Source: an uncultured virus (IMG/VR IMGVR_UViG_3300028832_000124)
Taxonomy: Duplodnaviria > Heunggongvirae > Uroviricota > Caudoviricetes
Length of the DNA stretch: 64,000 nucleotides
IMG/VR virus record: IMGVR_UViG_3300028832_000124
Reading direction: 5' to 3' (one strand)
The notes beneath the pieces were generated by a model. It saw only the letters and a list, made by a program, of their open reading frames with translations. It was not told the DNA's origin and ran no database searches. Of the stretch, positions 1-64,000 are shown piece by piece. Position numbers and translations under genes: made by a program. Numbering within the stretch: position 1 is the first letter of the stretch; every line of letters starts with the position of its first letter.

Positions 1-84
1 AACAGTAGTGATATGGTTTTTCTAAACGTCATCGTTACTAATAACGCTTTACGGGGCATATTTATTGTGTTTGTGGGGGATTTT

Positions 85-127
85 GAGCGGAATACGGGAC
101 TCGAACCCGCGACCCTCGGCTTGGGAA
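85..127 (-). other. att core: 3' half of tRNA-Gly(CCC)
   Basis: Minus strand TTCCCAA-GCCGA-GGGTC-GCGGG-TTCGAGT-CCCGT-ATTCCGC-TC gives anticodon loop, T-arm and 3' acceptor strand; no D-arm or 5' half upstream. Confidence 0.8.
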
Positions 128-184
128 AATTCTGAGCCAACTTGCAGAGCCTTTATTTATGGGGCTTCTAAGAATCGGTACAGA

Positions 185-207
185 TTGCTACACTATTTGC
201 TACACTA
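185..207. repeat. Tandem 11-bp direct repeat, likely integrase arm-type sites
   Basis: TTGCTACACTA at 185-195 and 197-207, about 60 bp from the att core. Confidence 0.55.
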
Positions 208-209
208 AA

Positions 210-605
210 TCACGTCTTTTTTATTATCCATACGATGATGATAACTACCAACCATATCGGTGGGACCAGTAAAATAACGGCCCAACCGAATATAAAGAGT
301 AAGGCAGCACCGATTAATGAGCCTACCACTATCAGAATATTAGTGATAAGTTCCCTGCGCCTTGCTGCCTGAACAGGATTCTTGAGCTTTTTGCTCTTCA
401 AATCCTCAATCATTCCGTTGATCGCCTCTTCACGCTTGTCATCGATACTGCGCCCGTCCTTTTGTTTGCGGAGCATACTATATCGAGCTTGGAAGGTGTG
501 AAAGGCGAACGAGCCATCGGAACCAAACAGGTTATTGACTTCATCCAACGAAGCCTTCCTGTTGGTACGTATGTACTCCAGAGCTGAGATACATTTATTC
601 TCCAT
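210..605 (-). CDS. Membrane protein (C-terminal hydrophobic helices), co-oriented downstream of the repressor
   Basis: 131 aa ORF, about 45-residue hydrophobic C-terminus. Confidence 0.7.
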   Translation of the reverse strand: MENKCISALEYIRTNRKASLDEVNNLFGSDGSFAFHTFQARYSMLRKQKDGRSIDDKREEAINGMIEDLKSKKLKNPVQAARRRELITNILIVVGSLIGAALLFIFGWAVILLVPPIWLVVIIIVWIIKKT

Positions 606-608
606 AGC

Positions 609-938
609 CTACCTGATTAGTGATACTAATTTATTCATAACATCTTCACGCTGTTGATAGTTGGCCACGAGCTGTTTACATAGCTCTATCAACTCCGTGT
701 TGGTGGCTACATCTACATTCCGTCGGTCTTTAGAGAGCATTGGGCCCTCACCATGTGTCAATAACCATTCCGCAGATACTCCTTCACACTTGGAGAAAAG
801 AAGTTCTACGTCAAATGTGTCACGTTTCAGCCATGCGCTGATGTTCTGAGCAGGAACGCCAATCATGTTGGCGAACTGAGCCTGATTGCCGTTTGTGTAG
901 TGCAATATCAGACATTTGAGCATTTCACTTTTCTTCAT
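609..938 (-). CDS. CI-like HTH repressor without S24 peptidase domain
   Basis: NQAQFANMIGVPAQNISAW HTH, VSAEWLLT motif; divergent from Cro-like gene. Confidence 0.8.
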   Translation of the reverse strand: MKKSEMLKCLILHYTNGNQAQFANMIGVPAQNISAWLKRDTFDVELLFSKCEGVSAEWLLTHGEGPMLSKDRRNVDVATNTELIELCKQLVANYQQREDVMNKLVSLIR

Positions 939-959
939 AACGACCTCCTTGTGTTAAGA

Positions 960-1013
960 ATCTACAAAATGTGTATATTATCTACAAAATTTTTATGTTC
1001 ATATCTACGAAAT
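960..1013. promoter_or_regulatory. Three operator-like direct repeats ATCTAC(A/G)AAAT
   Basis: Copies at 960-970, 980-990 and 1003-1013 in the cI/cro intergenic region. Confidence 0.6.
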
Positions 1014-1016
1014 GTT

Positions 1017-1024
1017 TATCTTTG
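1017..1024 (+). promoter_or_regulatory. Bacteroidetes-type -7 promoter element (rightward early promoter)
   Basis: TATCTTTG matches TAnnTTTG. Confidence 0.55.
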
Positions 1025-1080
1025 TACCGTGAAATCCAAGAAACGAGTTTACAACTTGTTTACATTTTGGTTCCAGACTG

Positions 1081-1088
1081 CAAATTTA
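1081..1088 (-). promoter_or_regulatory. Bacteroidetes-type -7 promoter element (leftward, repressor promoter)
   Basis: TAAATTTG on the minus strand. Confidence 0.5.
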
Positions 1089-1109
1089 AAAATAAATTTT
1101 TAAATAACA

Positions 1110-1301
1110 ATGGCAAGAAAGAAAAAAATTATTCAAGTACCCTCGGGAAACGTCGAAAAACTCATGAAAGTGATGCGTTGCTCCCGTTCAGCGGTGTTTA
1201 ATGCACTCGCTTACCGCTCTGATTCAGAATCTGCCAAAGCTATTCGCTCACAGGCTTTGTCTGCCTATGGGGGTATAGAAACATTTAAGTACGTTCTCTA
1301 A
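1110..1301 (+). CDS. Cro-like small HTH regulator
   Basis: 63 aa, LMKVMRCSRSAVFNAL HTH-like; first early gene. Confidence 0.7.
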   Translation: MARKKKIIQVPSGNVEKLMKVMRCSRSAVFNALAYRSDSESAKAIRSQALSAYGGIETFKYVL

Positions 1302-1313
1302 CCAACCACAACC

Positions 1314-2153
1314 ATGCAAGAAGGATTGATTGATTTTGGCGACAGCCACCCTGCACAAACTCCTATTAGTAGAGTCTTTGCCTATAACGGCACTAACGTA
1401 ACTTTTGCAAAGAAAGGTGGCATCGTCATGATCAATGCCACCCAAATGGCAAAGCCTTTTGGAAAGAGACCTGTAGATTGGCTACAGAACTCCCAAACCT
1501 CTGATTATCTCAGCGAATTATCCAAAGTGAGAAAAAGCACTTTGGCCGATTTAGTGAGAGTTACGAAGGGCGGCAACAATCCTGGCACATGGATGCACGA
1601 AGACGTAGCCATTGAGTTTGCTCGTTGGCTCAGCCCAGCATTCGCTATCTGGTGCAATGACCGCATCAAGGAGCTGATGAAGTATGGCATTACCGCCACT
1701 GAGACCACGATTGATAGTATTATCGCAGACCCCGACAACGGTATTCGTCTGCTGACAGCTCTTAAGCAGGAGCGTGAACAGCGTCAGTTGGCAGAATCAA
1801 GAGCTGCCTTGCTCGAAGAAGTAACCAAGGAGCAGGCACCAAAGGTAGCATTCGCAGATGCAGTACTCAGCAGCCCGGACTCAATCCTTATCGGTGAGCT
1901 GGCTAAGATTCTGTGTCAGCGAGGCTATCAGACTGGAGAAATTCGTCTCTACGAGCAGTTGCGCAATGAAGGTTATCTTTGCTCAGCTGGCTCCGACAGA
2001 AACCTACCCATGCAGCGTTATCTCGAAATGGGCCTGTTTGAAGTTACCAAAGGAACACGTTCCGGCAACGGTGGTGTTATGCACGTCACACGTACTACTA
2101 AGGTAACACCAAAGGGCTGTCAGTATTTCATTGATAAATTCCTTGCACAATGA
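1314..2153 (+). CDS. Antirepressor, KilA-N plus ANT/KilAC domains
   Basis: INATQMAKPFGK...GTWMHEDVAIEFARWLSP (KilA-N); PKVAFAD...ILIGELAK...TKVTPKG (ANT). Confidence 0.9.
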   Translation: MQEGLIDFGDSHPAQTPISRVFAYNGTNVTFAKKGGIVMINATQMAKPFGKRPVDWLQNSQTSDYLSELSKVRKSTLADLVRVTKGGNNPGTWMHEDVAIEFARWLSPAFAIWCNDRIKELMKYGITATETTIDSIIADPDNGIRLLTALKQEREQRQLAESRAALLEEVTKEQAPKVAFADAVLSSPDSILIGELAKILCQRGYQTGEIRLYEQLRNEGYLCSAGSDRNLPMQRYLEMGLFEVTKGTRSGNGGVMHVTRTTKVTPKGCQYFIDKFLAQ

Positions 2154-2260
2154 GTAAGCCCAGCCAACATGACATAATCATGATGTTCCTGCTTGCGTTC
2201 CTTGCATTCGGAATAGTATTCACCCTCATTTTCATGGTAGAATTGGTATGGCCGAAATGA
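2150..2260 (+). CDS. Small single-TM peptide (36 aa)
   Basis: MSKPSQHDIIMMFLLAFLAFGIVFTLIFMVELVWPK; ATGA overlaps with both neighbouring genes. Confidence 0.6.
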   Translation: MSKPSQHDIIMMFLLAFLAFGIVFTLIFMVELVWPK

Positions 2261-2484
2261 AAGTAGCAAAAATCGACACCCGTAAGCTCTGGCTCTCCAA
2301 CAAGGAAGCTGCCAAGTATCTCGGTGTTAGTAAGGACTGGCTCAAAGACCGTCGTGAGAGCGGTGTTCTGCATTACTCAGTAGTTGGCAACACTATCTTC
2401 TATATCAAGAAGGAGATTGACCGACTGATAGCTGATAATGCAATATCTGGCAAATCCATATTTAACGACATAAGCAACTTATAA
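2257..2484 (+). CDS. Excisionase-like HTH DNA-binding protein
   Basis: WLSNKEAAKYLGVSKDWL...FYIKKEID HTH_17-like pattern. Confidence 0.75.
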   Translation: MKVAKIDTRKLWLSNKEAAKYLGVSKDWLKDRRESGVLHYSVVGNTIFYIKKEIDRLIADNAISGKSIFNDISNL

Positions 2485-2595
2485 ATCCTCAGAGGTCCTA
2501 CATGTCGTGAGACACTACCTCAACTCAGAATTAATTGGTAAAAAATGTAACGATCCCCTTGGCCGCTGTGAAGTTCCCAAGGTTTTCAACAAAAC

Positions 2596-2676
2596 GGAAG
2601 AGTAGCTCAGTGGTTAGAGCGCACGGTACGGCCATGTACTGTGAAGGTCGCAGGTCCGAATCCTGTCTCTTCCCCA
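2596..2676 (+). ncRNA. tRNA-like RNA 1 (extended anticodon stem, 6-nt loop)
   Basis: Acceptor GGAAGAG/CTCTTCC, D-arm GCTC/GAGC, stem CACGGTAC/GTACTGTG with loop GGCCAT, T-arm GCAGG-TCCGAAT-CCTGT. Confidence 0.7.
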
Positions 2677-2798
2677 AGCCATTTTCAGCAGTGCCGATGA
2701 TGTCTGTGTGGCGAACAGAAGGAGGCCGGGGAATTGCTACGTGGCTAACAGTCGCACGGCTATTAAGGATTTATCCTCGCGATGATGACGGCCACGTT

Positions 2799-2815
2799 TG
2801 TTCTTTGACTTATTG
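2799..2815 (+). promoter_or_regulatory. boxA-like antitermination signal
   Basis: TGTTCTTTGACTTATTG resembles rrn/nut boxA (TGCTCTTTAACA-like). Confidence 0.45.
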
Positions 2816-2965
2816 ATACACAAAGTACACCGCAATAAAAGAAGTTTGATGAAATGATTCATCGAGTTATAAACCAAATATATGCCCCTGAAAGGACAGG
2901 GGAGAGGTGAAAGTCCTCACAGAACAGATAACAAACCCACATTGCCCTCAGTCGTGAGGGCAACA

Positions 2966-3074
2966 CTCCACTTAGCTCAGTCTGGCAGAGCGTCGGCAAA
3001 CCCTATTGAACAAAGTAAAGTGCCATAAAAATTAATATAGCCGAAGGTCGCAGGTCCGAATCCTGCAGTGGGGA
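2966..3074 (+). ncRNA. tRNA-like RNA 2 (42-nt insert in place of the anticodon loop)
   Basis: Acceptor CTCCACT/AGTGGGG, D-arm GCTC/GAGC, stem TCGGC/GCCGA enclosing 42 nt, T-arm GCAGG-TCCGAAT-CCTGC. Confidence 0.7.
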
Positions 3075-3076
3075 CT

Positions 3077-3253
3077 ATGGAAATATACATAAGCAAAACC
3101 AATTATAAGCTCCTTTGCGAGCTTGTTGATAAGGCGGTGGCCATCATTCAGCAGGGAAATTCTTCATGTCGCGAGTACAATATTGCCCGTCGGCTCAGAC
3201 TGACTAAAAATGCCATCGTCAGGCAGGTCGAGAAAGGTAATAACAAGAAATAA
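3077..3253 (+). CDS. Hypothetical protein
   Basis: ORF in early operon, abuts next gene. Confidence 0.6.
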   Translation: MEIYISKTNYKLLCELVDKAVAIIQQGNSSCREYNIARRLRLTKNAIVRQVEKGNNKK

Positions 3254-3254
3254 T

Positions 3255-4013
3255 ATGTACAACGAGAATGAAGAAAACCTATTTGGATGGGATATGCGCC
3301 ATCGGCCACCCATTACCATCCTTCCTACTGAGGAACACGGATGGGGAAATTCTCACGGGCGGTTAGCGTATTCAAACATGAATCGCTCCCAAGAATGGAA
3401 CTATAGCGAGTATGCTATCAAATCAATGGGGATGATGCCTAAGAACTATGTCATCGTCAACATTTCAGAAGTGAAGATCAACCGAGACACAGCTTTCAAA
3501 TGCGGACACAACCGGGTAGCAATTCCTATCAAGGAGTTTGCGCGTCAGAAACACCTATCGCTCAAAGAGCAATGGGAACTGATGAATCCACAATGGGTAG
3601 GAACGTATTTCGGCTATCGTGGAGAAGACCCGTACAAAAACCGTCGGCCAACATTCGAGCGAGCCATGCAGCAAGCTATGGATGAAGACAGGTTCGACGA
3701 GTTTATGTCGCAGTTCTGGTCAGCGGAATACGGACACAAGAAAGCTATCCAACGGCTTGAACGTCGTGCCGACAATCTATCAAGAGAAGCTGACAGTCTC
3801 TACCGCCAGTTCATCGGAAGGCAGCGTGAAGCCAGTAAAGTGGAGAGCGACATCAATAAAGGTCAGCTTGAACGATACCACTTGCAAGGCTACAATGCTC
3901 ACGAATATCTGGAAGAGCTTAAGAGAGAAGCCGAAAACCTGTATTGGCGTTATCGTCATGCAGAATCCAAAGCCAAGAAAATTAGAGAATATATAGACTC
4001 AATAACTTATTGA
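3255..4013 (+). CDS. Hypothetical protein with C-terminal coiled coil
   Basis: Long ORF; ATG at 3255 chosen because it follows the previous stop. Confidence 0.75.
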   Translation: MYNENEENLFGWDMRHRPPITILPTEEHGWGNSHGRLAYSNMNRSQEWNYSEYAIKSMGMMPKNYVIVNISEVKINRDTAFKCGHNRVAIPIKEFARQKHLSLKEQWELMNPQWVGTYFGYRGEDPYKNRRPTFERAMQQAMDEDRFDEFMSQFWSAEYGHKKAIQRLERRADNLSREADSLYRQFIGRQREASKVESDINKGQLERYHLQGYNAHEYLEELKREAENLYWRYRHAESKAKKIREYIDSITY

Positions 4014-4729
4014 TTATGCTATTACTGAATATGACACATGAAGAGGTGCGCAACGAGATTCTTAAGGACCTCCCCAATGTAGAGAATTGGGAACGCCACC
4101 TATGGAAAGACTTCCGTCGAAAGTCGCTCAAGATGCACGACTTTCCAAAGTATCTTTTCACGGAGTATGTCAGCCCTCGCAAGAACACTTGGCTCGTATC
4201 GACCAAGTTCTTCGGCAAGGACGATTTCTCTTCTACCTTCGGTGTGCTACAGATTCAGAATGGCCTCGTTCTTCATCAGGCTTTTGTCAATCAGGCAGAA
4301 CAACGATTCTCTACCATCTGCACCTTCATTCCTCACTTCTTTGAGAGGTACGCTCAGTACAATAATCTCGACCTCAAAGGTAAGGCTCTGATAAAGCAGA
4401 TGCTCAAGGATGACTGTTCCTTCAATATTGACAAGACGCAGTATATCTCTGGCCGCAAAGAACGCCACAGGGATGACAATGTACATGCTTGCATGAAGAA
4501 TGTAGTTGGTCTTGGTTATGAGGTTGGCAAACGTCACTATCTGATAAAAACCTGCATAACCTACGACATGTCTATGGGCAAGCAGAAGGAGATATTCGAG
4601 TCCAAGCGCAACGATGTACTGAGAGTAACGGCAAAGCCATCACTATTCACACAGCCGTTGACACGGATAAACTTAGGAATCACTGAGAAAGTAGTTGAAA
4701 AGCTCAAGCGAAAGCTGGGCATGAAATAG
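4010..4729 (+). CDS. Hypothetical protein
   Basis: About 239 aa ORF in operon; start uncertain. Confidence 0.75.
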   Translation: MIMLLLNMTHEEVRNEILKDLPNVENWERHLWKDFRRKSLKMHDFPKYLFTEYVSPRKNTWLVSTKFFGKDDFSSTFGVLQIQNGLVLHQAFVNQAEQRFSTICTFIPHFFERYAQYNNLDLKGKALIKQMLKDDCSFNIDKTQYISGRKERHRDDNVHACMKNVVGLGYEVGKRHYLIKTCITYDMSMGKQKEIFESKRNDVLRVTAKPSLFTQPLTRINLGITEKVVEKLKRKLGMK

Positions 4730-4755
4730 TGTTTAATTTAATTTTAGTATCAGTC

Positions 4756-5184
4756 ATGCAGAAAGTATTAGGTCAAGACATCAAAGACCTTGAGGAAAGA
4801 AAACAATTCCTCATTGACAATGCTGACAAGGTGGTTGAAATTGACTACCACAAGTCATTCGATTCTGACGAGATGGCTAAAATGAAGACGGATTTTGCCG
4901 AGAAGCACATCCGTATTGCCACGCTCGAAGAGAAGATCAAGGATTACAAAGACGAAATCAACCAAGAGTTGAAGCCTCTCAAAGAGGAAGTTTCTGTTAT
5001 CCGCGAAAACCTCAAGTCCAAGGGTAAGCTCGTTCATGAGAAATGCTACCAGTTCCTCGATGAAGACGAACGTATGGTGTGCATCTACAATGCCGAGGGT
5101 ATTCTTGTTTCCTCTCGCCCTGCAACACGCGACGAATTGCAGAAGACAATCCAGGCAGAAATCCGTATCGCTGCCAATCAGTAA
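4756..5184 (+). CDS. Hypothetical coiled-coil phage protein
   Basis: ORF from MQKVLGQ, charged helical composition. Confidence 0.75.
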   Translation: MQKVLGQDIKDLEERKQFLIDNADKVVEIDYHKSFDSDEMAKMKTDFAEKHIRIATLEEKIKDYKDEINQELKPLKEEVSVIRENLKSKGKLVHEKCYQFLDEDERMVCIYNAEGILVSSRPATRDELQKTIQAEIRIAANQ

Positions 5185-5204
5185 CATTTTAAACCATCAG
5201 TAAC

Positions 5205-5954
5205 ATGGATCCAGAGAAATTGAACATTAACTTCGCAGATGGCGAAGGAGTGAAGGAACTCATTATTCGTGAGGTTGACACCGTGGTAGAAGATAAGCTG
5301 CCCGTTCTTGAGCCTGACAAGGTGAACATCAGCGGCAATATCACAGCTATCTTCGCTTTCCTCGAAAAGCGTTGGCTCGCTGAGGATAAGCAGGTTGACC
5401 ACTGCCGTACTCACATTCTCGTTGACCGCGACAATCTCAAGATGACGCTCATTGTCAACGAGACTGACAAGCGTGAGAAGAAAGAGGTCATTGGTACTAT
5501 CCAGCTCTCTCGCCAGTATAAGGCTTTCGGTGTCAACAAAAAGTTGTGGGAATCTACCGACCTTGGTAACTTCTTCCGCATCAACCGTACGTACTTCGAG
5601 AAGAAGGAAACCAACATGCAGCTGGTCACCCTGCTCAAGCGTTTCACAGCCAAGGTGAACACCGAGGTAGAGCGCGAAGAGAAGGATAACGGCTCAGTAA
5701 CGGACGTATATCGTAAGGTTGTCGAGTCCAATCTTCCCGAGGCTTTTGCCGTGAAGATTCCTATCTTCAAAGGCTCTCAGCCTGAAACGTTCTCTATCGA
5801 GATTATTGCTCATGTCGAGGGTAAGCATGCCGTGCTCGAACTGATTTCTCCTGACGCAGAAGCAATCGTCGAGGAAGTCCGTGACAAGCTCATTGACGAG
5901 CAGATTGCAAAGATCAAGGAGCTGGCTCCCGAAATTCCTATCATTGAGGTGTAA
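5205..5954 (+). CDS. Hypothetical phage protein
   Basis: 249 aa ORF with biased codon usage. Confidence 0.8.
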   Translation: MDPEKLNINFADGEGVKELIIREVDTVVEDKLPVLEPDKVNISGNITAIFAFLEKRWLAEDKQVDHCRTHILVDRDNLKMTLIVNETDKREKKEVIGTIQLSRQYKAFGVNKKLWESTDLGNFFRINRTYFEKKETNMQLVTLLKRFTAKVNTEVEREEKDNGSVTDVYRKVVESNLPEAFAVKIPIFKGSQPETFSIEIIAHVEGKHAVLELISPDAEAIVEEVRDKLIDEQIAKIKELAPEIPIIEV

Positions 5955-5955
5955 C

Positions 5956-6081
5956 ATGGAACATTACCAACACCATAACGAGAAGCCTGTCAACAAACAG
6001 ACGGGCTTCTCACCTCTTGAGAAGGCAATGCAACGTGCGCATCAGCAAAACATAGAGAACTATCCAGAAATCTATTATTAA
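5956..6081 (+). CDS. Small hypothetical protein (41 aa)
   Basis: Fills the gap between two genes with 1-nt spacers. Confidence 0.5.
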   Translation: MEHYQHHNEKPVNKQTGFSPLEKAMQRAHQQNIENYPEIYY

Positions 6082-6082
6082 A

Positions 6083-6565
6083 ATGAGAGAAAGCGGATAT
6101 TACCCACCGGGTGCTGAGTTCGATCCAAACGCACCCTACAACCAATGCGACCCTCCCGAAATGGAACTTGCAGTTAAGGTTACTGAGGTTATGGTGAAAG
6201 ATTCCACCCTCGTAACCAATAACGCTTGGTATGTCGATGACGAGGAAGGTGGCCACTATCTTGAAGATACCAATCTTGAGCCTTGCAAAGAGTGGGCAGA
6301 GCAGGAAGATATTCTTCCCATCACCTTGCAGAAAGCCAAAGAGGAAATCACTAATCTGCGTATTGAAGCCCAAGAACAGCAGAAAAAGCTTGAGGCTCAC
6401 TACGGAGTCAGACATGGTGTTATTCCTGGCTGCAGGGCAGATGATACCTTCATGATGAAAATGCGTAAACATCTTTGGGATGCTATGGAGCGAGTCAGAA
6501 AGCTCAAAGCCCTTGAAGAAGCTCTCGACGGATGGGAGCAAGAAGAAATAGAAGTCGAATATTGA
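6083..6565 (+). CDS. Hypothetical protein
   Basis: N-terminal GYYPPGAEFDPNAPYNQ; 160 aa. Confidence 0.75.
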   Translation: MRESGYYPPGAEFDPNAPYNQCDPPEMELAVKVTEVMVKDSTLVTNNAWYVDDEEGGHYLEDTNLEPCKEWAEQEDILPITLQKAKEEITNLRIEAQEQQKKLEAHYGVRHGVIPGCRADDTFMMKMRKHLWDAMERVRKLKALEEALDGWEQEEIEVEY

Positions 6566-6601
6566 AGTTATAAACCATTTATCAAGTAATTATTAAGTAA
6601 C

Positions 6602-7429
6602 ATGGCAAACGAAGTTTCAACAACACAACAGAATCAGCCTCAGACGCTCCAGCAGCTCATGAATAGCGGTGCAGTTATGAAGAAACTCAATGATGTGCTT
6701 GGCTCTGAGAAGAAAGCAGCATCGTTCGTGTCTTCTGTAATCTCGGTAGCTAACGGAAACAACATGCTCCGCAACTGCAATCCGATGACAGTTCTCGGCT
6801 CTGCTATGGTGGCAGCAACATTGGACCTGCCTGTAGTTCCAACTCTCGGACTGGCTTACATCGTACCTTACAAAGGTCAGTGCCAGTTCCAACTCGGCTA
6901 CAAAGGTCTGATTGAACTTGCTGAGCGTAGCGGTCAGTTCAAGAACATCATCGACGAAGTGGTGTACGAAGGTCAGCTTGTTCGCAAGAATAAGTTCACT
7001 GGAGAATACGAGTTCGACGAGGATGCCAAGACCTCTGACAAGGTTATCGGCTACATGGCTCGCATGGACTTGATTAACGGATTCTCAAAGACTATCTTCT
7101 GGACGAAAGAAGAAGTTGAGGCTCATGCTACCAAGTTCTCACAGGCTTTCCGTGCTAAGCGTGGCACTCCTTGGGTATCAGACTTCGACGCAATGGCTCG
7201 AAAGACCGTGCTCAAAGCTCTCTTCGCTAAGTACGCTCCGAAATCTGTAGCCATTCAGAACGCTATCAAGTTTGACCAGGCAGTTGTCAAGCCAAACGAC
7301 AGCCTCACTGACGAGGACTTGCAGATTGATTCCTACGACGTTCAGTATCAGGACAACGAGCCTGTGCAGGAAGCTGTAGCAGAAGAAGTGAAGCCATCAG
7401 ACGATTTGTTTAACGAGAATAAGGAGTAA
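6602..7429 (+). CDS. recT: RecT-family single-strand annealing recombinase
   Basis: LGLAYIVPY, FQLGYKGLIELAERSGQ, W...FDAMARKTVLK motifs. Confidence 0.92.
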   Translation: MANEVSTTQQNQPQTLQQLMNSGAVMKKLNDVLGSEKKAASFVSSVISVANGNNMLRNCNPMTVLGSAMVAATLDLPVVPTLGLAYIVPYKGQCQFQLGYKGLIELAERSGQFKNIIDEVVYEGQLVRKNKFTGEYEFDEDAKTSDKVIGYMARMDLINGFSKTIFWTKEEVEAHATKFSQAFRAKRGTPWVSDFDAMARKTVLKALFAKYAPKSVAIQNAIKFDQAVVKPNDSLTDEDLQIDSYDVQYQDNEPVQEAVAEEVKPSDDLFNENKE

Positions 7430-7434
7430 GCCCT

Positions 7435-8217
7435 ATGGCAGACACATCGAATCTCGAGCAACGATCAATGGGATGGAGAAGAGCGCGACTCGGTAAGCTC
7501 ACATCTTCTGAAATCTCTGTTCTGATGAAGGAACACAAGGAAGCTATGACTGAGGAAGAGCTGGCAGAGTTTAAAGCTGCCAACCCCAAGTCAAGAGTGA
7601 CCACCAAGGTTGTTCCATTCTCTGATGCTACATTCACCTATCTTAACCGTAAGGTGATGGAACATTTCATGCCAGTAGATTCTGATGACACATATTCCAA
7701 GAATTGTGTTGACGAATATATTGAGCTGCACTCTCAAGAAAGCATGGCTACTCGCTATGGCTCTGATATGGAATCGGTAGCCCGTGAGAAGTACGCTGAG
7801 ACGATGGGATATGAAGTCTTTGAGACAGGTTTTGTACCCTACGACAAATATCCTCGCCTCGTTGGTGGCTCTCCTGATGGTGTTATCCGACAGGACCAAG
7901 GCATCATCGAAATCAAGTGTCCTTTCACGCTTGAGAAACACATGCAACACCTCATGTACGAGACTCCGAAAGAGTTGAAGGAGAATGAAGAGGAATACTA
8001 TTGGCAGTGTATGGCCAATATTCTCTTTACTGGCACCGAGTTCTGCGACTTTGTAAGCTATTGCCCCTACGTTTCAAAGAGCAAGCAGATAAAGATTCTG
8101 CGCATCTATCGTAACGAGGAAGACATCAAGCTTCTGACAGAAAGAATCTCTCTCGCTATTCAGTATATGAAGGATAGGATTGATAATATCAAGAATATCC
8201 AGACTATCATCAAGTAA
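7435..8217 (+). CDS. YqaJ/lambda-exonuclease family protein
   Basis: W..AR.GKLTSSE, GSPDG, IEIKCP, YYWQ motifs; adjacent to RecT. Confidence 0.9.
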   Translation: MADTSNLEQRSMGWRRARLGKLTSSEISVLMKEHKEAMTEEELAEFKAANPKSRVTTKVVPFSDATFTYLNRKVMEHFMPVDSDDTYSKNCVDEYIELHSQESMATRYGSDMESVAREKYAETMGYEVFETGFVPYDKYPRLVGGSPDGVIRQDQGIIEIKCPFTLEKHMQHLMYETPKELKENEEEYYWQCMANILFTGTEFCDFVSYCPYVSKSKQIKILRIYRNEEDIKLLTERISLAIQYMKDRIDNIKNIQTIIK

Positions 8218-8317
8218 GTTCCATGTCTCTCAGGTTGCCCATTGTGCCTGTTGCCATCAGCAGGTTTCCGTGTCCTACAGTGGGCAACTACTATGTAACC
8301 AATTTAAGTTTTAATCA

Positions 8318-9124
8318 ATGACAGATAAACCAATTATAGGATGGTTCTCATGCGGAGCTACATCGGCTGTAGCCTGCAAAATAGGACTTTCTATGTACAA
8401 AAATGTGAGAATTGTTCATATTGAAACAGGCTCTGAGCATCCTGACAACATACGGTTTCTTAAAGACTGCGAAGAGTGGTATGGATGCAAAATTGAAACA
8501 ATCAGAAGCGACAAATATTCATGTGTCGAAGATGTGTTGTTGAGAAAAAAATTCATTAACGGCCCAATGGGTGCATCATGTACAAAAGAATTAAAGAAAC
8601 GAGTTCGTTACTCTTTCGAGGACGGACTTGGTGAGTGGGGGGGGCAAATTTGGGGTTTCGATTTCTGCAAAGACGAAATCAACAGGGCTATCAGATTCAA
8701 ACAACAAAACCCAAAAACAAAACCATTGTTTCCTCTTATCGAGAAGATGCTTACAAAACAAGATTGCCTTGGAATATTATATAAGGCAGGCATTGACATT
8801 CCAGTGATGTATAAGATGGGTTATAATAACAATAATTGTATTGGATGTGTTAAAGGCGGTATAGGTTATTGGAATAAAATCAGAAATGATTTCCCTGAAA
8901 AGTTTAAACGAATGGCTGAAATAGAAAGGTCTATAGGTGCCACCTGTTTAAAAGACCAAGAAGGAAACAGAATATTCCTTGACGAACTTGATCCAAACAG
9001 GGGAAATAAAGTAAATCCAATTATACCTGATTGTTCTTTGAGCTGTGCGATTGAATTTGCAGAGATTGAAGATAATAACACAAAGAAAATTTTAAAAGGA
9101 GAATTATCTATAAACAATATATAA
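8318..9124 (+). CDS. PAPS-reductase-like adenine-nucleotide alpha-hydrolase
   Basis: WFSCGATSAVA PP-loop-like motif, CTKELKK, NNNCIGCVKG Cys cluster. Confidence 0.75.
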   Translation: MTDKPIIGWFSCGATSAVACKIGLSMYKNVRIVHIETGSEHPDNIRFLKDCEEWYGCKIETIRSDKYSCVEDVLLRKKFINGPMGASCTKELKKRVRYSFEDGLGEWGGQIWGFDFCKDEINRAIRFKQQNPKTKPLFPLIEKMLTKQDCLGILYKAGIDIPVMYKMGYNNNNCIGCVKGGIGYWNKIRNDFPEKFKRMAEIERSIGATCLKDQEGNRIFLDELDPNRGNKVNPIIPDCSLSCAIEFAEIEDNNTKKILKGELSINNI

Positions 9125-9135
9125 TATTAGGTAAT

Positions 9136-9696
9136 ATGGTAAGTAATGAGGCTTGGAGAGATGTAGCAAACTACGAAGGATTTTATCAGGTTTCTGATGA
9201 AGGTAGAGTGCGTTCGTTAGCGCATTATCAAGGTAAATGGGATTCTGTTTACGAAAGAAGGTTCCCCAAAATCTTAAAACAAACAAAAGATAAAGATGGT
9301 TATCTATCAGTAATTTTGTGTAAAAAGGGAAAGATACAAAAGTTTCGCGTCCACAGACTTGTTGCTATGGCATTTATTAAAAACCCAAGTAATCTACCTT
9401 TAATAAACCACAAAGACCAAGACAAGCAAAATAATAATGCCAATAATCTTGAGTGGTGCACAGCCAAATATAACGTAAACTATGGTGATAGCTTACAAAG
9501 AAGTGGTGAAAAGCGTAGAAATATACCATCATTATCAAAACCAATTATAATGATATACGATGATGGTAAATCAAGAACTTTTCCTTCTATGAACGAGGCT
9601 GTAAGAACTCTGAATATATCTTGGAAAAGAATACGGAAAAGTATAAAAGAAAATTCAAATATAATTAACAATAATTTTAAGTTTAAGTATTTGTAA
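9136..9696 (+). CDS. NUMOD4-HNH homing endonuclease
   Basis: WRDV.NYEGFYQVSDEGRVRS (NUMOD4); VHRLVA.AF...INHKD..K.NN...NLEWCT (HNH). Confidence 0.92.
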   Translation: MVSNEAWRDVANYEGFYQVSDEGRVRSLAHYQGKWDSVYERRFPKILKQTKDKDGYLSVILCKKGKIQKFRVHRLVAMAFIKNPSNLPLINHKDQDKQNNNANNLEWCTAKYNVNYGDSLQRSGEKRRNIPSLSKPIIMIYDDGKSRTFPSMNEAVRTLNISWKRIRKSIKENSNIINNNFKFKYL

Positions 9697-9697
9697 C

Positions 9698-10117
9698 ATG
9701 GAAGCAACAGGTAAAATTATTTTTGTACTTGAAGCGAAGTCAGGTGTATCTCAGCGTACAGGAAATCCATGGATGACTCAATCTTATGTGCTTGAGGTTC
9801 CAGGGCAGTTTCCAAAGAAAATTCCGTTCACCATCTTTGGTGAGGACCGTATTAAACAATTCGCTATTCAGCCGGGCGAAGATGTAACTATTCAATTTGA
9901 TATTGATGCACACGAATACAACGGCAAGTATTATGCAGAGATACGTGCATACAATGTCATACGTGGCCAACAACAAGCCGCTGCACCTGCTCCAGCACCA
10001 CAACAACAGCAGCCTGATATGTTTGCTGGTCAAGGTCAACAGCAGGCTCCTGCAGCAAATCCATTCCCACCTACTGACGGACAGCAGGAAGGTGATCCGG
10101 ACGACTTACCTTTTTAG
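9698..10117 (+). CDS. DUF3127-like SSB-type protein
   Basis: OB-fold-like N-terminus, Q/P-rich linker, C-terminal DDLPF tail. Confidence 0.85.
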   Translation: MEATGKIIFVLEAKSGVSQRTGNPWMTQSYVLEVPGQFPKKIPFTIFGEDRIKQFAIQPGEDVTIQFDIDAHEYNGKYYAEIRAYNVIRGQQQAAAPAPAPQQQQPDMFAGQGQQQAPAANPFPPTDGQQEGDPDDLPF

Positions 10118-10120
10118 CGT

Positions 10121-10558
10121 ATGAAGCTACTACTTCTTAATACGCGAGAAGGTCTCAAGCCACTTACTGATGATGACTACGACGAGAAGAAAAAGTTAAA
10201 GATTGGCGAGATTTACGAGGTGACTATCAAGAAGCCTCGTAATCTCGCATTCTTCCGAAAGTATTGGGCATTACTAAAGTGCGCTTGGGAATACCTTGAC
10301 GAACGGCAACAGGAGTTCTTCAAGAACAATATTGAAGTATTCCGAAAGTCCTTAGAGATAACTGCCGGATGGTGCGAGCCTCTGTATAATATTCACTCAA
10401 ATGAATGGTTCCACGCTCCAAAGTCCATCAGTTTCGAGAAGATGAATGAGTCAGAGTTCAATATATTATATAATAATGTACGCGATATACTCTTCAAGGC
10501 TATCATCCCAAATATCTCGAAGGAGGAATTTGAACGCAACTTGGTAAACTTTTTATAG
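10121..10558 (+). CDS. DUF1367/NinB-like protein
   Basis: KPRNLAFFRKYWALL and PKSISFEKM.E.EF..LY motifs. Confidence 0.75.
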   Translation: MKLLLLNTREGLKPLTDDDYDEKKKLKIGEIYEVTIKKPRNLAFFRKYWALLKCAWEYLDERQQEFFKNNIEVFRKSLEITAGWCEPLYNIHSNEWFHAPKSISFEKMNESEFNILYNNVRDILFKAIIPNISKEEFERNLVNFL

Positions 10559-10566
10559 TATTGTGT

Positions 10567-11436
10567 ATGTGCGAAGGATTCAAACAAATCTCCAACGACT
10601 TCTTTAAAAGCGACTATTGGCGTCAATCCCGTACTTATAATGATTGCGAAGCTGTCCTGGATATTATGTCGCAGGTCAGATTTGAGGCATCTGAGCATAC
10701 TGCTCGTATCGGAGGTCGCGAAGTAACGTGGGGTCAGGCACAGTGGCCTGCATCTGTTCGATTTCTTGCTGCACGGTGGCACTGGACGGAATGGAGAGTA
10801 AGAAAATTCCTTTCAGGTTTGAGAAGAAAAGGTGTTATTGATACAGCCGATGACCAAGGCGTAAATATGATTACGTTAAAGAAGTATCTAATCTTCAAGT
10901 CAGAGGAATCTCACACACCAACTCACACACTTAACGATGTGGAAATCAGCGAGTTAGCTAAAAAGCTCACACAGCAAATCACACAGCAAGAAGCAGGCTC
11001 ACACACCGCTCACACAAAACATAATAATGGAAAGAATAAAAGAGATTCTTCACTACGTTCAGAATCTACTCTGTTCGATATTGAAGAAGAATTTCCGTTC
11101 TCAGATTTTTGGGAACTTTATGATAAAAAGGTTGGAAAATCTGATTGTCAGAAAGTGTATGCCAAAATCTCCCTTAAAGACAGAAAAGCTATATTTGATT
11201 ATCTGCCCAAGTATTTAGAGGCAACAACTGTAAAGCAGTATCGAAAGAACCCGCTTACATTCCTACATCAGCGTGCTTGGGAAGATGAAATAATAATCAG
11301 AAATCAGAATGAAACAACCTCAGCTGCTACAGGAAGTCGGGCAGCAGGTGCTCCAACAAACGAGCAACTTGTCAACGACACCTACGACCTCATTAATGAA
11401 GCCAGAGCAAGGGAAAACATTGACGATTCTTTCTAA
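10567..11436 (+). CDS. Phage replication initiator (lambda O-like)
   Basis: N-terminal HTH (SVRFLAARWHW), C-terminal F..FWELY.KKVGK...YRKNPLTFL...WEDE; internal iterons. Confidence 0.8.
   Translation: MCEGFKQISNDFFKSDYWRQSRTYNDCEAVLDIMSQVRFEASEHTARIGGREVTWGQAQWPASVRFLAARWHWTEWRVRKFLSGLRRKGVIDTADDQGVNMITLKKYLIFKSEESHTPTHTLNDVEISELAKKLTQQITQQEAGSHTAHTKHNNGKNKRDSSLRSESTLFDIEEEFPFSDFWELYDKKVGKSDCQKVYAKISLKDRKAIFDYLPKYLEATTVKQYRKNPLTFLHQRAWEDEIIIRNQNETTSAATGSRAAGAPTNEQLVNDTYDLINEARARENIDDSF
10910..11045. repeat. Putative replication origin iterons
   Basis: Six TCACACA copies (10911, 10923, 10967, 10979, 10999, 11010) followed by an A-rich tract. Confidence 0.65.
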
Positions 11437-11944
11437 GTTTGGTGACAGAGACCAGTTCTTGGCAAGAGTCAACCCTAAAACTCAGGCTTCATTTGCTCTG
11501 AAAAAGGAGAAAGCCATCATGGGTGACTATCCTACGCTGACGGATATTTGTCTGGCGTATGGCAAAACATTCTCCTTTCAGTGGCTATGCCCTCAGATTG
11601 TGGACTTGTCAAAGTTCACAGGTGCCAAGAATCTCGACAAAGAACAGGTGGAAGGCCTTGCAACTATCATAGCTGCAGAATATCACTACCTGAAAGTTAC
11701 TGAGCTTCTTCTCTTCTTCTACTATTTCAAGACAGGCCGTTATGGTCGTTTCTATGGCTCCGTTGATCCAATGGTGATAACCTGTGCTCTCCGAGATTTT
11801 ATCAAAGAGCGTAACATCTTTATTGACCAGTATGAGCGAGAGCAGAATAACCTACAGCGAGAATTAAACAAACAAGGTGCTATAACTCGCGAGCAATGGC
11901 TTGAGCAAAAGAAACAACTTAGTATTGAGCAAAAAGATGTGTAA
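11309..11944 (+). CDS. Replication-associated protein (putative helicase loader)
   Basis: Follows the initiator; LKVTELLLFF..FKTGRYGRFYGSVDP motif; start may be 11396. Confidence 0.6.
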   Translation: MKQPQLLQEVGQQVLQQTSNLSTTPTTSLMKPEQGKTLTILSKFGDRDQFLARVNPKTQASFALKKEKAIMGDYPTLTDICLAYGKTFSFQWLCPQIVDLSKFTGAKNLDKEQVEGLATIIAAEYHYLKVTELLLFFYYFKTGRYGRFYGSVDPMVITCALRDFIKERNIFIDQYEREQNNLQRELNKQGAITREQWLEQKKQLSIEQKDV

Positions 11945-12170
11945 CTGTATTGAAGAATATAACGCAAGGCTGAAAGCTAAAATGAGCATGCCTTATCTTC
12001 AAGTTGATACTAATATTGCACCGGATGGTACGGAACGTATCTGTGTCAACGGAGTGTATAAGAAAGTATTGAAGGGTGGTCAATTATCAAAGACGTGGTA
12101 TCGCTTTCAGATACCTGCCAAGTTCTGCCCGTTCTGTGGTAAACCGTATGGCAATGAGCAAGGCAAGTAA
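11937..12170 (+). CDS. Small Cys-containing protein
   Basis: MCNC...FCPFCGK. Confidence 0.65.
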   Translation: MCNCIEEYNARLKAKMSMPYLQVDTNIAPDGTERICVNGVYKKVLKGGQLSKTWYRFQIPAKFCPFCGKPYGNEQGK

Positions 12171-12426
12171 TCACGGTACACCGTACATTCTTGACTGCAC
12201 ACCTCCGACACGTCAGCAGATTTGTGCCTGCTGTCATTGGGCCAGAGGATGCAAAGAGTGTTGTAATAAATGTAAAGATGAATGCGCTACTAAATACGAC
12301 TGTCAGATTCCGTTGGAGCATGATAGTGTATGGTGGAACAATATTCTTCGAGCTGTCGGTATTGATGGAATGTTACAACACCAGCCAGACGATATTAAGG
12401 AATATCTAATCAAGAACTATAAATGA
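12154..12426 (+). CDS. Small Cys-rich protein
   Basis: Multiple CxxC motifs; ATGA-type overlap with the methyltransferase. Confidence 0.55.
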   Translation: MSKASNHGTPYILDCTPPTRQQICACCHWARGCKECCNKCKDECATKYDCQIPLEHDSVWWNNILRAVGIDGMLQHQPDDIKEYLIKNYK

Positions 12427-14051
12427 ATAATATCAAGCTACTCTACATTGACCTCTTCTGTGGTGCTGGTGGCACTTCTACAGGAGTTGAGTACGCACAG
12501 CTCAATGGAGAAAAATGTGCGAAGGTGATTGCTTGTGTCAATCACGACCCGAACGCTATTCTATCCCATCAGGCCAACCATCCTGACACGCTACATTTTA
12601 CTGAGGATATTCGGACTCTGAATCTCACACCGCTTGTTGACCATCTACAGAAGATGAAAGTGCAATATCCTGACGCTTTGGTGGTCCTGTGGGCTTCACT
12701 CGAATGTACCAATTTCAGCCGTGCCAAAGGTGGACAGCCTCGTGACGCTGATTCCAGGACGCTTGCAGAACATCTTTTCAGATATATCGAAGCCATCCGT
12801 CCTAACTGGATTCAGATTGAGAATGTCGAGGAATTTATGATGTGGGGTGAACTTGACGAAAACGGTAAGCCTGTATCAAAAGACCAAGGCTCTGATTATC
12901 TCCGCTGGGTGCGCAAGGTACAGAGTTACGGCTACAATTTCGACTGGCGCATTCTGAATGCAGCCGATTTTGGAGCATACACCTCGCGCAAGCGTTTCTT
13001 TGGTCAGTTTGCTCAGAAGGGATTGCCTATCGCGTTTCCTATTCCCACCTACGCCAAGAATGGTGATGAAGGTGGATTGTTCTCAGTATATCACAAATGG
13101 AAGCCTGTACGCGAAGTTCTTGATTTCTCAGATGAAGGTGAATCTATCTTTGGACGAAAGAAGCCACTCTGCGAGAAAACACTTGAGCGAATCTATGCCG
13201 GACTGATAAAGTTTGTGGCTGGAATGTCTCAGAAAGATTTTTCCGCTTTCATCGTGAAGTACAATTCTATGAATAGAGGTGGCCACTATACAGCTCCATC
13301 TATCGACGAGCCATGTCCTACGGTTGCCTGTCAGAATCGGTTAGGTATTGCACAGGTTTCTTTCCTGTCGAAATACTATGGCGGTAAGGACCATAACGAA
13401 TCTATTGATTTACCTGCTGGCACTGTTACGACGAAAGATCATCATGCGCTTGTTGGTGCCGAGTTTATGTCTCAGTATTACGGTAATGGTTTCAATACAT
13501 CAGTGGATGACCCTGCACCAACGGTAACGACGAAGGATAGAATCTCGCTCGTTCGTTGTTTTATTGATAACCAGTACGGCAATGGTACACCGTCATCAGT
13601 GACACAGCCTTGCCCTACAATTCCTACCAATCCAAAGCAGAGTATTGTCAAGTGTAAGCAATTCCTAACGAATCCGTATTCTTTCAAAAGTAATGGTGGC
13701 AGCGTAGATAAGCCGTGCTTCACTCTGATAGCTCGTATGGATAAGATGCCTCCGTATCTCGTATGTACTGAGCAGGGAGAAGTTGGTATTGCTATCTATG
13801 AGGATGATTCTCCGATGACTCGCAAAGTCAAGGAATTTATGGCCATCTATCGTATCATCGACATTAAGATGCGTATGCTTAAGGTGTCAGAACTCAAAAA
13901 GATTATGGGATTCCCTGAGAATTATATTCTTGTTGGCACTCAGTCAGAGCAGAAGAAATTTATCGGCAATGCTGTTGAAGTTAACATGAGTCGTGTTCTT
14001 TGTGAAGCACTCTGTCAGAAACTTTCCAATATTATTAACATAGCAGTTTAA
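12423..14051 (+). CDS. DNA (cytosine-5) methyltransferase
   Basis: DLFCGAGG (I), SLECTNFS (IV), IENVEEF (VI), R.R.F (VIII), GNAV (X). Confidence 0.92.
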   Translation: MNNIKLLYIDLFCGAGGTSTGVEYAQLNGEKCAKVIACVNHDPNAILSHQANHPDTLHFTEDIRTLNLTPLVDHLQKMKVQYPDALVVLWASLECTNFSRAKGGQPRDADSRTLAEHLFRYIEAIRPNWIQIENVEEFMMWGELDENGKPVSKDQGSDYLRWVRKVQSYGYNFDWRILNAADFGAYTSRKRFFGQFAQKGLPIAFPIPTYAKNGDEGGLFSVYHKWKPVREVLDFSDEGESIFGRKKPLCEKTLERIYAGLIKFVAGMSQKDFSAFIVKYNSMNRGGHYTAPSIDEPCPTVACQNRLGIAQVSFLSKYYGGKDHNESIDLPAGTVTTKDHHALVGAEFMSQYYGNGFNTSVDDPAPTVTTKDRISLVRCFIDNQYGNGTPSSVTQPCPTIPTNPKQSIVKCKQFLTNPYSFKSNGGSVDKPCFTLIARMDKMPPYLVCTEQGEVGIAIYEDDSPMTRKVKEFMAIYRIIDIKMRMLKVSELKKIMGFPENYILVGTQSEQKKFIGNAVEVNMSRVLCEALCQKLSNIINIAV

Positions 14052-14067
14052 TTAAATCTTTACTAAC

Positions 14068-14865
14068 ATGAATCAGAATCAAGATTTAAAAATGCAACTG
14101 TTGAAGCAGTTTGGCATTTGTGACCAACCAAAGACTATAGACTTCTGTCGTGAAGCCTATAAGTTCTTAATCGAAGGTGACACTATGAAACTTGTTGGTT
14201 ACGACGAGAATGGTGCACCTATCATCGAAAAGACATCGTTCTCTCCTTACGATACAACTCCAAAGGAGATAACAGCTGTTGACCTTGGACTCCCGTCCGG
14301 TACTCTGTGGGCTGACCGTAACCTTGGTGCCAAATCTCCATCAGACTACGGTGCTTTCGTATCATGGGGTAATACTGACTTGCATTTCCCAGACAAAGGA
14401 GATGTTGATTGGGGTGATAACGATAACGCTTTCAAAGATTACGAGTTTAACTCAGAAGAATACGAAGACACTCCAGGAGCAAAGCTTAAAGGTGATATTG
14501 ACCTCGAACATGACGCAGCGCACGTTAACCTTGGTGGTGACTGGCGTATGCCTACCAAAGAGCAATTCCAGGAACTCTATGATAACTGCAGATGGATTCG
14601 TTCTACCGTTAATGGTGTTAACGGCTATCTCGTAGTTTCTAAGATAAATAAAGCATCCATCTTCTTTGCTTGCTCAGGCTACGGCGTTGGTACGAGTTGG
14701 AGCAATCGCGGTTCGGACGGCCTCTACTGGTCTTCCTCGTTCCTCTCGGCTCGGTCTGCCTACGGCTTGTACTTCGGCTCTGGTGGTGTCAATCCGCAGT
14801 ACTACAACTCTCGGTGCCGCGGGTTCCCCGTGCGCCCGGTTCAGAATATCGTTTCCCAAGAATAA
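14068..14865 (+). CDS. Remote DGR target protein (C-terminal variable domain) in the early operon
   Basis: VDLGLPSGTLWA..NLGA, WRMPT..F.EL domain; 3' end matches the TR. Confidence 0.92.
   Translation: MNQNQDLKMQLLKQFGICDQPKTIDFCREAYKFLIEGDTMKLVGYDENGAPIIEKTSFSPYDTTPKEITAVDLGLPSGTLWADRNLGAKSPSDYGAFVSWGNTDLHFPDKGDVDWGDNDNAFKDYEFNSEEYEDTPGAKLKGDIDLEHDAAHVNLGGDWRMPTKEQFQELYDNCRWIRSTVNGVNGYLVVSKINKASIFFACSGYGVGTSWSNRGSDGLYWSSSFLSARSAYGLYFGSGGVNPQYYNSRCRGFPVRPVQNIVSQE
14660..14844 (+). repeat. DGR variable repeat VR2
   Basis: 185 bp ungapped match to TR 23388-23572 (minus strand); 24 mismatches, all at TR adenines. Confidence 0.97.
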
Positions 14866-14874
14866 CCAAACACT

Positions 14875-14922
14875 CGACTCTGCCAACAAGCCGTTCCACA
14901 AGAACGGCCCAAGGCAGAGTCG
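14875..14922 (+). promoter_or_regulatory. Post-VR2 hairpin (DGR target-recognition candidate)
   Basis: CGACTCTGCC-AACAA-GCCGTTC-CACAA-GAACGGC-CCAA-GGCAGAGTCG. Confidence 0.8.
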
Positions 14923-14938
14923 CATATTGTAACTAAGT

Positions 14939-15166
14939 ATGAAATTCAAAGTTGGTGACAAAATCAGAATTGCGAAGAACTTCATGCGGATGGGCCGAAA
15001 TCATCTTGGCTCAGTCGGCATTGTTCTGGAGCATAGATGTTATGGTGGCAGGTATGTTGGCAACGAACCTACGCATTATGTCGTTAAGTTTGATTGCTAT
15101 AAGGTGCCTCACATCTTTATGCGGTTTGATTTGGAAGATAGCTGTGAATTAATTAAATCTGAATAA
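14939..15166 (+). CDS. Hypothetical protein
   Basis: MKFKVGDKIRI N-terminus typical of small phage proteins. Confidence 0.65.
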   Translation: MKFKVGDKIRIAKNFMRMGRNHLGSVGIVLEHRCYGGRYVGNEPTHYVVKFDCYKVPHIFMRFDLEDSCELIKSE

Positions 15167-15177
15167 AGAAATTTAGT

Positions 15178-15648
15178 ATGTGCAAAAAGAAATTAGTAGT
15201 AGCCGTTGATTTTAACGGCACCTGCGTCACGTATTGTTATCCAGAAGGGACGGGCGAGGACATCGGTGCTGTGCCCGTATTGAAACGTCTGCTGGCTGAA
15301 GGTCATTCGTTGGTGCTTATGACTGGTATCGAGCGAGATGGTGAGTTTGAACTGCCTATCGTTAAGGAACGATGGGATGATATGCTGAAATGGGTGGAGG
15401 ATAACGGCTTGACCTTTGTCGGCATCAACCGTAACCCATTGGAAAAGTACCGCAGCAAGAAACTGACGGCTGACATCTATATCGACGATCATTGCCTGGG
15501 AATCCCAACCAAGTTTGACCCCGAACGGAGTAATCGCCCGTTTGTAGATTGGGACGGTGTGGAGCAACTGCTGGAGATGATGAACGTACTACCATCGACA
15601 CCTCGGACGCATATCACAGTGAAACAACCGTCATTCATTTTCAAATAA
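15178..15648 (+). CDS. HAD-superfamily-like protein
   Basis: VAVDFNGT, K..ADIYIDD motifs. Confidence 0.75.
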   Translation: MCKKKLVVAVDFNGTCVTYCYPEGTGEDIGAVPVLKRLLAEGHSLVLMTGIERDGEFELPIVKERWDDMLKWVEDNGLTFVGINRNPLEKYRSKKLTADIYIDDHCLGIPTKFDPERSNRPFVDWDGVEQLLEMMNVLPSTPRTHITVKQPSFIFK

Positions 15649-15656
15649 GTAGTAAT

Positions 15657-15860
15657 ATGGCAAAGAAAATTGACATAGATAGGGCTATAGACGCTTTTAG
15701 GAGAACTTGCCCTGACTCTACAGAGCTAATACATTTGGATAGGACTTCTGAGCCTTATGAGTGTTTTGGACCAAAATGTAAAGAACACTCGTACAGATGC
15801 AATTATATATGTAAGCGATTACGTAGATTTATTAACATACTAAAAGAACCAGAACAATAA
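15657..15860 (+). CDS. Hypothetical protein
   Basis: ORF from MAKKIDID, in operon. Confidence 0.55.
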   Translation: MAKKIDIDRAIDAFRRTCPDSTELIHLDRTSEPYECFGPKCKEHSYRCNYICKRLRRFINILKEPEQ

Positions 15861-15863
15861 ATC

Positions 15864-16151
15864 ATGGCAAAGACAATTAAGATTACGTTTTATAACCCGA
15901 AGGAACTCTGGATAAAGTTCTGTAATTGGGTGTTTTGGCCACGGCATAAAAAGTGTGTCGATTGGTGCGATTATTACGATGGCGTACTGGATTCTATGAT
16001 TGTTAAAATATTGCAAGATGAGAACGCTAAAGGTACGATTAGTGACGAAACAGCAGAACGGCTTGAAATTGCATTAAAACATGCTAACTATCAAGTTTCC
16101 AAACAAACTGCAGAACTCATGTCAGAACAATATAAATACGAAGACTCATGA
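15864..16151 (+). CDS. Hypothetical protein
   Basis: 95 aa ORF overlapping the next start. Confidence 0.6.
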   Translation: MAKTIKITFYNPKELWIKFCNWVFWPRHKKCVDWCDYYDGVLDSMIVKILQDENAKGTISDETAERLEIALKHANYQVSKQTAELMSEQYKYEDS

Positions 16152-16630
16152 AGAAAATCAAGACTTACAACATCATGCTCTCGAAAGTGTTCCCTGTAAC
16201 ACATGAGAGAAAAGGTGAGCCAACTTTCTTTAGTCAGAAGGTACAGGCTGCAAAATTCCCCACCGTTTATCCTAACGAGACGCCAAAGCTGCACACCATC
16301 AGAGCAAACTATCCTCTTTGGGAGAAACGTATAGCTGAGGTACAATCCGGAAACGCTGAAATTTGTCTACGTCAATGGACTGGTAAACCATATCGCTCAA
16401 AGACGGTAGAAATTATGCGACTGACCGCTGATGATGGTGTCGGCATCCAGTGCCTCACGTTTTATGACAATCGCATCATCTATCCTACCGTCGACAACAA
16501 CTATCAACCGAGCATCAAAGAAATATCGGCCAACGATGGGTTGTCTAAAGATAGCTGGATAGAATGGTTTCGCGGTTACGACCTATCGCAACCAATGGCG
16601 ATAATTCATTTTACTAATTTCAGATATTAA
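16148..16630 (+). CDS. Hypothetical protein, possibly ASCH/PUA-like
   Basis: KLHTIR and ANDGLS...WF motifs. Confidence 0.6.
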   Translation: MKKIKTYNIMLSKVFPVTHERKGEPTFFSQKVQAAKFPTVYPNETPKLHTIRANYPLWEKRIAEVQSGNAEICLRQWTGKPYRSKTVEIMRLTADDGVGIQCLTFYDNRIIYPTVDNNYQPSIKEISANDGLSKDSWIEWFRGYDLSQPMAIIHFTNFRY

Positions 16631-16631
16631 C

Positions 16632-17369
16632 ATGGCAACAAAAATTGAGTGGACTCAAAAGGTGTGGAATCCGGTAACGGGCTGCACCAAGGTAAGCGAG
16701 GCTTGCCAAAACTGTTACGCGGAAGTGATGGCACGACGGCTACAGAAAATGCCTGGCAGTGCTGACAAGTATCGTAATGGCTTCCAGCCGACAATTCATG
16801 TCAGCAGTCTGGGTGAGCCGTTGGAGTGGAAGAAACCTACTATGGTTTTCGTGTGTTCTATGGGCGACCTGTTCCATAAAGACGTATCGTTTGACTTCAT
16901 CGACATGGTGATGAATGTCATCCGTGAATGTCCGCAACACACATTCCAGATTCTTACCAAGCGTCCTGAGCGCATGGCAGAGTATTTCAACGAACTGCGT
17001 GGCGTTCCTCAGAACGTCTGGCTTGGTACGACTTGTGAAAGCGACAAACATTTTGACCGCATCGACCACCTGCGTAAAATCAAAGGTGCAAAGGTGCGTT
17101 TCCTGAGTTGTGAGCCGCTTTTAGGTGACTTGTGGGGTATTAACCTGCGTGGTATTGATTGGGTCATAACAGGTGGAGAAAGTGGATCGTGCGCCCGTCG
17201 TACACCTGTAGAGTGGTTCCGTACCCTTCGTGACGTGTGCCAGCGTAACTTTGTGCCTTTCTTCTTTAAGCAGTGGGGAGCATGGAGTGAGGACGGCATT
17301 AAACAGAGTAAGTATAAGAATGGCTCTCTGCTCGATGGCAGGGAGTGGAAAGAATATCCAAACGTATAA
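16632..17369 (+). CDS. DUF5131 (Gp37/Gp68) radical-SAM-like protein
   Basis: TKIEWT..WNPVTGCTKVSEACQNCYA, SMGDLFH, FQILTKRP, WVITGGESG, FFFKQWG. Confidence 0.92.
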   Translation: MATKIEWTQKVWNPVTGCTKVSEACQNCYAEVMARRLQKMPGSADKYRNGFQPTIHVSSLGEPLEWKKPTMVFVCSMGDLFHKDVSFDFIDMVMNVIRECPQHTFQILTKRPERMAEYFNELRGVPQNVWLGTTCESDKHFDRIDHLRKIKGAKVRFLSCEPLLGDLWGINLRGIDWVITGGESGSCARRTPVEWFRTLRDVCQRNFVPFFFKQWGAWSEDGIKQSKYKNGSLLDGREWKEYPNV

Positions 17370-17371
17370 TC

Positions 17372-17917
17372 ATGTTAGATAACGAAAAACTACAAAAACT
17401 GGCAAAGGAAATCTATGAGATTGCCGTTGCTCATGGCTGGCACGAAGATACCAAGCCTAACGAACTTTGGATGGCCCTTGTTATGTCTGAGGTTGCAGAA
17501 GCAGTCGAGGCAGATAGGAAACACATTTCTGTTAATGGAAACCTTGAAGGATTCCATAAACTGATTGAAGTAGGGCATGATTTTAAGACGGTATATAGAG
17601 ATTACCTCAAAGGTTCTGTTGCAGAGGAACTGGCTGATATTGTCATCCGATTGCTTGACTACATCAACATGCGCTGGGGTGATAAATATGAATGGTGGTA
17701 CAATCCACACAGCTTCCGTATTCCTGACGAGTTCCCTGTGGCTGCATGGAAACTTGTAAAGGTGCATCTTAACGAAGGTAGTATGAATGTCCGTGACAGC
17801 ATCCAGTACGTCATAGAGTGGGCTGATAAACTGAACATCGACCTCGAAGAGCATATCAAGTGGAAGATGCGTTATAACTCTCTCCGTTCATATAAACATG
17901 GTGGCAAAAAGTATTAA
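17372..17917 (+). CDS. MazG-like NTP pyrophosphohydrolase
   Basis: SEVAEAVEADR, EELADIVIRLLD, KMRYN..R..KHG. Confidence 0.8.
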   Translation: MLDNEKLQKLAKEIYEIAVAHGWHEDTKPNELWMALVMSEVAEAVEADRKHISVNGNLEGFHKLIEVGHDFKTVYRDYLKGSVAEELADIVIRLLDYINMRWGDKYEWWYNPHSFRIPDEFPVAAWKLVKVHLNEGSMNVRDSIQYVIEWADKLNIDLEEHIKWKMRYNSLRSYKHGGKKY

Positions 17918-17920
17918 GTC

Positions 17921-18337
17921 ATGGATATAAAAGAACTAATGGTTGGCGACATCGTGGAATACCTCGATGGCGACCAACCTATTCCCGTAGTGGTCGTAAA
18001 GATTGACGGCCCAAGTGATGTAGTATGCCTCAAGCAGAAGAATGGCCATAAGTTCAATACGACCATAGAGTATCTGAGACCAATTCCTATCACAAAGGAA
18101 TTTCTTGAAAAGAATGATTTTGAACTGAATGGAAATTCTTATCATTTCTTTGATGACGATAAACCGTTGGAGATTTTTGTATTCCTTAAAGAAAACAACT
18201 ATAATGGCTCATATACCTATGTTGATATTTCAAGAGGGTGTATAGACATTACTGAAATGCCGATGGAATATGTTCATGAACTCCAGAACGTGCTCATACT
18301 TTGTAAAATAGAACTAACAGAAATAACTCTCCCGTAG
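17921..18337 (+). CDS. Hypothetical protein
   Basis: ELMVGD...PIPIT.EFLEKN...YVHELQN pattern. Confidence 0.75.
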   Translation: MDIKELMVGDIVEYLDGDQPIPVVVVKIDGPSDVVCLKQKNGHKFNTTIEYLRPIPITKEFLEKNDFELNGNSYHFFDDDKPLEIFVFLKENNYNGSYTYVDISRGCIDITEMPMEYVHELQNVLILCKIELTEITLP

Positions 18338-18343
18338 TATAAC

Positions 18344-18820
18344 ATGAAAGAAAACCAATTCTCCGTAGAGCCAGGAATAGGCTCAATCCCAGCAAAAGGT
18401 ACCAAGTGTTGGTACGTTCGTTCTAACATGATAGCCCACAAGTTCATCGTACAGGAAGCCGAATGGATCGGTGGCGTGTCAGACTTGCTACGCATGGCCA
18501 AGGGTAACATGTTTTTCTCTTGGAAGGAAGCCAACGAGTTAGAGACTCAGCTTAATGAGCGTCTTGAAAAACTCAAGGCACTCACTCAGACCGACGAGTA
18601 CAAACAGAAACTCGCTGATGATGAAGCCAAGAAAAAGGCTGAGTCAGAAGAGCGCAAGCGTAAGCGCGAGGAAGCTATTGCCGCCAAGAAAGCTGCTAAA
18701 GAGGCTGCTATCATCGACCCAACGGCAAAGAAGAAGCCCAAAGGACTCACCACCCGAGAGGCCGCTATCAAGTACGAGGCTAAAAAGAAGAAATCTCCGC
18801 ATCCTGATATTATCGTTTAG
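18344..18820 (+). CDS. Hypothetical protein with K/E/A-rich C-terminus
   Basis: 158 aa; last gene of the early operon. Confidence 0.7.
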   Translation: MKENQFSVEPGIGSIPAKGTKCWYVRSNMIAHKFIVQEAEWIGGVSDLLRMAKGNMFFSWKEANELETQLNERLEKLKALTQTDEYKQKLADDEAKKKAESEERKRKREEAIAAKKAAKEAAIIDPTAKKKPKGLTTREAAIKYEAKKKKSPHPDIIV

Positions 18821-18831
18821 TCTCTCTATGG

Positions 18832-18865
18832 AAATGGGAGCTGTCCTCACGGATGGCTCCCATTT
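18832..18865. terminator. Hairpin between the convergent early and late operons
   Basis: AAATGGGAGCTGTCC-TCAC-GGATGGCTCCCATTT. Confidence 0.65.
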
Positions 18866-18986
18866 AAAACAAACTACTAATTCTTTTACTAACCAAAAAC
18901 TATTAACCTTATGAAAAAACTCACTGCTACCGCTGTAGCATACCTGTATTAATAATCAACTATTTTCCGTTTTGTATGTTGCCGTG

Positions 18987-19541
18987 TCACGGCAATAGGC
19001 TTATCGTAATACCAAGTCCTACGAACGGCTCCACCTGTTTTGATTGGAACCCATATCCGTAGCCACCGATAAGCCCAAGATTCCACCTTCTGAACTTTTT
19101 CGTCGCAACAGTCCGTGTCTCTACGATGGAATGAAGAATCTCCTTTTGTCTCACAAAGATGCTATCCAGTTGTGGCTCATATCCGCTGACCCATGCCGTA
19201 TAGGTACTGTCATCCGTGTACATCTTCTGAGTAACTTCTAAGCAGATTGAATCCTGCTTATTTTCCCCAATACTATCCAAATAAGCGGAATCGGCCTTTA
19301 TTGGCACCTTAATATATCGTATCACGGTCTCTTTTTTGGCCTCCGGCATGGAGTCCTTTTTCTCCGTGTACTTGATGACCGTCTTTTCAACGGTCTTCAC
19401 GGGCTGTTCCTGCAGGTCCCGATATTGCTTGTAGTTATACAGCAGCGAGACGATCAACAGGAGAATAATGCCAACCATGCAGATGAAGCATGCTTTCATG
19501 CTGCCACCGCTACGAGCCAACTTTCTTTCGTAGTAGTCCAT
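18987..19541 (-). CDS. Spanin-like lysis accessory protein
   Basis: N-terminal TM helix, C-terminal Gly/aromatic beta-hairpin; last gene of the lysis cassette. Confidence 0.5.
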   Translation of the reverse strand: MDYYERKLARSGGSMKACFICMVGIILLLIVSLLYNYKQYRDLQEQPVKTVEKTVIKYTEKKDSMPEAKKETVIRYIKVPIKADSAYLDSIGENKQDSICLEVTQKMYTDDSTYTAWVSGYEPQLDSIFVRQKEILHSIVETRTVATKKFRRWNLGLIGGYGYGFQSKQVEPFVGLGITISLLP

Positions 19542-19543
19542 AA

Positions 19544-19996
19544 CTATTCGATTTTAATGAATATCATTCCCTTCGCTGTTTTCAGCTTCTCGTACAGAGC
19601 ATGGAAGGTGGCCGTTGATTCCAGTACCTTACCCACCTCTTTGTTCTTACCAACGAGGATGCAGCCCTCGCTATCCTTGGCAGTATTGCCGATATGAATC
19701 AGCACACCGTCATAGGCAGGCACATTCAGCAGTCTGGGCAGATAGCCCTTGCAGAAGTCATACTGCTTCTTCAACGAGAAACGTGGTGACTTCACGCCAA
19801 GCGTAACCTGATAGCGTCCTGTAGGGATAGCTGTCTGTCCGTGAATCTTCTTTTTCTTATTCACGCTGGCAGGCAAGCTCTGGTCCAGTCCTCGGTCACA
19901 GTCCTCGATGGTGTCACAAAAGTAAACACCGTCGATAAAAAGCCTTCCAATCGTGTAGGTAGCGCGTCGCGCTATTCGCTTCAATAGTAAATCCAT
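19544..19996 (-). CDS. DUF5675-family putative endolysin
   Basis: YTIGRL...CDTIED, TAIP.G.Y, IH.GN...DSEGCILVG; next to holin. Confidence 0.8.
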   Translation of the reverse strand: MDLLLKRIARRATYTIGRLFIDGVYFCDTIEDCDRGLDQSLPASVNKKKKIHGQTAIPTGRYQVTLGVKSPRFSLKKQYDFCKGYLPRLLNVPAYDGVLIHIGNTAKDSEGCILVGKNKEVGKVLESTATFHALYEKLKTAKGMIFIKIE

Positions 19997-20009
19997 AACT
20001 CAATCCTTT

Positions 20010-20519
20010 TTAGTTATCGTCACCGTTGTACTCATGAGAAACAATGTCGTTACCCTCAAAGTCTTTCTTGTCTTGTGTAAGGGCATCCAGCACTTTCTCG
20101 ATACCGCCATACTCACGAATCAATGCAAGGATGGCTTTCCTGTATTCTTGCTGCTGTTTCCTTTCCTTTATGTCAGCAGGCTCCCAGATGCTTTTCACTT
20201 CCACGAACCCAACATATCCCAATGCCAACAGCGTGAACCAAGGCACCATGATAATATCCCGTCCGTAGAAATGGTACAGGAATACCAATAAGGCCAGCTG
20301 CACGATGTCTATCAGACTGAGGGCAAAGGTCATGTTGAAGTATTGGGCTATCTTCGCGATTGTTCGCTTATAGCCGTCAGACGTGCGGAACTCACCGCGC
20401 TTCTTTGCCTTTCTGATTCCTGCCTGTAAGTCGCAGAAGATAAGGCCAAGTATAATAACGTAGCAGAGCAGCATGAATGCACCGCAAAACATAAGTGTTG
20501 TCAATCGATCCATAATCAA
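20010..20519 (-). CDS. Putative holin
   Basis: Three TM segments, DL.AGIRKAK..GE.RTS.GY.RT, E.KSIWE. Confidence 0.75.
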   Translation of the reverse strand: MIMDRLTTLMFCGAFMLLCYVIILGLIFCDLQAGIRKAKKRGEFRTSDGYKRTIAKIAQYFNMTFALSLIDIVQLALLVFLYHFYGRDIIMVPWFTLLALGYVGFVEVKSIWEPADIKERKQQQEYRKAILALIREYGGIEKVLDALTQDKKDFEGNDIVSHEYNGDDN

Positions 20520-21037
20520 ATTATCAGTTTAGTCAATAACGCTGCAGCAAGGCAGAACCAGCTCACGAACTCGGCAAGGAACACTCCCTTCCTATGAATC
20601 CAGCAGGGTATCGAGTCGCCATTGTCAGAGAATATCATCAGTGCAGCTAAATGGGTCCACACCAGCATCCACCAAGGGCAGATGATACAGACACAGCACT
20701 GAGAGAATACACCTCCTGCAAGTCCTGATATGGTAAACCACAAATCCCTATTCTTTCTGACCATCGGCAACAGTCCGGCTATCACCATCGACGTAGCATA
20801 GACGTGGGCCAATCCTTCCCATTCATCTGGCATGATGTCAAAGAGGGCAGGGGTAAGCGTGAATGTGGCCACCCAAAGCCATAAGGTATATAGCAGCCGT
20901 CTGGCTTTGCTCTCATGTCCGTATGCCATATCTGATACAGTGGCAGGAAGCTCCCCGTCTCTCCGCGTCCATCCGATAACGAGAGTGAACACCGTCACCA
21001 TCGAAATCAATACAAGTATCAAATAGATCCGTTCCAT
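20516..21037 (-). CDS. Multi-pass membrane protein
   Basis: About five hydrophobic segments; resembles the next gene. Confidence 0.7.
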   Translation of the reverse strand: MERIYLILVLISMVTVFTLVIGWTRRDGELPATVSDMAYGHESKARRLLYTLWLWVATFTLTPALFDIMPDEWEGLAHVYATSMVIAGLLPMVRKNRDLWFTISGLAGGVFSQCCVCIICPWWMLVWTHLAALMIFSDNGDSIPCWIHRKGVFLAEFVSWFCLAAALLTKLII

Positions 21038-21101
21038 AAAGCGTTATTATTTCTTTCTATTATCTCGTCTCACTTCCCCTGCAATTGTTCGCAGGGCTTA
21101 C

Positions 21102-21575
21102 TCAGAGGATGCAGAACAGCACCACGTTTGCAAAGCAGATAACTTCTGCTATGAAACACCACCGCCACCTGCATTCCTTCCATGCCATCAGAACACCGAA
21201 CAGAATCCATGAGACAAGAATCTCAGGACTATTCAGGGCAATGGCCAACTGGCTCAGAATACATGCGGCAACACCTGCCACATTGTGCGTAGTCACCATG
21301 TCTTTGGCACACAACGGGAACACACCAAGCACACCCAAAGCGACAATCGTAAGGAATGCCAGGAACTTCGTATTCTCACTCGTATTCTCCACGAATGCAG
21401 GGCATACCAGCCAAGCACACACAAAGATGACCGCACTCCACACCCACCGATGTTTCAAGTCAAACACCGTCTGACTGATGCTTGGTGGAACTTCACCTCT
21501 AACGCCAGTGGCGTAGGCGAGGTAGGCAGCGAGAATCACCGCTGCCAAACCTGCCATGATATAAATACCTGCCAT
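21102..21575 (-). CDS. Multi-pass membrane protein
   Basis: About five hydrophobic segments. Confidence 0.7.
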   Translation of the reverse strand: MAGIYIMAGLAAVILAAYLAYATGVRGEVPPSISQTVFDLKHRWVWSAVIFVCAWLVCPAFVENTSENTKFLAFLTIVALGVLGVFPLCAKDMVTTHNVAGVAACILSQLAIALNSPEILVSWILFGVLMAWKECRWRWCFIAEVICFANVVLFCIL

Positions 21576-21588
21576 ACGCCATTAGAGA

Positions 21589-22119
21589 TTACTCGTTGAC
21601 TTCCTGTTCCTCAGCAGCAGCAAAGAAAGCCTCGTAAGGCTCGAAGTCGATAGCGTCCTTTTCCTGCCAGCCCTCGTTGAGCGTCTGGTTGATGTAGGCT
21701 ACACCTTCGAGATAGAACTGCTTGAGAGTGTTCACTGAGTTGAACGTGTGATAGACGGCCTTACCCTCTGCATCCTCACCGAGCTTGAACTTGATGGGCA
21801 GACTGGCACCTTCCGTCAGCTGGGCAGCGGTCAGAGCACCAAGGTAATTCTCCTGATTCTCCTTAGAAAGGTACACGGGCTTGCCGTTCCAAACAAAGCC
21901 TGTGAGAATCTTCTCGTCGGTCTTCGCGTTGATGTCGGCAATGATAGCCTTCTTCACATCGTCCAGGGTAATCTGAGAAATCTGCTTCTTGTAGATGTAA
22001 ATCTCTACCCAAGTGGCGTTTTCCTCGTCTACTTCCTCGTAGCCGTAGCAAATGATCACTCGACTTGCATCCTCCTTGATGGGAGCAAAGTCTGTCTTTT
22101 TTCCAAAAACCTTGTTCAT
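21589..22119 (-). CDS. DUF4376-like tail-fibre-associated protein
   Basis: IN..TDEKILTGFVWNGKPVYLSKENQ.NY, LPIKFKLG, EGWQEKD. Confidence 0.65.
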   Translation of the reverse strand: MNKVFGKKTDFAPIKEDASRVIICYGYEEVDEENATWVEIYIYKKQISQITLDDVKKAIIADINAKTDEKILTGFVWNGKPVYLSKENQENYLGALTAAQLTEGASLPIKFKLGEDAEGKAVYHTFNSVNTLKQFYLEGVAYINQTLNEGWQEKDAIDFEPYEAFFAAAEEQEVNE

Positions 22120-23320
22120 AATCACCAATTTTTAAATGTTTATAAAATAAAAGTCTGTCTGTTATTTTGGTCATATCCTTGTCGAAGATGCCGATGCGTA
22201 GAATCGGTTTCGTCATCAGCAGTTTCCTGCTCAGATTGTACGATTTCGTGTGTCGGAATATTCCTAAGTAGGAGTTTACCGAACGTAGCACTCTCCAAGG
22301 CTTCGAGTAGTCGAACTCTGCTATCTTTGTCCTGATACGGCCTAAAGCATGATTCGATATGTACGTTCGCCAAGGTTTGATGTAGGCTCCTAAGAACTCC
22401 ACGCCATGATGTACCTCGCTCAGTTCCAGCTTGCCCATGTGTAAGTCCAGACCCAGCTCCGCTTTCAAGAAATCCCTTATTCTCGGCACCAAGCTCAGCA
22501 GTCTCTCCCTGTCTGCACAGACGACGGCTGCATCGTCCACATACCTGCCATAGAATCTGCATTTCAGTTCTCGCTTCATAAACTGGTCGAACACATTCAG
22601 ATAGACATTCGAGAAGAGCTGACTCGTAAGATTGCCGATGGGCAGGCCAAGGCCATCTTCCAAGTGAAGCATCGACTTGGCAGGGTCCAGACCATCCCAA
22701 TCGGAAAGCTTGCCACAGATGATACAGTTCTCTTTCGGATTCAGCATGACGATGATTTCCGTCAGCCATATCACGAAATCCATATCCAGCACGTCGCTCC
22801 ACGTCTGCTTGTTGCCCTTGCATAACCGATGACTGGCCATCTTTCTCAAACTGGCGATAGCTACCTCTAATAGCTTCTTTCGCCTGATGTGCATGAAGTA
22901 GCCGCGAATATCCAAGTGCATCACATAACATTTCCGCTGCCAGTTGTGACTCTCCTTCCTGCAGAAGTCCGTTATACGACCAATGCCATAGTGAGTGCCA
23001 CGCTTCTTGATGCAGCTGTACGTGTCCTGTATAAACGTCCTCTCGAACAGGCCATGCGTGTAGTTGAAATAAAGATGATGTACGATACGGTCCCTGAATA
23101 TTGCAGCGAATATCTCCCTCTTCTTGGGATAGTCCACAATGAAGCATTTCGACTGGTCGGGCTTGTATCTCCGATAGTACAAATCGTCGCACAGCTCTTC
23201 CATGTTCTGCTTGAGATTCCTTTCCCATTTCCTCACATAGCCCCGAGCCGATTTGTGTTTCTTCGCACTGTAGAATGCCTGATAGAGGTCGAGAAGTAAC
23301 TGCTGCCTTGTCAGTACCAT
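21863..23320 (-). CDS. DGR reverse transcriptase
   Basis: KKREIFAA.FRDRIVHH, LDIRGYF, GLPIGNLTSQLFSNVYL (DGR-type SQ motif), YGRYVDD; adjacent to TR. Confidence 0.96.
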   Translation of the reverse strand: MVLTRQQLLLDLYQAFYSAKKHKSARGYVRKWERNLKQNMEELCDDLYYRRYKPDQSKCFIVDYPKKREIFAAIFRDRIVHHLYFNYTHGLFERTFIQDTYSCIKKRGTHYGIGRITDFCRKESHNWQRKCYVMHLDIRGYFMHIRRKKLLEVAIASLRKMASHRLCKGNKQTWSDVLDMDFVIWLTEIIVMLNPKENCIICGKLSDWDGLDPAKSMLHLEDGLGLPIGNLTSQLFSNVYLNVFDQFMKRELKCRFYGRYVDDAAVVCADRERLLSLVPRIRDFLKAELGLDLHMGKLELSEVHHGVEFLGAYIKPWRTYISNHALGRIRTKIAEFDYSKPWRVLRSVNSYLGIFRHTKSYNLSRKLLMTKPILRIGIFDKDMTKITDRLLFYKHLKIGDYEQGFWKKDRLCSHQGGCKSSDHLLRLRGSRRGKRHLGRDLHLQEADFSDYPGRCEEGYHCRHQREDRREDSHRLCLERQARVPF

Positions 23321-23387
23321 AGTCCGTTCCGTATGTTGCCGTGCTATAGCAACAGAAAATAGTCAAAAGGATAGTCAGAAGTGTATG

Positions 23388-23574
23388 CTGAACCGGGCGC
23401 ACGGGGAACCCGTTGTACCGATTGTTGTTGTTCTGCGGATTGACACCACCAGAGTTGAAGTTCAAGTTGTAGGCATTCCGAGCCGAGTTGAACGATGAAG
23501 ACCAGTAGTTGCCGTTCGAACCGCGATTGTTCCAACTCGTACCATTGCCGTTGCCTGAGCAAGCAAAGAAGAGC
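23388..23574 (-). ncRNA. DGR template repeat (TR)
   Basis: 187 bp with 17 AAY codons in the target frame; differs from both VRs only at adenines. Confidence 0.97.
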
Positions 23575-23740
23575 TTTCGGCCACAACCTTGCACGATGAC
23601 ACTAAGGGGTTGCACTAAACAAGACCGAAGTGTATCTTCCGTTTTTCCCATCACCGCAAGCAGTGGTAGGACGTGTGGCCTGTGAATATCGTTCTGAACC
23701 ATCCTTGAAAAGTTAATAATTCCGTTACCTAACACTATTA

Positions 23741-24301
23741 TTAGAACATAGCAGAAACCTGTCTGCGCAAGTCACGCAATTCATCCCAAGCGTCTCTGGG
23801 CGACATGTCCTCGATAGGAAGCGAGACAATACGGGAAATGATGTCCGAGAAACGCATAATTCTTGGTGCCTGGGCAGACATTTCACGGTCCTCGCGCTTC
23901 TGCTTCTTGCTCTCTACCAATGGCAGGGCGTTTTTCCAATCCTCCTTCATCTTATTGAGGTTGTCAAACGTCACTTCACCAATCTCAGCAGGCAGCTCTA
24001 TCCTTACATCAATCTGTGTGTCGCTGATGGGGTTGAACTCCACACTGCCGTCGTTGGGAACATACTTGCCGATAGACGATGCAGGAAAGCCAAGGAAAGC
24101 GTCAATGTAGCCGTCTTTCAGTTTCTTCGCCAACACCTTCAAAGGCTTCTCCAGAGCCTCGCCAAAAGGAAATGTGGTCATCAGCCATGCGCTCCAATCA
24201 TGGGCGCGATACCAGTCACCTTCCTTAATCAGATGGATGACATTCCACTGAGTAGCTTCCTCTCGCTTGGTTTCAATTCCTATAATTTCTGCTATTGTCA
24301 T
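23741..24301 (-). CDS. DGR accessory protein, MutS-like (MSL) type
   Basis: IHLIKEGDWYRAHDWSA resembles MutS domain I; C-terminal LPIEDMSPRDAWDEL resembles the MutS tail; occupies the accessory-gene slot between VR1 and TR. Confidence 0.7.
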   Translation of the reverse strand: MTIAEIIGIETKREEATQWNVIHLIKEGDWYRAHDWSAWLMTTFPFGEALEKPLKVLAKKLKDGYIDAFLGFPASSIGKYVPNDGSVEFNPISDTQIDVRIELPAEIGEVTFDNLNKMKEDWKNALPLVESKKQKREDREMSAQAPRIMRFSDIISRIVSLPIEDMSPRDAWDELRDLRRQVSAMF

Positions 24302-24343
24302 CTTTGTTATTTTTCTTTTTAGTTACCTTATTCCTCTCCAATG

Positions 24344-24393
24344 CGGAGTAGGCCTTGTGCGGCTCTTGTGGAGCCGCTTGTGGGCCCACTCCG
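24344..24393 (-). promoter_or_regulatory. Post-VR1 hairpin (DGR target-recognition candidate)
   Basis: Minus strand CGGAGTGGGCC-CACAA-GCGGCTC-CACAA-GAGCCGC-ACAA-GGCCTACTCCG. Confidence 0.8.
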
Positions 24394-24438
24394 AATGAAA
24401 AGGTTTTGTTTGGTTTTGTCCTCTTTTGGAGAACGATA

Positions 24439-25542
24439 TTACTGAACCGGGCGCACGGGGAACCCGCTGCACCGATCGTCGACGTGCTGCGGATTGACAC
24501 CACCAGAGCTGAAGTACAAGTAGTAGGCATACCGAGCCGAGAGGAACGACGAAGACCAGTAGTAGCCGTACGAACCGCGACCGTTCCAACTCGTACCACC
24601 GCCGTTGCCTGAGCAAGCAAAGAAGAGCAAGTTACCGTTAATCTTCGACTTCAAGTAGATACCTACAACACCGTTGACGGTGACGCGCTTATCAGTCGTA
24701 CCAGCGTCTATGACGGTAGTACCGTCGGCCTGTACGAAGTCACAGTTGTCGAACAACTCCTTGAACTCAGCAGATGTAGGCATGCGCCAAGGACCGCCAA
24801 GGTTAGCACGGGCAGCATCCTGAGAGGGTGCCATGCTGGCAGTGAGCTTGTTGCCAGGAGTGTCACCATAAACCTGTCCGTCGTAGTAGGGAGCCTCAGA
24901 GTTGACACCGCCCCAGTTGTAATCGAATGCACTTGTGCTGATGGGATTGTGGCCATCGGTGTTACCCCAAGAGAAGAAAGTCTTCTCATACTGGAACGGA
25001 CTTGCTGCGAACTTGTCAGCCTGTGTGAGGTCGATGTCGCAGTCAGCCCACTTCAAACCGCTGGGCAGACCCATGTCAACGACGTGGGCAGTAGGTGTCT
25101 GAGTCTGTTCAAGACCCATGTAGCCTACCATATTCCAATAAGTGCCGTCGTACTGGAACTGCACGATGGTACGTGCCTTGATGACTCCGGGCTGGATAGC
25201 AGCACCGTACACGCGGATAGCCTTAGCACCCGTGTTGTTCACGTTCAAAGTAGCACCTGCAATCTCGTTGGCTGTGGTGAAGAACACACTCACCTTACCA
25301 TTCTTCTTGAGAACGAAGTTGGTAATAGCAACAGCCTTCTCAAGTGTGGTGGCAGGGGTAGAGCAAGTACCATAGCCACTACCTGCAGTAGCCATGTCCT
25401 GTATCAACTGCTGGGCAGGGTACTGCTTGTTGGGCGTACCGTCAGGATTGCAAATCATCACAACCTGATCAGCAGATGGAGCACCATTGGTAAGCCCCGA
25501 AACAACCGCCTTGATGGAGTTGATTGTTGAAATTCCTTCCAT
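24439..25542 (-). CDS. DGR target 1: tail-fibre/receptor-binding-like protein
   Basis: ATLNVNNTGAKAI...QYDGTYW fibre-type domain, VDMGLPSGLKWA domain, C-terminal VR. Confidence 0.9.
   Translation of the reverse strand: MEGISTINSIKAVVSGLTNGAPSADQVVMICNPDGTPNKQYPAQQLIQDMATAGSGYGTCSTPATTLEKAVAITNFVLKKNGKVSVFFTTANEIAGATLNVNNTGAKAIRVYGAAIQPGVIKARTIVQFQYDGTYWNMVGYMGLEQTQTPTAHVVDMGLPSGLKWADCDIDLTQADKFAASPFQYEKTFFSWGNTDGHNPISTSAFDYNWGGVNSEAPYYDGQVYGDTPGNKLTASMAPSQDAARANLGGPWRMPTSAEFKELFDNCDFVQADGTTVIDAGTTDKRVTVNGVVGIYLKSKINGNLLFFACSGNGGGTSWNGRGSYGYYWSSSFLSARYAYYLYFSSGGVNPQHVDDRCSGFPVRPVQ
24442..24628 (-). repeat. DGR variable repeat VR1
   Basis: 187 bp ungapped match to TR; 20 mismatches, all at TR adenines. 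Confidence 0.97.
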
Positions 25543-25574
25543 GTTTTCTGTTTTTTAAAAGTTATAAACGTATA

Positions 25575-26120
25575 TTAGTTCTTAGTAACAATAATCTTCG
25601 GCATGAGCTTCACCAAGTCTTTCAGCATATCATCAACGGTATAGCTGACACCATTGAAGGTGTAGGTGTCCGTCGGCTTCAATGCGGAAGATGCGTTACT
25701 CCTGATGGTGGATAGGTCGCTGATAGTGTCCTGCTTGCCTGCAAGAGCTGCATTCAGCGTGGCTACCCAATATTCTATCGAGGCATCTGTGAAGACTTCC
25801 CAATCTTGGTCAAGGGTTTCGTCAGCTATGACAAGAGCAATCTTGCCGCCAACGGTATGCGTGACAAATTGGCCGTTGTCTATCTGAGGAACGACTGGCA
25901 AATTGCTGGTCGCTCTCAAGGCGCGATACAACACACCGTTGATGCCGATAACAGCATTCTTCCTGAAAGTGCTCGACGGTGTGAGCGAGTTGATGTCTAC
26001 AGGAAGCAAATGCTCGTCTGCATTCGAGGAAAGCTCTGTCTTCGTAGCCACGTTGGTATATATCCAAGCGGCAATGGGCTTGTATATCTTCTGAATGAAG
26101 GAACGAAGCGTGTTATTCAT
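25575..26120 (-). CDS. Putative virion/tail-associated protein
   Basis: ORF from MNNTLRSF in the tail region. Confidence 0.65.
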   Translation of the reverse strand: MNNTLRSFIQKIYKPIAAWIYTNVATKTELSSNADEHLLPVDINSLTPSSTFRKNAVIGINGVLYRALRATSNLPVVPQIDNGQFVTHTVGGKIALVIADETLDQDWEVFTDASIEYWVATLNAALAGKQDTISDLSTIRSNASSALKPTDTYTFNGVSYTVDDMLKDLVKLMPKIIVTKN

Positions 26121-26194
26121 ACTGTTCTCTGTTTTTTTTGTTGTTGATAATAAGGCTGGCAGAGCCACCTTGACCCTGCCAACCGTAGCCTTAA

Positions 26195-27019
26195 TTAGTC
26201 ACCGCTCTGTGCAGGAGTCTGAGCAGCTGTCATGGCAGCCTCCCAAGCAGTTGTGCACTCAGCCTCAGTGATGATACCGAAGTCGTTCTCCAGTGCGTAA
26301 CCAACCTGTGCGTGGTCACCCCAGCCGTAAGCACTCTCGGCATGGCTCAACTTGGTCTGAACAGCAGTAGCCAGCTTAGCCTCAGTCAGAGTACCGTCGG
26401 CAATGTCAGCAGTGATGGTGTGGGTCTGAGGATCAATACTCAGAGTGACCATCTTGCCAGTCTGTGTACCAACAGTCAGATACTCGATACAGCTTGACAT
26501 GTCAGCGTAACTGAACGAAGGAGTGTCAGAAGCAGCGTTGCTGTTGTACTTCATGTAGACACCAGCACCAGTAACACCCTGAGCGGAACCTACCTCGGTG
26601 GAGCCGTCAAAGTACTTACCTGCGTCTGCACCTGTTCCCTCGGTAATGGTCACAAGCTCGAACGTGCCGTTAAGAAGGTCCTTCTCGATGTCGATGTCCA
26701 TCGTGGTAGCACCGGCACCTGTGCCTTTGGTGAAGCGATAGGTTTTCAGCTTACCTGTGTTAGGAGAGCTAAGAGCCTCGAAGGTCACTACGTCTGCGTT
26801 GGACTTGGTAGCCAGCTCAATCAGAGCGTCCTCGACGTTTTCCGTCGCGTTAGAGAAGGCAGCGTTGGTGAACGCAATGTCATCAGCTGCGAGAGCGTTA
26901 ACCAATCCCTCTGCGTAGGTCTTGGCGGTGTTCAAACTTGACACAATGGTCACGGCAATCAGATTCAGCACAAACTGCAATCTTGCCTTAGTCACGAGCT
27001 TTGATAAATCAATTGTCAT
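26195..27019 (-). CDS. Putative virion structural protein
   Basis: 274 aa, A/T/G-rich, ITADIADGTLTEAKL motif. Confidence 0.7.
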   Translation of the reverse strand: MTIDLSKLVTKARLQFVLNLIAVTIVSSLNTAKTYAEGLVNALAADDIAFTNAAFSNATENVEDALIELATKSNADVVTFEALSSPNTGKLKTYRFTKGTGAGATTMDIDIEKDLLNGTFELVTITEGTGADAGKYFDGSTEVGSAQGVTGAGVYMKYNSNAASDTPSFSYADMSSCIEYLTVGTQTGKMVTLSIDPQTHTITADIADGTLTEAKLATAVQTKLSHAESAYGWGDHAQVGYALENDFGIITEAECTTAWEAAMTAAQTPAQSGD

Positions 27020-27078
27020 AAAGCTTAATGATTTAAAATGTTAATAAATTAAGTGAACTATAACTGAGTAAAACTCAT

Positions 27079-27414
27079 TCAATCTTTAGCTGCCTCATTG
27101 ATGGCATTCTGCCAGTCATCGGCAAGGTCTGTGTCGGAAATGTCTTCCGCATCCTGTGGGTCAACATCAAGGCCAGCATTGTTCATAGCCTCCTGCCAGT
27201 CATCTTCCAGCTCTTGCTCGGTGATGACATTCGACTCGTCAAGAACGTCGAGCTTATCCTGAATATCCTTGTCGAGGTCTTCCTTCTGGATGCTGCCGTC
27301 CTCAATCTGCTGAGAGCCTACACTATTGGGAGCTGGCTGACTGCCACCGCTACCACCGCCACACTCGTACTGTGTTCCGTCACAGTCTTCGATGATCAAT
27401 GTTCTTTTTTCCAT
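27079..27414 (-). CDS. Acidic hypothetical protein
   Basis: NSVGSQQIEDGSIQKEDL; repeated DDWQ.A motif. Confidence 0.7.
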   Translation of the reverse strand: MEKRTLIIEDCDGTQYECGGGSGGSQPAPNSVGSQQIEDGSIQKEDLDKDIQDKLDVLDESNVITEQELEDDWQEAMNNAGLDVDPQDAEDISDTDLADDWQNAINEAAKD

Positions 27415-27422
27415 ATCCGTAG

Positions 27423-27647
27423 TTATTTAATGATGATTACTGCCTGCATATTCTTTTTCTCTGCCCGTGCTCTTATGGCCGTTTTGGCCGTGAGAATGCT
27501 CGAATAGAATTTCTGTAGTCCAAGGGTGGGGCAACCTTTCTGAAAAAACTGCCAAAGCCACATGAACTTGCGTCTCTGCTCAATCAGGTATCGCTTCGGA
27601 GCAACCTTCCTGACTCTGATGATGATTTGTTTCTTTTTCTTAGCCAT
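27423..27647 (-). CDS. Small basic hypothetical protein
   Basis: 74 aa ORF in operon. Confidence 0.55.
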   Translation of the reverse strand: MAKKKKQIIIRVRKVAPKRYLIEQRRKFMWLWQFFQKGCPTLGLQKFYSSILTAKTAIRARAEKKNMQAVIIIK

Positions 27648-27659
27648 GTTATTTCGTGT

Positions 27660-30600
27660 TTAAAGTGAATATCCAGCGTTCTGCAAGATGGTATACAGCT
27701 TCTTTCTGTTGACATATAGCGTCTTGTAACCTTTGTTCGTTCCAGTTGAGTCGATGCACTGGAGATTGAAGTAGTAAACAGGGTCTATCAGAGTGTCATC
27801 GTCAGCAGGATTGGTACAGAGATTCAGCCAATATTTATCGCTATAGGCGGTCTCGTAACTGACACCTCCTGGACTCGATGACGGATAGGATGAATCCCAA
27901 TAGAATGCCTGTACGGGATTGTACGTATCTTTTGTTCTGAAATAGTAAGTGCTTCCGTCTTTCGTCTTATTGAAATCGCTATCCTGCATGATATTGTAAC
28001 CACGATAGTCAAGTTCACTGATGGTCTCACCATTGAGCATGTTCGACAGTCTGGTAATGATACCACATGTAGTACGGCTTGATGTTACGACAATACCACC
28101 CTGTGAATACACGTCCGAATCCTTAAGCTTGGCACTCGCGCTGTAGCCGTACTTGATAATCTTCTCGTTGTATTTCTGAGCGTCGGCACTGCTTGCGCAA
28201 TAGTTACCGGGACCATAAACGCCTGATGCTATCTTCGCCAAGTATTTATACAGACTGCCATTTACTAAGGCATTCGTTATCTGATTCTTGAACATGTAGA
28301 GATACAGCTTCACGACATCAGAATTGAGCAGTGATGTGCAATCGTCTGAGCCAGCATCGACATCGTAGTATTTCAGCGTCATTGATTCTGCCTGTGACTT
28401 TGTTCTGAATATCTCGTCTGGGCCAAGACCGTACTTGAAGTTTCCGTTCTTGTCATAGAAATTCAGAACCGCACAACCATCCTCATTGACACCCAAGACG
28501 ATATTCGGAAAGCTCATAGCTCCGAACATTCTGATAACACCATCCTCGATAGTAATCTTCGACGTGGGACCAATACACTGAATAGCTCCCTTGATATGAG
28601 CATCACTCTGATAGGTCTTGCCAGTACGAAGGTCAACAGCATAGTTTGGAATGAAGCGAGGGTCGGAAGGAATAACCTCAATACCTACCACATAGCCATT
28701 CTCTCCAGCCGCATTCATCGTAGCGCGAACATTCCAATACTGACTACTTGTAAGCGTCTTGGTATAGGTGAGCGTAACAAGCTCGTCGCTACTTGTGCCA
28801 CCAAGATATAAAGCATCACTGGATTCATCACCATTGAACAGGCGCAAGTGCATACTGTCACTACTGTTGACATAGCAGCTGATGTTAAACGTATAGGTGC
28901 CTGCTGGCAGCTTGAAGTTGTTCGTTAAGCGAGTCCATCCATGATATTGGTCTGTCTCTACATCTTCTTCTATGACTGGCAGCTGGAATGGGTCGTAGCC
29001 CCAAGGATATGCTGGGTCAAAGTAGGTGTATGCAGCACGATTGTTATATTCGTCGGGATTCTCCACGCTACCACCATAATAGGTGTTACCAATCATTCCG
29101 TGAACGGAAATCAGCCAGTCACCAGAAATGATAGCTGCTCCGAACTGAGCGAAGTTCTTAACGAAGATGGCATCAGTAAGAACTACACCATAGTTTTGCA
29201 GCTTCTTCCATTTGGTGCTGCTATCAGAAGGTGTGTCGCTACCTGTTGCGCTGGCAACATCAAGATACCACCATTCGCCACCGTAATAGACAACAGGGCA
29301 TAACTTATCCGTGCGAGAGTATGGAGCTTTCTTCGGGAACTCGCCAGCAATGTAGTACATGCGGCCTGTGTCACCTTTAGCTCCTGCAAACGTCATCGTG
29401 ACGTACTCGACACACATTATACCTGTTCCAACTATAATAGCAGCAAAGATAACCTGAGAGCCTTGTGAGTAACCAGATTCACCGTACGTGTCACCATTAA
29501 ACCAGTTATCTTCTGTAAAATAACCACTTGAATTTGTAGCTATTTCAACGTATGTGTTTGAGTTGTTCAGAATATAACCAATCCTTATCGTAGCACTTGC
29601 CATTGCAGTACGGGTATTGCCAACTACCTTATAAGCATACCCTCTCAGACGGGCAGTAATAACGTTAGAAGCGTCAACTTTGGCCCAAGCCTCAGTAAAC
29701 ACAATCTGATAGGTAACACCATCGTCACCGTTATCTCCATCTTGTGTATGGCTGACACAATCACCATAGATTTTGTCTGATGCGACGCTGGTGCATTTGT
29801 AGATGGCGGTATGATTCTTGCCAGAGTCACTTGATGTACCTGTAACTACGAAATAGTCACCGACACGGCAGGCAGTAAAGTCGCTATCGCCAGTTCTCTT
29901 TATGAAGTTTTCGTTGTGTCCTATTGTTGCATAGGTATTCCAGTTGGCATCAGTGTAGAGGTTGTTTCTAATCAGAGTCAGAGCAATGCTATAACCCTGA
30001 GCACCGTTAGTACCTGCATAGCCAATCATCTGCACGTCGGTTTCCGTAGTTCCAGATGGATTGATCCATGTGATAACCTCATAGTTCCATAGGTATTGAC
30101 CCTGCCCGGGAGCTGTAGGGGTAGTGCTCCAACCGTCGGTGCCAGGTGTTGCAGGCTTCGAAGGCTTGGTAGAGGAATTTGTTACCTTATAGTAATTCTG
30201 AATAGAGTCGATACCACGTCCGGCACCGCCAGTACCACCGTCCTTAGTCCAGATGGCTACGATTTGCGGAATGGTACGCTCTACGAGTGGTGCCTTATTA
30301 TAAGTCACCTTCTCAAAGTTCCAGAGATACTTGTAACTCTCTCCCCACTTGTTTGTCAGGTTGGAGAGATTTGGATCTGTGTCCCATCCGCTATCACTGT
30401 CTGGTGCAGACATCGGTGAGCTGCTGTTGGTAGCCTTATAGTATTCCGTAACACTCTCAATGCCTCTCGCTGCCTCTGGTGTAGTACCATCAAGAGCAAT
30501 ATAGGTGACATTGTAGGTTACGGTATAACCAGCATCATGAGAGTCAGCAGCACTTGAAGCCTTGCGATAATATGTGGTAGCCTTACTCCACAGCCATTTT

Positions 30601-31520
30601 CCTTTGGTCTGCGTCACTTGGCTTAAGTCTTTCCAATCGTTGCTGTTCTCTGCTGGATGGGTAGAGTTGCTATCACCAACATAGTATTTCATGACAGTAG
30701 CACCATCTACGATGATGTCCTGTCCTGTCACGCCATCATTGGGATTGCGCTCTGACGTATAGAGCACGGTCGTACTGTCATCACTCCAAGTTATGGTGGT
30801 CTCTGTAAAGAGCCAGTAACCTTTCTGCAATGTCGGCTTCGTGGTGCTCCAGTCAGCAGAGTTTGCAGCAGGGCAAACGCCCGTGTTGTTAGTGGCATAG
30901 CGATAAGTCTCACTCTTCTTGGTGATGCTTACACCATCTTCTACCAACTTCGTAGCCGGATTGCTCCACTCGTCGGCATTGATCGTGTCGGTAGTTCCAC
31001 GGCTTACTGCCATTGCCTGACGTACCCAGCAAGGATAGTGGTTGTTGTCAGTGGCAGGAATATTAGTGCTCCAGCCATTCAGCGTACCTGTCAAGGCTCC
31101 AGTGGCGAAGGTGTAAACAGCTCCGTCGGCTGGCTTGTCAGTTGGCTGAGAGGCAGCACGCTTATAGATAAAGACAGGAGCAGAACTCATACCGTCGGCA
31201 ACATACTCAACGGGTGTGCTCCAATCGGTGGCTGCTATCTCGTCGGTATCGCTCTGACTACGTGCAACGGCCATGATGACATACAGCTTCGTGTTGGCTG
31301 ATGCAGTAGGAATTGTCTGACTCCAGCCGTTGAAGTATGTCGATGCGCCAGTAACTCTACCTGTACTGAAAGTATAGGTAAGAGGTCCTGACGGGCGGTT
31401 ATTGTCCGTTAGTACGCTGGCAGAGCGACGGTACAAAGGTACGACGACTGTGTTGTAGCCGTCAGTACCATTGGTTCCGTCGATGATACCTTGACAAACT
31501 AAGCCTCCTGATGCTCTCAT
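27660..31520 (-). CDS. Large tail fibre/tail-tip protein
   Basis: 1286 aa T/S/G/Y-rich with repeated WS.T.P...G.YLW modules. Confidence 0.8.
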   Translation of the reverse strand: MRASGGLVCQGIIDGTNGTDGYNTVVVPLYRRSASVLTDNNRPSGPLTYTFSTGRVTGASTYFNGWSQTIPTASANTKLYVIMAVARSQSDTDEIAATDWSTPVEYVADGMSSAPVFIYKRAASQPTDKPADGAVYTFATGALTGTLNGWSTNIPATDNNHYPCWVRQAMAVSRGTTDTINADEWSNPATKLVEDGVSITKKSETYRYATNNTGVCPAANSADWSTTKPTLQKGYWLFTETTITWSDDSTTVLYTSERNPNDGVTGQDIIVDGATVMKYYVGDSNSTHPAENSNDWKDLSQVTQTKGKWLWSKATTYYRKASSAADSHDAGYTVTYNVTYIALDGTTPEAARGIESVTEYYKATNSSSPMSAPDSDSGWDTDPNLSNLTNKWGESYKYLWNFEKVTYNKAPLVERTIPQIVAIWTKDGGTGGAGRGIDSIQNYYKVTNSSTKPSKPATPGTDGWSTTPTAPGQGQYLWNYEVITWINPSGTTETDVQMIGYAGTNGAQGYSIALTLIRNNLYTDANWNTYATIGHNENFIKRTGDSDFTACRVGDYFVVTGTSSDSGKNHTAIYKCTSVASDKIYGDCVSHTQDGDNGDDGVTYQIVFTEAWAKVDASNVITARLRGYAYKVVGNTRTAMASATIRIGYILNNSNTYVEIATNSSGYFTEDNWFNGDTYGESGYSQGSQVIFAAIIVGTGIMCVEYVTMTFAGAKGDTGRMYYIAGEFPKKAPYSRTDKLCPVVYYGGEWWYLDVASATGSDTPSDSSTKWKKLQNYGVVLTDAIFVKNFAQFGAAIISGDWLISVHGMIGNTYYGGSVENPDEYNNRAAYTYFDPAYPWGYDPFQLPVIEEDVETDQYHGWTRLTNNFKLPAGTYTFNISCYVNSSDSMHLRLFNGDESSDALYLGGTSSDELVTLTYTKTLTSSQYWNVRATMNAAGENGYVVGIEVIPSDPRFIPNYAVDLRTGKTYQSDAHIKGAIQCIGPTSKITIEDGVIRMFGAMSFPNIVLGVNEDGCAVLNFYDKNGNFKYGLGPDEIFRTKSQAESMTLKYYDVDAGSDDCTSLLNSDVVKLYLYMFKNQITNALVNGSLYKYLAKIASGVYGPGNYCASSADAQKYNEKIIKYGYSASAKLKDSDVYSQGGIVVTSSRTTCGIITRLSNMLNGETISELDYRGYNIMQDSDFNKTKDGSTYYFRTKDTYNPVQAFYWDSSYPSSSPGGVSYETAYSDKYWLNLCTNPADDDTLIDPVYYFNLQCIDSTGTNKGYKTLYVNRKKLYTILQNAGYSL

Positions 31521-31541
31521 GTCTTTATCTATTCGTTTGCG

Positions 31542-32801
31542 TTAGAACTCTGATGACTGTGCGTGAATCTTCACAGGACGCGATACCTTGTTGCCGTTAG
31601 CGTCTGTCAGCACTACGTCCTGATAGCGGAGTGAGCAATAGGTCTGTCCTGATGTAGAAGGAATGCCTGGTATGTCGCTGATGGTGGCTCCCGTGTTGGC
31701 GTTGTCTGCGTTGAACGTCCATGTAACGTTTGCTGCACCGCTGCCAGCAGGGAAGGTGTCACCCTTATCCGTATAGAGCTTCGGGAAGATGTACTTCGTC
31801 TGACCTGTGCGGATGTTCAGACGAGGCTCAAGACCTGTCAGCTCTATGCCGTTGGTGCCTGCTGCGTTGTCGCAGATATTCCACTTCACAGCGTAGGGGT
31901 CGCTCAGGTCATAAACGGCTGATGTGCCACTGGCCAACTCATTGCCGTTTGCGTCGTACACGCGGCAGCGGAGAGTCAGCAAGCAGTCAACGGCCTCTGG
32001 ACCGATGGTAATCAAGTCACCAGCAACGAGGCTACGGCCAATGGTGATGTCCGTTGTGCCACCAGCTGCCTGACTGTCTTTTAGCTCAACCTCGGTGGGA
32101 CCTGTAATGTCAAAGAACTTGAAGGTGTAACCTGTCATGTCTGCAGCACTTACAGGAGAGCCGTTGTAGTACAGGCGTGCAAGTCTCTGAGTGGACTGAA
32201 TCTGATTGTTGGCGTTGGTCATGATGAACTTGGCAACATTCAGGGGAACGTGCATCTCCACTGAATAGCCTGCGTTAGCGTCAGCAATCGGACGGATAGC
32301 AATATCCTTACCGATTCCGCTAAACTGAATCTGACCGCCACCGCTGACTACAGAGCCATCGAATGAGATACGGTCATCGTCGGGATTCAGAACGGCATCG
32401 GCTGGGTTGCCAATCATCATCAGACATGGGATAGTGCCACCGCCATAGCTGAACGTATCTTTCTTCAATATGCCAGGAACACCGCCCTGCTGGTTAGAAA
32501 CATTATCCGTGAAGCCAACAAGGTTGTCGTTGTAGTAGATATTGGTGATATTCAGCGTAGAGGTAATATCCTGACCAGACGAGGTATCAAAGGCGCGGAT
32601 AATGATACGGGGCAGGGTAGCTTTCTCTGCTGCCGTACCATTCTGCCAGATATTCGCCCAATCGGGTGTGCATCTTGTTTCGTCGTAATATTGGGTAAGT
32701 GATGCTGGGTTGCCTGCTGCATCCACTACCATGATGTCGTATGCAACGGTTGTACCGTCGATGGTGCCTGATATGACAAGGCCCGCGTTTACTCTATTCA
32801 T
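31542..32801 (-). CDS. Tail protein
   Basis: 419 aa beta-rich ORF in the tail cluster. Confidence 0.7.
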   Translation of the reverse strand: MNRVNAGLVISGTIDGTTVAYDIMVVDAAGNPASLTQYYDETRCTPDWANIWQNGTAAEKATLPRIIIRAFDTSSGQDITSTLNITNIYYNDNLVGFTDNVSNQQGGVPGILKKDTFSYGGGTIPCLMMIGNPADAVLNPDDDRISFDGSVVSGGGQIQFSGIGKDIAIRPIADANAGYSVEMHVPLNVAKFIMTNANNQIQSTQRLARLYYNGSPVSAADMTGYTFKFFDITGPTEVELKDSQAAGGTTDITIGRSLVAGDLITIGPEAVDCLLTLRCRVYDANGNELASGTSAVYDLSDPYAVKWNICDNAAGTNGIELTGLEPRLNIRTGQTKYIFPKLYTDKGDTFPAGSGAANVTWTFNADNANTGATISDIPGIPSTSGQTYCSLRYQDVVLTDANGNKVSRPVKIHAQSSEF

Positions 32802-32986
32802 ACGGTTCCTCCTTTCTTAATCTTTGAGCGAAGCTCATTGAGCACCGCCGTATTGGGTACTAAGGTGACTCCTTCAAGAGCACCCATCAGTCTGGCCTCA
32901 CGTCCGCTTACTATAGCGCGTCCGTCGGGCATCGTCTCGTAATGTCTTCCTTCTGGTAGACGTGATCTCTCAATAAGTACGTACAT
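32798..32986 (-). CDS. Small hypothetical protein
   Basis: 62 aa; overlaps the next start. Confidence 0.55.
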   Translation of the reverse strand: MYVLIERSRLPEGRHYETMPDGRAIVSGREARLMGALEGVTLVPNTAVLNELRSKIKKGGTV

Positions 32987-33004
32987 AGCTATTTCGTTTT
33001 GAGT

Positions 33005-34324
33005 TTATTCGAATGATGGTGATATAACCTTCTGATTACCTTCAATGACCTGTTCATCGTCTTCTACGACAATATCACAGCCTGAATAGAGCGATACGTC
33101 AGCCCATACGTTGAATCCTTCGGGGAAAGAGAAACCTTTCGCGCTGGGGATGAAGCTTATGTTGGGAGCAGTACCCAAATCAACGACGGCACCAGTTCTG
33201 AGGTTCTGAGCCTTCCAATGGATGCGGAACAGACATCTGCGATTCTCTGGAACGTCTCTGCCGTTATAGCGGAGGCGCATTTCGTAGCTGGCACGGATGC
33301 TCATGTTGACATCTTGCTTGTTACCTGTCAGCTGAACTGGCTCGGCATGCAGGGTGTCGTTAAGAGTCATCGTAAACTGAGTAGTGTAGAAGGGATTGCT
33401 GTTCGACAAAGGATTCTGCCAAGCCTCGTTAGCTTCCTTACGCTTACCATAGCAGCGTACCTTGAACTTGGTTTGGATCATCCTCGCGTCGAAGTGCAGC
33501 GTCTTGGTCTTTACACCTGTCAGCTGCAGATTCTCAATCTCTTCCTCAGTGAACTGTCGCCAACCGCTTGCAGCCGTGCTGTCCTCAGTAACCCAGAGAT
33601 AGCTTGCGTTAGTGTCGGGAACTTCACCGTCAACACCTATCAGCTGTGCGCTCACCGAACGGGGCCAAGGAATATCAAGAATGGTCTGACCTGATGGGAT
33701 AGTATCAGAGAATGATAGGGGGTCAAGCAGTACTTCGTCACCGCTGTCACCCTTCATCACGGTCATTTCCGTGTTGTAGCACTCAGTAGTGAAGTCAATG
33801 CTCTTCAAGATGCGCATCGTCAAGCCAGTACGAGTATCAACGAACTTCAAGACGGCATAGATGGGCATTGCCGTGAGGTGTGTCACGTTCTTATGAACGA
33901 TAAGGCACAGGTTGGGAACGTTGCCACACCATGCAGCTTCGCTACCGTCGCTAATCAGATAGTCCTCACTGCGCCATGCTGCCTCATGAGTCAGCTCGCC
34001 AGTCTCTTCGTCGTAAACGTCAACATCGTCCAATACGGACTGTGCAGGGTTGGTGATGCGGCCTGTCTGATAATCACTTTCTATCGGCATGCGAGTGTAC
34101 CACTCAATATCCGTCAAGGTTGCGTAACCTGACATGATATTTGCAGGGTCATTGACATACACCTTACCACCAAGAATACAAGGCACCCATTTCCTGTCAT
34201 CCTCGAAAGTGTTCTCTGTTGTATAGAACATCTGACGGGTGCTACCACCAAGGATGATAAGGTCGGCTGTCAATGACAGCGCATCGAATACCTGTTGGTT
34301 GGAATTAGTTCTACTCTTAATCAT
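33005..34324 (-). CDS. Tail protein
   Basis: 439 aa ORF in the tail cluster. Confidence 0.7.
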   Translation of the reverse strand: MIKSRTNSNQQVFDALSLTADLIILGGSTRQMFYTTENTFEDDRKWVPCILGGKVYVNDPANIMSGYATLTDIEWYTRMPIESDYQTGRITNPAQSVLDDVDVYDEETGELTHEAAWRSEDYLISDGSEAAWCGNVPNLCLIVHKNVTHLTAMPIYAVLKFVDTRTGLTMRILKSIDFTTECYNTEMTVMKGDSGDEVLLDPLSFSDTIPSGQTILDIPWPRSVSAQLIGVDGEVPDTNASYLWVTEDSTAASGWRQFTEEEIENLQLTGVKTKTLHFDARMIQTKFKVRCYGKRKEANEAWQNPLSNSNPFYTTQFTMTLNDTLHAEPVQLTGNKQDVNMSIRASYEMRLRYNGRDVPENRRCLFRIHWKAQNLRTGAVVDLGTAPNISFIPSAKGFSFPEGFNVWADVSLYSGCDIVVEDDEQVIEGNQKVISPSFE

Positions 34325-34336
34325 ATCTGTCTCGTT

Positions 34337-37300
34337 TTAGAATACATAATCTGCTGGCATCGTAACGACCTGTCCGCTTGCAGAGAAAGACACGGTGCTT
34401 TCGATAAGGGCCTGTCTGTAGCTCAGCATCCAGCCACTACCCATATCACCGCGCAATACCTTGATACGGTTGGTCTTGTCACCTGCACTTATCGGCTCAC
34501 CATCAGAGCCTACCTCAGTGGCTACCCACGACAAATCCTCGCTGGTCTGCTCGAACTCTTCCGTCGTGGTATTGTAGCCAGTATAGCGTTTCCAGACTAT
34601 CGCATAGTCCACGATATTCAGAATGGTGTCGGTAATCTCTTCGTCACCGTACCATACGCGCATAGTCAGGATAGTATCTACATTGCCGTTTCTGAAAGTA
34701 CGTCCGTTGCTGGTGGTAATCTCGCCTCTATAGATGGTGTTGCCACCTACGGGAGTCCAGTCGGTACAATTCCAGTGTGGTTCCTGTGTGGTTCCGTCCA
34801 CCAAGCACTCCCAGAGAATGCCATTGTTCCACACACGGCTAATCTCCAAGTCCACCTTCCATTCCTGCATCATCTTGGCATGCAGCTGCTCGTCGGTAAG
34901 GTCGCTATACGATGCGTCGTTACGGTATTGCAGCCACAAGGCACGTGTGTAGGTCCTGAAATGGTAAGGCTCGCTAACGGTGGTTCCGTCAACTACGATG
35001 GTGGGATTGTTTACCCACTGGCCTCTGTCAGTTCTTACGATGGTGGCAGGCCACTTGATTTTGTGGGCGTGCTCGTAGAAGATCGTGTTGACATACAACG
35101 ATGGCATGTTCTTGTCACGAATCTGACTTGGCAGCACTCCTTCATCATCCAGTACAGAGGGGAGAATACCGAGAGCCAGAGCGTAGTTCTCAGCATGAAG
35201 GATGGGTTGTGTGACATTCCAGTAATGTGTCAGCCTGTGGTCGGTGCCGCTCAGCTCCCAATAGCTCTGACGTAGCGGATTGGTAGTGTTACCTCTACGT
35301 GCTACGGTCATGAAGTCCTTTGGAGCGAAGTTCTTACCGCCAGGCACCATATTGTCAGCCCACAAAGATACTACCATCACGTCGCGCTCCATGCCGTCAT
35401 TAAGCGTCATGCTGTGAACGCGCATCCATGATGTGTAGTATTCATAGCCGTCATCACCTGTCTCGTCATCAACCTTACCAAAGAGAATATCGTTCTCGGC
35501 AATGGCAGGATGACGGCCTTCTTTCTCCTTGTGCATGTAGCAGGTGTAGGTCCCGTCGCCATTATCCACAACTTCCTCGATGTCACCGCCACCACTAAAC
35601 TGGTAGTCCTGTTCCATGATTTCAAGGTAGTTGTATATCAGCTTGCGGAACATTGCCCAGCCTCTCACAACAAGGCCGTCGGTGCTGATGACACCTGTAG
35701 AGGCATCCATGTGAATGCCCGTACCTTCCATGTCGGGAGAGCCACCCGGAGAGCGCAGAATGTTTCTGAAAACTATCTCGCTGGCTCTCATGGCCTGCTC
35801 TACTGAGAGGTCACCCTTCACACAGTCACGGACAATAAGGCTGATAAGGTCAGCTGCACCGTCGGGAGTGATAGCGGCTCCAGTGTCAAGTTCGTCACCT
35901 GCTATCGGATGCTCACGATGGTAGTCACCAAACCACGCCTCAAACAAAGACGTGAAACCTTTCTCGAAGGTGATACGACCTTCTGCTATATCGTTGTTAA
36001 GCCTCGAAAGGAACTGCTCACTACCGTAGTTCTCGATAAGGCTCTGAATCTGCTTGCTGGTATAGCCACCACCGCCACCGCTGCCACCACCTGACACGCT
36101 GTTGCCAGATACGGCCTTGTCTATCATGCGCTGAATGGTGCTCACCTGCTTCTCGTCTCTCAGAGTGACTTCGTAGGTAGGCAGTTCACCATTGCCGCGC
36201 TCTCTGATAGTCAGCACGTCGATGATGATACCCTCGTCGATGTCAAGGTCTTCGTCGGCAAACAGGAAGATGTCACCTGCATGGATGGTGTCATGGATAG
36301 ATGTCTCACCACGGCCAATAGCTTCGTCGTGCTGTCTGGCCATCCATATTTCATCAATACGTGGCTGATAGGTGAAGCGTGTGGTGTCATTCTTTCCCAA
36401 GGCATCAATGGCTGCATACAGCAGCTTCTCACTGGCTGCAGAAACATATTCGTCGGGCAGCTTGATACCTGTCAGCACGTAATGGTCGCCAGTCTTGATC
36501 TGGAAATCCTTGTAAGGAAACCAAAGGTCAAGAGAATCATCTTTCACGCGCTCTACCCTGCATTCCCACTGGCCGAGGTTATTCTTGGTGGGCCTGTTGG
36601 CCATCTTGAAGCTGCGAGAGCCACACATACCATCCTTCATGTCGATGGTAGCTCCTTCCTCGTAGTATTCTGCGAGGTCAAAGCCAAGGTTGGGTAGGGT
36701 AATGGTAAAGTTGGGAACGTTACCCTCTCCATAGACACCGTTATCAGTTATCTGTTCAGCTGAAACAACTTTGTCAACATCGTTGCCAAGATATTTCATA
36801 CCTTCCAGTGTAGGATGGATATTCTCAGTATCGTTGTTGCCGTCGAAATAGATGTTGCTGGGTCTGATACCGTACTCGTCGGCTTTCAGACTTTGAATCC
36901 ATGGACGGTGCTTTTCCTTCGAGAAATAGCCAGTGAAGCCGTTGATGGTAGCCTTACCTGTGGCATCGTCGCAATCCGTACCGCCATGCTCCTTCACCCA
37001 ATTATACAAAGACTGATTGGGGAATCCGGGCAGCATCAGACGTGATACCGCCATGTTGTTAGGCAAGTTCTCAGTAGCGTAGTTCTTGTTAGCGAGTGGG
37101 AACGCGCTCTTCTCTACACCACCAACGAAATACACCAAGTCACCCTGCTTGATTGCCTCAGAGAAAGCATTCATTGCTGCCTCGTCTGGCTCGTCGCGGT
37201 CATCCTCTGGATTCACACCAGTATATTCACAATAGACCTCACAGCGGTTGGAGCTGTAAGTCTTCGTGATATAGCCCTTCACGGTAATGCCGTTGGCCTG

Positions 37301-38308
37301 TAGCTTGACAATGAAGTTATAGTCACCCTTTCCACCGTAGTTTCCGGGATATGACTTGGATATTTCGGTGAAATACTTCTGAAAGTAGTCAAGGTCGAGA
37401 ATGAAGTTGGCATAATGCAAGCCAGATGTCGCATAGTTGGCCTTGATGCTCTCTACATGGGCAAACACCTGCAGGTTTAACTCTGCATAGTAACGGTTAG
37501 GAAGATTTTCCTCACTACCGTATGCTTTCAGACGAGTGACTACCTGCTGACCCTCTTCGCTGATGCGCTCTATCTCATAGAGTCCGTTACCCTTACCATA
37601 GCGGAAAGTGCTGGAAGTAAATACGCCATCGGTGCCAGCGATAACAACATTGCCACGCTGGATGAAGTTCAAATCAAACTCAGAGTTGATTTTCGTCAGA
37701 GCCTCCCAACAGGTGATATTATCAACCGTCATGGCTACACTCGTCTTTCCGTAAGAAAGTGTGCGCTCGGCTCCCGTCGGGTCCACATACTGCTTATAGG
37801 CATCAATAAATGCCTGCTGTCTGCCAACAAGTGAACCACGTTGGGCGTTTCTTGATGTGTTCAGTCCAATGAGAATGAATCTGCCAGGATAAAGCTCTTC
37901 CAAACATGCCTGCACTCTATCCAAGAGGTCATCAACACTCTCGCAATAGAATGGGAATGTAGGCAGTCCTGTGTAGTGCATCTGATTGTCATCAAGCACA
38001 ATGTCCGTGAAGTCACAGCCCACAATCTTACTCTGTGGGTCTGACACAAACTTGATGTTCTCGTAGATGAATCCCTCACCATGTGTACCACGACGGGCTT
38101 TCTTCAACACCCGTGGATCGTAATTGATGCAATAACGCTCGCCTCGGTAGTCGATATAGTCACCAATCTGGAATCTGACTGGATTTGCATCCTTGACCGT
38201 GACAGTCAAATAGCATTCAGCCATCCATTCGTCGTGAAGCTCAAGCTCTTTCACCTGCGCCCTCTCGACTCCGTTGATGCTATATATCTTCCACTCGTTC
38301 ATACACAC
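34337..38308 (-). CDS. Tail hub/spike (Tal-like) protein
   Basis: FRYGKGNGL..IER...VVTRLKAYGS..NLP.RYY motif; follows the Dit-like gene. Confidence 0.8.
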   Translation of the reverse strand: MCMNEWKIYSINGVERAQVKELELHDEWMAECYLTVTVKDANPVRFQIGDYIDYRGERYCINYDPRVLKKARRGTHGEGFIYENIKFVSDPQSKIVGCDFTDIVLDDNQMHYTGLPTFPFYCESVDDLLDRVQACLEELYPGRFILIGLNTSRNAQRGSLVGRQQAFIDAYKQYVDPTGAERTLSYGKTSVAMTVDNITCWEALTKINSEFDLNFIQRGNVVIAGTDGVFTSSTFRYGKGNGLYEIERISEEGQQVVTRLKAYGSEENLPNRYYAELNLQVFAHVESIKANYATSGLHYANFILDLDYFQKYFTEISKSYPGNYGGKGDYNFIVKLQANGITVKGYITKTYSSNRCEVYCEYTGVNPEDDRDEPDEAAMNAFSEAIKQGDLVYFVGGVEKSAFPLANKNYATENLPNNMAVSRLMLPGFPNQSLYNWVKEHGGTDCDDATGKATINGFTGYFSKEKHRPWIQSLKADEYGIRPSNIYFDGNNDTENIHPTLEGMKYLGNDVDKVVSAEQITDNGVYGEGNVPNFTITLPNLGFDLAEYYEEGATIDMKDGMCGSRSFKMANRPTKNNLGQWECRVERVKDDSLDLWFPYKDFQIKTGDHYVLTGIKLPDEYVSAASEKLLYAAIDALGKNDTTRFTYQPRIDEIWMARQHDEAIGRGETSIHDTIHAGDIFLFADEDLDIDEGIIIDVLTIRERGNGELPTYEVTLRDEKQVSTIQRMIDKAVSGNSVSGGGSGGGGGYTSKQIQSLIENYGSEQFLSRLNNDIAEGRITFEKGFTSLFEAWFGDYHREHPIAGDELDTGAAITPDGAADLISLIVRDCVKGDLSVEQAMRASEIVFRNILRSPGGSPDMEGTGIHMDASTGVISTDGLVVRGWAMFRKLIYNYLEIMEQDYQFSGGGDIEEVVDNGDGTYTCYMHKEKEGRHPAIAENDILFGKVDDETGDDGYEYYTSWMRVHSMTLNDGMERDVMVVSLWADNMVPGGKNFAPKDFMTVARRGNTTNPLRQSYWELSGTDHRLTHYWNVTQPILHAENYALALGILPSVLDDEGVLPSQIRDKNMPSLYVNTIFYEHAHKIKWPATIVRTDRGQWVNNPTIVVDGTTVSEPYHFRTYTRALWLQYRNDASYSDLTDEQLHAKMMQEWKVDLEISRVWNNGILWECLVDGTTQEPHWNCTDWTPVGGNTIYRGEITTSNGRTFRNGNVDTILTMRVWYGDEEITDTILNIVDYAIVWKRYTGYNTTTEEFEQTSEDLSWVATEVGSDGEPISAGDKTNRIKVLRGDMGSGWMLSYRQALIESTVSFSASGQVVTMPADYVF

Positions 38309-38323
38309 GTCATGTATGCCACC

Positions 38324-38800
38324 TTACGGCAGCGTAACATCGGTAACAGGGTCATTGACCTTGAGCGTTACTTCAAATATCAGGTATTCGTTGTTATCGT
38401 CAGACTTCCACTTGGCATTGTCTGATACACCATCCAAACGGACATTCTGCCTGCCGATACGAGTATAAGAGGAATAGAGCTTAAACTGCCCTAACTTCAA
38501 ATGATTTAGGAATGTGCCAACTTTATTGCGGACATCGGCTATTGAGCCGCTTTTCTTGCAGCCAAATTCCACTTTCATGGTGTAGGCTTCAAGCTTCAAA
38601 CCGTCTTTGGGAATGTACTCGTCATCACCGTCCTCGTCATTCCAAGAACGCTTGGCCGGGTCTTTGACTTTGTTGAAAATCACGAAGGGAATCTTCTTGC
38701 AGTAGATACCCCATGTGGCAACACTCTCGCAAACGGGATATGGAGCGTCGTTTGCATCCGTTCCCATTAACTGCAAGAAAAAGTTCTGCCATTTCTCCAT
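38324..38800 (-). CDS. Distal tail (Dit-like) protein
   Basis: KDP.KRSWNDEDGDDEYIP motif; C-terminal LKVNDPVT; position after tape measure. Confidence 0.65.
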   Translation of the reverse strand: MEKWQNFFLQLMGTDANDAPYPVCESVATWGIYCKKIPFVIFNKVKDPAKRSWNDEDGDDEYIPKDGLKLEAYTMKVEFGCKKSGSIADVRNKVGTFLNHLKLGQFKLYSSYTRIGRQNVRLDGVSDNAKWKSDDNNEYLIFEVTLKVNDPVTDVTLP

Positions 38801-38958
38801 AAGTCTTAACGTGTTTGTTATCCCAAATAGTTGATTTTCGCCACAAAGATACAAATATTTTCCGTATAAATATACAAATAATGCGAATATTTATGCAATT
38901 TAACAGAAATTTTTGCATAAAGCTTGCAGAAATGGACCGTTTTCCGTAAATTTGCGAT

Positions 38959-39273
38959 ATGTTTTTTTGGATATTCATCATAGTAATAGTTGGCGGTATT
39001 GGTTGTGCTATATACGAACAGTACAAAAGTGCAAGGTGTTCTGATGAAGAGGATGCTACGCAGAAGTTTTGGAGAAATTTTGGAATCTTCATCGTCATCA
39101 TCCTGTTAATTTGTGCTTTCTTTGGCTACAAGTACATAAACGATAGTGCTAAACATCACCGCTATCACGACTCAAAAACAGGTCGCGAGCAAATCCAGTA
39201 TCAAGGCAGTCAGGAACAGCAACAGGACTTGAAAGCCATAGACGATTATTCCAGTACGCACAAAGACTTCTAA
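38959..39273 (+). CDS. Moron-like two-TM protein opposite to the tail operon
   Basis: Own TAAATTTG element (38947-38954) and downstream hairpin. Confidence 0.7.
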   Translation: MFFWIFIIVIVGGIGCAIYEQYKSARCSDEEDATQKFWRNFGIFIVIILLICAFFGYKYINDSAKHHRYHDSKTGREQIQYQGSQEQQQDLKAIDDYSSTHKDF

Positions 39274-39280
39274 TAAAAAG

Positions 39281-39304
39281 AATGCAGGGTTATTGCCCTG
39301 CATT
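39281..39304. terminator. Hairpin between convergent genes
   Basis: AATGCAGGG-TTATTG-CCCTGCATT. Confidence 0.55.
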
Positions 39305-39799
39305 TCTCTTATCTCTAATGGTGACATTGCCCTCGTAGGTTATCTCGCCACCATGCCAGTACACAAAAGCTTTTGAGAATCCTTTGGCCACTACGTGAAC
39401 ACGGCAGTTGTCGTAGGCTTCTACGAATACTTTGGAGTTTTCATCAACCTCTATTCTCAGGTTGGCATGGTGTCTGACATAGATGTTTCCTGTCCGATTT
39501 GTATGGTATCTGAGTGTGCCGATGCTCTCACCAAGGGCAACAGCCGTAATGAGGTTGCTGGCATCAACACTGCTGTCAAGAAAAATTCCGTTCGCCATGA
39601 GAATATCCTTTGGGAACACCCTTCTTGCAAACTCCAGTTTTGGATAGTCATGCTTGATGCAAAAATCAATGCCACGTAAATATTTTTCAAGTAATTGTTG
39701 CATCGACTCTTTGTCGCCCCAATCGTCATACCATTGGTCGCACAAGCCAAGTTCTCTTGCTCTTCTCTTTAGAAGATTGTTAAGTTCTTTCTCGTTCAT
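39290..39799 (-). CDS. Hypothetical protein
   Basis: ARELGLC..W...W motif; directly after tape measure. Confidence 0.75.
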   Translation of the reverse strand: MNEKELNNLLKRRARELGLCDQWYDDWGDKESMQQLLEKYLRGIDFCIKHDYPKLEFARRVFPKDILMANGIFLDSSVDASNLITAVALGESIGTLRYHTNRTGNIYVRHHANLRIEVDENSKVFVEAYDNCRVHVVAKGFSKAFVYWHGGEITYEGNVTIRDKRNAGQ

Positions 39800-39800
39800 G

Positions 39801-42800
39801 TTATTTTATTTTTATACCCTGTCCGTCTGGTGCTAAGCTATGCAGAAGGTTGTAGATGTCCTCTGCAAAGTTGGCGTTTCTGTTGGTGTTTCTTGCTATC
39901 TGCTCCAGTTGTGCGAGCTGTGCACGTGCAATGATAGGCATTTCTGACTGACCCTGCACGATGGCAAGCATCTGCAAAAGCGTAGCCCTGTTCACGCTGA
40001 CATCTGCGCGGATGGCATTCAGATAGGATGCAAGAAGGTCTGCAGTACTCTCTGTGATATTCTTGATGCTCGATGAAGCAGAGCTGTCGGCATCGTCTCT
40101 GATGGAATCTCCGTGACGGTTGGCAATCTGCTCAAGACCATCAAGGAATACGGTAGTGATACGTGCTGCCTCGTCGGCATCGGAGTACATCTTGGCGAGG
40201 ATTTCAAGGCCGCGTTCGTCCATGCGTCCATCGTTGGCCTCGAAGTATTTCATAAACTCTTCCATGTTCTTTTCAAGAAGAGGTTCGAGATACTTCTGAG
40301 CGATAATCTTGGTGCCTACCTCTTTGATCATTTCGCTGACCTTCTTCTTATAGGCATCAACGGCATTCTCACCAGTAGCCCAAGCGTCAACGAGAGCGTC
40401 AGCCAGACCAGAGGCCCAGCTCTTATAGTCGATACCGTACAGGTCTTTGGCCATTTCCTCAGCAAAGTAACGAATCTCAAGTTCGAGTTCCTTGATTTGC
40501 TGCTCCATGTCCTGTATCTTATCCCAATCGGTTTCCTTCTTATCTTTCTCAGATTCTATCTGACTGCGAAGTTCGTCCTGTTGCACCATGAGTGAAGCCT
40601 TTTGAGCATCGTAGTAGCTCTGACTCTGCTCGGCTTCCTTGATGGCCTTATAGGTACGCTCCTGGATATAGTCGTTGCTGGTGGCGCCAATAAGATTCTG
40701 AATAGTAATGTTGCCGTTATTAAGTTCGCGTCTGGCCCTCTCTCTTTCTTCGTACTTCTGACGATACTCAGCCATCTTGTCAGACGTTTCCTTATCAGCC
40801 TTAGCAGTATAGATACCACCCAAAGTATGTTCAAGAACGGTCTCGAGATTCTTTGTCAGATTCTCCATCTCCTTTTGTCTGCGCTTAGAGGCTTGGATTT
40901 CCTCTTCAAGTGCTTCGTCGTGACCGCCAAAGATGGCTTCTATACCAGAGCTAATCAGACTTACACCTGCACCGATGGCAGCACCCCAAGGACCAGCTGC
41001 TTGACCAAATATTGCGGCTGCACCTGCTGCACCAGTGGCAGCACCACCAAGTGCGCCCTGTACTGCGCCAACAGCCTGACCAACTCCCTTCATTCCAAGT
41101 TGGTCGAAGAGATTGATAACGGGGTCGAGTGCGCTTGCAAGCGTATCAAACTTTCCTCTCAATCCCTCAACACCCTTCACGAAGTCTGAGCCAGCGGCTT
41201 TTTTGCCATTCTTGATGTCTTTCTTGGTGACTTTTGTGTTTGGATCAACACCAAGAACTTTTCCAAGTTGCGTGCCTGCAATATCACCATCGGCATGTGT
41301 CTTTTCTGCATTACTGAGAATCTTCATGCGACTCAAGGCATCACTCATGGCATAGAACGGATTTCGGTTAGCCAACTCGTTACGCATCTTGGAAATGGCA
41401 TCCTGCAAGGCTTTTACGTCCTCTACACTGAGTCCAGCGGTATGTCCGAACTGCTCAGTGGCAGTCATCAAATCCCTCAGAGTCTCAGTAGTAACTCTGT
41501 CAAGGTCATCGAAAATCTTCACCCAATTCGAGTTAGCTTTGAACTGCTCAAACTGCAAATGGGCTGTCTTCTCGTTATGCTCTTGTGTGGCTCCTGCCTC
41601 TGCCTGCTGGCGAAGGGTGGGGTCATTGATTTGCTTGATAAGTTCCAGCTGACGCTCGTAGCGACGGTTTTCATCCTCTATCTGCTGGGCAAGAGTGCGA
41701 TTCTTATTAACCGTCTCTTCCATCAACTGTAGAGTTTCTTGCTTAATCTTTCTCTCGTTGGCAGCATATGCCTCGTACAACTCAGAGAATATCTTGCTAT
41801 TATCGCCAATCTTTGTTGCGAAATCTGTTTTGCTCATGGCAAACACCTGCTCAGCTGTATATGAGCCTTGCGGATTGGCCTTAAGAGCCTCACGCATCTG
41901 ACGCATTAGCTCGTCTTTGTAGGTTGCACTCTGCACACCACCACCAAAGGCAATAGTCATGGCCCCTTGCTGATTACCTGTCAGCTGATAAATTTTCTTA
42001 TAGGTGTCGTATTGCTCCGAAAGCATGCTCAGCTGTGTTTTCAGTTCGCTATTGATTTTGCTGATAGCTTCGGCATCTGCCTTACGTTGCTGAGATACCT
42101 TATCGGCATCAACAGAGCTGGCAAACTTTCTGCGAGCCTCTGTATTCACAACAAAGCCCTTAGTCAGTTCGTCAAGACTCTGGCGATAGTTGGTAACGTC
42201 ACCAAGATTCCAGCCAAACACCTCTGCAAAACCGTTGGCTTTCAGATAATCGGTTGCACCAGAGCCATACAGCTTACGGGCATTTTCCAATTCAGAATAG
42301 AACTTCTTATAGAGGTCAACACGATTCTTGAGTGCTTCAAGGGCTGCATCTTTCTTTTCACCGCCTTTTCTTTGGCCCTTAGTGAGAGACTTGTCAAATA
42401 TCCACTGACCTGCCTTGAGACTATCATTGAGCTGGTCAAGCTCAGTCTGCAATGCTTGTCTCTGGCCTCTGATGGTAGGCACAAGGTCTGGGTCGAGAGC
42501 CGTACCTTTGAGCTGTGTATCGTAGTTCTTAATCTTCTTTTCAAGGTCAACCTTGCGCTGACTCTGCTTCTTGCTGAATGAAATGAAATCGGTATTGGCA
42601 TCTTTCAGATCATTCTTGCTCCACAATCCGTAACCCTTGCCTTTCTGCCACTTGTCAAGTTCGTAGGGTAGGCCAGTAAGTTCGTTTGTATTGATGACAG
42701 GAGTGATATAGAGTTGTGTATAGAATCCCTGTGCCACCCAAGAGGCGATACTATTTTTCGCATCCTGAGAGCCTTTCTCCAAACCATTGGCAAAGTTGGT

Positions 42801-45800
42801 AGCAATAGTGCGGAGCTTGGTCTTTTCTTCTTCCGTCAGCTCTTCGTATTTCTTACTGATGTCAACACCAGCCTGTCGTGCAAGAACTTTCAGGTCGGTC
42901 ATGGCATCAGGAATGATATTATTCTTGATATTGTTAAGATGTGCCTCGCTTTCCTCAACAGCCTTGGCATAATCAGTGATAGCACTGCCCCAAGGTGTAC
43001 CACCTGCGAAGTAGCCAACGGCCTCATTCTCGTAAGGACCAGTCATCAGAATGCGAAGGTTATCATAGAGATTACTGCTGTTAAGCTGCTCTACAAGTTC
43101 CTTATGCTTTGTCTTCATGGCATCTATCATCTGCTGATACCTTGCACTGTAGCGTTCAAGTGCAGCCTTAGCCTTATACTCAGCATTTTGTAGGTCCTCA
43201 TATTCGCCCATTTCGTCATTGAGGTCTGAATTATCAAGAGCCTCTTTGATGGAAGCCTTGCCAGCTGGTGTACCCATAGCGTTCAGAGCCTCTTGGTAGG
43301 CTTGAGCGTTCTTTGTCAAATTCTCAAGACGCTCGCTGATGGTATCAAATCCACGACTGTCCTGTACGACCTGCTTTCCAGCATTACCCATGCCGATAAG
43401 AGCCTCTTCGAGGGCTTCAACCTTCTTAAAAGGCTCGTCTGTGCTTTCACCAACACTCTTCAATGTGGTTGCAAGCTGATTGGCATTCTGCTCAGCACTT
43501 CCAGAGATAGAGTTTACGAGGTCATTCAGCCTTTCATCAGACTCCTTGATATATGACCAAATAGATGCTGCAGCACCCAATGCCGTGATAGCAATACCTA
43601 CCCATCCACCAAAGAAACCAAAAGCACCTTTGGCACCAACGCCAAGCAGTTTGCCCATCTTACTCATAGGAGTAGCAGCTGCTCCAGCACCGCCAAGTGC
43701 TGACCAGTTGTTTGATACAGCCATCTGGCGAATCTTTTCCTTGGTAATACCTTGCTCCAAGGCGAGGCGATATGCAGCCATTCGGCTTATTTTTCCATCC
43801 TGAATAAGCTGGCGAGCTTTTTCTGAGGATATTGCACCACTCTGTACGAGAAGTGCCTGTTCGCGTGAATTTAGAACTGTCTTTGTTCTGACAAGTTCCT
43901 TTTCAATGGCATTAAGTTGTCTGCCATACATGACACGTTCACGCTCCAAACGGTTAGCTTCCTGTATCTTGGCAAGCTGCATATTTCTAATGGCCATTTC
44001 GCCACTGCGCTTCATGAGAGTGTTGCTAAGACCTTCTGCCATATACTTAAGACCCTTGGCGGCTCCCAATGCAGAAAGAGCTAAAACCATCTTGTCAAGA
44101 TTCTGTGTCAGCAATACGGCAAAGTCAAGAACTTTCTTGAACATGTAGCCAGAGGCATTCGTTCCCTCAGCAATACTTCCCAACATAATCTGCCAGGAGT
44201 CCTGTAGCTTCTGCCACTTACCATAGAGGGTATTGGCAAGCTCTTCCTGCATATTGAAGAATTGACCGCCTTGGCTGGTCATATCCCAAAGGACTTCCTT
44301 CACCATCTCGAAAGGAACGGCACGCGCACTAATCAGCTTGAACACATCAGCCGTCGTGGTGAGCTTACCATTGAGCTGTGTGAACTTGTCTGCCAATGCC
44401 TGCACCATGGGAATACCTGCCTCAGTAAACTGACGCAATTCCTGACCTCTCAGCACGGCAGCACTTCGCACCTGACCGTAAGCCAATATCAGACGATTCA
44501 TGTCAACACCAAGACCTGATGACATGTCAGCAAGTCGTTTTGTGGTTTCATAAAGTTCGTTGGCTGGTATCTGATAGGCCGACAACTGCTTGGCGTATGA
44601 TGTCAGTTCCATGAAGGTTTTCGGTGACTCGATGGCTAACTCCTTCAACTGACCAAATAGAATGTTGGCCTCCTGTACGTCACCAAGGATATTCTGCAAG
44701 GCTACATGCTGCACCTCAAACTGGCCACCGATGGTAACGATGCTTTTCAGCACACGCTCCAAACCATAGAGACCTGCATAGGCCCCAATCTGATTCTGTA
44801 GCTGCACGGTGATCCTGTTGGCTTGACTGCCAGCCTCGGCAATGCGGTTGTAAGAAGAGATAAGTCCTTCGTTGACGTGGGCCAACATACCAACGGCATC
44901 TGCTGCCTTTTTGGCTGCATTGGCACGCTGATTCTTGGCAGCGGCATCTTCAATTTCTCGCTGCTTGCCTGCTGCAAGTGATTCATTATATCTGCGCTGA
45001 ATGGCATTCAGCTCTTCCGTAACCTTTTCCTTCGTCCATGTGGGCGTAGTGATACGTCCAGACATCAGCAAGCCATTCTCGTAGCTGACATTATGAATCA
45101 GAGCTTGTATCTCCTGAATCTTACGACCAAGGGCAGCATATTCCACCGTCTGCTTGCGGATTCCTGCAATCTTCTGCTGACTGGTGGCATCGGCACTCAG
45201 CTTATTCAGGGCAGATTGCAGTTGCTTGTTGGCTTCCAGTCGGCTGTTGTAGTCGCTGGTGGCACTTGTCAGACCGTTCAACTCTGCCTTGACACGTCTC
45301 AGGAACTCTTCGTAGTCGGCACCAGAGGCACTTGCAGGCATACCGCTACCGTTGCGCTCAGCACGCTTCACGGCTGACATTCTCGCGGATATGCTGTTGA
45401 TGATGCTGACAGAGCCGGACGTGTCAGTGCCAGGAGCCGCACCAACGATGGCATCAGACAGCTGCTTGCGATAACGCTGCAACTCATAATACTTGGCCTT
45501 GAGGTCATCAATACGTCTCGACTCGTTGGCAGCATTCTTGGCCTCGGCAGCTTCCTTGGCCTCGATGTTGTCAACATAGCGAAGGGTATCTTTGAGCATC
45601 AGCTCGATATTCAGACGGAGCTTGTCAAACTTGACCTCGCCCTTGTTAAGAAGCCTGTCGGGGTCCTTGAACATTTCAGTAAACTGCTTGCGAACATTCT
45701 CAAGCTCGTTACTCATGTTCTTAAGGCCCTTCTTCTCGTCTCTTGTGAGATTCGTGCCTTTCAGCTCTGAGATACGTTTCTGAGCGATATATATCTTGTC

Positions 45801-45968
45801 ATAGACGTTGGAAACGTCAACGATATTCTGATAGACATTCTTCAACTCTGCTGCATCGTCACTGAGGGCATTTGCCAGCTTCTCAGAGTTACGCATCAGC
45901 TTCTCAAGAACACCCGAAATCTCGTCTCTCACACCCAGCTCAAACCAAAGTTTATCTGCTGCTGCCAT
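39801..45968 (-). CDS. Tape measure protein
   Basis: 2055 aa helical protein; LILAYGQVRSAAVLRGQELRQFTEAGIP tape-measure motif. Confidence 0.93.
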   Translation of the reverse strand: MAAADKLWFELGVRDEISGVLEKLMRNSEKLANALSDDAAELKNVYQNIVDVSNVYDKIYIAQKRISELKGTNLTRDEKKGLKNMSNELENVRKQFTEMFKDPDRLLNKGEVKFDKLRLNIELMLKDTLRYVDNIEAKEAAEAKNAANESRRIDDLKAKYYELQRYRKQLSDAIVGAAPGTDTSGSVSIINSISARMSAVKRAERNGSGMPASASGADYEEFLRRVKAELNGLTSATSDYNSRLEANKQLQSALNKLSADATSQQKIAGIRKQTVEYAALGRKIQEIQALIHNVSYENGLLMSGRITTPTWTKEKVTEELNAIQRRYNESLAAGKQREIEDAAAKNQRANAAKKAADAVGMLAHVNEGLISSYNRIAEAGSQANRITVQLQNQIGAYAGLYGLERVLKSIVTIGGQFEVQHVALQNILGDVQEANILFGQLKELAIESPKTFMELTSYAKQLSAYQIPANELYETTKRLADMSSGLGVDMNRLILAYGQVRSAAVLRGQELRQFTEAGIPMVQALADKFTQLNGKLTTTADVFKLISARAVPFEMVKEVLWDMTSQGGQFFNMQEELANTLYGKWQKLQDSWQIMLGSIAEGTNASGYMFKKVLDFAVLLTQNLDKMVLALSALGAAKGLKYMAEGLSNTLMKRSGEMAIRNMQLAKIQEANRLERERVMYGRQLNAIEKELVRTKTVLNSREQALLVQSGAISSEKARQLIQDGKISRMAAYRLALEQGITKEKIRQMAVSNNWSALGGAGAAATPMSKMGKLLGVGAKGAFGFFGGWVGIAITALGAAASIWSYIKESDERLNDLVNSISGSAEQNANQLATTLKSVGESTDEPFKKVEALEEALIGMGNAGKQVVQDSRGFDTISERLENLTKNAQAYQEALNAMGTPAGKASIKEALDNSDLNDEMGEYEDLQNAEYKAKAALERYSARYQQMIDAMKTKHKELVEQLNSSNLYDNLRILMTGPYENEAVGYFAGGTPWGSAITDYAKAVEESEAHLNNIKNNIIPDAMTDLKVLARQAGVDISKKYEELTEEEKTKLRTIATNFANGLEKGSQDAKNSIASWVAQGFYTQLYITPVINTNELTGLPYELDKWQKGKGYGLWSKNDLKDANTDFISFSKKQSQRKVDLEKKIKNYDTQLKGTALDPDLVPTIRGQRQALQTELDQLNDSLKAGQWIFDKSLTKGQRKGGEKKDAALEALKNRVDLYKKFYSELENARKLYGSGATDYLKANGFAEVFGWNLGDVTNYRQSLDELTKGFVVNTEARRKFASSVDADKVSQQRKADAEAISKINSELKTQLSMLSEQYDTYKKIYQLTGNQQGAMTIAFGGGVQSATYKDELMRQMREALKANPQGSYTAEQVFAMSKTDFATKIGDNSKIFSELYEAYAANERKIKQETLQLMEETVNKNRTLAQQIEDENRRYERQLELIKQINDPTLRQQAEAGATQEHNEKTAHLQFEQFKANSNWVKIFDDLDRVTTETLRDLMTATEQFGHTAGLSVEDVKALQDAISKMRNELANRNPFYAMSDALSRMKILSNAEKTHADGDIAGTQLGKVLGVDPNTKVTKKDIKNGKKAAGSDFVKGVEGLRGKFDTLASALDPVINLFDQLGMKGVGQAVGAVQGALGGAATGAAGAAAIFGQAAGPWGAAIGAGVSLISSGIEAIFGGHDEALEEEIQASKRRQKEMENLTKNLETVLEHTLGGIYTAKADKETSDKMAEYRQKYEERERARRELNNGNITIQNLIGATSNDYIQERTYKAIKEAEQSQSYYDAQKASLMVQQDELRSQIESEKDKKETDWDKIQDMEQQIKELELEIRYFAEEMAKDLYGIDYKSWASGLADALVDAWATGENAVDAYKKKVSEMIKEVGTKIIAQKYLEPLLEKNMEEFMKYFEANDGRMDERGLEILAKMYSDADEAARITTVFLDGLEQIANRHGDSIRDDADSSASSSIKNITESTADLLASYLNAIRADVSVNRATLLQMLAIVQGQSEMPIIARAQLAQLEQIARNTNRNANFAEDIYNLLHSLAPDGQGIKIK

Positions 45969-46012
45969 AGTTGTTATCCTGTTATATTGTTATGTGGCAA
46001 AAGCCACTATGA

Positions 46013-46433
46013 TTATTCTACTTTTCCTTCCATGAAGTCATTCAGAGAGAATGTCTTACCTGCGTAGGTCTGACCGTTGCGGTCTTTCTTCCATGCCTCT
46101 ACCAAATTCTTCATTTCGTCCTCTTCCTGCTTGGTGGCAATCATAGACTTCTTGCCTCTCTTATCCTTGTCTGTGCCATATTCTACGGTGGGCTGGTCCA
46201 TAATCATCAAGTCTATCTGAGCCGATGTATAACCGAAACGCCATCCGTATTCCATGATACCCATGAAGGGAGTAAACAGGAACGGGAGTTTTTCTGCTAC
46301 GGAGTGATTTCCTCCCCACGACGTGCGACTTGGCCACGCTCGTGTCGAGCTGTCGTCATCATCGTGTCCATTGCCTCTATCATCAATACGGTAATCAGAC
46401 CTAATGCGTCTGATCGCTCCTTGATTTTTTTTT
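46013..46433 (-). CDS. Tail assembly chaperone, -1 frameshift extension (gpGT-like)
   Basis: The -1 frame is open from the A10 run (46425-46434) to the stop at 46013. Confidence 0.7.
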
Positions 46434-46767
46434 TACTGGTTAAGATGACTTCCATCTGGAATGCCGTGCAACGCTCGCGCTTCACATACCAGAGCCAACG
46501 CCAGTAAATCCAATAGCCCAGCCAACTCAATACCCATGTCAGGAAACCACTCCTGCGGTCCAACTTGACGAGAGCAAACCATTTCACCAGACGCTTCTCA
46601 GCATGTTTCTCTTTCAGCATCAGGTGAGCTATACGGGCCTCGGTATCTTTGTGAAGCCACCCAATAGTGGTTACACGACCATTGACCTCAATAGTCTCAC
46701 TCTCATTTCTCGTTAGGTCGCTCAATAGCTCCTGAACATCTATCTCTGGCTGTTTTACTTCTTCCAT
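46297..46767 (-). CDS. Tail assembly chaperone (gpG-like)
   Basis: Between major tail and tape measure genes; contains a slippery A10 run. Confidence 0.75.
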   Translation of the reverse strand: MEEVKQPEIDVQELLSDLTRNESETIEVNGRVTTIGWLHKDTEARIAHLMLKEKHAEKRLVKWFALVKLDRRSGFLTWVLSWLGYWIYWRWLWYVKRERCTAFQMEVILTSKKKIKERSDALGLITVLMIEAMDTMMTTARHERGQVARRGEEITP

Positions 46768-46947
46768 TCTTTTATTTGCTTAGTAAATCCAAAAAGAAAG
46801 CAACTATCTGATAATCAGTGAGTTTTTATTTTCTTCTTTTATGGTTTTATCTTTTTTATGCCACTTTTTAAAAGAAAAGAGTGACGAAGCGGAATGCCCG
46901 CCCGCCACTCGGTTTCTTCACTATTCCCTGTAAGAACAGGGCGTAGC

Positions 46948-47514
46948 TTAGTTGGTCTTCTTCTTCAAGAAGATAACGTCGGGGTTGGTGCCGTCAGTCT
47001 CAATAGAACCGTTGAAGTCAACAGCAATAACTCCCTTTGCGTCGCTGTCGAGAACGAGGCTGGCAAACAGAGCTGTGTTGTTGATAATCATGATGCGGTC
47101 CTTGGCACTGTTGACAATCATCCAAGTACCCTGAACCTTCTTGTTCTTGAGGATAAGGGCCAGACCCTCGTAGTCCACGTTGTCAACCGATGCGGTGATG
47201 TCGCTAACAGCGTCAGCACCAAAGGCCAACTTGAGGATGTCCTCAGAGATAGAGGGAACACGGAAGCCAAGGTCGATGTCGCCAGGCTCGGAGTCAGTGA
47301 TCCATGCGCCAGAAAGACCGATAACCTTATACTCTTCCACTTCGGCCTCACCCTGCTCGAAATTCAGGGAGTCAACCTTACAGGGAACGTCCAGCTCGGG
47401 AGTGGCGGTGAAAGACTTCACACCTTCGCTCTCGGTGATGACCAGTGCTGCACTCTGATAAAGGAGTGAGCTGGGGCCACTGAACTTGTCTGCTAACTGA
47501 GCTTTTGTCTTCAT
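46948..47514 (-). CDS. Major tail tube protein
   Basis: 188 aa acidic beta-rich protein; position; biased codons. Confidence 0.75.
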   Translation of the reverse strand: MKTKAQLADKFSGPSSLLYQSAALVITESEGVKSFTATPELDVPCKVDSLNFEQGEAEVEEYKVIGLSGAWITDSEPGDIDLGFRVPSISEDILKLAFGADAVSDITASVDNVDYEGLALILKNKKVQGTWMIVNSAKDRIMIINNTALFASLVLDSDAKGVIAVDFNGSIETDGTNPDVIFLKKKTN

Positions 47515-47545
47515 ATCAGTAAACTTTTAAAAGTGAATAAATTAT

Positions 47546-47965
47546 TTAAACCATCGTTGTCATCTTTGCCTGTATGCGCGTATAGTGGTAGCCGTGTCCG
47601 TCGCTCGATGCAGGAATGACCGTTCGAGGAAAGTCTATCTTGAACTGGTTAGGCACGACGATAGGAAAAACCTCCATCAGTGCATTTCTCAGACGCTTCA
47701 TGGCTGGCTGATTGAACTCCTTCGGATTGCTTCGGGTTTTCCTGTCAGCAACGAATATCTCAAAGACAACGGTAATATCCAGCCACCAGTCATCAGCCTC
47801 GCCAAGAGTCTTGTTGACGGTAGAGTATGGAAGGGAAACGACGATAAACTCAGTCAGCTTCTCGTCAGTGGCATTGGGACGCTCCTGCAGGAACGTCTTC
47901 GCGCACACCTTCTGCGCTTCCTTATCCATTGTCTCAAGTATGTCCTCTGGAGTAATCATAATCAT
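47546..47965 (-). CDS. Tail terminator-like protein
   Basis: Synteny and size. Confidence 0.55.
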   Translation of the reverse strand: MIMITPEDILETMDKEAQKVCAKTFLQERPNATDEKLTEFIVVSLPYSTVNKTLGEADDWWLDITVVFEIFVADRKTRSNPKEFNQPAMKRLRNALMEVFPIVVPNQFKIDFPRTVIPASSDGHGYHYTRIQAKMTTMV

Positions 47966-48522
47966 GCAAACCTAAACTCTCTGATGTCACCACCACGACC
48001 TTCAATGTCATCGGCTATCTGTAAAAGAACCTTATTGCCGCCTACCATCTTGGCATAATCGACAACGGTAACCACTCTATACGCTAACGATTCCTGACCC
48101 TTCTTTACCCTTGGAGCGTATCTGCTCAGCCACCTCACCACTTCTGCATCAGCTAAGATGTGACGCATACCTTCGGGTGCCTTGAAGGTGTGTTCCTGGG
48201 TGCTTCCGTCATAACGCTGACGGCCCTTGAGAAACTTGTCACCTTCTGCAAGCGTCAACTGAATGGGTGATTCCCCTTCAATATCGTTGCTGGTAGCACA
48301 GCCCACAAACCTTCCATTCCTGTATAAGGCAATACCAAATGAGTTGATGTAGTTACCCGTCATGTCAGACATTTTCAGCTCTTCCATTGTTTCACGGGCA
48401 AAGTCATGTATCTCAGACATGACAGATGGCAACGCTCTCAGCATTTCACGCTGTGCCTTGTTGTAGGCATTCTTGCGGAGATTATCATAGACTTGCTTGA
48501 TACTGCTTCTGCGTACTGCCAT
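47962..48522 (-). CDS. Neck/tail completion protein
   Basis: TGN.INS motif; synteny. Confidence 0.55.
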   Translation of the reverse strand: MAVRRSSIKQVYDNLRKNAYNKAQREMLRALPSVMSEIHDFARETMEELKMSDMTGNYINSFGIALYRNGRFVGCATSNDIEGESPIQLTLAEGDKFLKGRQRYDGSTQEHTFKAPEGMRHILADAEVVRWLSRYAPRVKKGQESLAYRVVTVVDYAKMVGGNKVLLQIADDIEGRGGDIREFRFA

Positions 48523-48527
48523 AAACG

Positions 48528-48884
48528 CTACTCCATATTGGCATTTCGGTTCATTTCTCCATAAATTACACTACGGTTGTTGTCCGGCTCGAAGTCTTTG
48601 ACTTCCCATTCCTCGGTGATATTACCTTTTACCACTATCAGAACGTCACCCGACATTGGTATCAGGCCGTTCCACTCGTCAAAGCGAACTGGAATGCTGG
48701 CCTTGCGCTTGTTGCTGTCAACCTTTGCGTCTCCCGTTGTCGTGGTGTCTGTATAGCTGCGGCCTATACCCTCATAGACAATCTGCTCACCAAGCTCTCC
48801 CTCGGAGTACCTGTCTGGCATTTCACGTCTCACTATCTTGATAGAGTGAGGGTATCGCGGATTACTGACCTTAATCTTCCTCAT
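48528..48884 (-). CDS. Head closure-like protein
   Basis: NPRYPHSIKI N-terminus; synteny. Confidence 0.55.
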   Translation of the reverse strand: MRKIKVSNPRYPHSIKIVRREMPDRYSEGELGEQIVYEGIGRSYTDTTTTGDAKVDSNKRKASIPVRFDEWNGLIPMSGDVLIVVKGNITEEWEVKDFEPDNNRSVIYGEMNRNANME

Positions 48885-49381
48885 AGTGCAACTTCATGTG
48901 GAAGCGGAATACCAGCCTCATTGTAGTCACAGGGCTGAATACCAAAGCTGCTTACATTTACCTCAACAGAGTCATCGTAGTCAAACTCTTCGTCATACTT
49001 TTCGTATATAGACTTGGCGTAAGCCAGCATGCGGTCTTTATCTTCATCCGTCAACTGATAGCCGCCCTCGGAATGGCTCCAACCGTTATCAGAGTCAGAA
49101 GTGGAGTTGACCTTTGTAGGACCCATACAAATCCATACGTAAAGGTCGGCCTTCAGAAGTTCCTTCGTACGCTTCGGCTCGATGACGTTTTCATCATCAG
49201 CTACAGCGTCCGGAGCGTCAGCTTCGGGCTTAGGGAATAGTTCATCAAACGTCTTGTCTGGGTCTATCCCTCGTTCGTCGCAGATGTGTTCTGCTGTTTC
49301 GTCAGATATTTGGAAATTCACACAGCCAAAAACGTAGTCTCTGACTGTTCTGACCTTCTTCTCTCCACTTTCGTTATCCAT
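48881..49381 (-). CDS. Head-tail adaptor-like protein
   Basis: ADLYVW...SDSDNGWSHSEGG...A..IY.KY; follows capsid. Confidence 0.6.
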   Translation of the reverse strand: MDNESGEKKVRTVRDYVFGCVNFQISDETAEHICDERGIDPDKTFDELFPKPEADAPDAVADDENVIEPKRTKELLKADLYVWICMGPTKVNSTSDSDNGWSHSEGGYQLTDEDKDRMLAYAKSIYEKYDEEFDYDDSVEVNVSSFGIQPCDYNEAGIPLPHEVAL

Positions 49382-49440
49382 ACGGGCAAATATTAGAGAA
49401 GGTGCGGCAGGCTGTTGTCAACCTACCTACACCTTATTTA

Positions 49441-50811
49441 TTATTGTTCCGTGCGCTCGTAGTAGTCAGTACCCTCAACTACCTCGGTGTCGGTAGACAG
49501 AACGAAGCCGTTGTCAGACTGAACGTACCAACCTTCCTCCACAGGATTTGCACCTGCCTCTGGAGTAACCTTGGTGTAGGTGTACTGAGGCTCGGGAGCA
49601 GGAGCTTCACCCATGATATTCAGGTAGTAGAACCAGCGAGTGAGGTTAGGAACACAAACGGTCTGAGACTCAGACTTAACCTTGATGGTCATCTTCTCAC
49701 CGTTGCGGACCTCACGGATCATCGTACGGCCACCGTCGTAGTATGCCGTGCGAGTGCTGCCATCGTCGATGGCTACGAGCTTACCGCTCTGAACAGTACC
49801 GATTTCTCCGTTGGGAACGTAAACCAGAACACCCTCGCGGAATGCCTGAATGTTGTGGTACTGAGCCTTGTGAGTCTTCGGATTGATGAACTCAATGGCA
49901 CCAACCTTATCGACAACCTCAATGCGGCCAATCTGCTCCTGGATGAAGTTCCAGATGGTTTCCTTGGGAACGGTGTTCGACCAAGAAATACGCAGAGTGT
50001 CCTTTGTGATGTCAGGACGGTTGACGGTAGCGAACATCTCACGGAAGAAAGGCATAGCAATGAGGTCGTTCTTGGTCTTCTTGGAGCATTCCCAGTGACC
50101 TTCGGGAGCGAAGTCGTTTTCCTCAGCATCCTCAACAATCTTCTGGCAGACATTGATAGGATTGATACCCTTACCAATACCGCTTACCTGAACAACATTG
50201 TTGTTGTTGTCCTTGTAGAACCAGGTGCTTGTGTGCTTGTTCTTGGCAGGAACGCCAAAGTCAAGCTCGAAAGGCAGACCGTAGGGGTTGTTGATACCGT
50301 CGATGACGAGCTTACCCTCGTTACCTACAATCTGATGACGCTGGAACTGAACGGTGTTGAAGTTACCACCAATCAGAGAGTCAACAGAAGTAAAGAACAG
50401 GTTCATCACTGCGTCAACAATATCGGAGCGCATGCCACCCAGCATGTCAACGAGAGCCATCTTCTCACGAATCTTCTTACGGTCAAGGTAAACCTCATGC
50501 TTGAAGATGTTAATCTCACCAGTCTTGAGGGTTGCACCGTCAACGCTCTTAGAAGGACCGTCAGAATCGTAGTCCACGTAAGCAGCCATCGTGTAAGGAC
50601 GGATAACTGCCTCAATCTGCTCGTAGGTAGGATTCAGCTTGATGTCTGGATCCAAGGGGAAGCCCATATTGGCGTATGTCTTCTCGGCATTCCACTTCTC
50701 GGCGAACATATCATTAAGATACATCTGCAGTGAAGCGCGTCCACCATCGACATAACCCATGGAAGCCAAGCCCTGAGCAATGAAATCGTAAAATTGTGCG
50801 TCGCGTATCAT
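49441..50811 (-). CDS. Major capsid protein
   Basis: 456 aa after scaffold/decoration genes; MAAYVDYDS.GP and LDFGVP motifs. Confidence 0.85.
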   Translation of the reverse strand: MIRDAQFYDFIAQGLASMGYVDGGRASLQMYLNDMFAEKWNAEKTYANMGFPLDPDIKLNPTYEQIEAVIRPYTMAAYVDYDSDGPSKSVDGATLKTGEINIFKHEVYLDRKKIREKMALVDMLGGMRSDIVDAVMNLFFTSVDSLIGGNFNTVQFQRHQIVGNEGKLVIDGINNPYGLPFELDFGVPAKNKHTSTWFYKDNNNNVVQVSGIGKGINPINVCQKIVEDAEENDFAPEGHWECSKKTKNDLIAMPFFREMFATVNRPDITKDTLRISWSNTVPKETIWNFIQEQIGRIEVVDKVGAIEFINPKTHKAQYHNIQAFREGVLVYVPNGEIGTVQSGKLVAIDDGSTRTAYYDGGRTMIREVRNGEKMTIKVKSESQTVCVPNLTRWFYYLNIMGEAPAPEPQYTYTKVTPEAGANPVEEGWYVQSDNGFVLSTDTEVVEGTDYYERTEQ

Positions 50812-50835
50812 AATTGAATACCTTTTAGAGATTAA

Positions 50836-51270
50836 TTACTCGATGCCGTATGCCTCGCGAGCGTCTTTGCGCAAGCGGACGAACTCAATGTTCGGCAGCT
50901 GCGCTTCGACACTTGCAGGAACATCAGTGGCATCACCCCAGCACTTACCCGATGTGACGATAGCGGTGGATGCGTAGAACGTACCCTCGACAATCTTAAC
51001 ATCATGACGGGTAAGGCCATTCACAGTAGCGAGCTTGGCAGCACCAGCGTCAGCCTTGATAACTTCGCAGAAATCGCTCTCGTTGTCAAAGTGGACCATG
51101 GAACCGGCAGGAATAACATCACCTGCATGGAAGCCCTGCTTTACCAAATCAATCTTTCGACCGATGTGGATTTGCTTGTCAACGTCAATCCAGCACTCAA
51201 CGTTACCGCCACCGATAGAGTGGGTCTGCTGAGACATGGTATTGTCCGTTCCTCTGTTGTAATAGCCCAT
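50836..51270 (-). CDS. Head decoration-like protein
   Basis: GDVIPAGS...NGL...D motif; immediately before capsid. Confidence 0.65.
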   Translation of the reverse strand: MGYYNRGTDNTMSQQTHSIGGGNVECWIDVDKQIHIGRKIDLVKQGFHAGDVIPAGSMVHFDNESDFCEVIKADAGAAKLATVNGLTRHDVKIVEGTFYASTAIVTSGKCWGDATDVPASVEAQLPNIEFVRLRKDAREAYGIE

Positions 51271-51329
51271 AACTGAAATGTTAATGAAAAATGTTACCTG
51301 AAAAATCTTTTTACCTCAAAAGAGACTGA

Positions 51330-52037
51330 TTATTTCTTCTCTTCGGGTTTGGGGAGTTTGCCGCGAGCCTGCATGCGCTTCTTGAAAGCCTCACGCTTCT
51401 CGATGGCCTCCTTATCTGGTCCGTCGGTACGATGCTCCTGACCCTTACGGGGACGCTCGAACTTGATACCTGCATCCTTCAACTCTTGATAGTAGGCTTC
51501 TTCTGCATCCTTTGCCAGCTTGGCAATGTCGTGAGTCTGACCTTCTTCGAGCCTCGGGAGCTGAATCTTGGCAATGGTTGCGTTGACGAAATACTGGTTA
51601 GGGGTGATTTTCCCTTCCCGGAACGTCTCAGCAAGCTTGTTGCGGACCTGGGCGATAACAGCATCATTTGCCGCCTTTTCGTCCTTTTCTTTGAGAGACT
51701 TCTTAAGACCGTCAATCTCGTCCTTCAAGGCTTTGAGCTTCGGGTCATCCTCATCCTCTTCCTGATGCTCATTGGGCTTCGGCTTTGGAGGGGTCTGCGT
51801 GGGATGCTTTTTCTTCCAGTCGTTAATCTGGGAGCCTGCTTCCTTTGCAACGTTACCGTTCATGCGGAGCAATCGCTGGGCAATCCGTTTGCAGAATGCT
51901 TCATCGGCCTGACTGTCTTCGGTGATTCCTTCGAGCGCGTCATCCAACTCTGCGTTAATAGTCTCTTCACTTAGCACTGTGATGCGTGATTCGCCATACT
52001 GTGCTTCTACTAATGGTCTGAGTGATTCTCTATCCAT
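51330..52037 (-). CDS. Capsid scaffolding-like protein
   Basis: Charged coiled-coil with Pro-rich linker; first head gene. Confidence 0.6.
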   Translation of the reverse strand: MDRESLRPLVEAQYGESRITVLSEETINAELDDALEGITEDSQADEAFCKRIAQRLLRMNGNVAKEAGSQINDWKKKHPTQTPPKPKPNEHQEEDEDDPKLKALKDEIDGLKKSLKEKDEKAANDAVIAQVRNKLAETFREGKITPNQYFVNATIAKIQLPRLEEGQTHDIAKLAKDAEEAYYQELKDAGIKFERPRKGQEHRTDGPDKEAIEKREAFKKRMQARGKLPKPEEKK

Positions 52038-52079
52038 GATTTTTAAAGTTTAAAATTGATGATTTCAATCGTTACTTAG

Positions 52080-52152
52080 TTGCAGGAGTGTGACTCGAAC
52101 ACACGACCTCAAGGCTATGATCCTCGCGAGCTACCGACTGCTCCATCCTGCG
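52080..52152 (-). tRNA. tRNA-Met(CAT), initiator type
   Basis: Full cloverleaf, C1:A72 mismatch, anticodon CAT at 52117-52119, TTCGAGT T-loop; CCA not encoded. Confidence 0.88.
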
Positions 52153-52238
52153 ATATTAAAAACCCGACGCTTCGGGTTGATTGTTAACCACAAAAACATA
52201 AATCTACTAACCTTTTGACCACCCTCACGGGTATGATT

Positions 52239-52313
52239 TTGCATAAATATACCTAATTTTCTGCAAAAATATGAATAAAAATTGTATAAAACAAATATTT
52301 TTGCGTATTTTTG
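52239..52313. promoter_or_regulatory. Divergent late promoter region
   Basis: TATTTTTG on minus (52264-52271) and plus (52296-52303, 52306-52313); ATATTTATGCAA motif. Confidence 0.5.
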
Positions 52314-52349
52314 CAGAAAATTATGAATAATTATTCAATTTCGGGGTAG

Positions 52350-54020
52350 ATGGAAATGTTTTCAGGACTAAAAATGCCCGATGGTGAGCCTATTCTGACT
52401 CAAGAGTACATCAACACCCTCCAGCAGCAGGCGATTGCCAAGAAACTAAAGAATGCAATCGTGCCACAAGCTGGGGGGCAGGAAAACATGCTCTCTACAA
52501 ACGTGGATATACTGATTTGCGGTGGTTCGCGTGGTGGAAGTAAAAGTTTTTCGGGGTTGATGGAAGCGCAAAAGGACATTTTAAATCCCGATTTCCATGC
52601 AGCTGTATTCAGAAACAACAAAAAGGCCATGGAAAAGCTTATACGTGACTCACGTAAACTTTTTTCGCAATTTGGCACGTATAACAAGTCTCAGTCTGAT
52701 ATGACTTGGAACTTCAATGCAGGCGGCACCCTCGGCTTCTACTACCATGATGACAGCTATGAAGATTTCAAAGAACGCTTCCAAGGTCAGGAATATGCCT
52801 ACATCTTCATCGACGAGATAACACACATCGAATACAACAAGTTCAAATACCTCACGACGTGTAACCGTAATGCCTATGGCATTCGTAACCGTTTTTGGGG
52901 AACTTGTAACCCTGACCCTCGCTCATGGGTACGTCAGTTCATCGACTGGTGGATTGACAAAGACGGATATATCGACCCTGAGCGTGACGGAAAAGTACGC
53001 TATTGCTTCATGAAGGGCGACAGAATCAATCAGATTGTCTGGGGTGACACTCGCGAAGAGGTGTACCTCAAGTGCAAAGAAGAGATTGATGAAGTCTGGA
53101 ATCCAAAGTTTGATGAATACGGCATGACGAAGGAACAGATGGTGATGTCCGTCGCTTTCGTACGTGCTGACCTCTCGCAGAATCCTATGCTTCTGCTATC
53201 TGACCCCACATATCTCGCTCGTCTGGCCCAACAGGACAAAGGACAGGTATTGCGTGACCTCAAAGCCAACTGGAATGCCTCTGAGGTGGGGGATGACATG
53301 ATTTCTTACGACGAGCTGGAACAGGTGTTCGGGAATGCCTATCAGTATGGTGACGGCATCAGACGGTGTACGGCAGATATTGCGCTCGAAGGTGGTGATA
53401 ACCTTGTCATGTACCTTTGGATAGGCTACCATGTTGCTGATTTCTGCTGTGTCAACGTCAATTCCAAGACGGCAGTATCAGTCATTCAGCATAAACTAAA
53501 GGAGTGGGGTGTGCTCGAAGAGAATTTCTGCTACGACCTACAGGGTGTAGGACAGCTCGTAAAAGGATTCTTCCCAGAGGCTATACCGTTCAACAACCAG
53601 GCAGCACCGATTGCCGATGATGATGATGACTACGATGATGGTGTGAAGTATCTCTATAAGGACCTCAAATCACAGTGCGCATACCTCACATACCGCAAGC
53701 TCAAAGAACTGAATATCTCTTTCGATTCAAGTCTGCTTGATAGAAAGGTGTCGGGTAACGGCTACGAGGATATTCTGCTTCGTGACGTGTTGCAGAAAGA
53801 GCGTATGTCGCTGCGTCGTGATCCAGACACGAAGGATAAGGGCTTCTGCCTCATGCCAAAGAAGAAGTCGAAAGTGATTGTCGGACACTCACCTGACTGG
53901 TGGGAATCTCTATACTTCCGAGCGTACTTTGATATTGCCGAGTCGGTACAGATGGAAGTCGAAAACTCATGGATGCTGGGGGCAGACATGGAAATGGATT
54001 TTGATATGGAATTTAATTAA
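52350..54020 (+). CDS. terL: Terminase large subunit
   Basis: GGSRGGSKS Walker A, IFIDE Walker B, TCNP motif, nuclease D.ALEGGD, HSPD. Confidence 0.92.
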   Translation: MEMFSGLKMPDGEPILTQEYINTLQQQAIAKKLKNAIVPQAGGQENMLSTNVDILICGGSRGGSKSFSGLMEAQKDILNPDFHAAVFRNNKKAMEKLIRDSRKLFSQFGTYNKSQSDMTWNFNAGGTLGFYYHDDSYEDFKERFQGQEYAYIFIDEITHIEYNKFKYLTTCNRNAYGIRNRFWGTCNPDPRSWVRQFIDWWIDKDGYIDPERDGKVRYCFMKGDRINQIVWGDTREEVYLKCKEEIDEVWNPKFDEYGMTKEQMVMSVAFVRADLSQNPMLLLSDPTYLARLAQQDKGQVLRDLKANWNASEVGDDMISYDELEQVFGNAYQYGDGIRRCTADIALEGGDNLVMYLWIGYHVADFCCVNVNSKTAVSVIQHKLKEWGVLEENFCYDLQGVGQLVKGFFPEAIPFNNQAAPIADDDDDYDDGVKYLYKDLKSQCAYLTYRKLKELNISFDSSLLDRKVSGNGYEDILLRDVLQKERMSLRRDPDTKDKGFCLMPKKKSKVIVGHSPDWWESLYFRAYFDIAESVQMEVENSWMLGADMEMDFDMEFN

Positions 54021-54034
54021 AACAGGATAACAAT

Positions 54035-55699
54035 ATGGCAAAGAGATTTGATTTCAAGGAAGTTCTCGTTCGCAAGCCTATCTACAAAGTCTTACCAAGC
54101 GAAACGAACATTAAGTTTGAGACCTATCAGGGCAGCGATATGTCGGAGCCTGATGACCCTCTCAAGCTACAGGTCTATACGCAGTCGCAGATGCTACGTG
54201 AATACTACCCGTCGGCTCATAACATCAACAATCCTGTCCTCTATCCAGATGTGTGGAAGGAAATGCCTGTGCCGGGCAAGCCGAATCAGAAGCGTTACTT
54301 CCGTCAGCCCATCACACGTACTGCATTCGCTTTCCAGCGAGTGATAAAGGTTAAGAGGAACGTTCATGTCTGTGGTAATGACATGCAGTTTGAGTTGGCA
54401 TCAAAGAGCCGTGACGAGAAACAGACACTTCTTGACACACTATCGCTGCTGGACTTCAAAGAGGGCTGGCTGACGATGGGCATGGAGGAACGTTTCTACG
54501 AGGCTGTTGACTCCATCAATACCGTTGCCGATGCTGCAGTAGTCGGATATTTCGATGAAGATGGTGAGCCTCAGACGCGCACATTCTCCTATATCAACGG
54601 TGACAAGCTCTATCCGCACTACGACCCCATCACTGGCCGCATGATTCTCTTTGCCCGTAAATACTACGACCTCGACGAGGACGGAAAGCATACCACCGAG
54701 TGGGTAGAGGTGTGGGATGACGAAAACCTGTACCGCTTCAAGCGTGACGTGAAGAGCATATCGGCAACGATACTGGATTTCTTCGGACTCAACGGCTTCA
54801 AGCAGGTGGGCGAACCCAAGAAGCACGGTTTCCCGTTCATTCCTGTTGCCTATTATGTCAATCCAGAGGGTCCGGCATGGGCATTCTCTCAGGACACCAT
54901 CGAGAAATACGAAGAGGCCATGTCTTACTTCTTCGAGAATAACAAGGCTTACGCATTCCCCATCTTCTATGCGAAGGGTAAGGGTGTGAAGCTCTCAGGT
55001 AACATGAATGGTGCTGTCAAGGCAGTGGCTATCTCAGACCCGAAGGGTGAGGCTGGTTTCCTCAAGCAGGAAGATGTGTCGAACTCATACAACACGCTCC
55101 TTATCAAGCTCTACGACCTTATCTACGAACAGTCGTTTGCTGTCAAGCCACCTGAATTGAAGTCTGGTGACCTGCCAGGTGTAGCCGTGAAGCTGCTCTT
55201 CTCGCCTGCCATTGAACAGGCTATCGGTGATGCTGAGCACCTGCAGCCGTTCGTGGAACAGCTGGTACGTATCGTCAAGTATGCTTGGGGATATAAGCTC
55301 AACCATCCTGCAACACTCATGAAGCTGCCTATCAAGTCATGGATTGAACCATACATTCATCAGAACGATAGCGAGCTGATGACGAACCTCGCTACAGGCG
55401 TACAGCAGGGATTCATTTCCAAACAGACGGCATCAGAGCGTGCATCTAAGTACACCAAGAACGATGAAATGGATCGTCTCTTGAAGGAGTACAAACAGAA
55501 GCAGGAACTCGACCTTCTCTTTGAAATCAAGAAGAAGAAAGCAGAGGTGGAAGCTGAGATTGAAAAGCTCAAGCAGACATCGAAGATTCAGGGTAACGGT
55601 AACAACGTCCGTACTGGCAACGGTAAGACACGTACCACCGACGAGAACGGCAATCATGAGGGTGAAAATAATTGGGACCAGTGGAACGAAACACATTAA
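54035..55699 (+). CDS. Portal protein
   Basis: 554 aa after TerL; HGFPFIPV, SGD.PGVAVKLL (SPP1-type) motifs. Confidence 0.85.
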   Translation: MAKRFDFKEVLVRKPIYKVLPSETNIKFETYQGSDMSEPDDPLKLQVYTQSQMLREYYPSAHNINNPVLYPDVWKEMPVPGKPNQKRYFRQPITRTAFAFQRVIKVKRNVHVCGNDMQFELASKSRDEKQTLLDTLSLLDFKEGWLTMGMEERFYEAVDSINTVADAAVVGYFDEDGEPQTRTFSYINGDKLYPHYDPITGRMILFARKYYDLDEDGKHTTEWVEVWDDENLYRFKRDVKSISATILDFFGLNGFKQVGEPKKHGFPFIPVAYYVNPEGPAWAFSQDTIEKYEEAMSYFFENNKAYAFPIFYAKGKGVKLSGNMNGAVKAVAISDPKGEAGFLKQEDVSNSYNTLLIKLYDLIYEQSFAVKPPELKSGDLPGVAVKLLFSPAIEQAIGDAEHLQPFVEQLVRIVKYAWGYKLNHPATLMKLPIKSWIEPYIHQNDSELMTNLATGVQQGFISKQTASERASKYTKNDEMDRLLKEYKQKQELDLLFEIKKKKAEVEAEIEKLKQTSKIQGNGNNVRTGNGKTRTTDENGNHEGENNWDQWNETH

Positions 55700-55702
55700 G
55701 CC

Positions 55703-56254
55703 ATGGACGTAACGGTATCATCAAAGACAAGTAAGCTGGCTCGTTCGTTGGGCCTCACTCCTGAGCAGATGGCTTTCGCTGACCTCGTAACGCAAGGATG
55801 GCCAGAGGAAGATGCGTATGCTGTGGCCATCCGTACGGGTATGCAGACGTGGAACCGCCCAGCTATCAAGGCTGAGGTGGCTAAGATTCTCGCTATGGAT
55901 GCGGTGCAGAAACGTATCGCTGCCAACAAAGAGGTGCTTCGCGAGTCGCAGGTGAAGAAGATTCAGAAGGATATGAAGGAAAATGCCGATGACCTTCTGG
56001 AACTCGCTACTAATAAGGAGAAAAAGCTGATAGAGCTGCAGACCATCCTCAAGACGCTCAAGCCCGGCTCGACGGAATATAACAAGGTCAATGACCAGAT
56101 TATCAATATCTCTCGCATGAAGCAGAACGAGGTAAAGACGGATGACAAGACAATCCACTACTACCTGCCTGTCTCATATCCTACTGGCTGTCATGACTGC
56201 CTGTATTCTCGCTGCAACGAGTGCCAGTATAAGCGAGAGAGTACCACGAAATAA
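55703..56254 (+). CDS. Terminase small subunit-like HTH protein
   Basis: LTPEQMAFADLV..G....DAY..A resembles a TerS N-terminus; C-terminal CxxC motifs. Confidence 0.55.
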   Translation: MDVTVSSKTSKLARSLGLTPEQMAFADLVTQGWPEEDAYAVAIRTGMQTWNRPAIKAEVAKILAMDAVQKRIAANKEVLRESQVKKIQKDMKENADDLLELATNKEKKLIELQTILKTLKPGSTEYNKVNDQIINISRMKQNEVKTDDKTIHYYLPVSYPTGCHDCLYSRCNECQYKRESTTK

Positions 56255-56316
56255 CTTCAACAACTTCTATATACCAGCGCAACGTACTTTTTTTTGTATC
56301 ATACGTTTAAAAAGGG

Positions 56317-56351
56317 AAAGGGGAGCCACTTGTGATAAGCAGCTCCCCTTT
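56317..56351. terminator. Bidirectional terminator-like hairpin
   Basis: AAAGGGGAGC...GCTCCCCTTT between convergent operons. Confidence 0.6.
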
Positions 56352-56352
56352 G

Positions 56353-56574
56353 TTATTCATCAAAATGCTCACATGCCCTATCGCTCAGCAGTACGCAGAA
56401 CTTACCTTCCTTATACCAAGGGCATCTGCCCATCGTGGGTTTGCGTCCGTGGACGCTCAGCGTATGGTGCGAAGTCTCTGGAGTACAGTGAACGCATTCG
56501 CCACATTTCCTGCCTACCCATGGCTTGGGATTGTCAGGCCTTGGTAGTGGATTTGGCCTCCTGTTTGCAGCCAT
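56353..56574 (-). CDS. Small Cys-rich protein
   Basis: CGECVHC...CP...ACEHF. Confidence 0.6.
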   Translation of the reverse strand: MAANRRPNPLPRPDNPKPWVGRKCGECVHCTPETSHHTLSVHGRKPTMGRCPWYKEGKFCVLLSDRACEHFDE

Positions 56575-56575
56575 A

Positions 56576-57049
56576 CTACAAACCGACCTCTATCTTTCTG
56601 CCATACTCAGCCAACAGCAGAGCGTCACAGACAGCAAGCGTTATACGCTCCTTGGGGAATAGCTGTTGCGCCTTGGCTTTCAGCTTATTCTTCCACTCTG
56701 TCTTTGATACGCCCGATGACTTGCCAAGCTGGTATGACTTTTCCCACTTGTTGGGTGTGACATCATTCGTCTTGATACCCAATGCCAGCAGGGCCATTTC
56801 GAGGTGTCCGCAATGACGGGCAAAGGTGGCAGTAGCCTTGGAACTCTGCCCGGGCATTCCTGTACCAACCTTCTCAAGATAGCAGACGGTATCACTACTG
56901 AACAGCTCCGTGCCAGCGAAATGTCTCAGACGCTCCAAAATATCCTGTGGGGTGTCAGGCATCTTACCGACATAGATAACGTTTCCGTCCATATCCAATG
57001 CGGCAATGCCACCGTTAGTTCCTGGGTCTATTCCGATAACGCACTTCAT
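56576..57049 (-). CDS. RuvC-like Holliday junction resolvase
   Basis: IGIDPG..GGIA, YLEKV, VTP..W, DALLLA motifs. Confidence 0.85.
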   Translation of the reverse strand: MKCVIGIDPGTNGGIAALDMDGNVIYVGKMPDTPQDILERLRHFAGTELFSSDTVCYLEKVGTGMPGQSSKATATFARHCGHLEMALLALGIKTNDVTPNKWEKSYQLGKSSGVSKTEWKNKLKAKAQQLFPKERITLAVCDALLLAEYGRKIEVGL

Positions 57050-57246
57050 AGCAGTTTCTTTCTTAAGTCCTTGATATGTTCTGTAATCGTAGTCAGACGG
57101 TCTGTAATCAAACCATCGTTACACACAGGGATATAGTTGGGAATCTCTACCTTCGGATTCTCAATGGCACAGCAGAGTTGATCCAAGAAATCGGTGACTC
57201 TGGTATGGTCCTCGATAATCTCAATATAGCCTTTATTTTTGTCCAT
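57046..57246 (-). CDS. Hypothetical protein
   Basis: 66 aa, overlaps neighbours. Confidence 0.55.
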   Translation of the reverse strand: MDKNKGYIEIIEDHTRVTDFLDQLCCAIENPKVEIPNYIPVCNDGLITDRLTTITEHIKDLRKKLL

Positions 57247-57796
57247 CCTCTACCTCCTTTGCCATTTCAACAAGTTTAGCCTTGGCTTCTTCCTCAGCCT
57301 TGACCTCTTCGAGAATCTTGTCATCCTCGGCTTTCTCTTCGGGAGTCTCAACGGCACCAGCAATAGACTTCTGACGCTCAATGAGTGCTTTCAGGGCATT
57401 GGCCTTATCCTCGTAATACTTCTGGTCGCCAGTGGTACACACATCAGTCATCCACATGCTAAAGACATGCAGAATATCGGCAAGGCTGTTCTGTGCCAGT
57501 GTCTCACCCTTCTCATGAGCATCTAAGGCTACAGGGATGCAGTAGTCAAGCCAACGGAATACCTGTGTGTTGAAGCAGAACGTCAGCGAAAAGATACCGC
57601 TGATGGCCTCTACCTTGATATAGGGGATTCCTGCACGGCTGAACTGCTTCTTGATTTTGTCAGGCACGTTCTCGTCAGCACGCAAGCCTTTGAGCTGGCT
57701 CTTACTGAGGGCTTTCGTGAACTTGAGAACCTTATAGTTCCCGATTCTTACTTCCTTGCCAAACGGCAGGGATGGTCTTTCTTTCTTCTCTTCCAT
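57233..57796 (-). CDS. Hypothetical protein
   Basis: 187 aa ORF in operon. Confidence 0.7.
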   Translation of the reverse strand: MEEKKERPSLPFGKEVRIGNYKVLKFTKALSKSQLKGLRADENVPDKIKKQFSRAGIPYIKVEAISGIFSLTFCFNTQVFRWLDYCIPVALDAHEKGETLAQNSLADILHVFSMWMTDVCTTGDQKYYEDKANALKALIERQKSIAGAVETPEEKAEDDKILEEVKAEEEAKAKLVEMAKEVEDGQK

Positions 57797-57797
57797 G

Positions 57798-59321
57798 TTA
57801 ATCGTCTTCTTTTATGAATGTTCCTTTTTCTTCTACGTAATCGACTTGAAGGTTGGCATCGTTGATGACAAACTTCTCTTTCAGACGCTCAGCATTACAG
57901 CCATAGACAATATAGCTGTTTCCTTCCTGAGCGCGTTTCTTGCCAAAGCCAAGCTTACTCATGGTATGCCCGAACTTCTGACCAGAGACAGGCTCCACAT
58001 CGTTATCCCTGCAGAACTGATTGAGGCTTTCAATCATTTCCGACGAAGGAATAAGGACGTACTCTTCATGTACGGCATGAGCCTCTTTGCGCATCTGATA
58101 GCTGTTGACCCATGCCAGCACAGGATTCATCTGCAACTGTGCAAGCAATATCTGTCTGCGGTTGCCCTCGCTCGATGGGAATACGAACTTCCTACGTCTC
58201 AGCTCCCTGCTGCCTCGCAATATCCAGTTGAAGATACCGGGGTACTCAGCAACCAATTCACGGCTCAAAGCAGGATTCTGCTTTTCCTTCGGGATGGTAA
58301 TCTCGAAGCTGATGAACTGCAAGCGTCTGATGAAGCCAAGGCTTTGGTCATCGGAATACGGCAATTCATTGAGGTTGAAGATAAGGAAGGGGATATTGTA
58401 ATTCTCCCTCACGTCCTCACCAAGCTTCCTGTCCGTAACGCTCTCGCCAGATACGATGCGCTTGAAAACGCCCGTGCGCTTTCTGCCAAAGGTACGCTGG
58501 TCTGAATCCGATGACCAGTTGAAGATAGCTTCACGAAGCAAGCGTCTGGCTCTCATACCTTCATCACCTGTGGCAGTAAGATCGTCGTAGTCGAGTCCGC
58601 TGATACGCTCCTTGCCAAAGATACCGATAGCAGTATCATAGATGGTGCTCTTGCCGTTGGCTCCTGCACCAAGGAGAATCAGACACAACTCAATCTTCGC
58701 GGCATTCTTGCCCTCGTAGGGATTGTACACCGTACCGCGCTCCATCAAGCCCAAGCCCAAGAACATCTGTAATATCAGACGGCTGTTCTTATCGGGCAAC
58801 ACCTCATGCAGGAAATTGTTCCATTTGTTGCACTTGGCATTCTCCTTATACTCGTAAGGATGGTAGTACGTCACATGATACTCAGGGCTGAAAGGAAACA
58901 GCCTGTACTCACGCAAGTCCAGGACACCATTCTTGAAAGCTATCAGGTCGGGCCTCGGAATGAGCTGATTGTAATAGCGGATGATGTCGATGAAGTATTT
59001 CTTGCAGACGGTCTTCTCGCCAATCATCGGCACTATCCTCAGATGTTCCAAAAGAAGGTCATAGGCCGTAACTATCAGCTCTTCACGGATAGATACGTAT
59101 ATCTTGCCGTCGAAGAGGTAGAAACTGCCATCATAGTACTTGATAGCAGCTTCCTTGGCCATCTTCCTTATCTTCTCGATGAAGTCCAGCTTCCTCTCTT
59201 GGTATTCCTCGGAAGTCCTGTAGCCCCAGCGGCCCTTGAACTTCTCGAAGTTATAGTCACCACCGGAGCACAGTTGCAAGAGACTGGCAAAAATCTGATT
59301 GATAACTGTACTGTCTGTCAT
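57798..59321 (-). CDS. D5/P4-family SF3 helicase (no evident primase domain)
   Basis: IAFKNGVLD (D5_N), W..FL.EVLPD, GAGANGKST Walker A, N.LP...D...GFIRR. Confidence 0.88.
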   Translation of the reverse strand: MTDSTVINQIFASLLQLCSGGDYNFEKFKGRWGYRTSEEYQERKLDFIEKIRKMAKEAAIKYYDGSFYLFDGKIYVSIREELIVTAYDLLLEHLRIVPMIGEKTVCKKYFIDIIRYYNQLIPRPDLIAFKNGVLDLREYRLFPFSPEYHVTYYHPYEYKENAKCNKWNNFLHEVLPDKNSRLILQMFLGLGLMERGTVYNPYEGKNAAKIELCLILLGAGANGKSTIYDTAIGIFGKERISGLDYDDLTATGDEGMRARRLLREAIFNWSSDSDQRTFGRKRTGVFKRIVSGESVTDRKLGEDVRENYNIPFLIFNLNELPYSDDQSLGFIRRLQFISFEITIPKEKQNPALSRELVAEYPGIFNWILRGSRELRRRKFVFPSSEGNRRQILLAQLQMNPVLAWVNSYQMRKEAHAVHEEYVLIPSSEMIESLNQFCRDNDVEPVSGQKFGHTMSKLGFGKKRAQEGNSYIVYGCNAERLKEKFVINDANLQVDYVEEKGTFIKEDD

Positions 59322-59328
59322 CGGGATA

Positions 59329-60168
59329 TTATTTCAGATTAAACAGTCGGGCAAAGAAGCCACGACCAAGCAGATAGTCGATATACTCCTTACTCTCTTT
59401 GTCTGACTGAGCCAACTCACTAACACGGCCTTTCTGCAGATTCAACTCGGCTTCCATGAGCTTGTTGGACTGCTCAAGAACGTTATTCTTATCCGTCAGC
59501 TTCTTACAGGACTCTTCCAGACGGTTGCAATCCTTGTTAGCTGCCTCAAGGTCCTTATCAGCCAGCTCCTTGGCATGCTGAACGTCCTCTAACTTCTTGG
59601 AAAGATTCTTCTCGCAGATAAGGGTCTGACGATGGGCCTCCTTGAGATTCTTCAACTCCTTGGCCAGCTTCTCGTTGCAGCCCTTCACGTCCTCAAGATG
59701 CTCAGCCAACTCCTTTTTCTCCTTGACATGGGTGTTGATAACCTCGTCAAGCATCGAAACCTTGCTCTCCAAGATGCGAATCTGAGAGAGAGTAGGACGG
59801 ACGCGCTTCTTTACCACCTTGAACGGCATTGCCTCGCCATTATAGCGGTTTACGGTGTAGTTTTCTGTATCTTCCGGGGTATATTCTTCGCCAGCCTTAA
59901 CGGTACACGTCTTGGCATCGTACTTGAGGCCGTTGGCCTCTAACACTTGGAAGAAACGCTTCTTCTCACGCTTGGTAGCATGACGCGCATAGCGCATATC
60001 GGTGCCAGCAGGGCAATCGGACTCACAATAGGGAGCAAGAGCCTTATAACACACATCACTACCAGTATAACACTCGCCAGTAAATACACGGACATTGCCC
60101 AGACCACTGACAATCACATCACCACGCTTAAAAATTCTGTCTTTCGAAATCATAATTCTGCTTTCCAA
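59329..60168 (-). CDS. Coiled-coil hypothetical protein
   Basis: Long C-terminal heptad region. Confidence 0.7.
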   Translation of the reverse strand: MESRIMISKDRIFKRGDVIVSGLGNVRVFTGECYTGSDVCYKALAPYCESDCPAGTDMRYARHATKREKKRFFQVLEANGLKYDAKTCTVKAGEEYTPEDTENYTVNRYNGEAMPFKVVKKRVRPTLSQIRILESKVSMLDEVINTHVKEKKELAEHLEDVKGCNEKLAKELKNLKEAHRQTLICEKNLSKKLEDVQHAKELADKDLEAANKDCNRLEESCKKLTDKNNVLEQSNKLMEAELNLQKGRVSELAQSDKESKEYIDYLLGRGFFARLFNLK

Positions 60169-60380
60169 ATCATGTTCATCACTTCTTCGTAACTCTCCAC
60201 TACTTCAAGGCAGTGGCCACTATAGAATATTTCAGTATGCGCAGGCTTCACCGCACCATACTCGCCCTTCTCTTCCTTATACGACTCTACGCTCTCTATA
60301 CAATCGGAACGTATAGCGCACACGCACCCGTCAATGAGAGCATGGACCTCGATAAACTCCTTATTCAGCTCGCCCATCAC
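60150..60380 (-). CDS. Hypothetical protein
   Basis: C-terminal V.ESYEEV motif. Confidence 0.6.
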   Translation of the reverse strand: MMGELNKEFIEVHALIDGCVCAIRSDCIESVESYKEEKGEYGAVKPAHTEIFYSGHCLEVVESYEEVMNMIWKAEL

Positions 60381-60607
60381 AGCACTTCGTCTTTGTCAAC
60401 GGTCAATAGCGTAGGCTGGAAAGGCTGGCCAAACGTCAGCGTAGCCAACCATATCTTACCTTCCTTCATCACCTGCTGTTTCTCTTCATCAGACAACTCC
60501 CAGCAAGTAACCACCTTATCACCGATAACGGCAGCAGGCAACGGCATGTACTCAGGCTGATTCTCGCCCAAAGTAACATTCACTTCGTCAAACTTCAACG
60601 GCTTCAT
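60377..60607 (-). CDS. Hypothetical protein
   Basis: NQPEYMPLPA...CWELS.EE motif. Confidence 0.7.
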   Translation of the reverse strand: MKPLKFDEVNVTLGENQPEYMPLPAAVIGDKVVTCWELSDEEKQQVMKEGKIWLATLTFGQPFQPTLLTVDKDEVL

Positions 60608-61368
60608 GACTTCTCGGATAAAAGTTCAATGGCACGCTCCAGAGCTTCATCGACAACGCTATCACGCAGACAACGCTCGAACTTACGGCCCTTCTTCACC
60701 TTCTCACGCTCGGCACGATACGACTGCAGCAGCTTCACACATCTGTCTTTCGACATCTTGCCCTCACCATCAGCAGGAACCAGACGGTCTGTACGATGTA
60801 CGTTATCCATCCGTGCAAACTCACGAATCTTACTCAGCGTCTTTTCGCTGGGCTGGAAATCAATGTGACTACGAATCATATCCTTCTCGTTCGGACCCAA
60901 AGGACGTTTCGCCAAGTCAATACCGATATAGTATCTGAGTGGACGGGTATTCTCCCACTTCTTCAATACATCGGCAAACTCAGCGGCAACATCAATGCTC
61001 TTCTTCTCGCATGGGCCACAACCACACTCAAGAAAGCTACGAATCCAAGAATCTGGATCAGGATTGAAAGTAGGAATGACACGCTTGACAAATTCGTCAA
61101 ACTTCACATCTAAGTGCTCTTTCTCACTTTGAATCTGGCTCTCCAAAGCAGTCAACTTCAACACAACATCAGAGACACCAGCAAAAGTACCATCAGGCAA
61201 CTTCACCTCTACATAGTACTTCGTCTCTTCACCAGTAGTCTCAACACTACCTGTTATCTTGCCTACCAGCTTGTCAGTACCAATCTTAACAGTACCTCCA
61301 GCACCAGCAGACACCAATAACTCAGATGCCTTGAAACGTACTAATTCGCCAGTACCATACTTGGCCAT
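60604..61368 (-). CDS. Hypothetical protein
   Basis: 254 aa; first gene of the leftward operon. Confidence 0.7.
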   Translation of the reverse strand: MAKYGTGELVRFKASELLVSAGAGGTVKIGTDKLVGKITGSVETTGEETKYYVEVKLPDGTFAGVSDVVLKLTALESQIQSEKEHLDVKFDEFVKRVIPTFNPDPDSWIRSFLECGCGPCEKKSIDVAAEFADVLKKWENTRPLRYYIGIDLAKRPLGPNEKDMIRSHIDFQPSEKTLSKIREFARMDNVHRTDRLVPADGEGKMSKDRCVKLLQSYRAEREKVKKGRKFERCLRDSVVDEALERAIELLSEKS

Positions 61369-62353
61369 TACACAAGTAGATACAGAACAACAAGATAACC
61401 CATTATGAACGATAAGGACGATTTGAAGGATTTTGCCCGGAACTAAGCCCCTCGCTCTATAATACCTATCTTAAGATAACAGAACCCGATGCAAAGATAC
61501 ACAAAATCATTCATATCATACATATTTATGCAAAAATACCCGTAAATATTAAGGATTTTTAATGAACGATAATATCTGACACCATATTTTACCCTCATTT
61601 TTATGAACGAAATCGTGACATCATCAAAAATGTCAAAATTTCGGTATCGTACATACACGGAATTGTTAAAAAGCTCCGAAAAAATTGGGAAAAAATATTT
61701 TTGAGGTGACAGGGGCGCAAATCTCGTGCCAAAATAGGGGGTGTAGGGGTATTAAAGACTCTTTAACATTATATCTTAATATTCATTAAAATTAAGTGTC
61801 CTGCCTTTTTGTTAGGCTTATTTAACACTATTTCCGATATTATACCTAATAATATAGGATATTATCTTAACACTTTTTAACTTAATATATTTGGTTTAAC
61901 ATATTTTTGCATTTCGCGCCACCTTGTCACTTTGAAAAATCTTGACGCCATTTTGTCACTACACCTTTTCTTGACAATATTTTTGCATACCTATTCATTA
62001 CAATATTGCATATATATTCATGCGCTTGTAACTTACTATATATCAGCACTTTACACGCTTTCACGCTTTTCTGAAATATTGACAAAATCACGCAACGAAG
62101 TAAAGAAGTTTTACACGAAATCCGGCTATCATATTATAGTATATTAACACTATTAACAGATCCCAGGTATTTGTTAACACTCTGACCGGATGCTGCCTGA
62201 TTTGTAAACACTATTTAAGTAATATATTAAAACATTTAACAAATATGCTGCTGTGTGCGGCTACATGTTAAAACGTAACCTATTGAATATCAGCACGTTA
62301 CGCAATATATTTTGTAAAGAAAAAAGACACTTGATAATATCATTTTTTTTTCG

Positions 62354-62361
62354 TAACTTTG
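62354..62361 (+). promoter_or_regulatory. Bacteroidetes-type -7 promoter element
   Basis: TAACTTTG with TTG about 20 nt upstream, before ORF 62444. Confidence 0.55.
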
Positions 62362-62443
62362 TAGTACAAAAGATGAATATTTATAATTTACTAACCGCCT
62401 ACGCTATATGGCACAATAAGTCCGCAGGGCAGCGGCAAAGATT

Positions 62444-62956
62444 ATGAAGAAAGACGAGATTAAGAACGTAGTCGAGAACACGGAGAGCGTAAAGAACGCA
62501 ATCGAGAGCGGAAACGAGCTCACGCAGTCCGAAATCCTCAACGCCTACCTGGCAAATCATGCAGTCGAGCACTTTTGCGCTGCACTGAACGAGAACGAAG
62601 ACGAAGTGAACGAAGTACTTGCAGCCTGCAAGAAGGAAGAAGGTATCTATTGGCTCTACACTCAGCCCGCAATCGACGGCAAGAAGGCCGACGGCACACC
62701 ACTGCCCACACGCGAAGAGTGGGAGCGCCTGAACACTGAGGCCGTGAGGGTTGACAATCTCGCAGGAAAGCAGTGGTACAAGCGCCCGTTCGTTATCGGT
62801 GACGCTCGCGGTGTCAAGTCAGTCGTTAACGCTTACGACCGCTATCAGTCCGCAATTGACGGAGCCGCCAAGAAGGTAGACAACACGCTCGCCGCTGCTG
62901 CTGCTATCTTAGGCGTTAGCGTTGAGGACTTGAAGGCAATGAAGGGCATCAAGTAA
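62444..62956 (+). CDS. Hypothetical early protein
   Basis: 170 aa with biased codon usage. Confidence 0.75.
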   Translation: MKKDEIKNVVENTESVKNAIESGNELTQSEILNAYLANHAVEHFCAALNENEDEVNEVLAACKKEEGIYWLYTQPAIDGKKADGTPLPTREEWERLNTEAVRVDNLAGKQWYKRPFVIGDARGVKSVVNAYDRYQSAIDGAAKKVDNTLAAAAAILGVSVEDLKAMKGIK

Positions 62957-62982
62957 CGCAGAGCACACCACACCACGAAAGA

Positions 62983-63016
62983 CGGGACCGGAAGAAATTC
63001 CGGCCCTATCTTTTTT
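62983..63016 (+). terminator. Intrinsic terminator
   Basis: GGGACCGGAA-GAAA-TTCCGGCCC followed by a T-run. Confidence 0.65.
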
Positions 63017-63027
63017 CATGCCAAATC

Positions 63028-63097
63028 TTTCCGGTAATGCAGCCAGGGGATCTGATTCCCTGATGGTCACAAGCCCACAAATGCAGAGTGACGGAGA
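63028..63097 (+). ncRNA. Twister ribozyme (type P1)
   Basis: P1 TTTCCG/CGGAGA, G-U|AA, P2 TGCA/TGCA, GC, P3 CAGGG/CCCTG, P4 TGG-TCAC-AA-GC-CCA, GA-GTGA (pseudoknot with TCAC). Confidence 0.85.
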
Positions 63098-63148
63098 AAC
63101 GGGCGAGCCGAACGAACAGCCCGAACGAACGAAACGAACGAACGATTT

Positions 63149-63451
63149 ATGAGAACGAACGAACAAACGATGCAGCCGAGCGATCTGGTTGTCATCAGCA
63201 CGGAAACGTTCAAGGACAGAAAGATTGAGGTTTTCCCCGATTTCTTTGTCTACGATTCCAGGACGAGAGCAGAACTCACCAATGCAGGCAGGATTTATCT
63301 CCGTGCATTATGTGATGACTACATGAACGAGAAAGTAACTGTTGAAGAATTGCTCTGCAATCTCGACACGATTTCCAAGGAATTTCCTTGTGACTCTGAT
63401 TTGGTTTATGACAAGATGTTTTTCGAGTTGACCAAAATGATGGAGAGTTAA
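63149..63451 (+). CDS. Hypothetical protein
   Basis: 100 aa ORF after twister 1. Confidence 0.6.
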   Translation: MRTNEQTMQPSDLVVISTETFKDRKIEVFPDFFVYDSRTRAELTNAGRIYLRALCDDYMNEKVTVEELLCNLDTISKEFPCDSDLVYDKMFFELTKMMES

Positions 63452-63454
63452 ATC

Positions 63455-63817
63455 ATGTACGAACGAGAATATAAGGCGAGCGAGGTTGTCAGACAGCTTC
63501 GCCGCCATCAAGCAAAGCGCAATAATGACGAGCGCAGAGAATTGTGTGACGAGATAGAGAGTACGATTCCCTGTCAGCCCCGACTGATAGAGTTCAAGAG
63601 TACGATAACAGTACGAACGGAGCACGAATCAGAGACATTCCGCGCCAAGTATCTGCGAACGAGTACGCATTTCCCCGGAATAGTGCCAGAGCTGGTGAGC
63701 GAGGACGGGCAGGAGTACATGCTGATAACGTGGCTGACCTACGGAAGTCTGCTGAGATTACTCACGGAAGTACGACGAGGTGAACGGATAAAGAACTACC
63801 GTTTCTTCGTATCATAA
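63455..63817 (+). CDS. Hypothetical protein
   Basis: 120 aa ORF. Confidence 0.6.
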   Translation: MYEREYKASEVVRQLRRHQAKRNNDERRELCDEIESTIPCQPRLIEFKSTITVRTEHESETFRAKYLRTSTHFPGIVPELVSEDGQEYMLITWLTYGSLLRLLTEVRRGERIKNYRFFVS

Positions 63818-63890
63818 CACAGAGCAGTGAGCGAGTACGATTCTCGCTCATTAATGTGGCCATCCTTCGGGGTGAGAGTTGCAAGCCTCT
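63818..63890 (+). ncRNA. Twister ribozyme (circularly permuted, P5-type topology)
   Basis: CACA-GA-GCAG, closed P1 TGAGCGAG/CTCGCTCA, U-U|AA, TGTG, GC, P3 CATCC-TTCG-GGGTG, P4 AGAG-TTGC-AA-GC-CTCT. Confidence 0.8.
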
Positions 63891-64000
63891 AACACATAGC
63901 ACGGGCAAGGGCCTGTATAAAGACATATCTGCGGAAACCTCCTGAGAACGGAGTACGACATGGATTCGTTGCACGATGAAATGTCGTGGGATATGACACT

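Follow-up and report, generated by a model that had tools for sequence, protein, structure and literature searches.

The gene for target 2 (14068-14865, plus strand, 265 aa) lies within the window, i.e. the whole stretch of 64,000 nucleotides of viral DNA analysed here, and starts 16 nt past the end of the ORF for a C5 cytosine DNA methyltransferase (12423-14051, plus strand, 542 aa; PF00145, E 3.3e-31; phrog_116, E 2.7e-76), in agreement with the original prediction that it directly follows this gene. The translation of the ORF comprises an N-terminal module of ~40 residues, referred to as the N-module, a linker, a C-type-lectin-like domain containing the variable repeat VR2 (14660-14844, plus strand) and a tail of six residues. 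The surrounding plus-strand block (1314-18820) contains genes for an antirepressor, RecT, YqaJ, a PAPS-reductase-like protein, an HNH protein, a DnaD-like protein, the methyltransferase, DUF5131 and a pyrophosphatase. A scan for sigma-70 promoters gave a result at chance level (29 found vs 32.5 expected), and the Bacteroidetes motif TAnnTTTG was not enriched in the window either (49 vs 36.8 +/- 6.3 expected), so that transcription units were derived from gene spacing alone.

The core of the DGR is encoded on the minus strand. The reverse transcriptase (21863-23320; RVT_1, E 2.4e-11; phrog_1423, E 6.3e-78) is a single 485-aa ORF, unbroken through the catalytic motifs, with IGNLTSQ at residue 228 and YVDD at residue 260; the sequence IGxxxSQ is a mark of DGR reverse transcriptases. 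The same strand carries the template repeat (TR) as the master copy (23388-23572), a putative accessory ORF of 186 aa in the Avd position (23741-24301), which was assigned by its place between target 1 and TR and showed no significant Pfam, NCBIfam or PDB sequence match, and the gene for target 1 in the tail module (24439-25542, 367 aa), identified from its ORF and translation, which has weak matches to Lcl_C and FISUMP and contains the variable repeat VR1 (24442-24626).

Scanning both strands of the whole window revealed three copies of the repeat only, i.e. TR, VR1 and VR2. VR2 aligns to TR without gaps and with 24 mismatches, all 24 being located at TR adenines; TR contains 43 A in 185 bases, and the hypergeometric chance of all mismatches falling on A is 9e-19. 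Both the gapless match with adenine-only mismatches and the location of VR2 about 8.5 kb from TR on the opposite strand (8535 nt measured) had been claimed by the original prediction and are borne out. VR1 carries its mismatches at TR adenines as well (20/20), both VRs departing from TR at TR adenines only, and VR1 and VR2 differ from each other at 20 sites, each of them a TR-A position.

At the 3' ends of the repeats and downstream of them we identified elements distinguishing the VRs from TR. The 3' end element of VR2 (14821-14853, plus strand) starts with a GC-rich stretch in which TR, VR1 and VR2 do not differ. Next comes AATATCGTT, which is common to the two VRs only and which we take to be an IMH-like marker, following the IMH concept from work on phage BPP-1. 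After the common ...GTTCAG, VR1 continues with TAATATCGTT and VR2 with AATATCGTT, and it is because of this difference that target 2 loses the stop and gains the residues NIVSQE, just as had been proposed for a one-T difference between the two repeats. A nested hairpin 3' of VR2 (14875-14922, plus strand) has an outer stem of 10 bp enclosing a GC-rich inner stem of 7 bp with the loop CACAA, and its DNA fold of -19.4 kcal/mol (z -6.55) was matched by none of 200 shuffles. The hairpin 3' of VR1 (24345-24392, minus strand) has the same architecture with different stem sequences; the architecture is also present with differing stems 3' of the VRs of relatives, and in the relative G003 one stem change is compensated. 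No hairpin was found 3' of TR (z -0.06), which also lacks the AATATCGTT marker, the cis homing signals, i.e. AATATCGTT and the nested hairpin, being present at both VRs and absent at TR.

Comparison of three related phages, i.e. the window phage, G002, a complete relative of 75,595 bp with terminal repeats, and G003, shows that VR2 follows the template of its own genome. Using non-A sites as informative sites, 18 of the 22 differences between the TRs of the window and G002 are informative, and VR2 matches its own TR at 18/18 in both phages; between the window and G003 there are 48 differences, 36 of them informative, and VR2 again matches its own TR at 36/36. The variation among public variants was analysed in the 90%-identity cluster that contains target 2 and has 22 members, 15 of which, nearly identical to one another, were listed and aligned. 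In these 15 variants, variation affects 20/24 of the VR2 codons whose first or second position is a TR adenine, on average with 4.0 residues, compared to 5/37 of the remaining VR2 codons, and there are 14 distinct VR2 peptides. Outside the VR, columns 1-197 vary at 18/197 positions, and the reading frame is intact in 15/15. As judged from these comparisons of sequences, the rewriting of VR2 is ongoing. For the probable source sample, one assembled contig (Logan; contigs only) spans VR2 with 0 differences. Extra short contigs touching 14710-14741 derive from other elements. Together with the pattern of mismatches and the cis elements, the sequence evidence identifies VR2 as a genuine second target, still being rewritten, of the DGR that diversifies VR1.

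Target 2 and target 1 share 45% identity over the C-terminal ~200 aa (E 3e-65), including the motifs VD.GLPSG..WA and DAA..NLGG.WRMPT, confirming the common C-terminal domain suggested before. Only 68 residues precede the lectin domain in target 2, in which neither a fibre or Mtd_N domain nor any other Pfam family match was found. Hydropathy was judged by Kyte-Doolittle values and not by a dedicated signal-peptide predictor: the mean does not exceed 1.0 in any 19-residue stretch of target 2 and is -0.69 over the first 30 residues. The family scan and these values agree with the earlier claim that target 2 is devoid of a fibre domain, a TM segment and a signal peptide. Virion receptor-binding proteins, too, usually combine a conserved N-terminus with a C-terminus that varies. 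On the sequence level, target 2 matches Lcl_C weakly (E 8.1e-5; 23.3 bits, under the Pfam cutoff of 34.9), and a sequence-profile search of the PDB gave 0 matches at E<=1. The AlphaFold2 model has a mean pLDDT of 65.9, with values below 50 in the VR, and predicts with low confidence two helices and two short strands for the N-terminal 68 residues. Comparing this model (pLDDT 65.9) by VIA-align resulted in a Z of 3.9 for both TaqVP (rmsd 6.3, 120 residues aligned) and Mtd (rmsd 3.6, 111 aligned); searching the PDB with the model by Foldseek returned no match at E<=0.001, and the ESM Atlas no usable match for residues 1-68. These models weakly suggest membership of target 2 in the lectin fold. 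Prediction of a homodimer scored 0.29 (mark 0.42), being neutral as evidence either way.

Searching with the N-terminus of target 2 yielded 23 homologues and 33 representative clusters at E<=1e-3, and from alignments of these we here define the N-module family. Its members have 190-276 aa and carry a conserved N-terminal module of ~40 residues fused to different lectin-fold types, with the core ...DFCR.AY.F... being invariant and also present in target 2. The N-module shows 58-61% identity when compared between phages in which the identity of structural proteins does not exceed 39%. Scanning 11 members against Pfam found 0 families at E<=1, a search for longer, fused forms found none, and a single 71-aa fragment represents the shorter forms. 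In a phage collection, tblastn with the 45-residue N-terminus gave no match at E<=1 and with the whole of target 2 distant lectin-domain matches only, in 7 records; a literature search for the string DFCREAY retrieved no paper. Fourteen cellular proteins homologous to the lectin domain were inspected; 12 have signal- or lipoprotein-like N-termini as judged by eye, the other two carrying the N-module.

The genomic setting of the N-module gene is conserved as well. In all six further loci scanned, it is placed among replication, recombination or modification genes; in locus L019 it lies ~1.5 kb into an operon diverging from an S24 repressor. With these six loci and the phage Bacuni_F1, the search of related phages for the same placement, proposed earlier as a check, was successful, and the gene is kept among replication genes in several unrelated phage lineages. 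In the relative G005 the target 2 gene is retained although no TR was found there.

We slightly favour a model in which target 2 is a diversifiable intracellular binder that is rewritten in trans, is not part of the virion and is co-transcribed with the replication/modification block. According to this model, one DGR of a ~75 kb rumen/gut Bacteroidales phage would copy a single template into two genes, mutagenising its adenines. The DGR, consisting of reverse transcriptase, TR and the ORF in the Avd position, is housed in the tail module, with target 1 as the adjacent tail-module protein, and target 2 would be recognised in trans because it has kept the cis elements, i.e. the GC-rich 3' end, AATATCGTT and the nested hairpin with the CACAA loop. 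Target 2 would combine the N-module, predicted as helix-loop-helix, with a putative lectin-fold domain, the rewriting affecting the face that binds the ligand. Its gene most likely shares a transcript with that of the C5 methyltransferase in the recombination/replication/DNA-modification block, and the protein may act in the infected cell as a non-virion diversifiable binder in the conflict of phage and host. From gene position alone we infer its early expression, action in the cytoplasm and a role in anti-defence or takeover; the kind of ligand we infer, too. A more far-reaching version, which we regard as unlikely, would make the N-module lectin proteins a class of their own, i.e. binders produced early, acting inside the cell and diversified by DGRs, comparable on the side of the phage to an antibody repertoire, the N-module coupling to a conserved host or phage factor and the rewritten face sampling host defence or takeover targets, so that one template would programme extracellular as well as intracellular binders.

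Somewhat unlikely, in our view, is that target 2 is a virion component, i.e. a further adhesin or a decoration protein whose gene lies outside the structural module, with the N-module docking to a tail or capsid protein and the lectin face binding a second surface receptor or a mucosal glycan. The conserved N-terminus with the variable C-terminus, the 45% identity of the binding domain to that of the tail-module target and the mostly surface-directed appearance of the cellular homologues of the lectin domain would all fit a virion adhesin, and Hedzet et al. took both targets of Bacuni_F1 to be adhesion proteins, according to the accessible text (PMC8143477). Furthermore, one domain of a tail protein (34337-38308, residues ~820-1270; 26-39% identity) is common to 3/3 complete N-module phage genomes compared and could be a docking site. 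However, the gene is found on the strand of the replication/modification genes and never in the late operon, in the window, the six loci and Bacuni_F1, target 2 has no fibre or Mtd_N-type domain, and no structural protein shared by these phages (<=39%) comes near the N-module in conservation (58-61%).

It is quite improbable that target 2, being non-structural, acts outside the cell as a soluble lectin freed at lysis, coating receptors on debris, vesicles or neighbouring cells and thereby sparing the progeny dead-end adsorption or excluding competitors. Target 2 has no export signal, yet cytoplasmic proteins are freed by lysis, its binding domain is the same in type as those of target 1, which binds receptors, and of lipoproteins on cell surfaces, and VR1 and VR2 originate from one template. 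On the other hand, the two repeats differ from each other at 20 positions and each is rewritten on its own, therefore the same ligand is not required, and no sequence feature speaks for a lysis-released lectin specifically. That target 2 is a duplicated lectin domain without function, rewritten as a bystander only because it retained the homing signals, is highly improbable: the domain and cis elements it shares with target 1 would allow for this, but the intact frames (15/15 listed cluster members) with nearly invariant residues 1-197, the conservation of the N-module over 33 representative clusters, the setting of the gene kept in several phage lineages and its retention in G005, in which no TR was found, argue against it.

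The DGR of Bordetella phage BPP-1 diversifies a single, adjacent tail-fibre target, Mtd, which has a trimeric fibre domain. The window phage shares with BPP-1 the A-specific transfer from TR to VR, a VR placed 3'-terminally in a gene for a lectin fold, putative in the case of target 2, the GC-rich 3' element and the downstream hairpin, and differs by having a second target with a predicted helix-loop-helix N-terminus in a non-structural block. The core idea of a two-target DGR with a non-structural target has already been published, and the window phage adds to the known two-target phages. Thus, from the original claim of a remote target in the early operon, the position outside the structural module, in a recombination/replication/modification block, stands, whereas the claimed novelty does not, Benler et al. 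2021 (Microbiome 9:78, PMC8008677) being earlier. In the accessible part of their study, the 'Quimbyviridae' are described as having a DGR with one structural and one distal, putatively non-structural target, the latter located on the opposite strand in a defence island among methyltransferases and other counter-defence genes. Measured against this description, the window phage is similar in the probable ~75 kb genome of a Bacteroides/Prevotella phage, in the single DGR with target 1 after tail-fibre genes, and in the distal target 2, which is read as non-structural and lies on the opposite strand in a block of methyltransferase and counter-defence-type genes. The reverse transcriptase of the genus Quimbyvirus is reported there over three overlapping frames, while that of the window is one ORF. 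The TerL of the window shares 50.7% identity with those of LoVEphage and BI-TP1, the window phage being a candidate member of the 'Quimbyviridae'. BI-TP1 shows the Quimbyviridae-type two-target layout with 12/12 VR2 mismatches on adenines; its second target (gp84, 194 aa), unlike target 2, has an internal VR, a Mtd-type repeat and no N-module (hhalign E 0.53). The literature search retrieved no paper connecting LoVEphage with Quimby names, and later work on Quimbyviridae and DGRs (e.g. PMC12636319) assigns, in the text accessible, no function to the second target.

A distant second DGR target was also described for the Bacteroides phage Bacuni_F1 by Hedzet et al. 2021, the remote one being interpreted, in the part of the paper available, as adhesion- or fimbrial-tip-like (PMC8143477). 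We located it in the genome (MT635598.1) between DNA polymerase A and a C5 methyltransferase, with 16/18 mismatches at TR adenines. As target 2, it is small (224 aa), signal-less, of putative lectin fold and far from the DGR core; its body shares 49% identity with the N-module proteins of loci L029-L031 and its N-terminus weakly resembles the N-module (hhalign E 0.0043, probability 8%). It differs from target 2 in its lectin domain of the DUF1566/Lcl_C subtype, and its hairpin is simple with a GNRA-like loop, compared to the nested hairpin with a CACAA loop in the window. Beyond these phages, Wu et al. 2018 (NAR, PMC5758913) reported non-adjacent targets in 45/372 DGRs, many phage-associated ones having one adjacent and one non-adjacent target in the same prophage, at distances within 50 kb; the accessible text of this survey neither sorts targets by phage module nor describes an N-terminal module. 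For the tentaclins, Baykov et al. 2023 (PMC10743442) likewise described two differently built proteins diversified by a single phage DGR, the role of the second being unclear according to the excerpted text; unlike target 2, tentaclins carry the lectin domain at the N-terminus with Ig domains after it, are encoded inside the cassette and are regarded as receptor-binding proteins.

DGRs are usually seen as tools for switching receptors. A second target conserved among early replication/modification genes suggests that diversification in phages extends to a protein with a role after entry, a point already raised by Benler et al. 2021, as far as their accessible text goes (PMC8008677). Here, we add a recognisable family with a conserved N-terminal module and interchangeable lectin domains in several Bacteroidales phage lineages, including the cultivable phage Bacuni_F1, though the N-terminus there is only a diverged match, a conserved architecture of the cis hairpin, and population evidence for the rewriting of the remote repeat. 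If target 2 is a virion adhesin, receptor-binding genes can be kept in early modules; if it acts inside the cell, viruses of bacteria would have in it their first hypervariable intracellular binder.

A single template repeat (TR) and a single reverse transcriptase serve two targets of the diversity-generating retroelement (DGR) in the window. The TR (23388-23572, minus strand; 43 adenines in 185 bases) matches VR1, the variable repeat of target 1 in the tail module (24442-24626, minus strand), with 20 of 20 mismatches at TR adenines, and aligns without gaps to VR2 of the remote target 2 (14660-14844, plus strand), all 24 mismatches again falling at TR adenines (chance if random, 9e-19). An exhaustive ungapped scan of both strands of the window returned three copies only, i.e. 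TR, VR1 and VR2, and the repeat finder agrees in placing VR2 8535 nt from the TR on the opposite strand, so that the gap-free, adenine-only match and the distance of about 8.5 kb claimed in the original prediction both hold. On the minus strand target 1 (25542..24439) is followed by an Avd-position ORF (24301..23741; 186 aa), for which no family match was found, the TR and the reverse transcriptase (23320..21863; RVT_1, phrog_1423), which carries YVDD and IGNLTSQ motifs, IGxxxSQ being a mark of DGR reverse transcriptases. The final ~90 codons of its ORF (21863-22128), which overlap a DUF4376 ORF (21589-22128), specify a low-complexity tail rich in Arg and His, making the true end of the enzyme uncertain; a frameshifted reverse transcriptase was reported for Quimbyvirus by Benler et al. 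2021 (PMC8008677).

The remote target bears its own homing signals. Downstream of the common ...GTTCAG, VR1 reads TAATATCGTT and VR2 reads AATATCGTT, by which VR2 loses the stop and its frame extends six codons further, as had been claimed. The AATATCGTT marker followed by a nested hairpin is present 3' of both VRs, neither element being found at the TR. In this hairpin a short internal loop separates an outer stem of 10 bp from a GC-rich inner stem of 7 bp, which is capped by a CACAA loop, the architecture being alike and the stem sequences unlike between VR1 and VR2. The VR2 hairpin (14875-14922, plus strand) folds with -19.4 kcal/mol (z -6.55; 0 of 200 shuffles as low), and the stretch 3' of the TR gives z -0.06. 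The same architecture lies 3' of the VRs in the related phages examined, including a compensated stem change in the provirus fragment G003. Homing in phage BPP-1 is guided by a 3' marker together with a hairpin downstream, and recognition of target 2 in trans is explained by its having both of these, 8.5 kb away and on the opposite strand. One copy of a 40-nt direct repeat (18959-18998 and 23316-23355; 75%) with a hairpin-forming core immediately follows the TR, where the reverse transcriptase gene starts; the other lies where the early-type and late-type blocks converge.

Comparison across phages and populations indicates that VR2 is rewritten in nature and that the target is active. The related phage G002, a genome of 75,595 bp with terminal repeats that is syntenic over window positions 83-64000 at about 89-97% identity, and G003 (about 70-85% identical to the window) contain TR, VR1 and remote VR2 at matching places, VR2 mismatches being at adenines in 16/16 and 15/15 cases, respectively. 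Window and G002 show 22 TR differences, and at the 18 informative non-A sites VR2 equals its own TR in both phages (18/18); towards G003 there are 48 TR differences, VR2 following its own TR at 36 of 36 informative non-A sites. The 90%-identity cluster of target 2 comprises 22 public sequences, and in the 15 aligned, some of which derive from phages whose TR differs slightly, 20 of the 24 VR codons whose first or second base is an adenine in the TR are variable (mean 4.0 residues per position), compared to 5 of 37 other VR codons (mean 1.14) and 18 of 197 positions in residues 1-197 (mean 1.10), resulting in 14 distinct VR peptides. Within the window VR1 and VR2 differ at 20 positions, all TR adenines, and were thus written separately. 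Among assembled contigs of the probable source sample, one spans VR2 with 0 differences. Two near-identical loci in relatives, L029 and L031, show 26 differences in 1164 nt, 12 of them within a 64-nt VR stretch. Several family members go out of frame mid-protein, at the VR start (P0032, L020:1080-1994) or farther upstream in the lectin domain (P0030, P0033, P0037); this may be genuine frameshifting or misassembly of a mixed, hypervariable population.

Target 2 (14068-14865, plus strand; 265 aa) belongs to a conserved, signal-less protein family kept among early-type genes. Over its C-terminal ~200 residues, where the motifs quoted originally are shared, identity to target 1 is 45% (E 3e-65). 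No hydrophobic stretch was found in the protein (top 19-residue Kyte-Doolittle mean 1.0; residues 1-30 average -0.69). Strong conservation marks residues 1 to ~40, the N-module: residues 1-70 as query gave 23 proteins of 233-272 aa, and a profile run against 1.84 billion representatives gave 33 matches at E<=1e-3 and 17 at E<=1e-10, of which 30 of the 33 are N-terminal, in proteins of 47-270 aa. P0043 and the long P0060 and P0061 have only several short internal matches that look spurious. No longer fused forms of the N-module were found, and the shorter forms amount to one 71-aa fragment. The module, which matches no Pfam family, is joined to varied lectin-type C-termini, among them FISUMP-like (window) and DUF1566/Lcl_C domains; the 187-aa representative P0053 combines it with a non-lectin-like C-terminus. 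In structure prediction, proposed originally as a check, AlphaFold2 yields two helices (3-15, 24-39) and two short strands for the N-module (pLDDT 54-61), the whole model averaging pLDDT 65.9 with the VR below 50. With VIA-align, residues 67-264 recover solved DGR variable proteins and FGE-sulfatase-type folds as top rows, at weak scores (TaqVP, Z 3.9, rmsd 6.3, 120 aligned; Mtd, Z 3.9, rmsd 3.6, 111 aligned; TvpA, Z 3.4), which leaves the predicted lectin-type fold tentative. In bacterial genomes 173 relatives of the lectin domain were detected; of 14 inspected by eye among the best 80 of 173, 12 have signal- or lipoprotein-like N-termini and the remaining 2, in Bacteroidales MAGs, have the N-module.

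The gene starts 16 nt past a 542-aa C5 cytosine methyltransferase gene (plus strand; PF00145, E 3.3e-31), in line with the claimed adjacency. Both lie in a plus-strand block (1314-18820) that comes after a CI-like repressor gene, itself on the other strand, together with genes for an antirepressor, RecT, YqaJ, a PAPS-reductase-like protein, HNH, DUF3127, a DnaD-like protein, a HAD-type phosphatase relative, DUF5131 and a pyrophosphatase; lysis-region, DGR, tail, tape-measure and head genes occupy a minus-strand block (18987-52037). A low-GC stretch (8001-10000; 0.368 versus about 0.45 around) contains the PAPS-reductase-like gene (8318-9124) and a NUMOD4/HNH endonuclease gene (9136-9696), the latter probably a homing-endonuclease insertion. 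In the proposed search of related phages for the same early-operon target, the N-module gene lay amid replication, recombination or modification genes in 6/6 further loci scanned: after DnaD-like and DUF6633 genes (L016), immediately 3' of a C5 methyltransferase (L017), between a radical-SAM-like gene and DnaB helicase (L018), ~1.5 kb into an operon diverging from an S24 repressor and integrase (L019), after SSB, RecT and polynucleotide-kinase phosphatase (L027), and flanked by DNA polymerase A and a sliding clamp, methyltransferases following downstream (L029). The viral contig of L017 also starts with a second paralogue of the lectin domain, truncated by the contig end and differing in its N-terminus (L024). 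In the 135-kb phage G004 the remote VR is 48 kb from TR and VR1. The 77-kb phage G005 (L027/L042/L043) yielded no TR; its N-module lectin gene, located in the recombination block, differs from a lectin paralogue of the tail module in a manner that is not adenine-specific, which suggests the DGR being lost and both lectin genes kept. Promoter-like motif scans were at chance, with no such motif near target 2. At 52239-52338, where the head operon and the terminase gene diverge, lies a 45-nt inverted repeat (82% complementary) with three matches (52264 -, 52296 +, 52306 +) to TAnnTTTG, the Bacteroidetes -7 element; these are candidates for late promoters of divergent orientation or for an operator.

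The 16-nt gap and the lack of a nearby promoter-like motif suggest that target 2 would be co-transcribed with the methyltransferase; it would be made before virion assembly and would act inside the cell. We lean towards target 2 being a non-virion, intracellular binder, as this is favoured by the gene setting and by an N-module better conserved than any shared virion protein. The module-sharing phages are otherwise poorly related, their structural proteins reaching <=39% identity versus 58-61% for the N-module. A virion adhesin or decoration protein docked via the N-module would fit the conserved-N/variable-C build and the one tail-protein domain common to all three complete genomes compared, but is rather unlikely. 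That target 2 is a soluble lectin set free at lysis appears improbable, and a bystander duplicate very improbable. The original interpretation is reasonable in part, its functional side being a prediction.

The idea of a second target repeats a published finding. Wu et al. 2018 (PMC5758913) reported non-adjacent targets in 45/372 DGRs, the phage-associated ones usually pairing an adjacent target with a non-adjacent one of the same prophage, and Hedzet et al. 2021 (PMC8143477) described two targets in Bacuni phages, one being distant. In the Bacuni record inspected the distant target (224 aa; 16/18 mismatches at adenines) is flanked by DNA polymerase A and C5 methyltransferase; in its body it shares 49% identity with the N-module protein of L029 type, and its N-terminus matches the N-module only weakly. 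The most relevant prior paper, Benler et al. 2021 (PMC8008677), describes "Quimbyviridae" (median genome 75.2 kb; hosts Bacteroides, Prevotella, Parabacteroides) with the first DGR target after tail-fibre genes and a second, putatively non-structural one distal to it on the opposite strand, amid methyltransferase and further counter-defence genes; its authors infer involvement in the conflict between phage and host. For TerL, identity of the window to LoVEphage and BI-TP1 is 50.7%. BI-TP1 shows the Quimbyviridae layout, with VR2 in gp84 (12/12 mismatches at adenines) amid methyltransferases and a tRNA ligase, but unlike target 2 its second target lacks the N-module; gp84 (L134:12208-12792), in which the VR is internal, is recorded as 'hypothetical protein' with no mark as a DGR target. 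Roux et al. 2021 (PMC8144416) state that their method is unable to detect remote targets, and the available text of preprint 10.1101/2024.11.15.621889 mentions no remote, non-adjacent or in-trans targets. PMC12694917 reports DGRs from temperate Bacteroidaceae phages, and neither its available text nor that of later papers citing Quimbyviridae and DGRs gives a function for the second target. The N-module core string occurs in no paper of the literature searched. New are a family that combines one N-terminal module with exchangeable lectin domains in different phage lineages, a conserved nested-hairpin signal, and population and cross-phage evidence indicating that the remote site is rewritten.

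Follow-up and report, generated by a model that had tools for sequence, protein, structure and literature searches.

A two-tier hairpin 3' of the VR as a probable target signal in the DGRs of a clade of Bacteroidales phages and prophages

Both targets of the DGR encoded in the window, by which we mean the whole 64-kb stretch of uncultured-virus DNA that was analysed, are followed by a two-tier hairpin in which an inner and an outer stem are joined by unpaired, C/A-rich loops. In about 80 related DGRs of Bacteroidales phages and prophages, a compound hairpin of this kind stands 3' of the VR, and the 3' flank of the TR never has one. Together with an invariant GC-rich tail of the VR and a AATATCGTT box, the two-tier hairpin is probably a cis-acting target signal, and the mechanism by which it would act is one that we infer from the observations presented below. 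For the target-finding step of DGRs, the clade offers a large and well-defined target signal in roughly 80 natural variants.

The cassette, its two targets and their hairpins

A complete DGR cassette is located on the minus strand of the window and consists of target gene 1, an accessory ORF, the TR and the gene for the reverse transcriptase (RT). Target gene 1 (24439..25542, minus strand) is an ORF of 367 aa with a C-terminal C-type-lectin-like region, for which there is a weak Lcl_C match (E 1.7e-5, under the Pfam cut-off). At its 3' end the gene carries VR1 (24442..24628, minus strand), a repeat shared with the TR (23384..23574, minus strand), which was delimited by repeat comparison and has a 3' flank without a hairpin. 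The sole accessory ORF (23741..24301, minus strand; 186 aa) lies between VR1 and the TR, and the DGR reverse transcriptase (21863..23320, minus strand; 485 aa), identified by matches to RVT_1 (E 2.4e-11) and phrog_1423 (E 6e-78), adjoins the TR. Target gene 2 is remote from the cassette (14068..14865, plus strand; an ORF of 265 aa with a weak Lcl_C match, E 8e-5) and has at its end VR2 (14660..14844, plus strand), which is on the strand opposite to the TR and 8.5 kb away from it. All 20 mismatches between the TR and VR1 fall at TR adenines, and so do 24 of the 26 mismatches between the TR and VR2, the remaining two being situated at the 5' edge of the homology. The locus thus combines an RT adjoining a TR with VRs that diverge from the TR at adenines of the latter, and from this mismatch pattern both genes are genuine DGR targets. 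The final 25 nt of VR1 (24442..24466, minus strand) form an IMH-like, GC-rich tail that is the same in the TR, VR1 and VR2. Among the public sequence data, a contig from an RNA library covers 23415-23938, and the contigs of two public runs break at the VR/TR repeats.

The hairpin of VR1 (24344..24393, minus strand) is built as 11 bp/CACAA/7 bp/CACAA/7 bp/ACAA/11 bp, with one G.T pair included in the 11-bp outer stem, and that of VR2 (14875..14922, plus strand) as 10 bp/AACAA/7 bp/CACAA/7 bp/CCAA/10 bp. RNAfold and DNA folding both return exactly these structures, so that the sequences, coordinates and two-tier folds given in the original prediction, which had been made from the sequence alone, are reproduced. 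The RNA energies are -34.8 kcal/mol for the VR1 hairpin and -29.3 kcal/mol for the VR2 hairpin (z -8.7 and -9.7, respectively), 0 of 200 shuffles fold as well as either, and with DNA parameters the z-scores are -8.0 and -9.0. When 55-nt windows were slid along both strands (31,974 in all; mean -9.7, sd 4.0), the two hairpins came out at ranks 1 and 2, and the next unrelated locus in the 64-kb sequence is 21502-21556 at -30.3. Six base pairs, four in the outer and two in the inner stem, differ on both sides between the VR1 and VR2 hairpins and are still paired, in agreement with the compensatory stem changes that had been claimed for the two copies.

The two hairpins also share their surroundings, and the common AATATCGTT ... 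AACCAAACA upstream of both, already noted in the original prediction, is evident from the alignment. At VR2 this conserved box and spacer (AATATCGTT...AACCAAACA) occupy 14845..14874 (plus strand) and are partly coding, with the stop codon at 14863-14865. At VR1, the fold of 24330-24445 extends the hairpin into a three-tier stem-loop (24333..24403, minus strand) with an outer tier of the CATT../..AATGG type, and this third tier is kept in relatives. Alignment and fold further delimit a C/A-rich spacer (..AACCAAACAAAA..; 24404..24417, minus strand) and a small hairpin with a 6-bp stem and a CAAAA loop (24418..24434, minus strand), which stands directly 3' of the VR1 stop codon. This small hairpin is part of the conserved AATATCGTT box, whose sequence departs from that of the TR flank, and relatives have equivalent small hairpins with other stem sequences. 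The 91 nt after the TR fold no better than shuffles (z +0.54), and the TR is, as had been stated, without the element.

Relatives, covariation and specificity for VRs

Searches with the RT led to relatives in three collections: viral contigs contributed 14 loci (54-85% identity), metagenome contigs 80 and genome contigs another 80, the last being mostly Bacteroidales, Prevotella and Paludibacteraceae MAGs from ruminant and other guts. Self-comparison of the 171 loci of at least 1.5 kb revealed A-biased TR/VR pairs in 116. Where the RT is at least 49% identical to that of the window, the VR of nearly every DGR is followed, after 0-77 nt, by a long compound hairpin composed of an outer stem, an unpaired C/A-rich stretch, an inner stem of 4-11 bp (mostly 5-8 bp and GC-rich) and a loop of 3-9 nt. 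At RT identities of 35-48%, most hairpins belong to the classical type (compare PMC3240598): their GC stems are short and perfect, and their loops read GAA, GTAA or GGA. Eighty-three hairpins are two-tier by our rule. In 27 of them, as in the window, the unpaired stretch is on both sides; 21 have it 5' only and 35 have it 3' only. Of the unpaired positions, 72% are A or C, and the A+C content of internal and apical loops is 72-79%; the commonest apical loops in relatives are CACAA, GGA, CCCA and GACA, both copies in the window having CACAA. One of the loci (L015) matches the window throughout 333 nt around VR2 (0 differences) and is hence not an independent copy. In another (L013), which has an internal A-diversified VR with 14 of 16 mismatches at TR adenines, the only hairpin 3' of this VR is a simpler one, a bulged stem of 10 bp that lies within coding sequence; the two-tier form can thus not be called obligatory.

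The stable folds are conserved in the 3' flank of only one of the two repeats. For 76 unique relatives, folding of the 120 nt that follow the VR gives a mean dG of -51.7 and a mean z of -6.5, with z < -3 in 69 of the 76, whereas the 120 nt after the TR have a mean dG of -20.1 and a mean z of 0.0, with z < -3 in a single relative; the VR flank is the more stable one in 75 of 76. A covariance model (R1) was built from seven seed sequences, both hairpins of the window among them. When the window was scanned with filters off, only the seed sites scored well (72.2 and 50.9 bits), and the next match, at 15.2 bits, was the antisense of the VR1 hairpin. Across 175 loci totalling 874 kb the model gave 28 matches at E <= 1, which include 22 in sense at hairpin sites (20 of them checked as lying 3' of a VR, the two in L016 and L098 not being checkable), five antisense of hairpin sites and one inside an RT gene (L068, E 0.024). 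In five phage records (286 kb), every match is a hairpin site or its antisense, and there are three new distinct sites, with a fourth row representing the terminal-repeat copy of one of them. All three new sites are located 3' of remote VRs, for two of which 16 of 17 and 22 of 22 mismatches fall at TR adenines, while the third VR is partly N-masked. Five host MAGs (14.4 Mb), in which 131-150 of 131-485 first-look candidates were scored per genome, yielded five known post-VR sites and one site without a VR, which is a long perfect palindrome with no inner hairpin. The scan for extra targets that had been suggested along with the original prediction has accordingly added three remote VRs in related phages, and in the sequences scanned the model matches almost only 3' of VRs. 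A covariance model of this kind can find orphan or remote DGR targets far from the RT, which are usually missed when the cassette only is inspected.

Conservation of structure rather than of stem sequence, which had likewise been predicted, is borne out by covariation. In a structure-fitted alignment (A8) of 16 distinct hairpins, 91.2% of the cells pair, compared with 74.0 +/- 1.4 in shuffles, and 21 of 22 pairs have changed on both sides, compared with 8.4 +/- 1.9. None of 500 shuffles reaches any of the observed measures, and slid partners pair at 34-45%. The hairpins are related by descent, and the shuffle and binomial figures, here and in the strand test, overstate independence. The 86% pairing of the inner helix in this alignment is an underestimate, as R1 places the inner stem of the two copies in the window out of register. 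An attempt with MAFFT and RNAalifold on eight hairpins recovered the outer stem alone, because MAFFT mis-registers the inner stem, and was replaced by a hand-given structure and the covariance model.

The folding strand and alternative explanations

For the strand test, helices were defined without G.U pairs, so that neither strand was favoured. Isolated stem mismatches in 80 hairpins are of the G.T type in 51 cases and of the A.C type in 12. When each of 64 sequence clusters is represented once, 40 mismatches of the former and 10 of the latter type remain (p 2e-5), with 28 clusters leaning toward G.T and six toward A.C, and purine.purine mismatches outnumber pyrimidine.pyrimidine ones by 29 to 6 per cluster. 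Composition skews amount to only a few percent and should therefore not be able to yield a fourfold bias. Since a cruciform pays equally for both arms, the mismatch bias, as a signature in the sequences, argues for the sense strand folding on its own, as ssDNA or RNA. The bias fits the lagging-strand-template model put forward for BPP-1 in 2026, as laid out in PMC12875486, and it fits RNA structure in the target transcript equally well. The signature would mean that the cDNA-complementary strand has been selected to fold, and would lend support from the sequences of natural variants to the lagging-strand/open-target model.

Two other approaches to the strand were set aside. Counts of G.U pairs from separate sense and antisense folds are confounded, in that the T/G-rich loops of the antisense strand pair with each other. 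GC skew flips sign near 18-19 kb, where gene orientation flips too, and an argument from skew on fork direction, with the targets co-directional with converging forks, was rejected because skew is inseparable from transcription direction.

The sense-strand bias and the tolerance of purine.purine mismatches are also what would be expected of an RNA structure, and the hairpin stands just 3' of the stop codon in both target genes. It could thus act as RNA at the end of the 3' UTR of the target transcript, as a stabiliser, a processing site or a terminator lacking a U-tract, with only an indirect link to the VR. We consider this unlikely. No T-tract follows either hairpin, as it would an intrinsic terminator, the flanks that follow being A-rich or mixed; a terminator scan lists neither hairpin in sense orientation; and Rfam gives 0 matches at E <= 1 on both strands of 14000-25600. 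Apart from VR-bearing genes, moreover, none in the 64-kb window or the 286 kb of related phage records has the element, and this limitation counts against a general 3'-end element. The loop sequence is also kept across two paralogous target lineages, which again speaks against a role in RNA.

Somewhat less likely still is a symmetric DNA cruciform that arises from supercoiled duplex and that a structure-specific nuclease of the host would recognise or cut, as was first proposed for BPP-1. Both strands are indeed able to fold (antisense energies of -34.3 and -33.3 kcal/mol; DNA z-scores of -6.4 to -9.0 over both strands), and Guo 2011 (PMC3240598) reported nuclease evidence for a hairpin or cruciform in supercoiled DNA, but the imperfections of the stems favour the sense strand in both comparisons made per cluster, that of G.T with A.C and that of purine.purine with pyrimidine.pyrimidine mismatches. 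Very improbable, finally, is a protein-binding array in duplex DNA, made of three ..CAAG repeats about one helical turn (11-12 nt) apart with the palindromic stems being secondary, since the CACAAG x3 of the VR1 hairpin (spacing 12 and 11 nt) and the ACAAG, ACAAG and CCAAG of the VR2 hairpin are set against stems that covary and keep pairing as their sequence drifts, and against the one-sided C/A stretch of the relatives (21 5' and 35 3' of 83), which breaks the geometry of the triple repeat and keeps the two-tier fold. All three alternatives are weaker than the reading of the hairpin, VR tail and box as a target signal.

The accessory protein, the proposed mechanism and known systems

In the clade of the window, the accessory gene is the only ORF between the VR and the TR, and the same arrangement is present in 79 relatives. 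None of the 158 homologues of the accessory protein is named or has a Pfam domain, searches of Pfam and PHROGs with the ORF gave nothing at E <= 0.01, and comparison of its profile with PDB chains returned noise only (E 1.9 or worse). The protein has a G-D-W/F-Y motif, the aromatic residue of which is conserved. An AF2 model of the protein has a pLDDT of 80.7. Foldseek found no match for this model at E <= 0.001, and MutS accounts for all of its high-probability rows (0.8-0.95; rmsd 1.9-4.5 over 57-94 columns). VIA aligned residues 1-94 of the model with Taq MutS 15-97 (Z 4.9, rmsd 3.1, 81 aligned) and returned generic helical hairpins only for the helical C-terminus. Distant homologues, linked to the accessory family at E 1e-10 to 4e-15, show sub-threshold matches to MutS_I (E 0.007-0.04) and adjoin a bAvd gene. 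These model and profile comparisons weakly support a MutS-domain-I-like N-terminus, and to this extent the MutS-like accessory protein of the original prediction. An Avd origin of the C-terminus was rejected (hhalign of the family against 14 Avds, probability 0.4%), and Avd profiles have no match at E <= 10 among all ORFs of the window.

The two-tier hairpin goes together with this type of accessory gene. It is present in 71 of 79 loci in which the accessory is MutS-like only and in all 3 MutS-like-only loci with remote targets, and in 0 of 8 loci with both a MutS-like accessory and Avd; among 17 loci with Avd only, five were flagged as two-tier, these being low-energy folds, and the rest are weak or simple. 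The association is real, yet it is a trait of a single clade, and being clade-wide it could be explained by shared ancestry and does not demonstrate binding. With its loop-bearing hairpins, the Avd-less, MutS-like-only cassette provides a concrete candidate for the factor that would read the target signal.

Under the mechanism that we propose, the signal would mark the VR, and not the TR, as the site at which the adenine-mutagenised cDNA is installed, and one TR and RT could serve both a neighbouring and a remote target because the signal marks each VR. The hairpin would form on the sense strand while this is transiently single-stranded, either as lagging-strand template or behind RNA polymerase, and the strand that folds would be the one complementary to the cDNA. 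Standing just 3' of the VR on the sense strand, the hairpin may delay refilling or re-annealing and keep the VR open for annealing of the cDNA. A DGR factor probably reads the invariant C/A-rich loops that are left unpaired, and the MutS-domain-I-like accessory protein would be the obvious, if entirely conjectural, candidate for this factor. A further elaboration is tentative and on balance doubtful: the DGR of this clade may have lost Avd, with a protein derived from MutS domain I docking on the mismatch-like C/A internal loops of the sense-strand DNA hairpin in the way that MutS docks on insertion/deletion loops, so that an address system of protein and DNA structure would recruit cDNA to any number of dispersed targets, and whether the loop sits 5', 3' or on both sides would serve as a specificity code that co-evolves.

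An analogous way of working is known from integron attC sites, which are imperfect, structure-conserved hairpins that fold from one specific strand and whose unpaired bases serve strand choice and protein recognition. The recombination system concerned, that of a tyrosine recombinase, is unrelated, and no homology is implied. Closer at hand are the simple hairpins of the Avd-type DGRs found here (RT 37-44% identical), which have the same post-VR position and a GC-rich stem; these differ in having perfect stems of 4-10 bp, no internal loop and GAA, GTAA or GGA loops, and in having bAvd as the accessory (PF22296, E 1e-11 to 1e-19). Group IIC introns, as discussed in PMC3240598, are likewise retroelements that recognise the structure of a stem-loop in ssDNA, but their targeting shows no dependence on loop sequence and the target is a true terminator with a U-tract.

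The accessory protein itself recalls the MSL accessory genes described in PMC5758913 and bioRxiv 10.1101/2024.11.15.621889, being likewise a small cassette protein with a weak resemblance to the MutS mismatch domain. According to Wu et al. 2018 (PMC5758913), avd is also present in the DGRs that have MSL, whereas no Avd-like ORF was detected in the 64-kb window. A loop-bearing or two-tier hairpin after a VR was not found in the literature covered, although the supplementary inverted-repeat tables of Wu et al. 2018 might include members of the clade. In PMC10743442 the word 'hairpin' refers to a protein beta-hairpin, and the Bacteroides DGR preprint makes no mention of a hairpin, cruciform, stem-loop or IMH.

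The nearest counterpart is the target signal of BPP-1, where, according to PMC3240598, IMH and hairpin can be transplanted together and are sufficient to retarget, and the hairpin is required for efficient retrohoming; what counts in the stem is its structure, and in the loop its sequence. In PMC12875486, reconstituted BPP-1 prefers those targets in which the strand complementary to the cDNA serves as lagging-strand template, and the authors suggest that the stem-loop makes the target stay open for longer. Measured against the signal described in PMC3240598, the element presented here is alike in its position, a few tens of nt past the VR on the 3' side and outside the TR/VR homology, and in being absent after the TR; in having stems conserved in structure and loops conserved in sequence; in being present at every target of a multi-target DGR; and in its GC-rich inner stem of 7 bp. 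It differs from the single 7-10 bp stem described there by its two or three tiers of 17-30 bp (to about 40 bp in relatives), by the internal loops (5/4 nt) that join the 7-bp inner to the 10-11 bp outer stem, by a 5-nt, C/A-rich CACAA loop in place of the 4-nt GRNA loop of Guo 2011, by the extra small hairpin directly after the stop codon and by belonging to a DGR without Avd. The 'address label' of the original prediction would accordingly stand as far as its target specificity and its fit with the role of the BPP-1 IMH and hairpin are concerned, but not as something new in kind, and the element is best read as a clade-specific, enlarged variant of an IMH and hairpin of the BPP-1 type.

Reading frames overlapping the template repeat and the RT gene

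A long open reading frame of 531 aa (22140-23735, minus strand) overlaps the template repeat (TR) together with the first ~1180 nt of the reverse transcriptase (RT) gene, beginning upstream of the TR in the reading frame of the variable repeats (VRs) and running through the RT gene in its +2 frame. Within the RT gene, this +2 frame is free of stop codons for the first 1140 nt in the window, and the same is true of eight close relatives among the related DGR loci found via their RTs (L001, L003, L004 with 40% GC, L005, L014, L096, L097 and L019). The +1 frame of the same 1140 nt, in the window and these eight relatives, carries 19-32 stops. In most of the remaining relatives the +2 frame is interrupted by 12-46 stops, although 0-3 are seen in a few (L136, L021 and L044). 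The open +2 frame may reflect an overprinted gene or another constraint. The only Pfam match in the 531-aa product is the Lcl_C piece encoded by the TR.

Target arrangement and the 18-19 kb convergence point

Cumulative GC skew peaks at ~18000-19000 of the window, where gene orientation also changes from plus to minus, so that the two DGR targets lie on either side of it and point towards one another. In a related locus, L013, a single target protein (ORF L013:1226-2950) contains two VRs, one internal (L013:1828-2014) and one C-terminal. Both are A-diversified relative to one shared TR, with mismatch fractions at TR adenines of 0.88 and 0.95, respectively, and the protein is thus a tandem C-type-lectin-like target.

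A 40-nt direct repeat (75%) was also observed, with one copy (23316-23355) in the TR-RT spacer and including the RT start, and the other (18959-18998) near 18.9 kb, where the block of plus-strand genes meets that of the minus strand. Both copies contain a short inverted repeat of the TTGC..GCAA type, and the resemblance between the two sites may be due to chance.

Other folds and the hairpin model

The third most stable local fold of the window (21502-21556, -30.3 kcal/mol) is located within an ORF (21102-21575) or at its start, ~300 nt past the RT stop, and was not matched by the covariance model of the VR-associated hairpin in the window scan. The only off-target match seen with this model (35 bits) was in a host MAG (G009:C119:1289-1348, locus L191), at a perfect palindrome of 15 bp whose interior pairs poorly, and the known TR of this genome has no VR next to the site.

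Accessory proteins

Among the relatives, two longer accessory ORFs match the MutS-like profile, one of 275 aa (L070:215-1039, E 1e-5) and one of 246 aa (L075:608-1345, E 1e-7). The C-terminal half of the former faintly matches bAvd (E 0.028), and this ORF may be a MutS-like/Avd fusion.

No Avd was detected for the DGR of the window, across its whole length, or for its 79 MutS-like-only relatives. According to Wu et al. 2018 (PMC5758913), MSL-bearing DGRs contain avd too, whereas in the window DGR (23741-24301, minus strand) and these 79 relatives the MutS-domain-I-like protein is the sole accessory.
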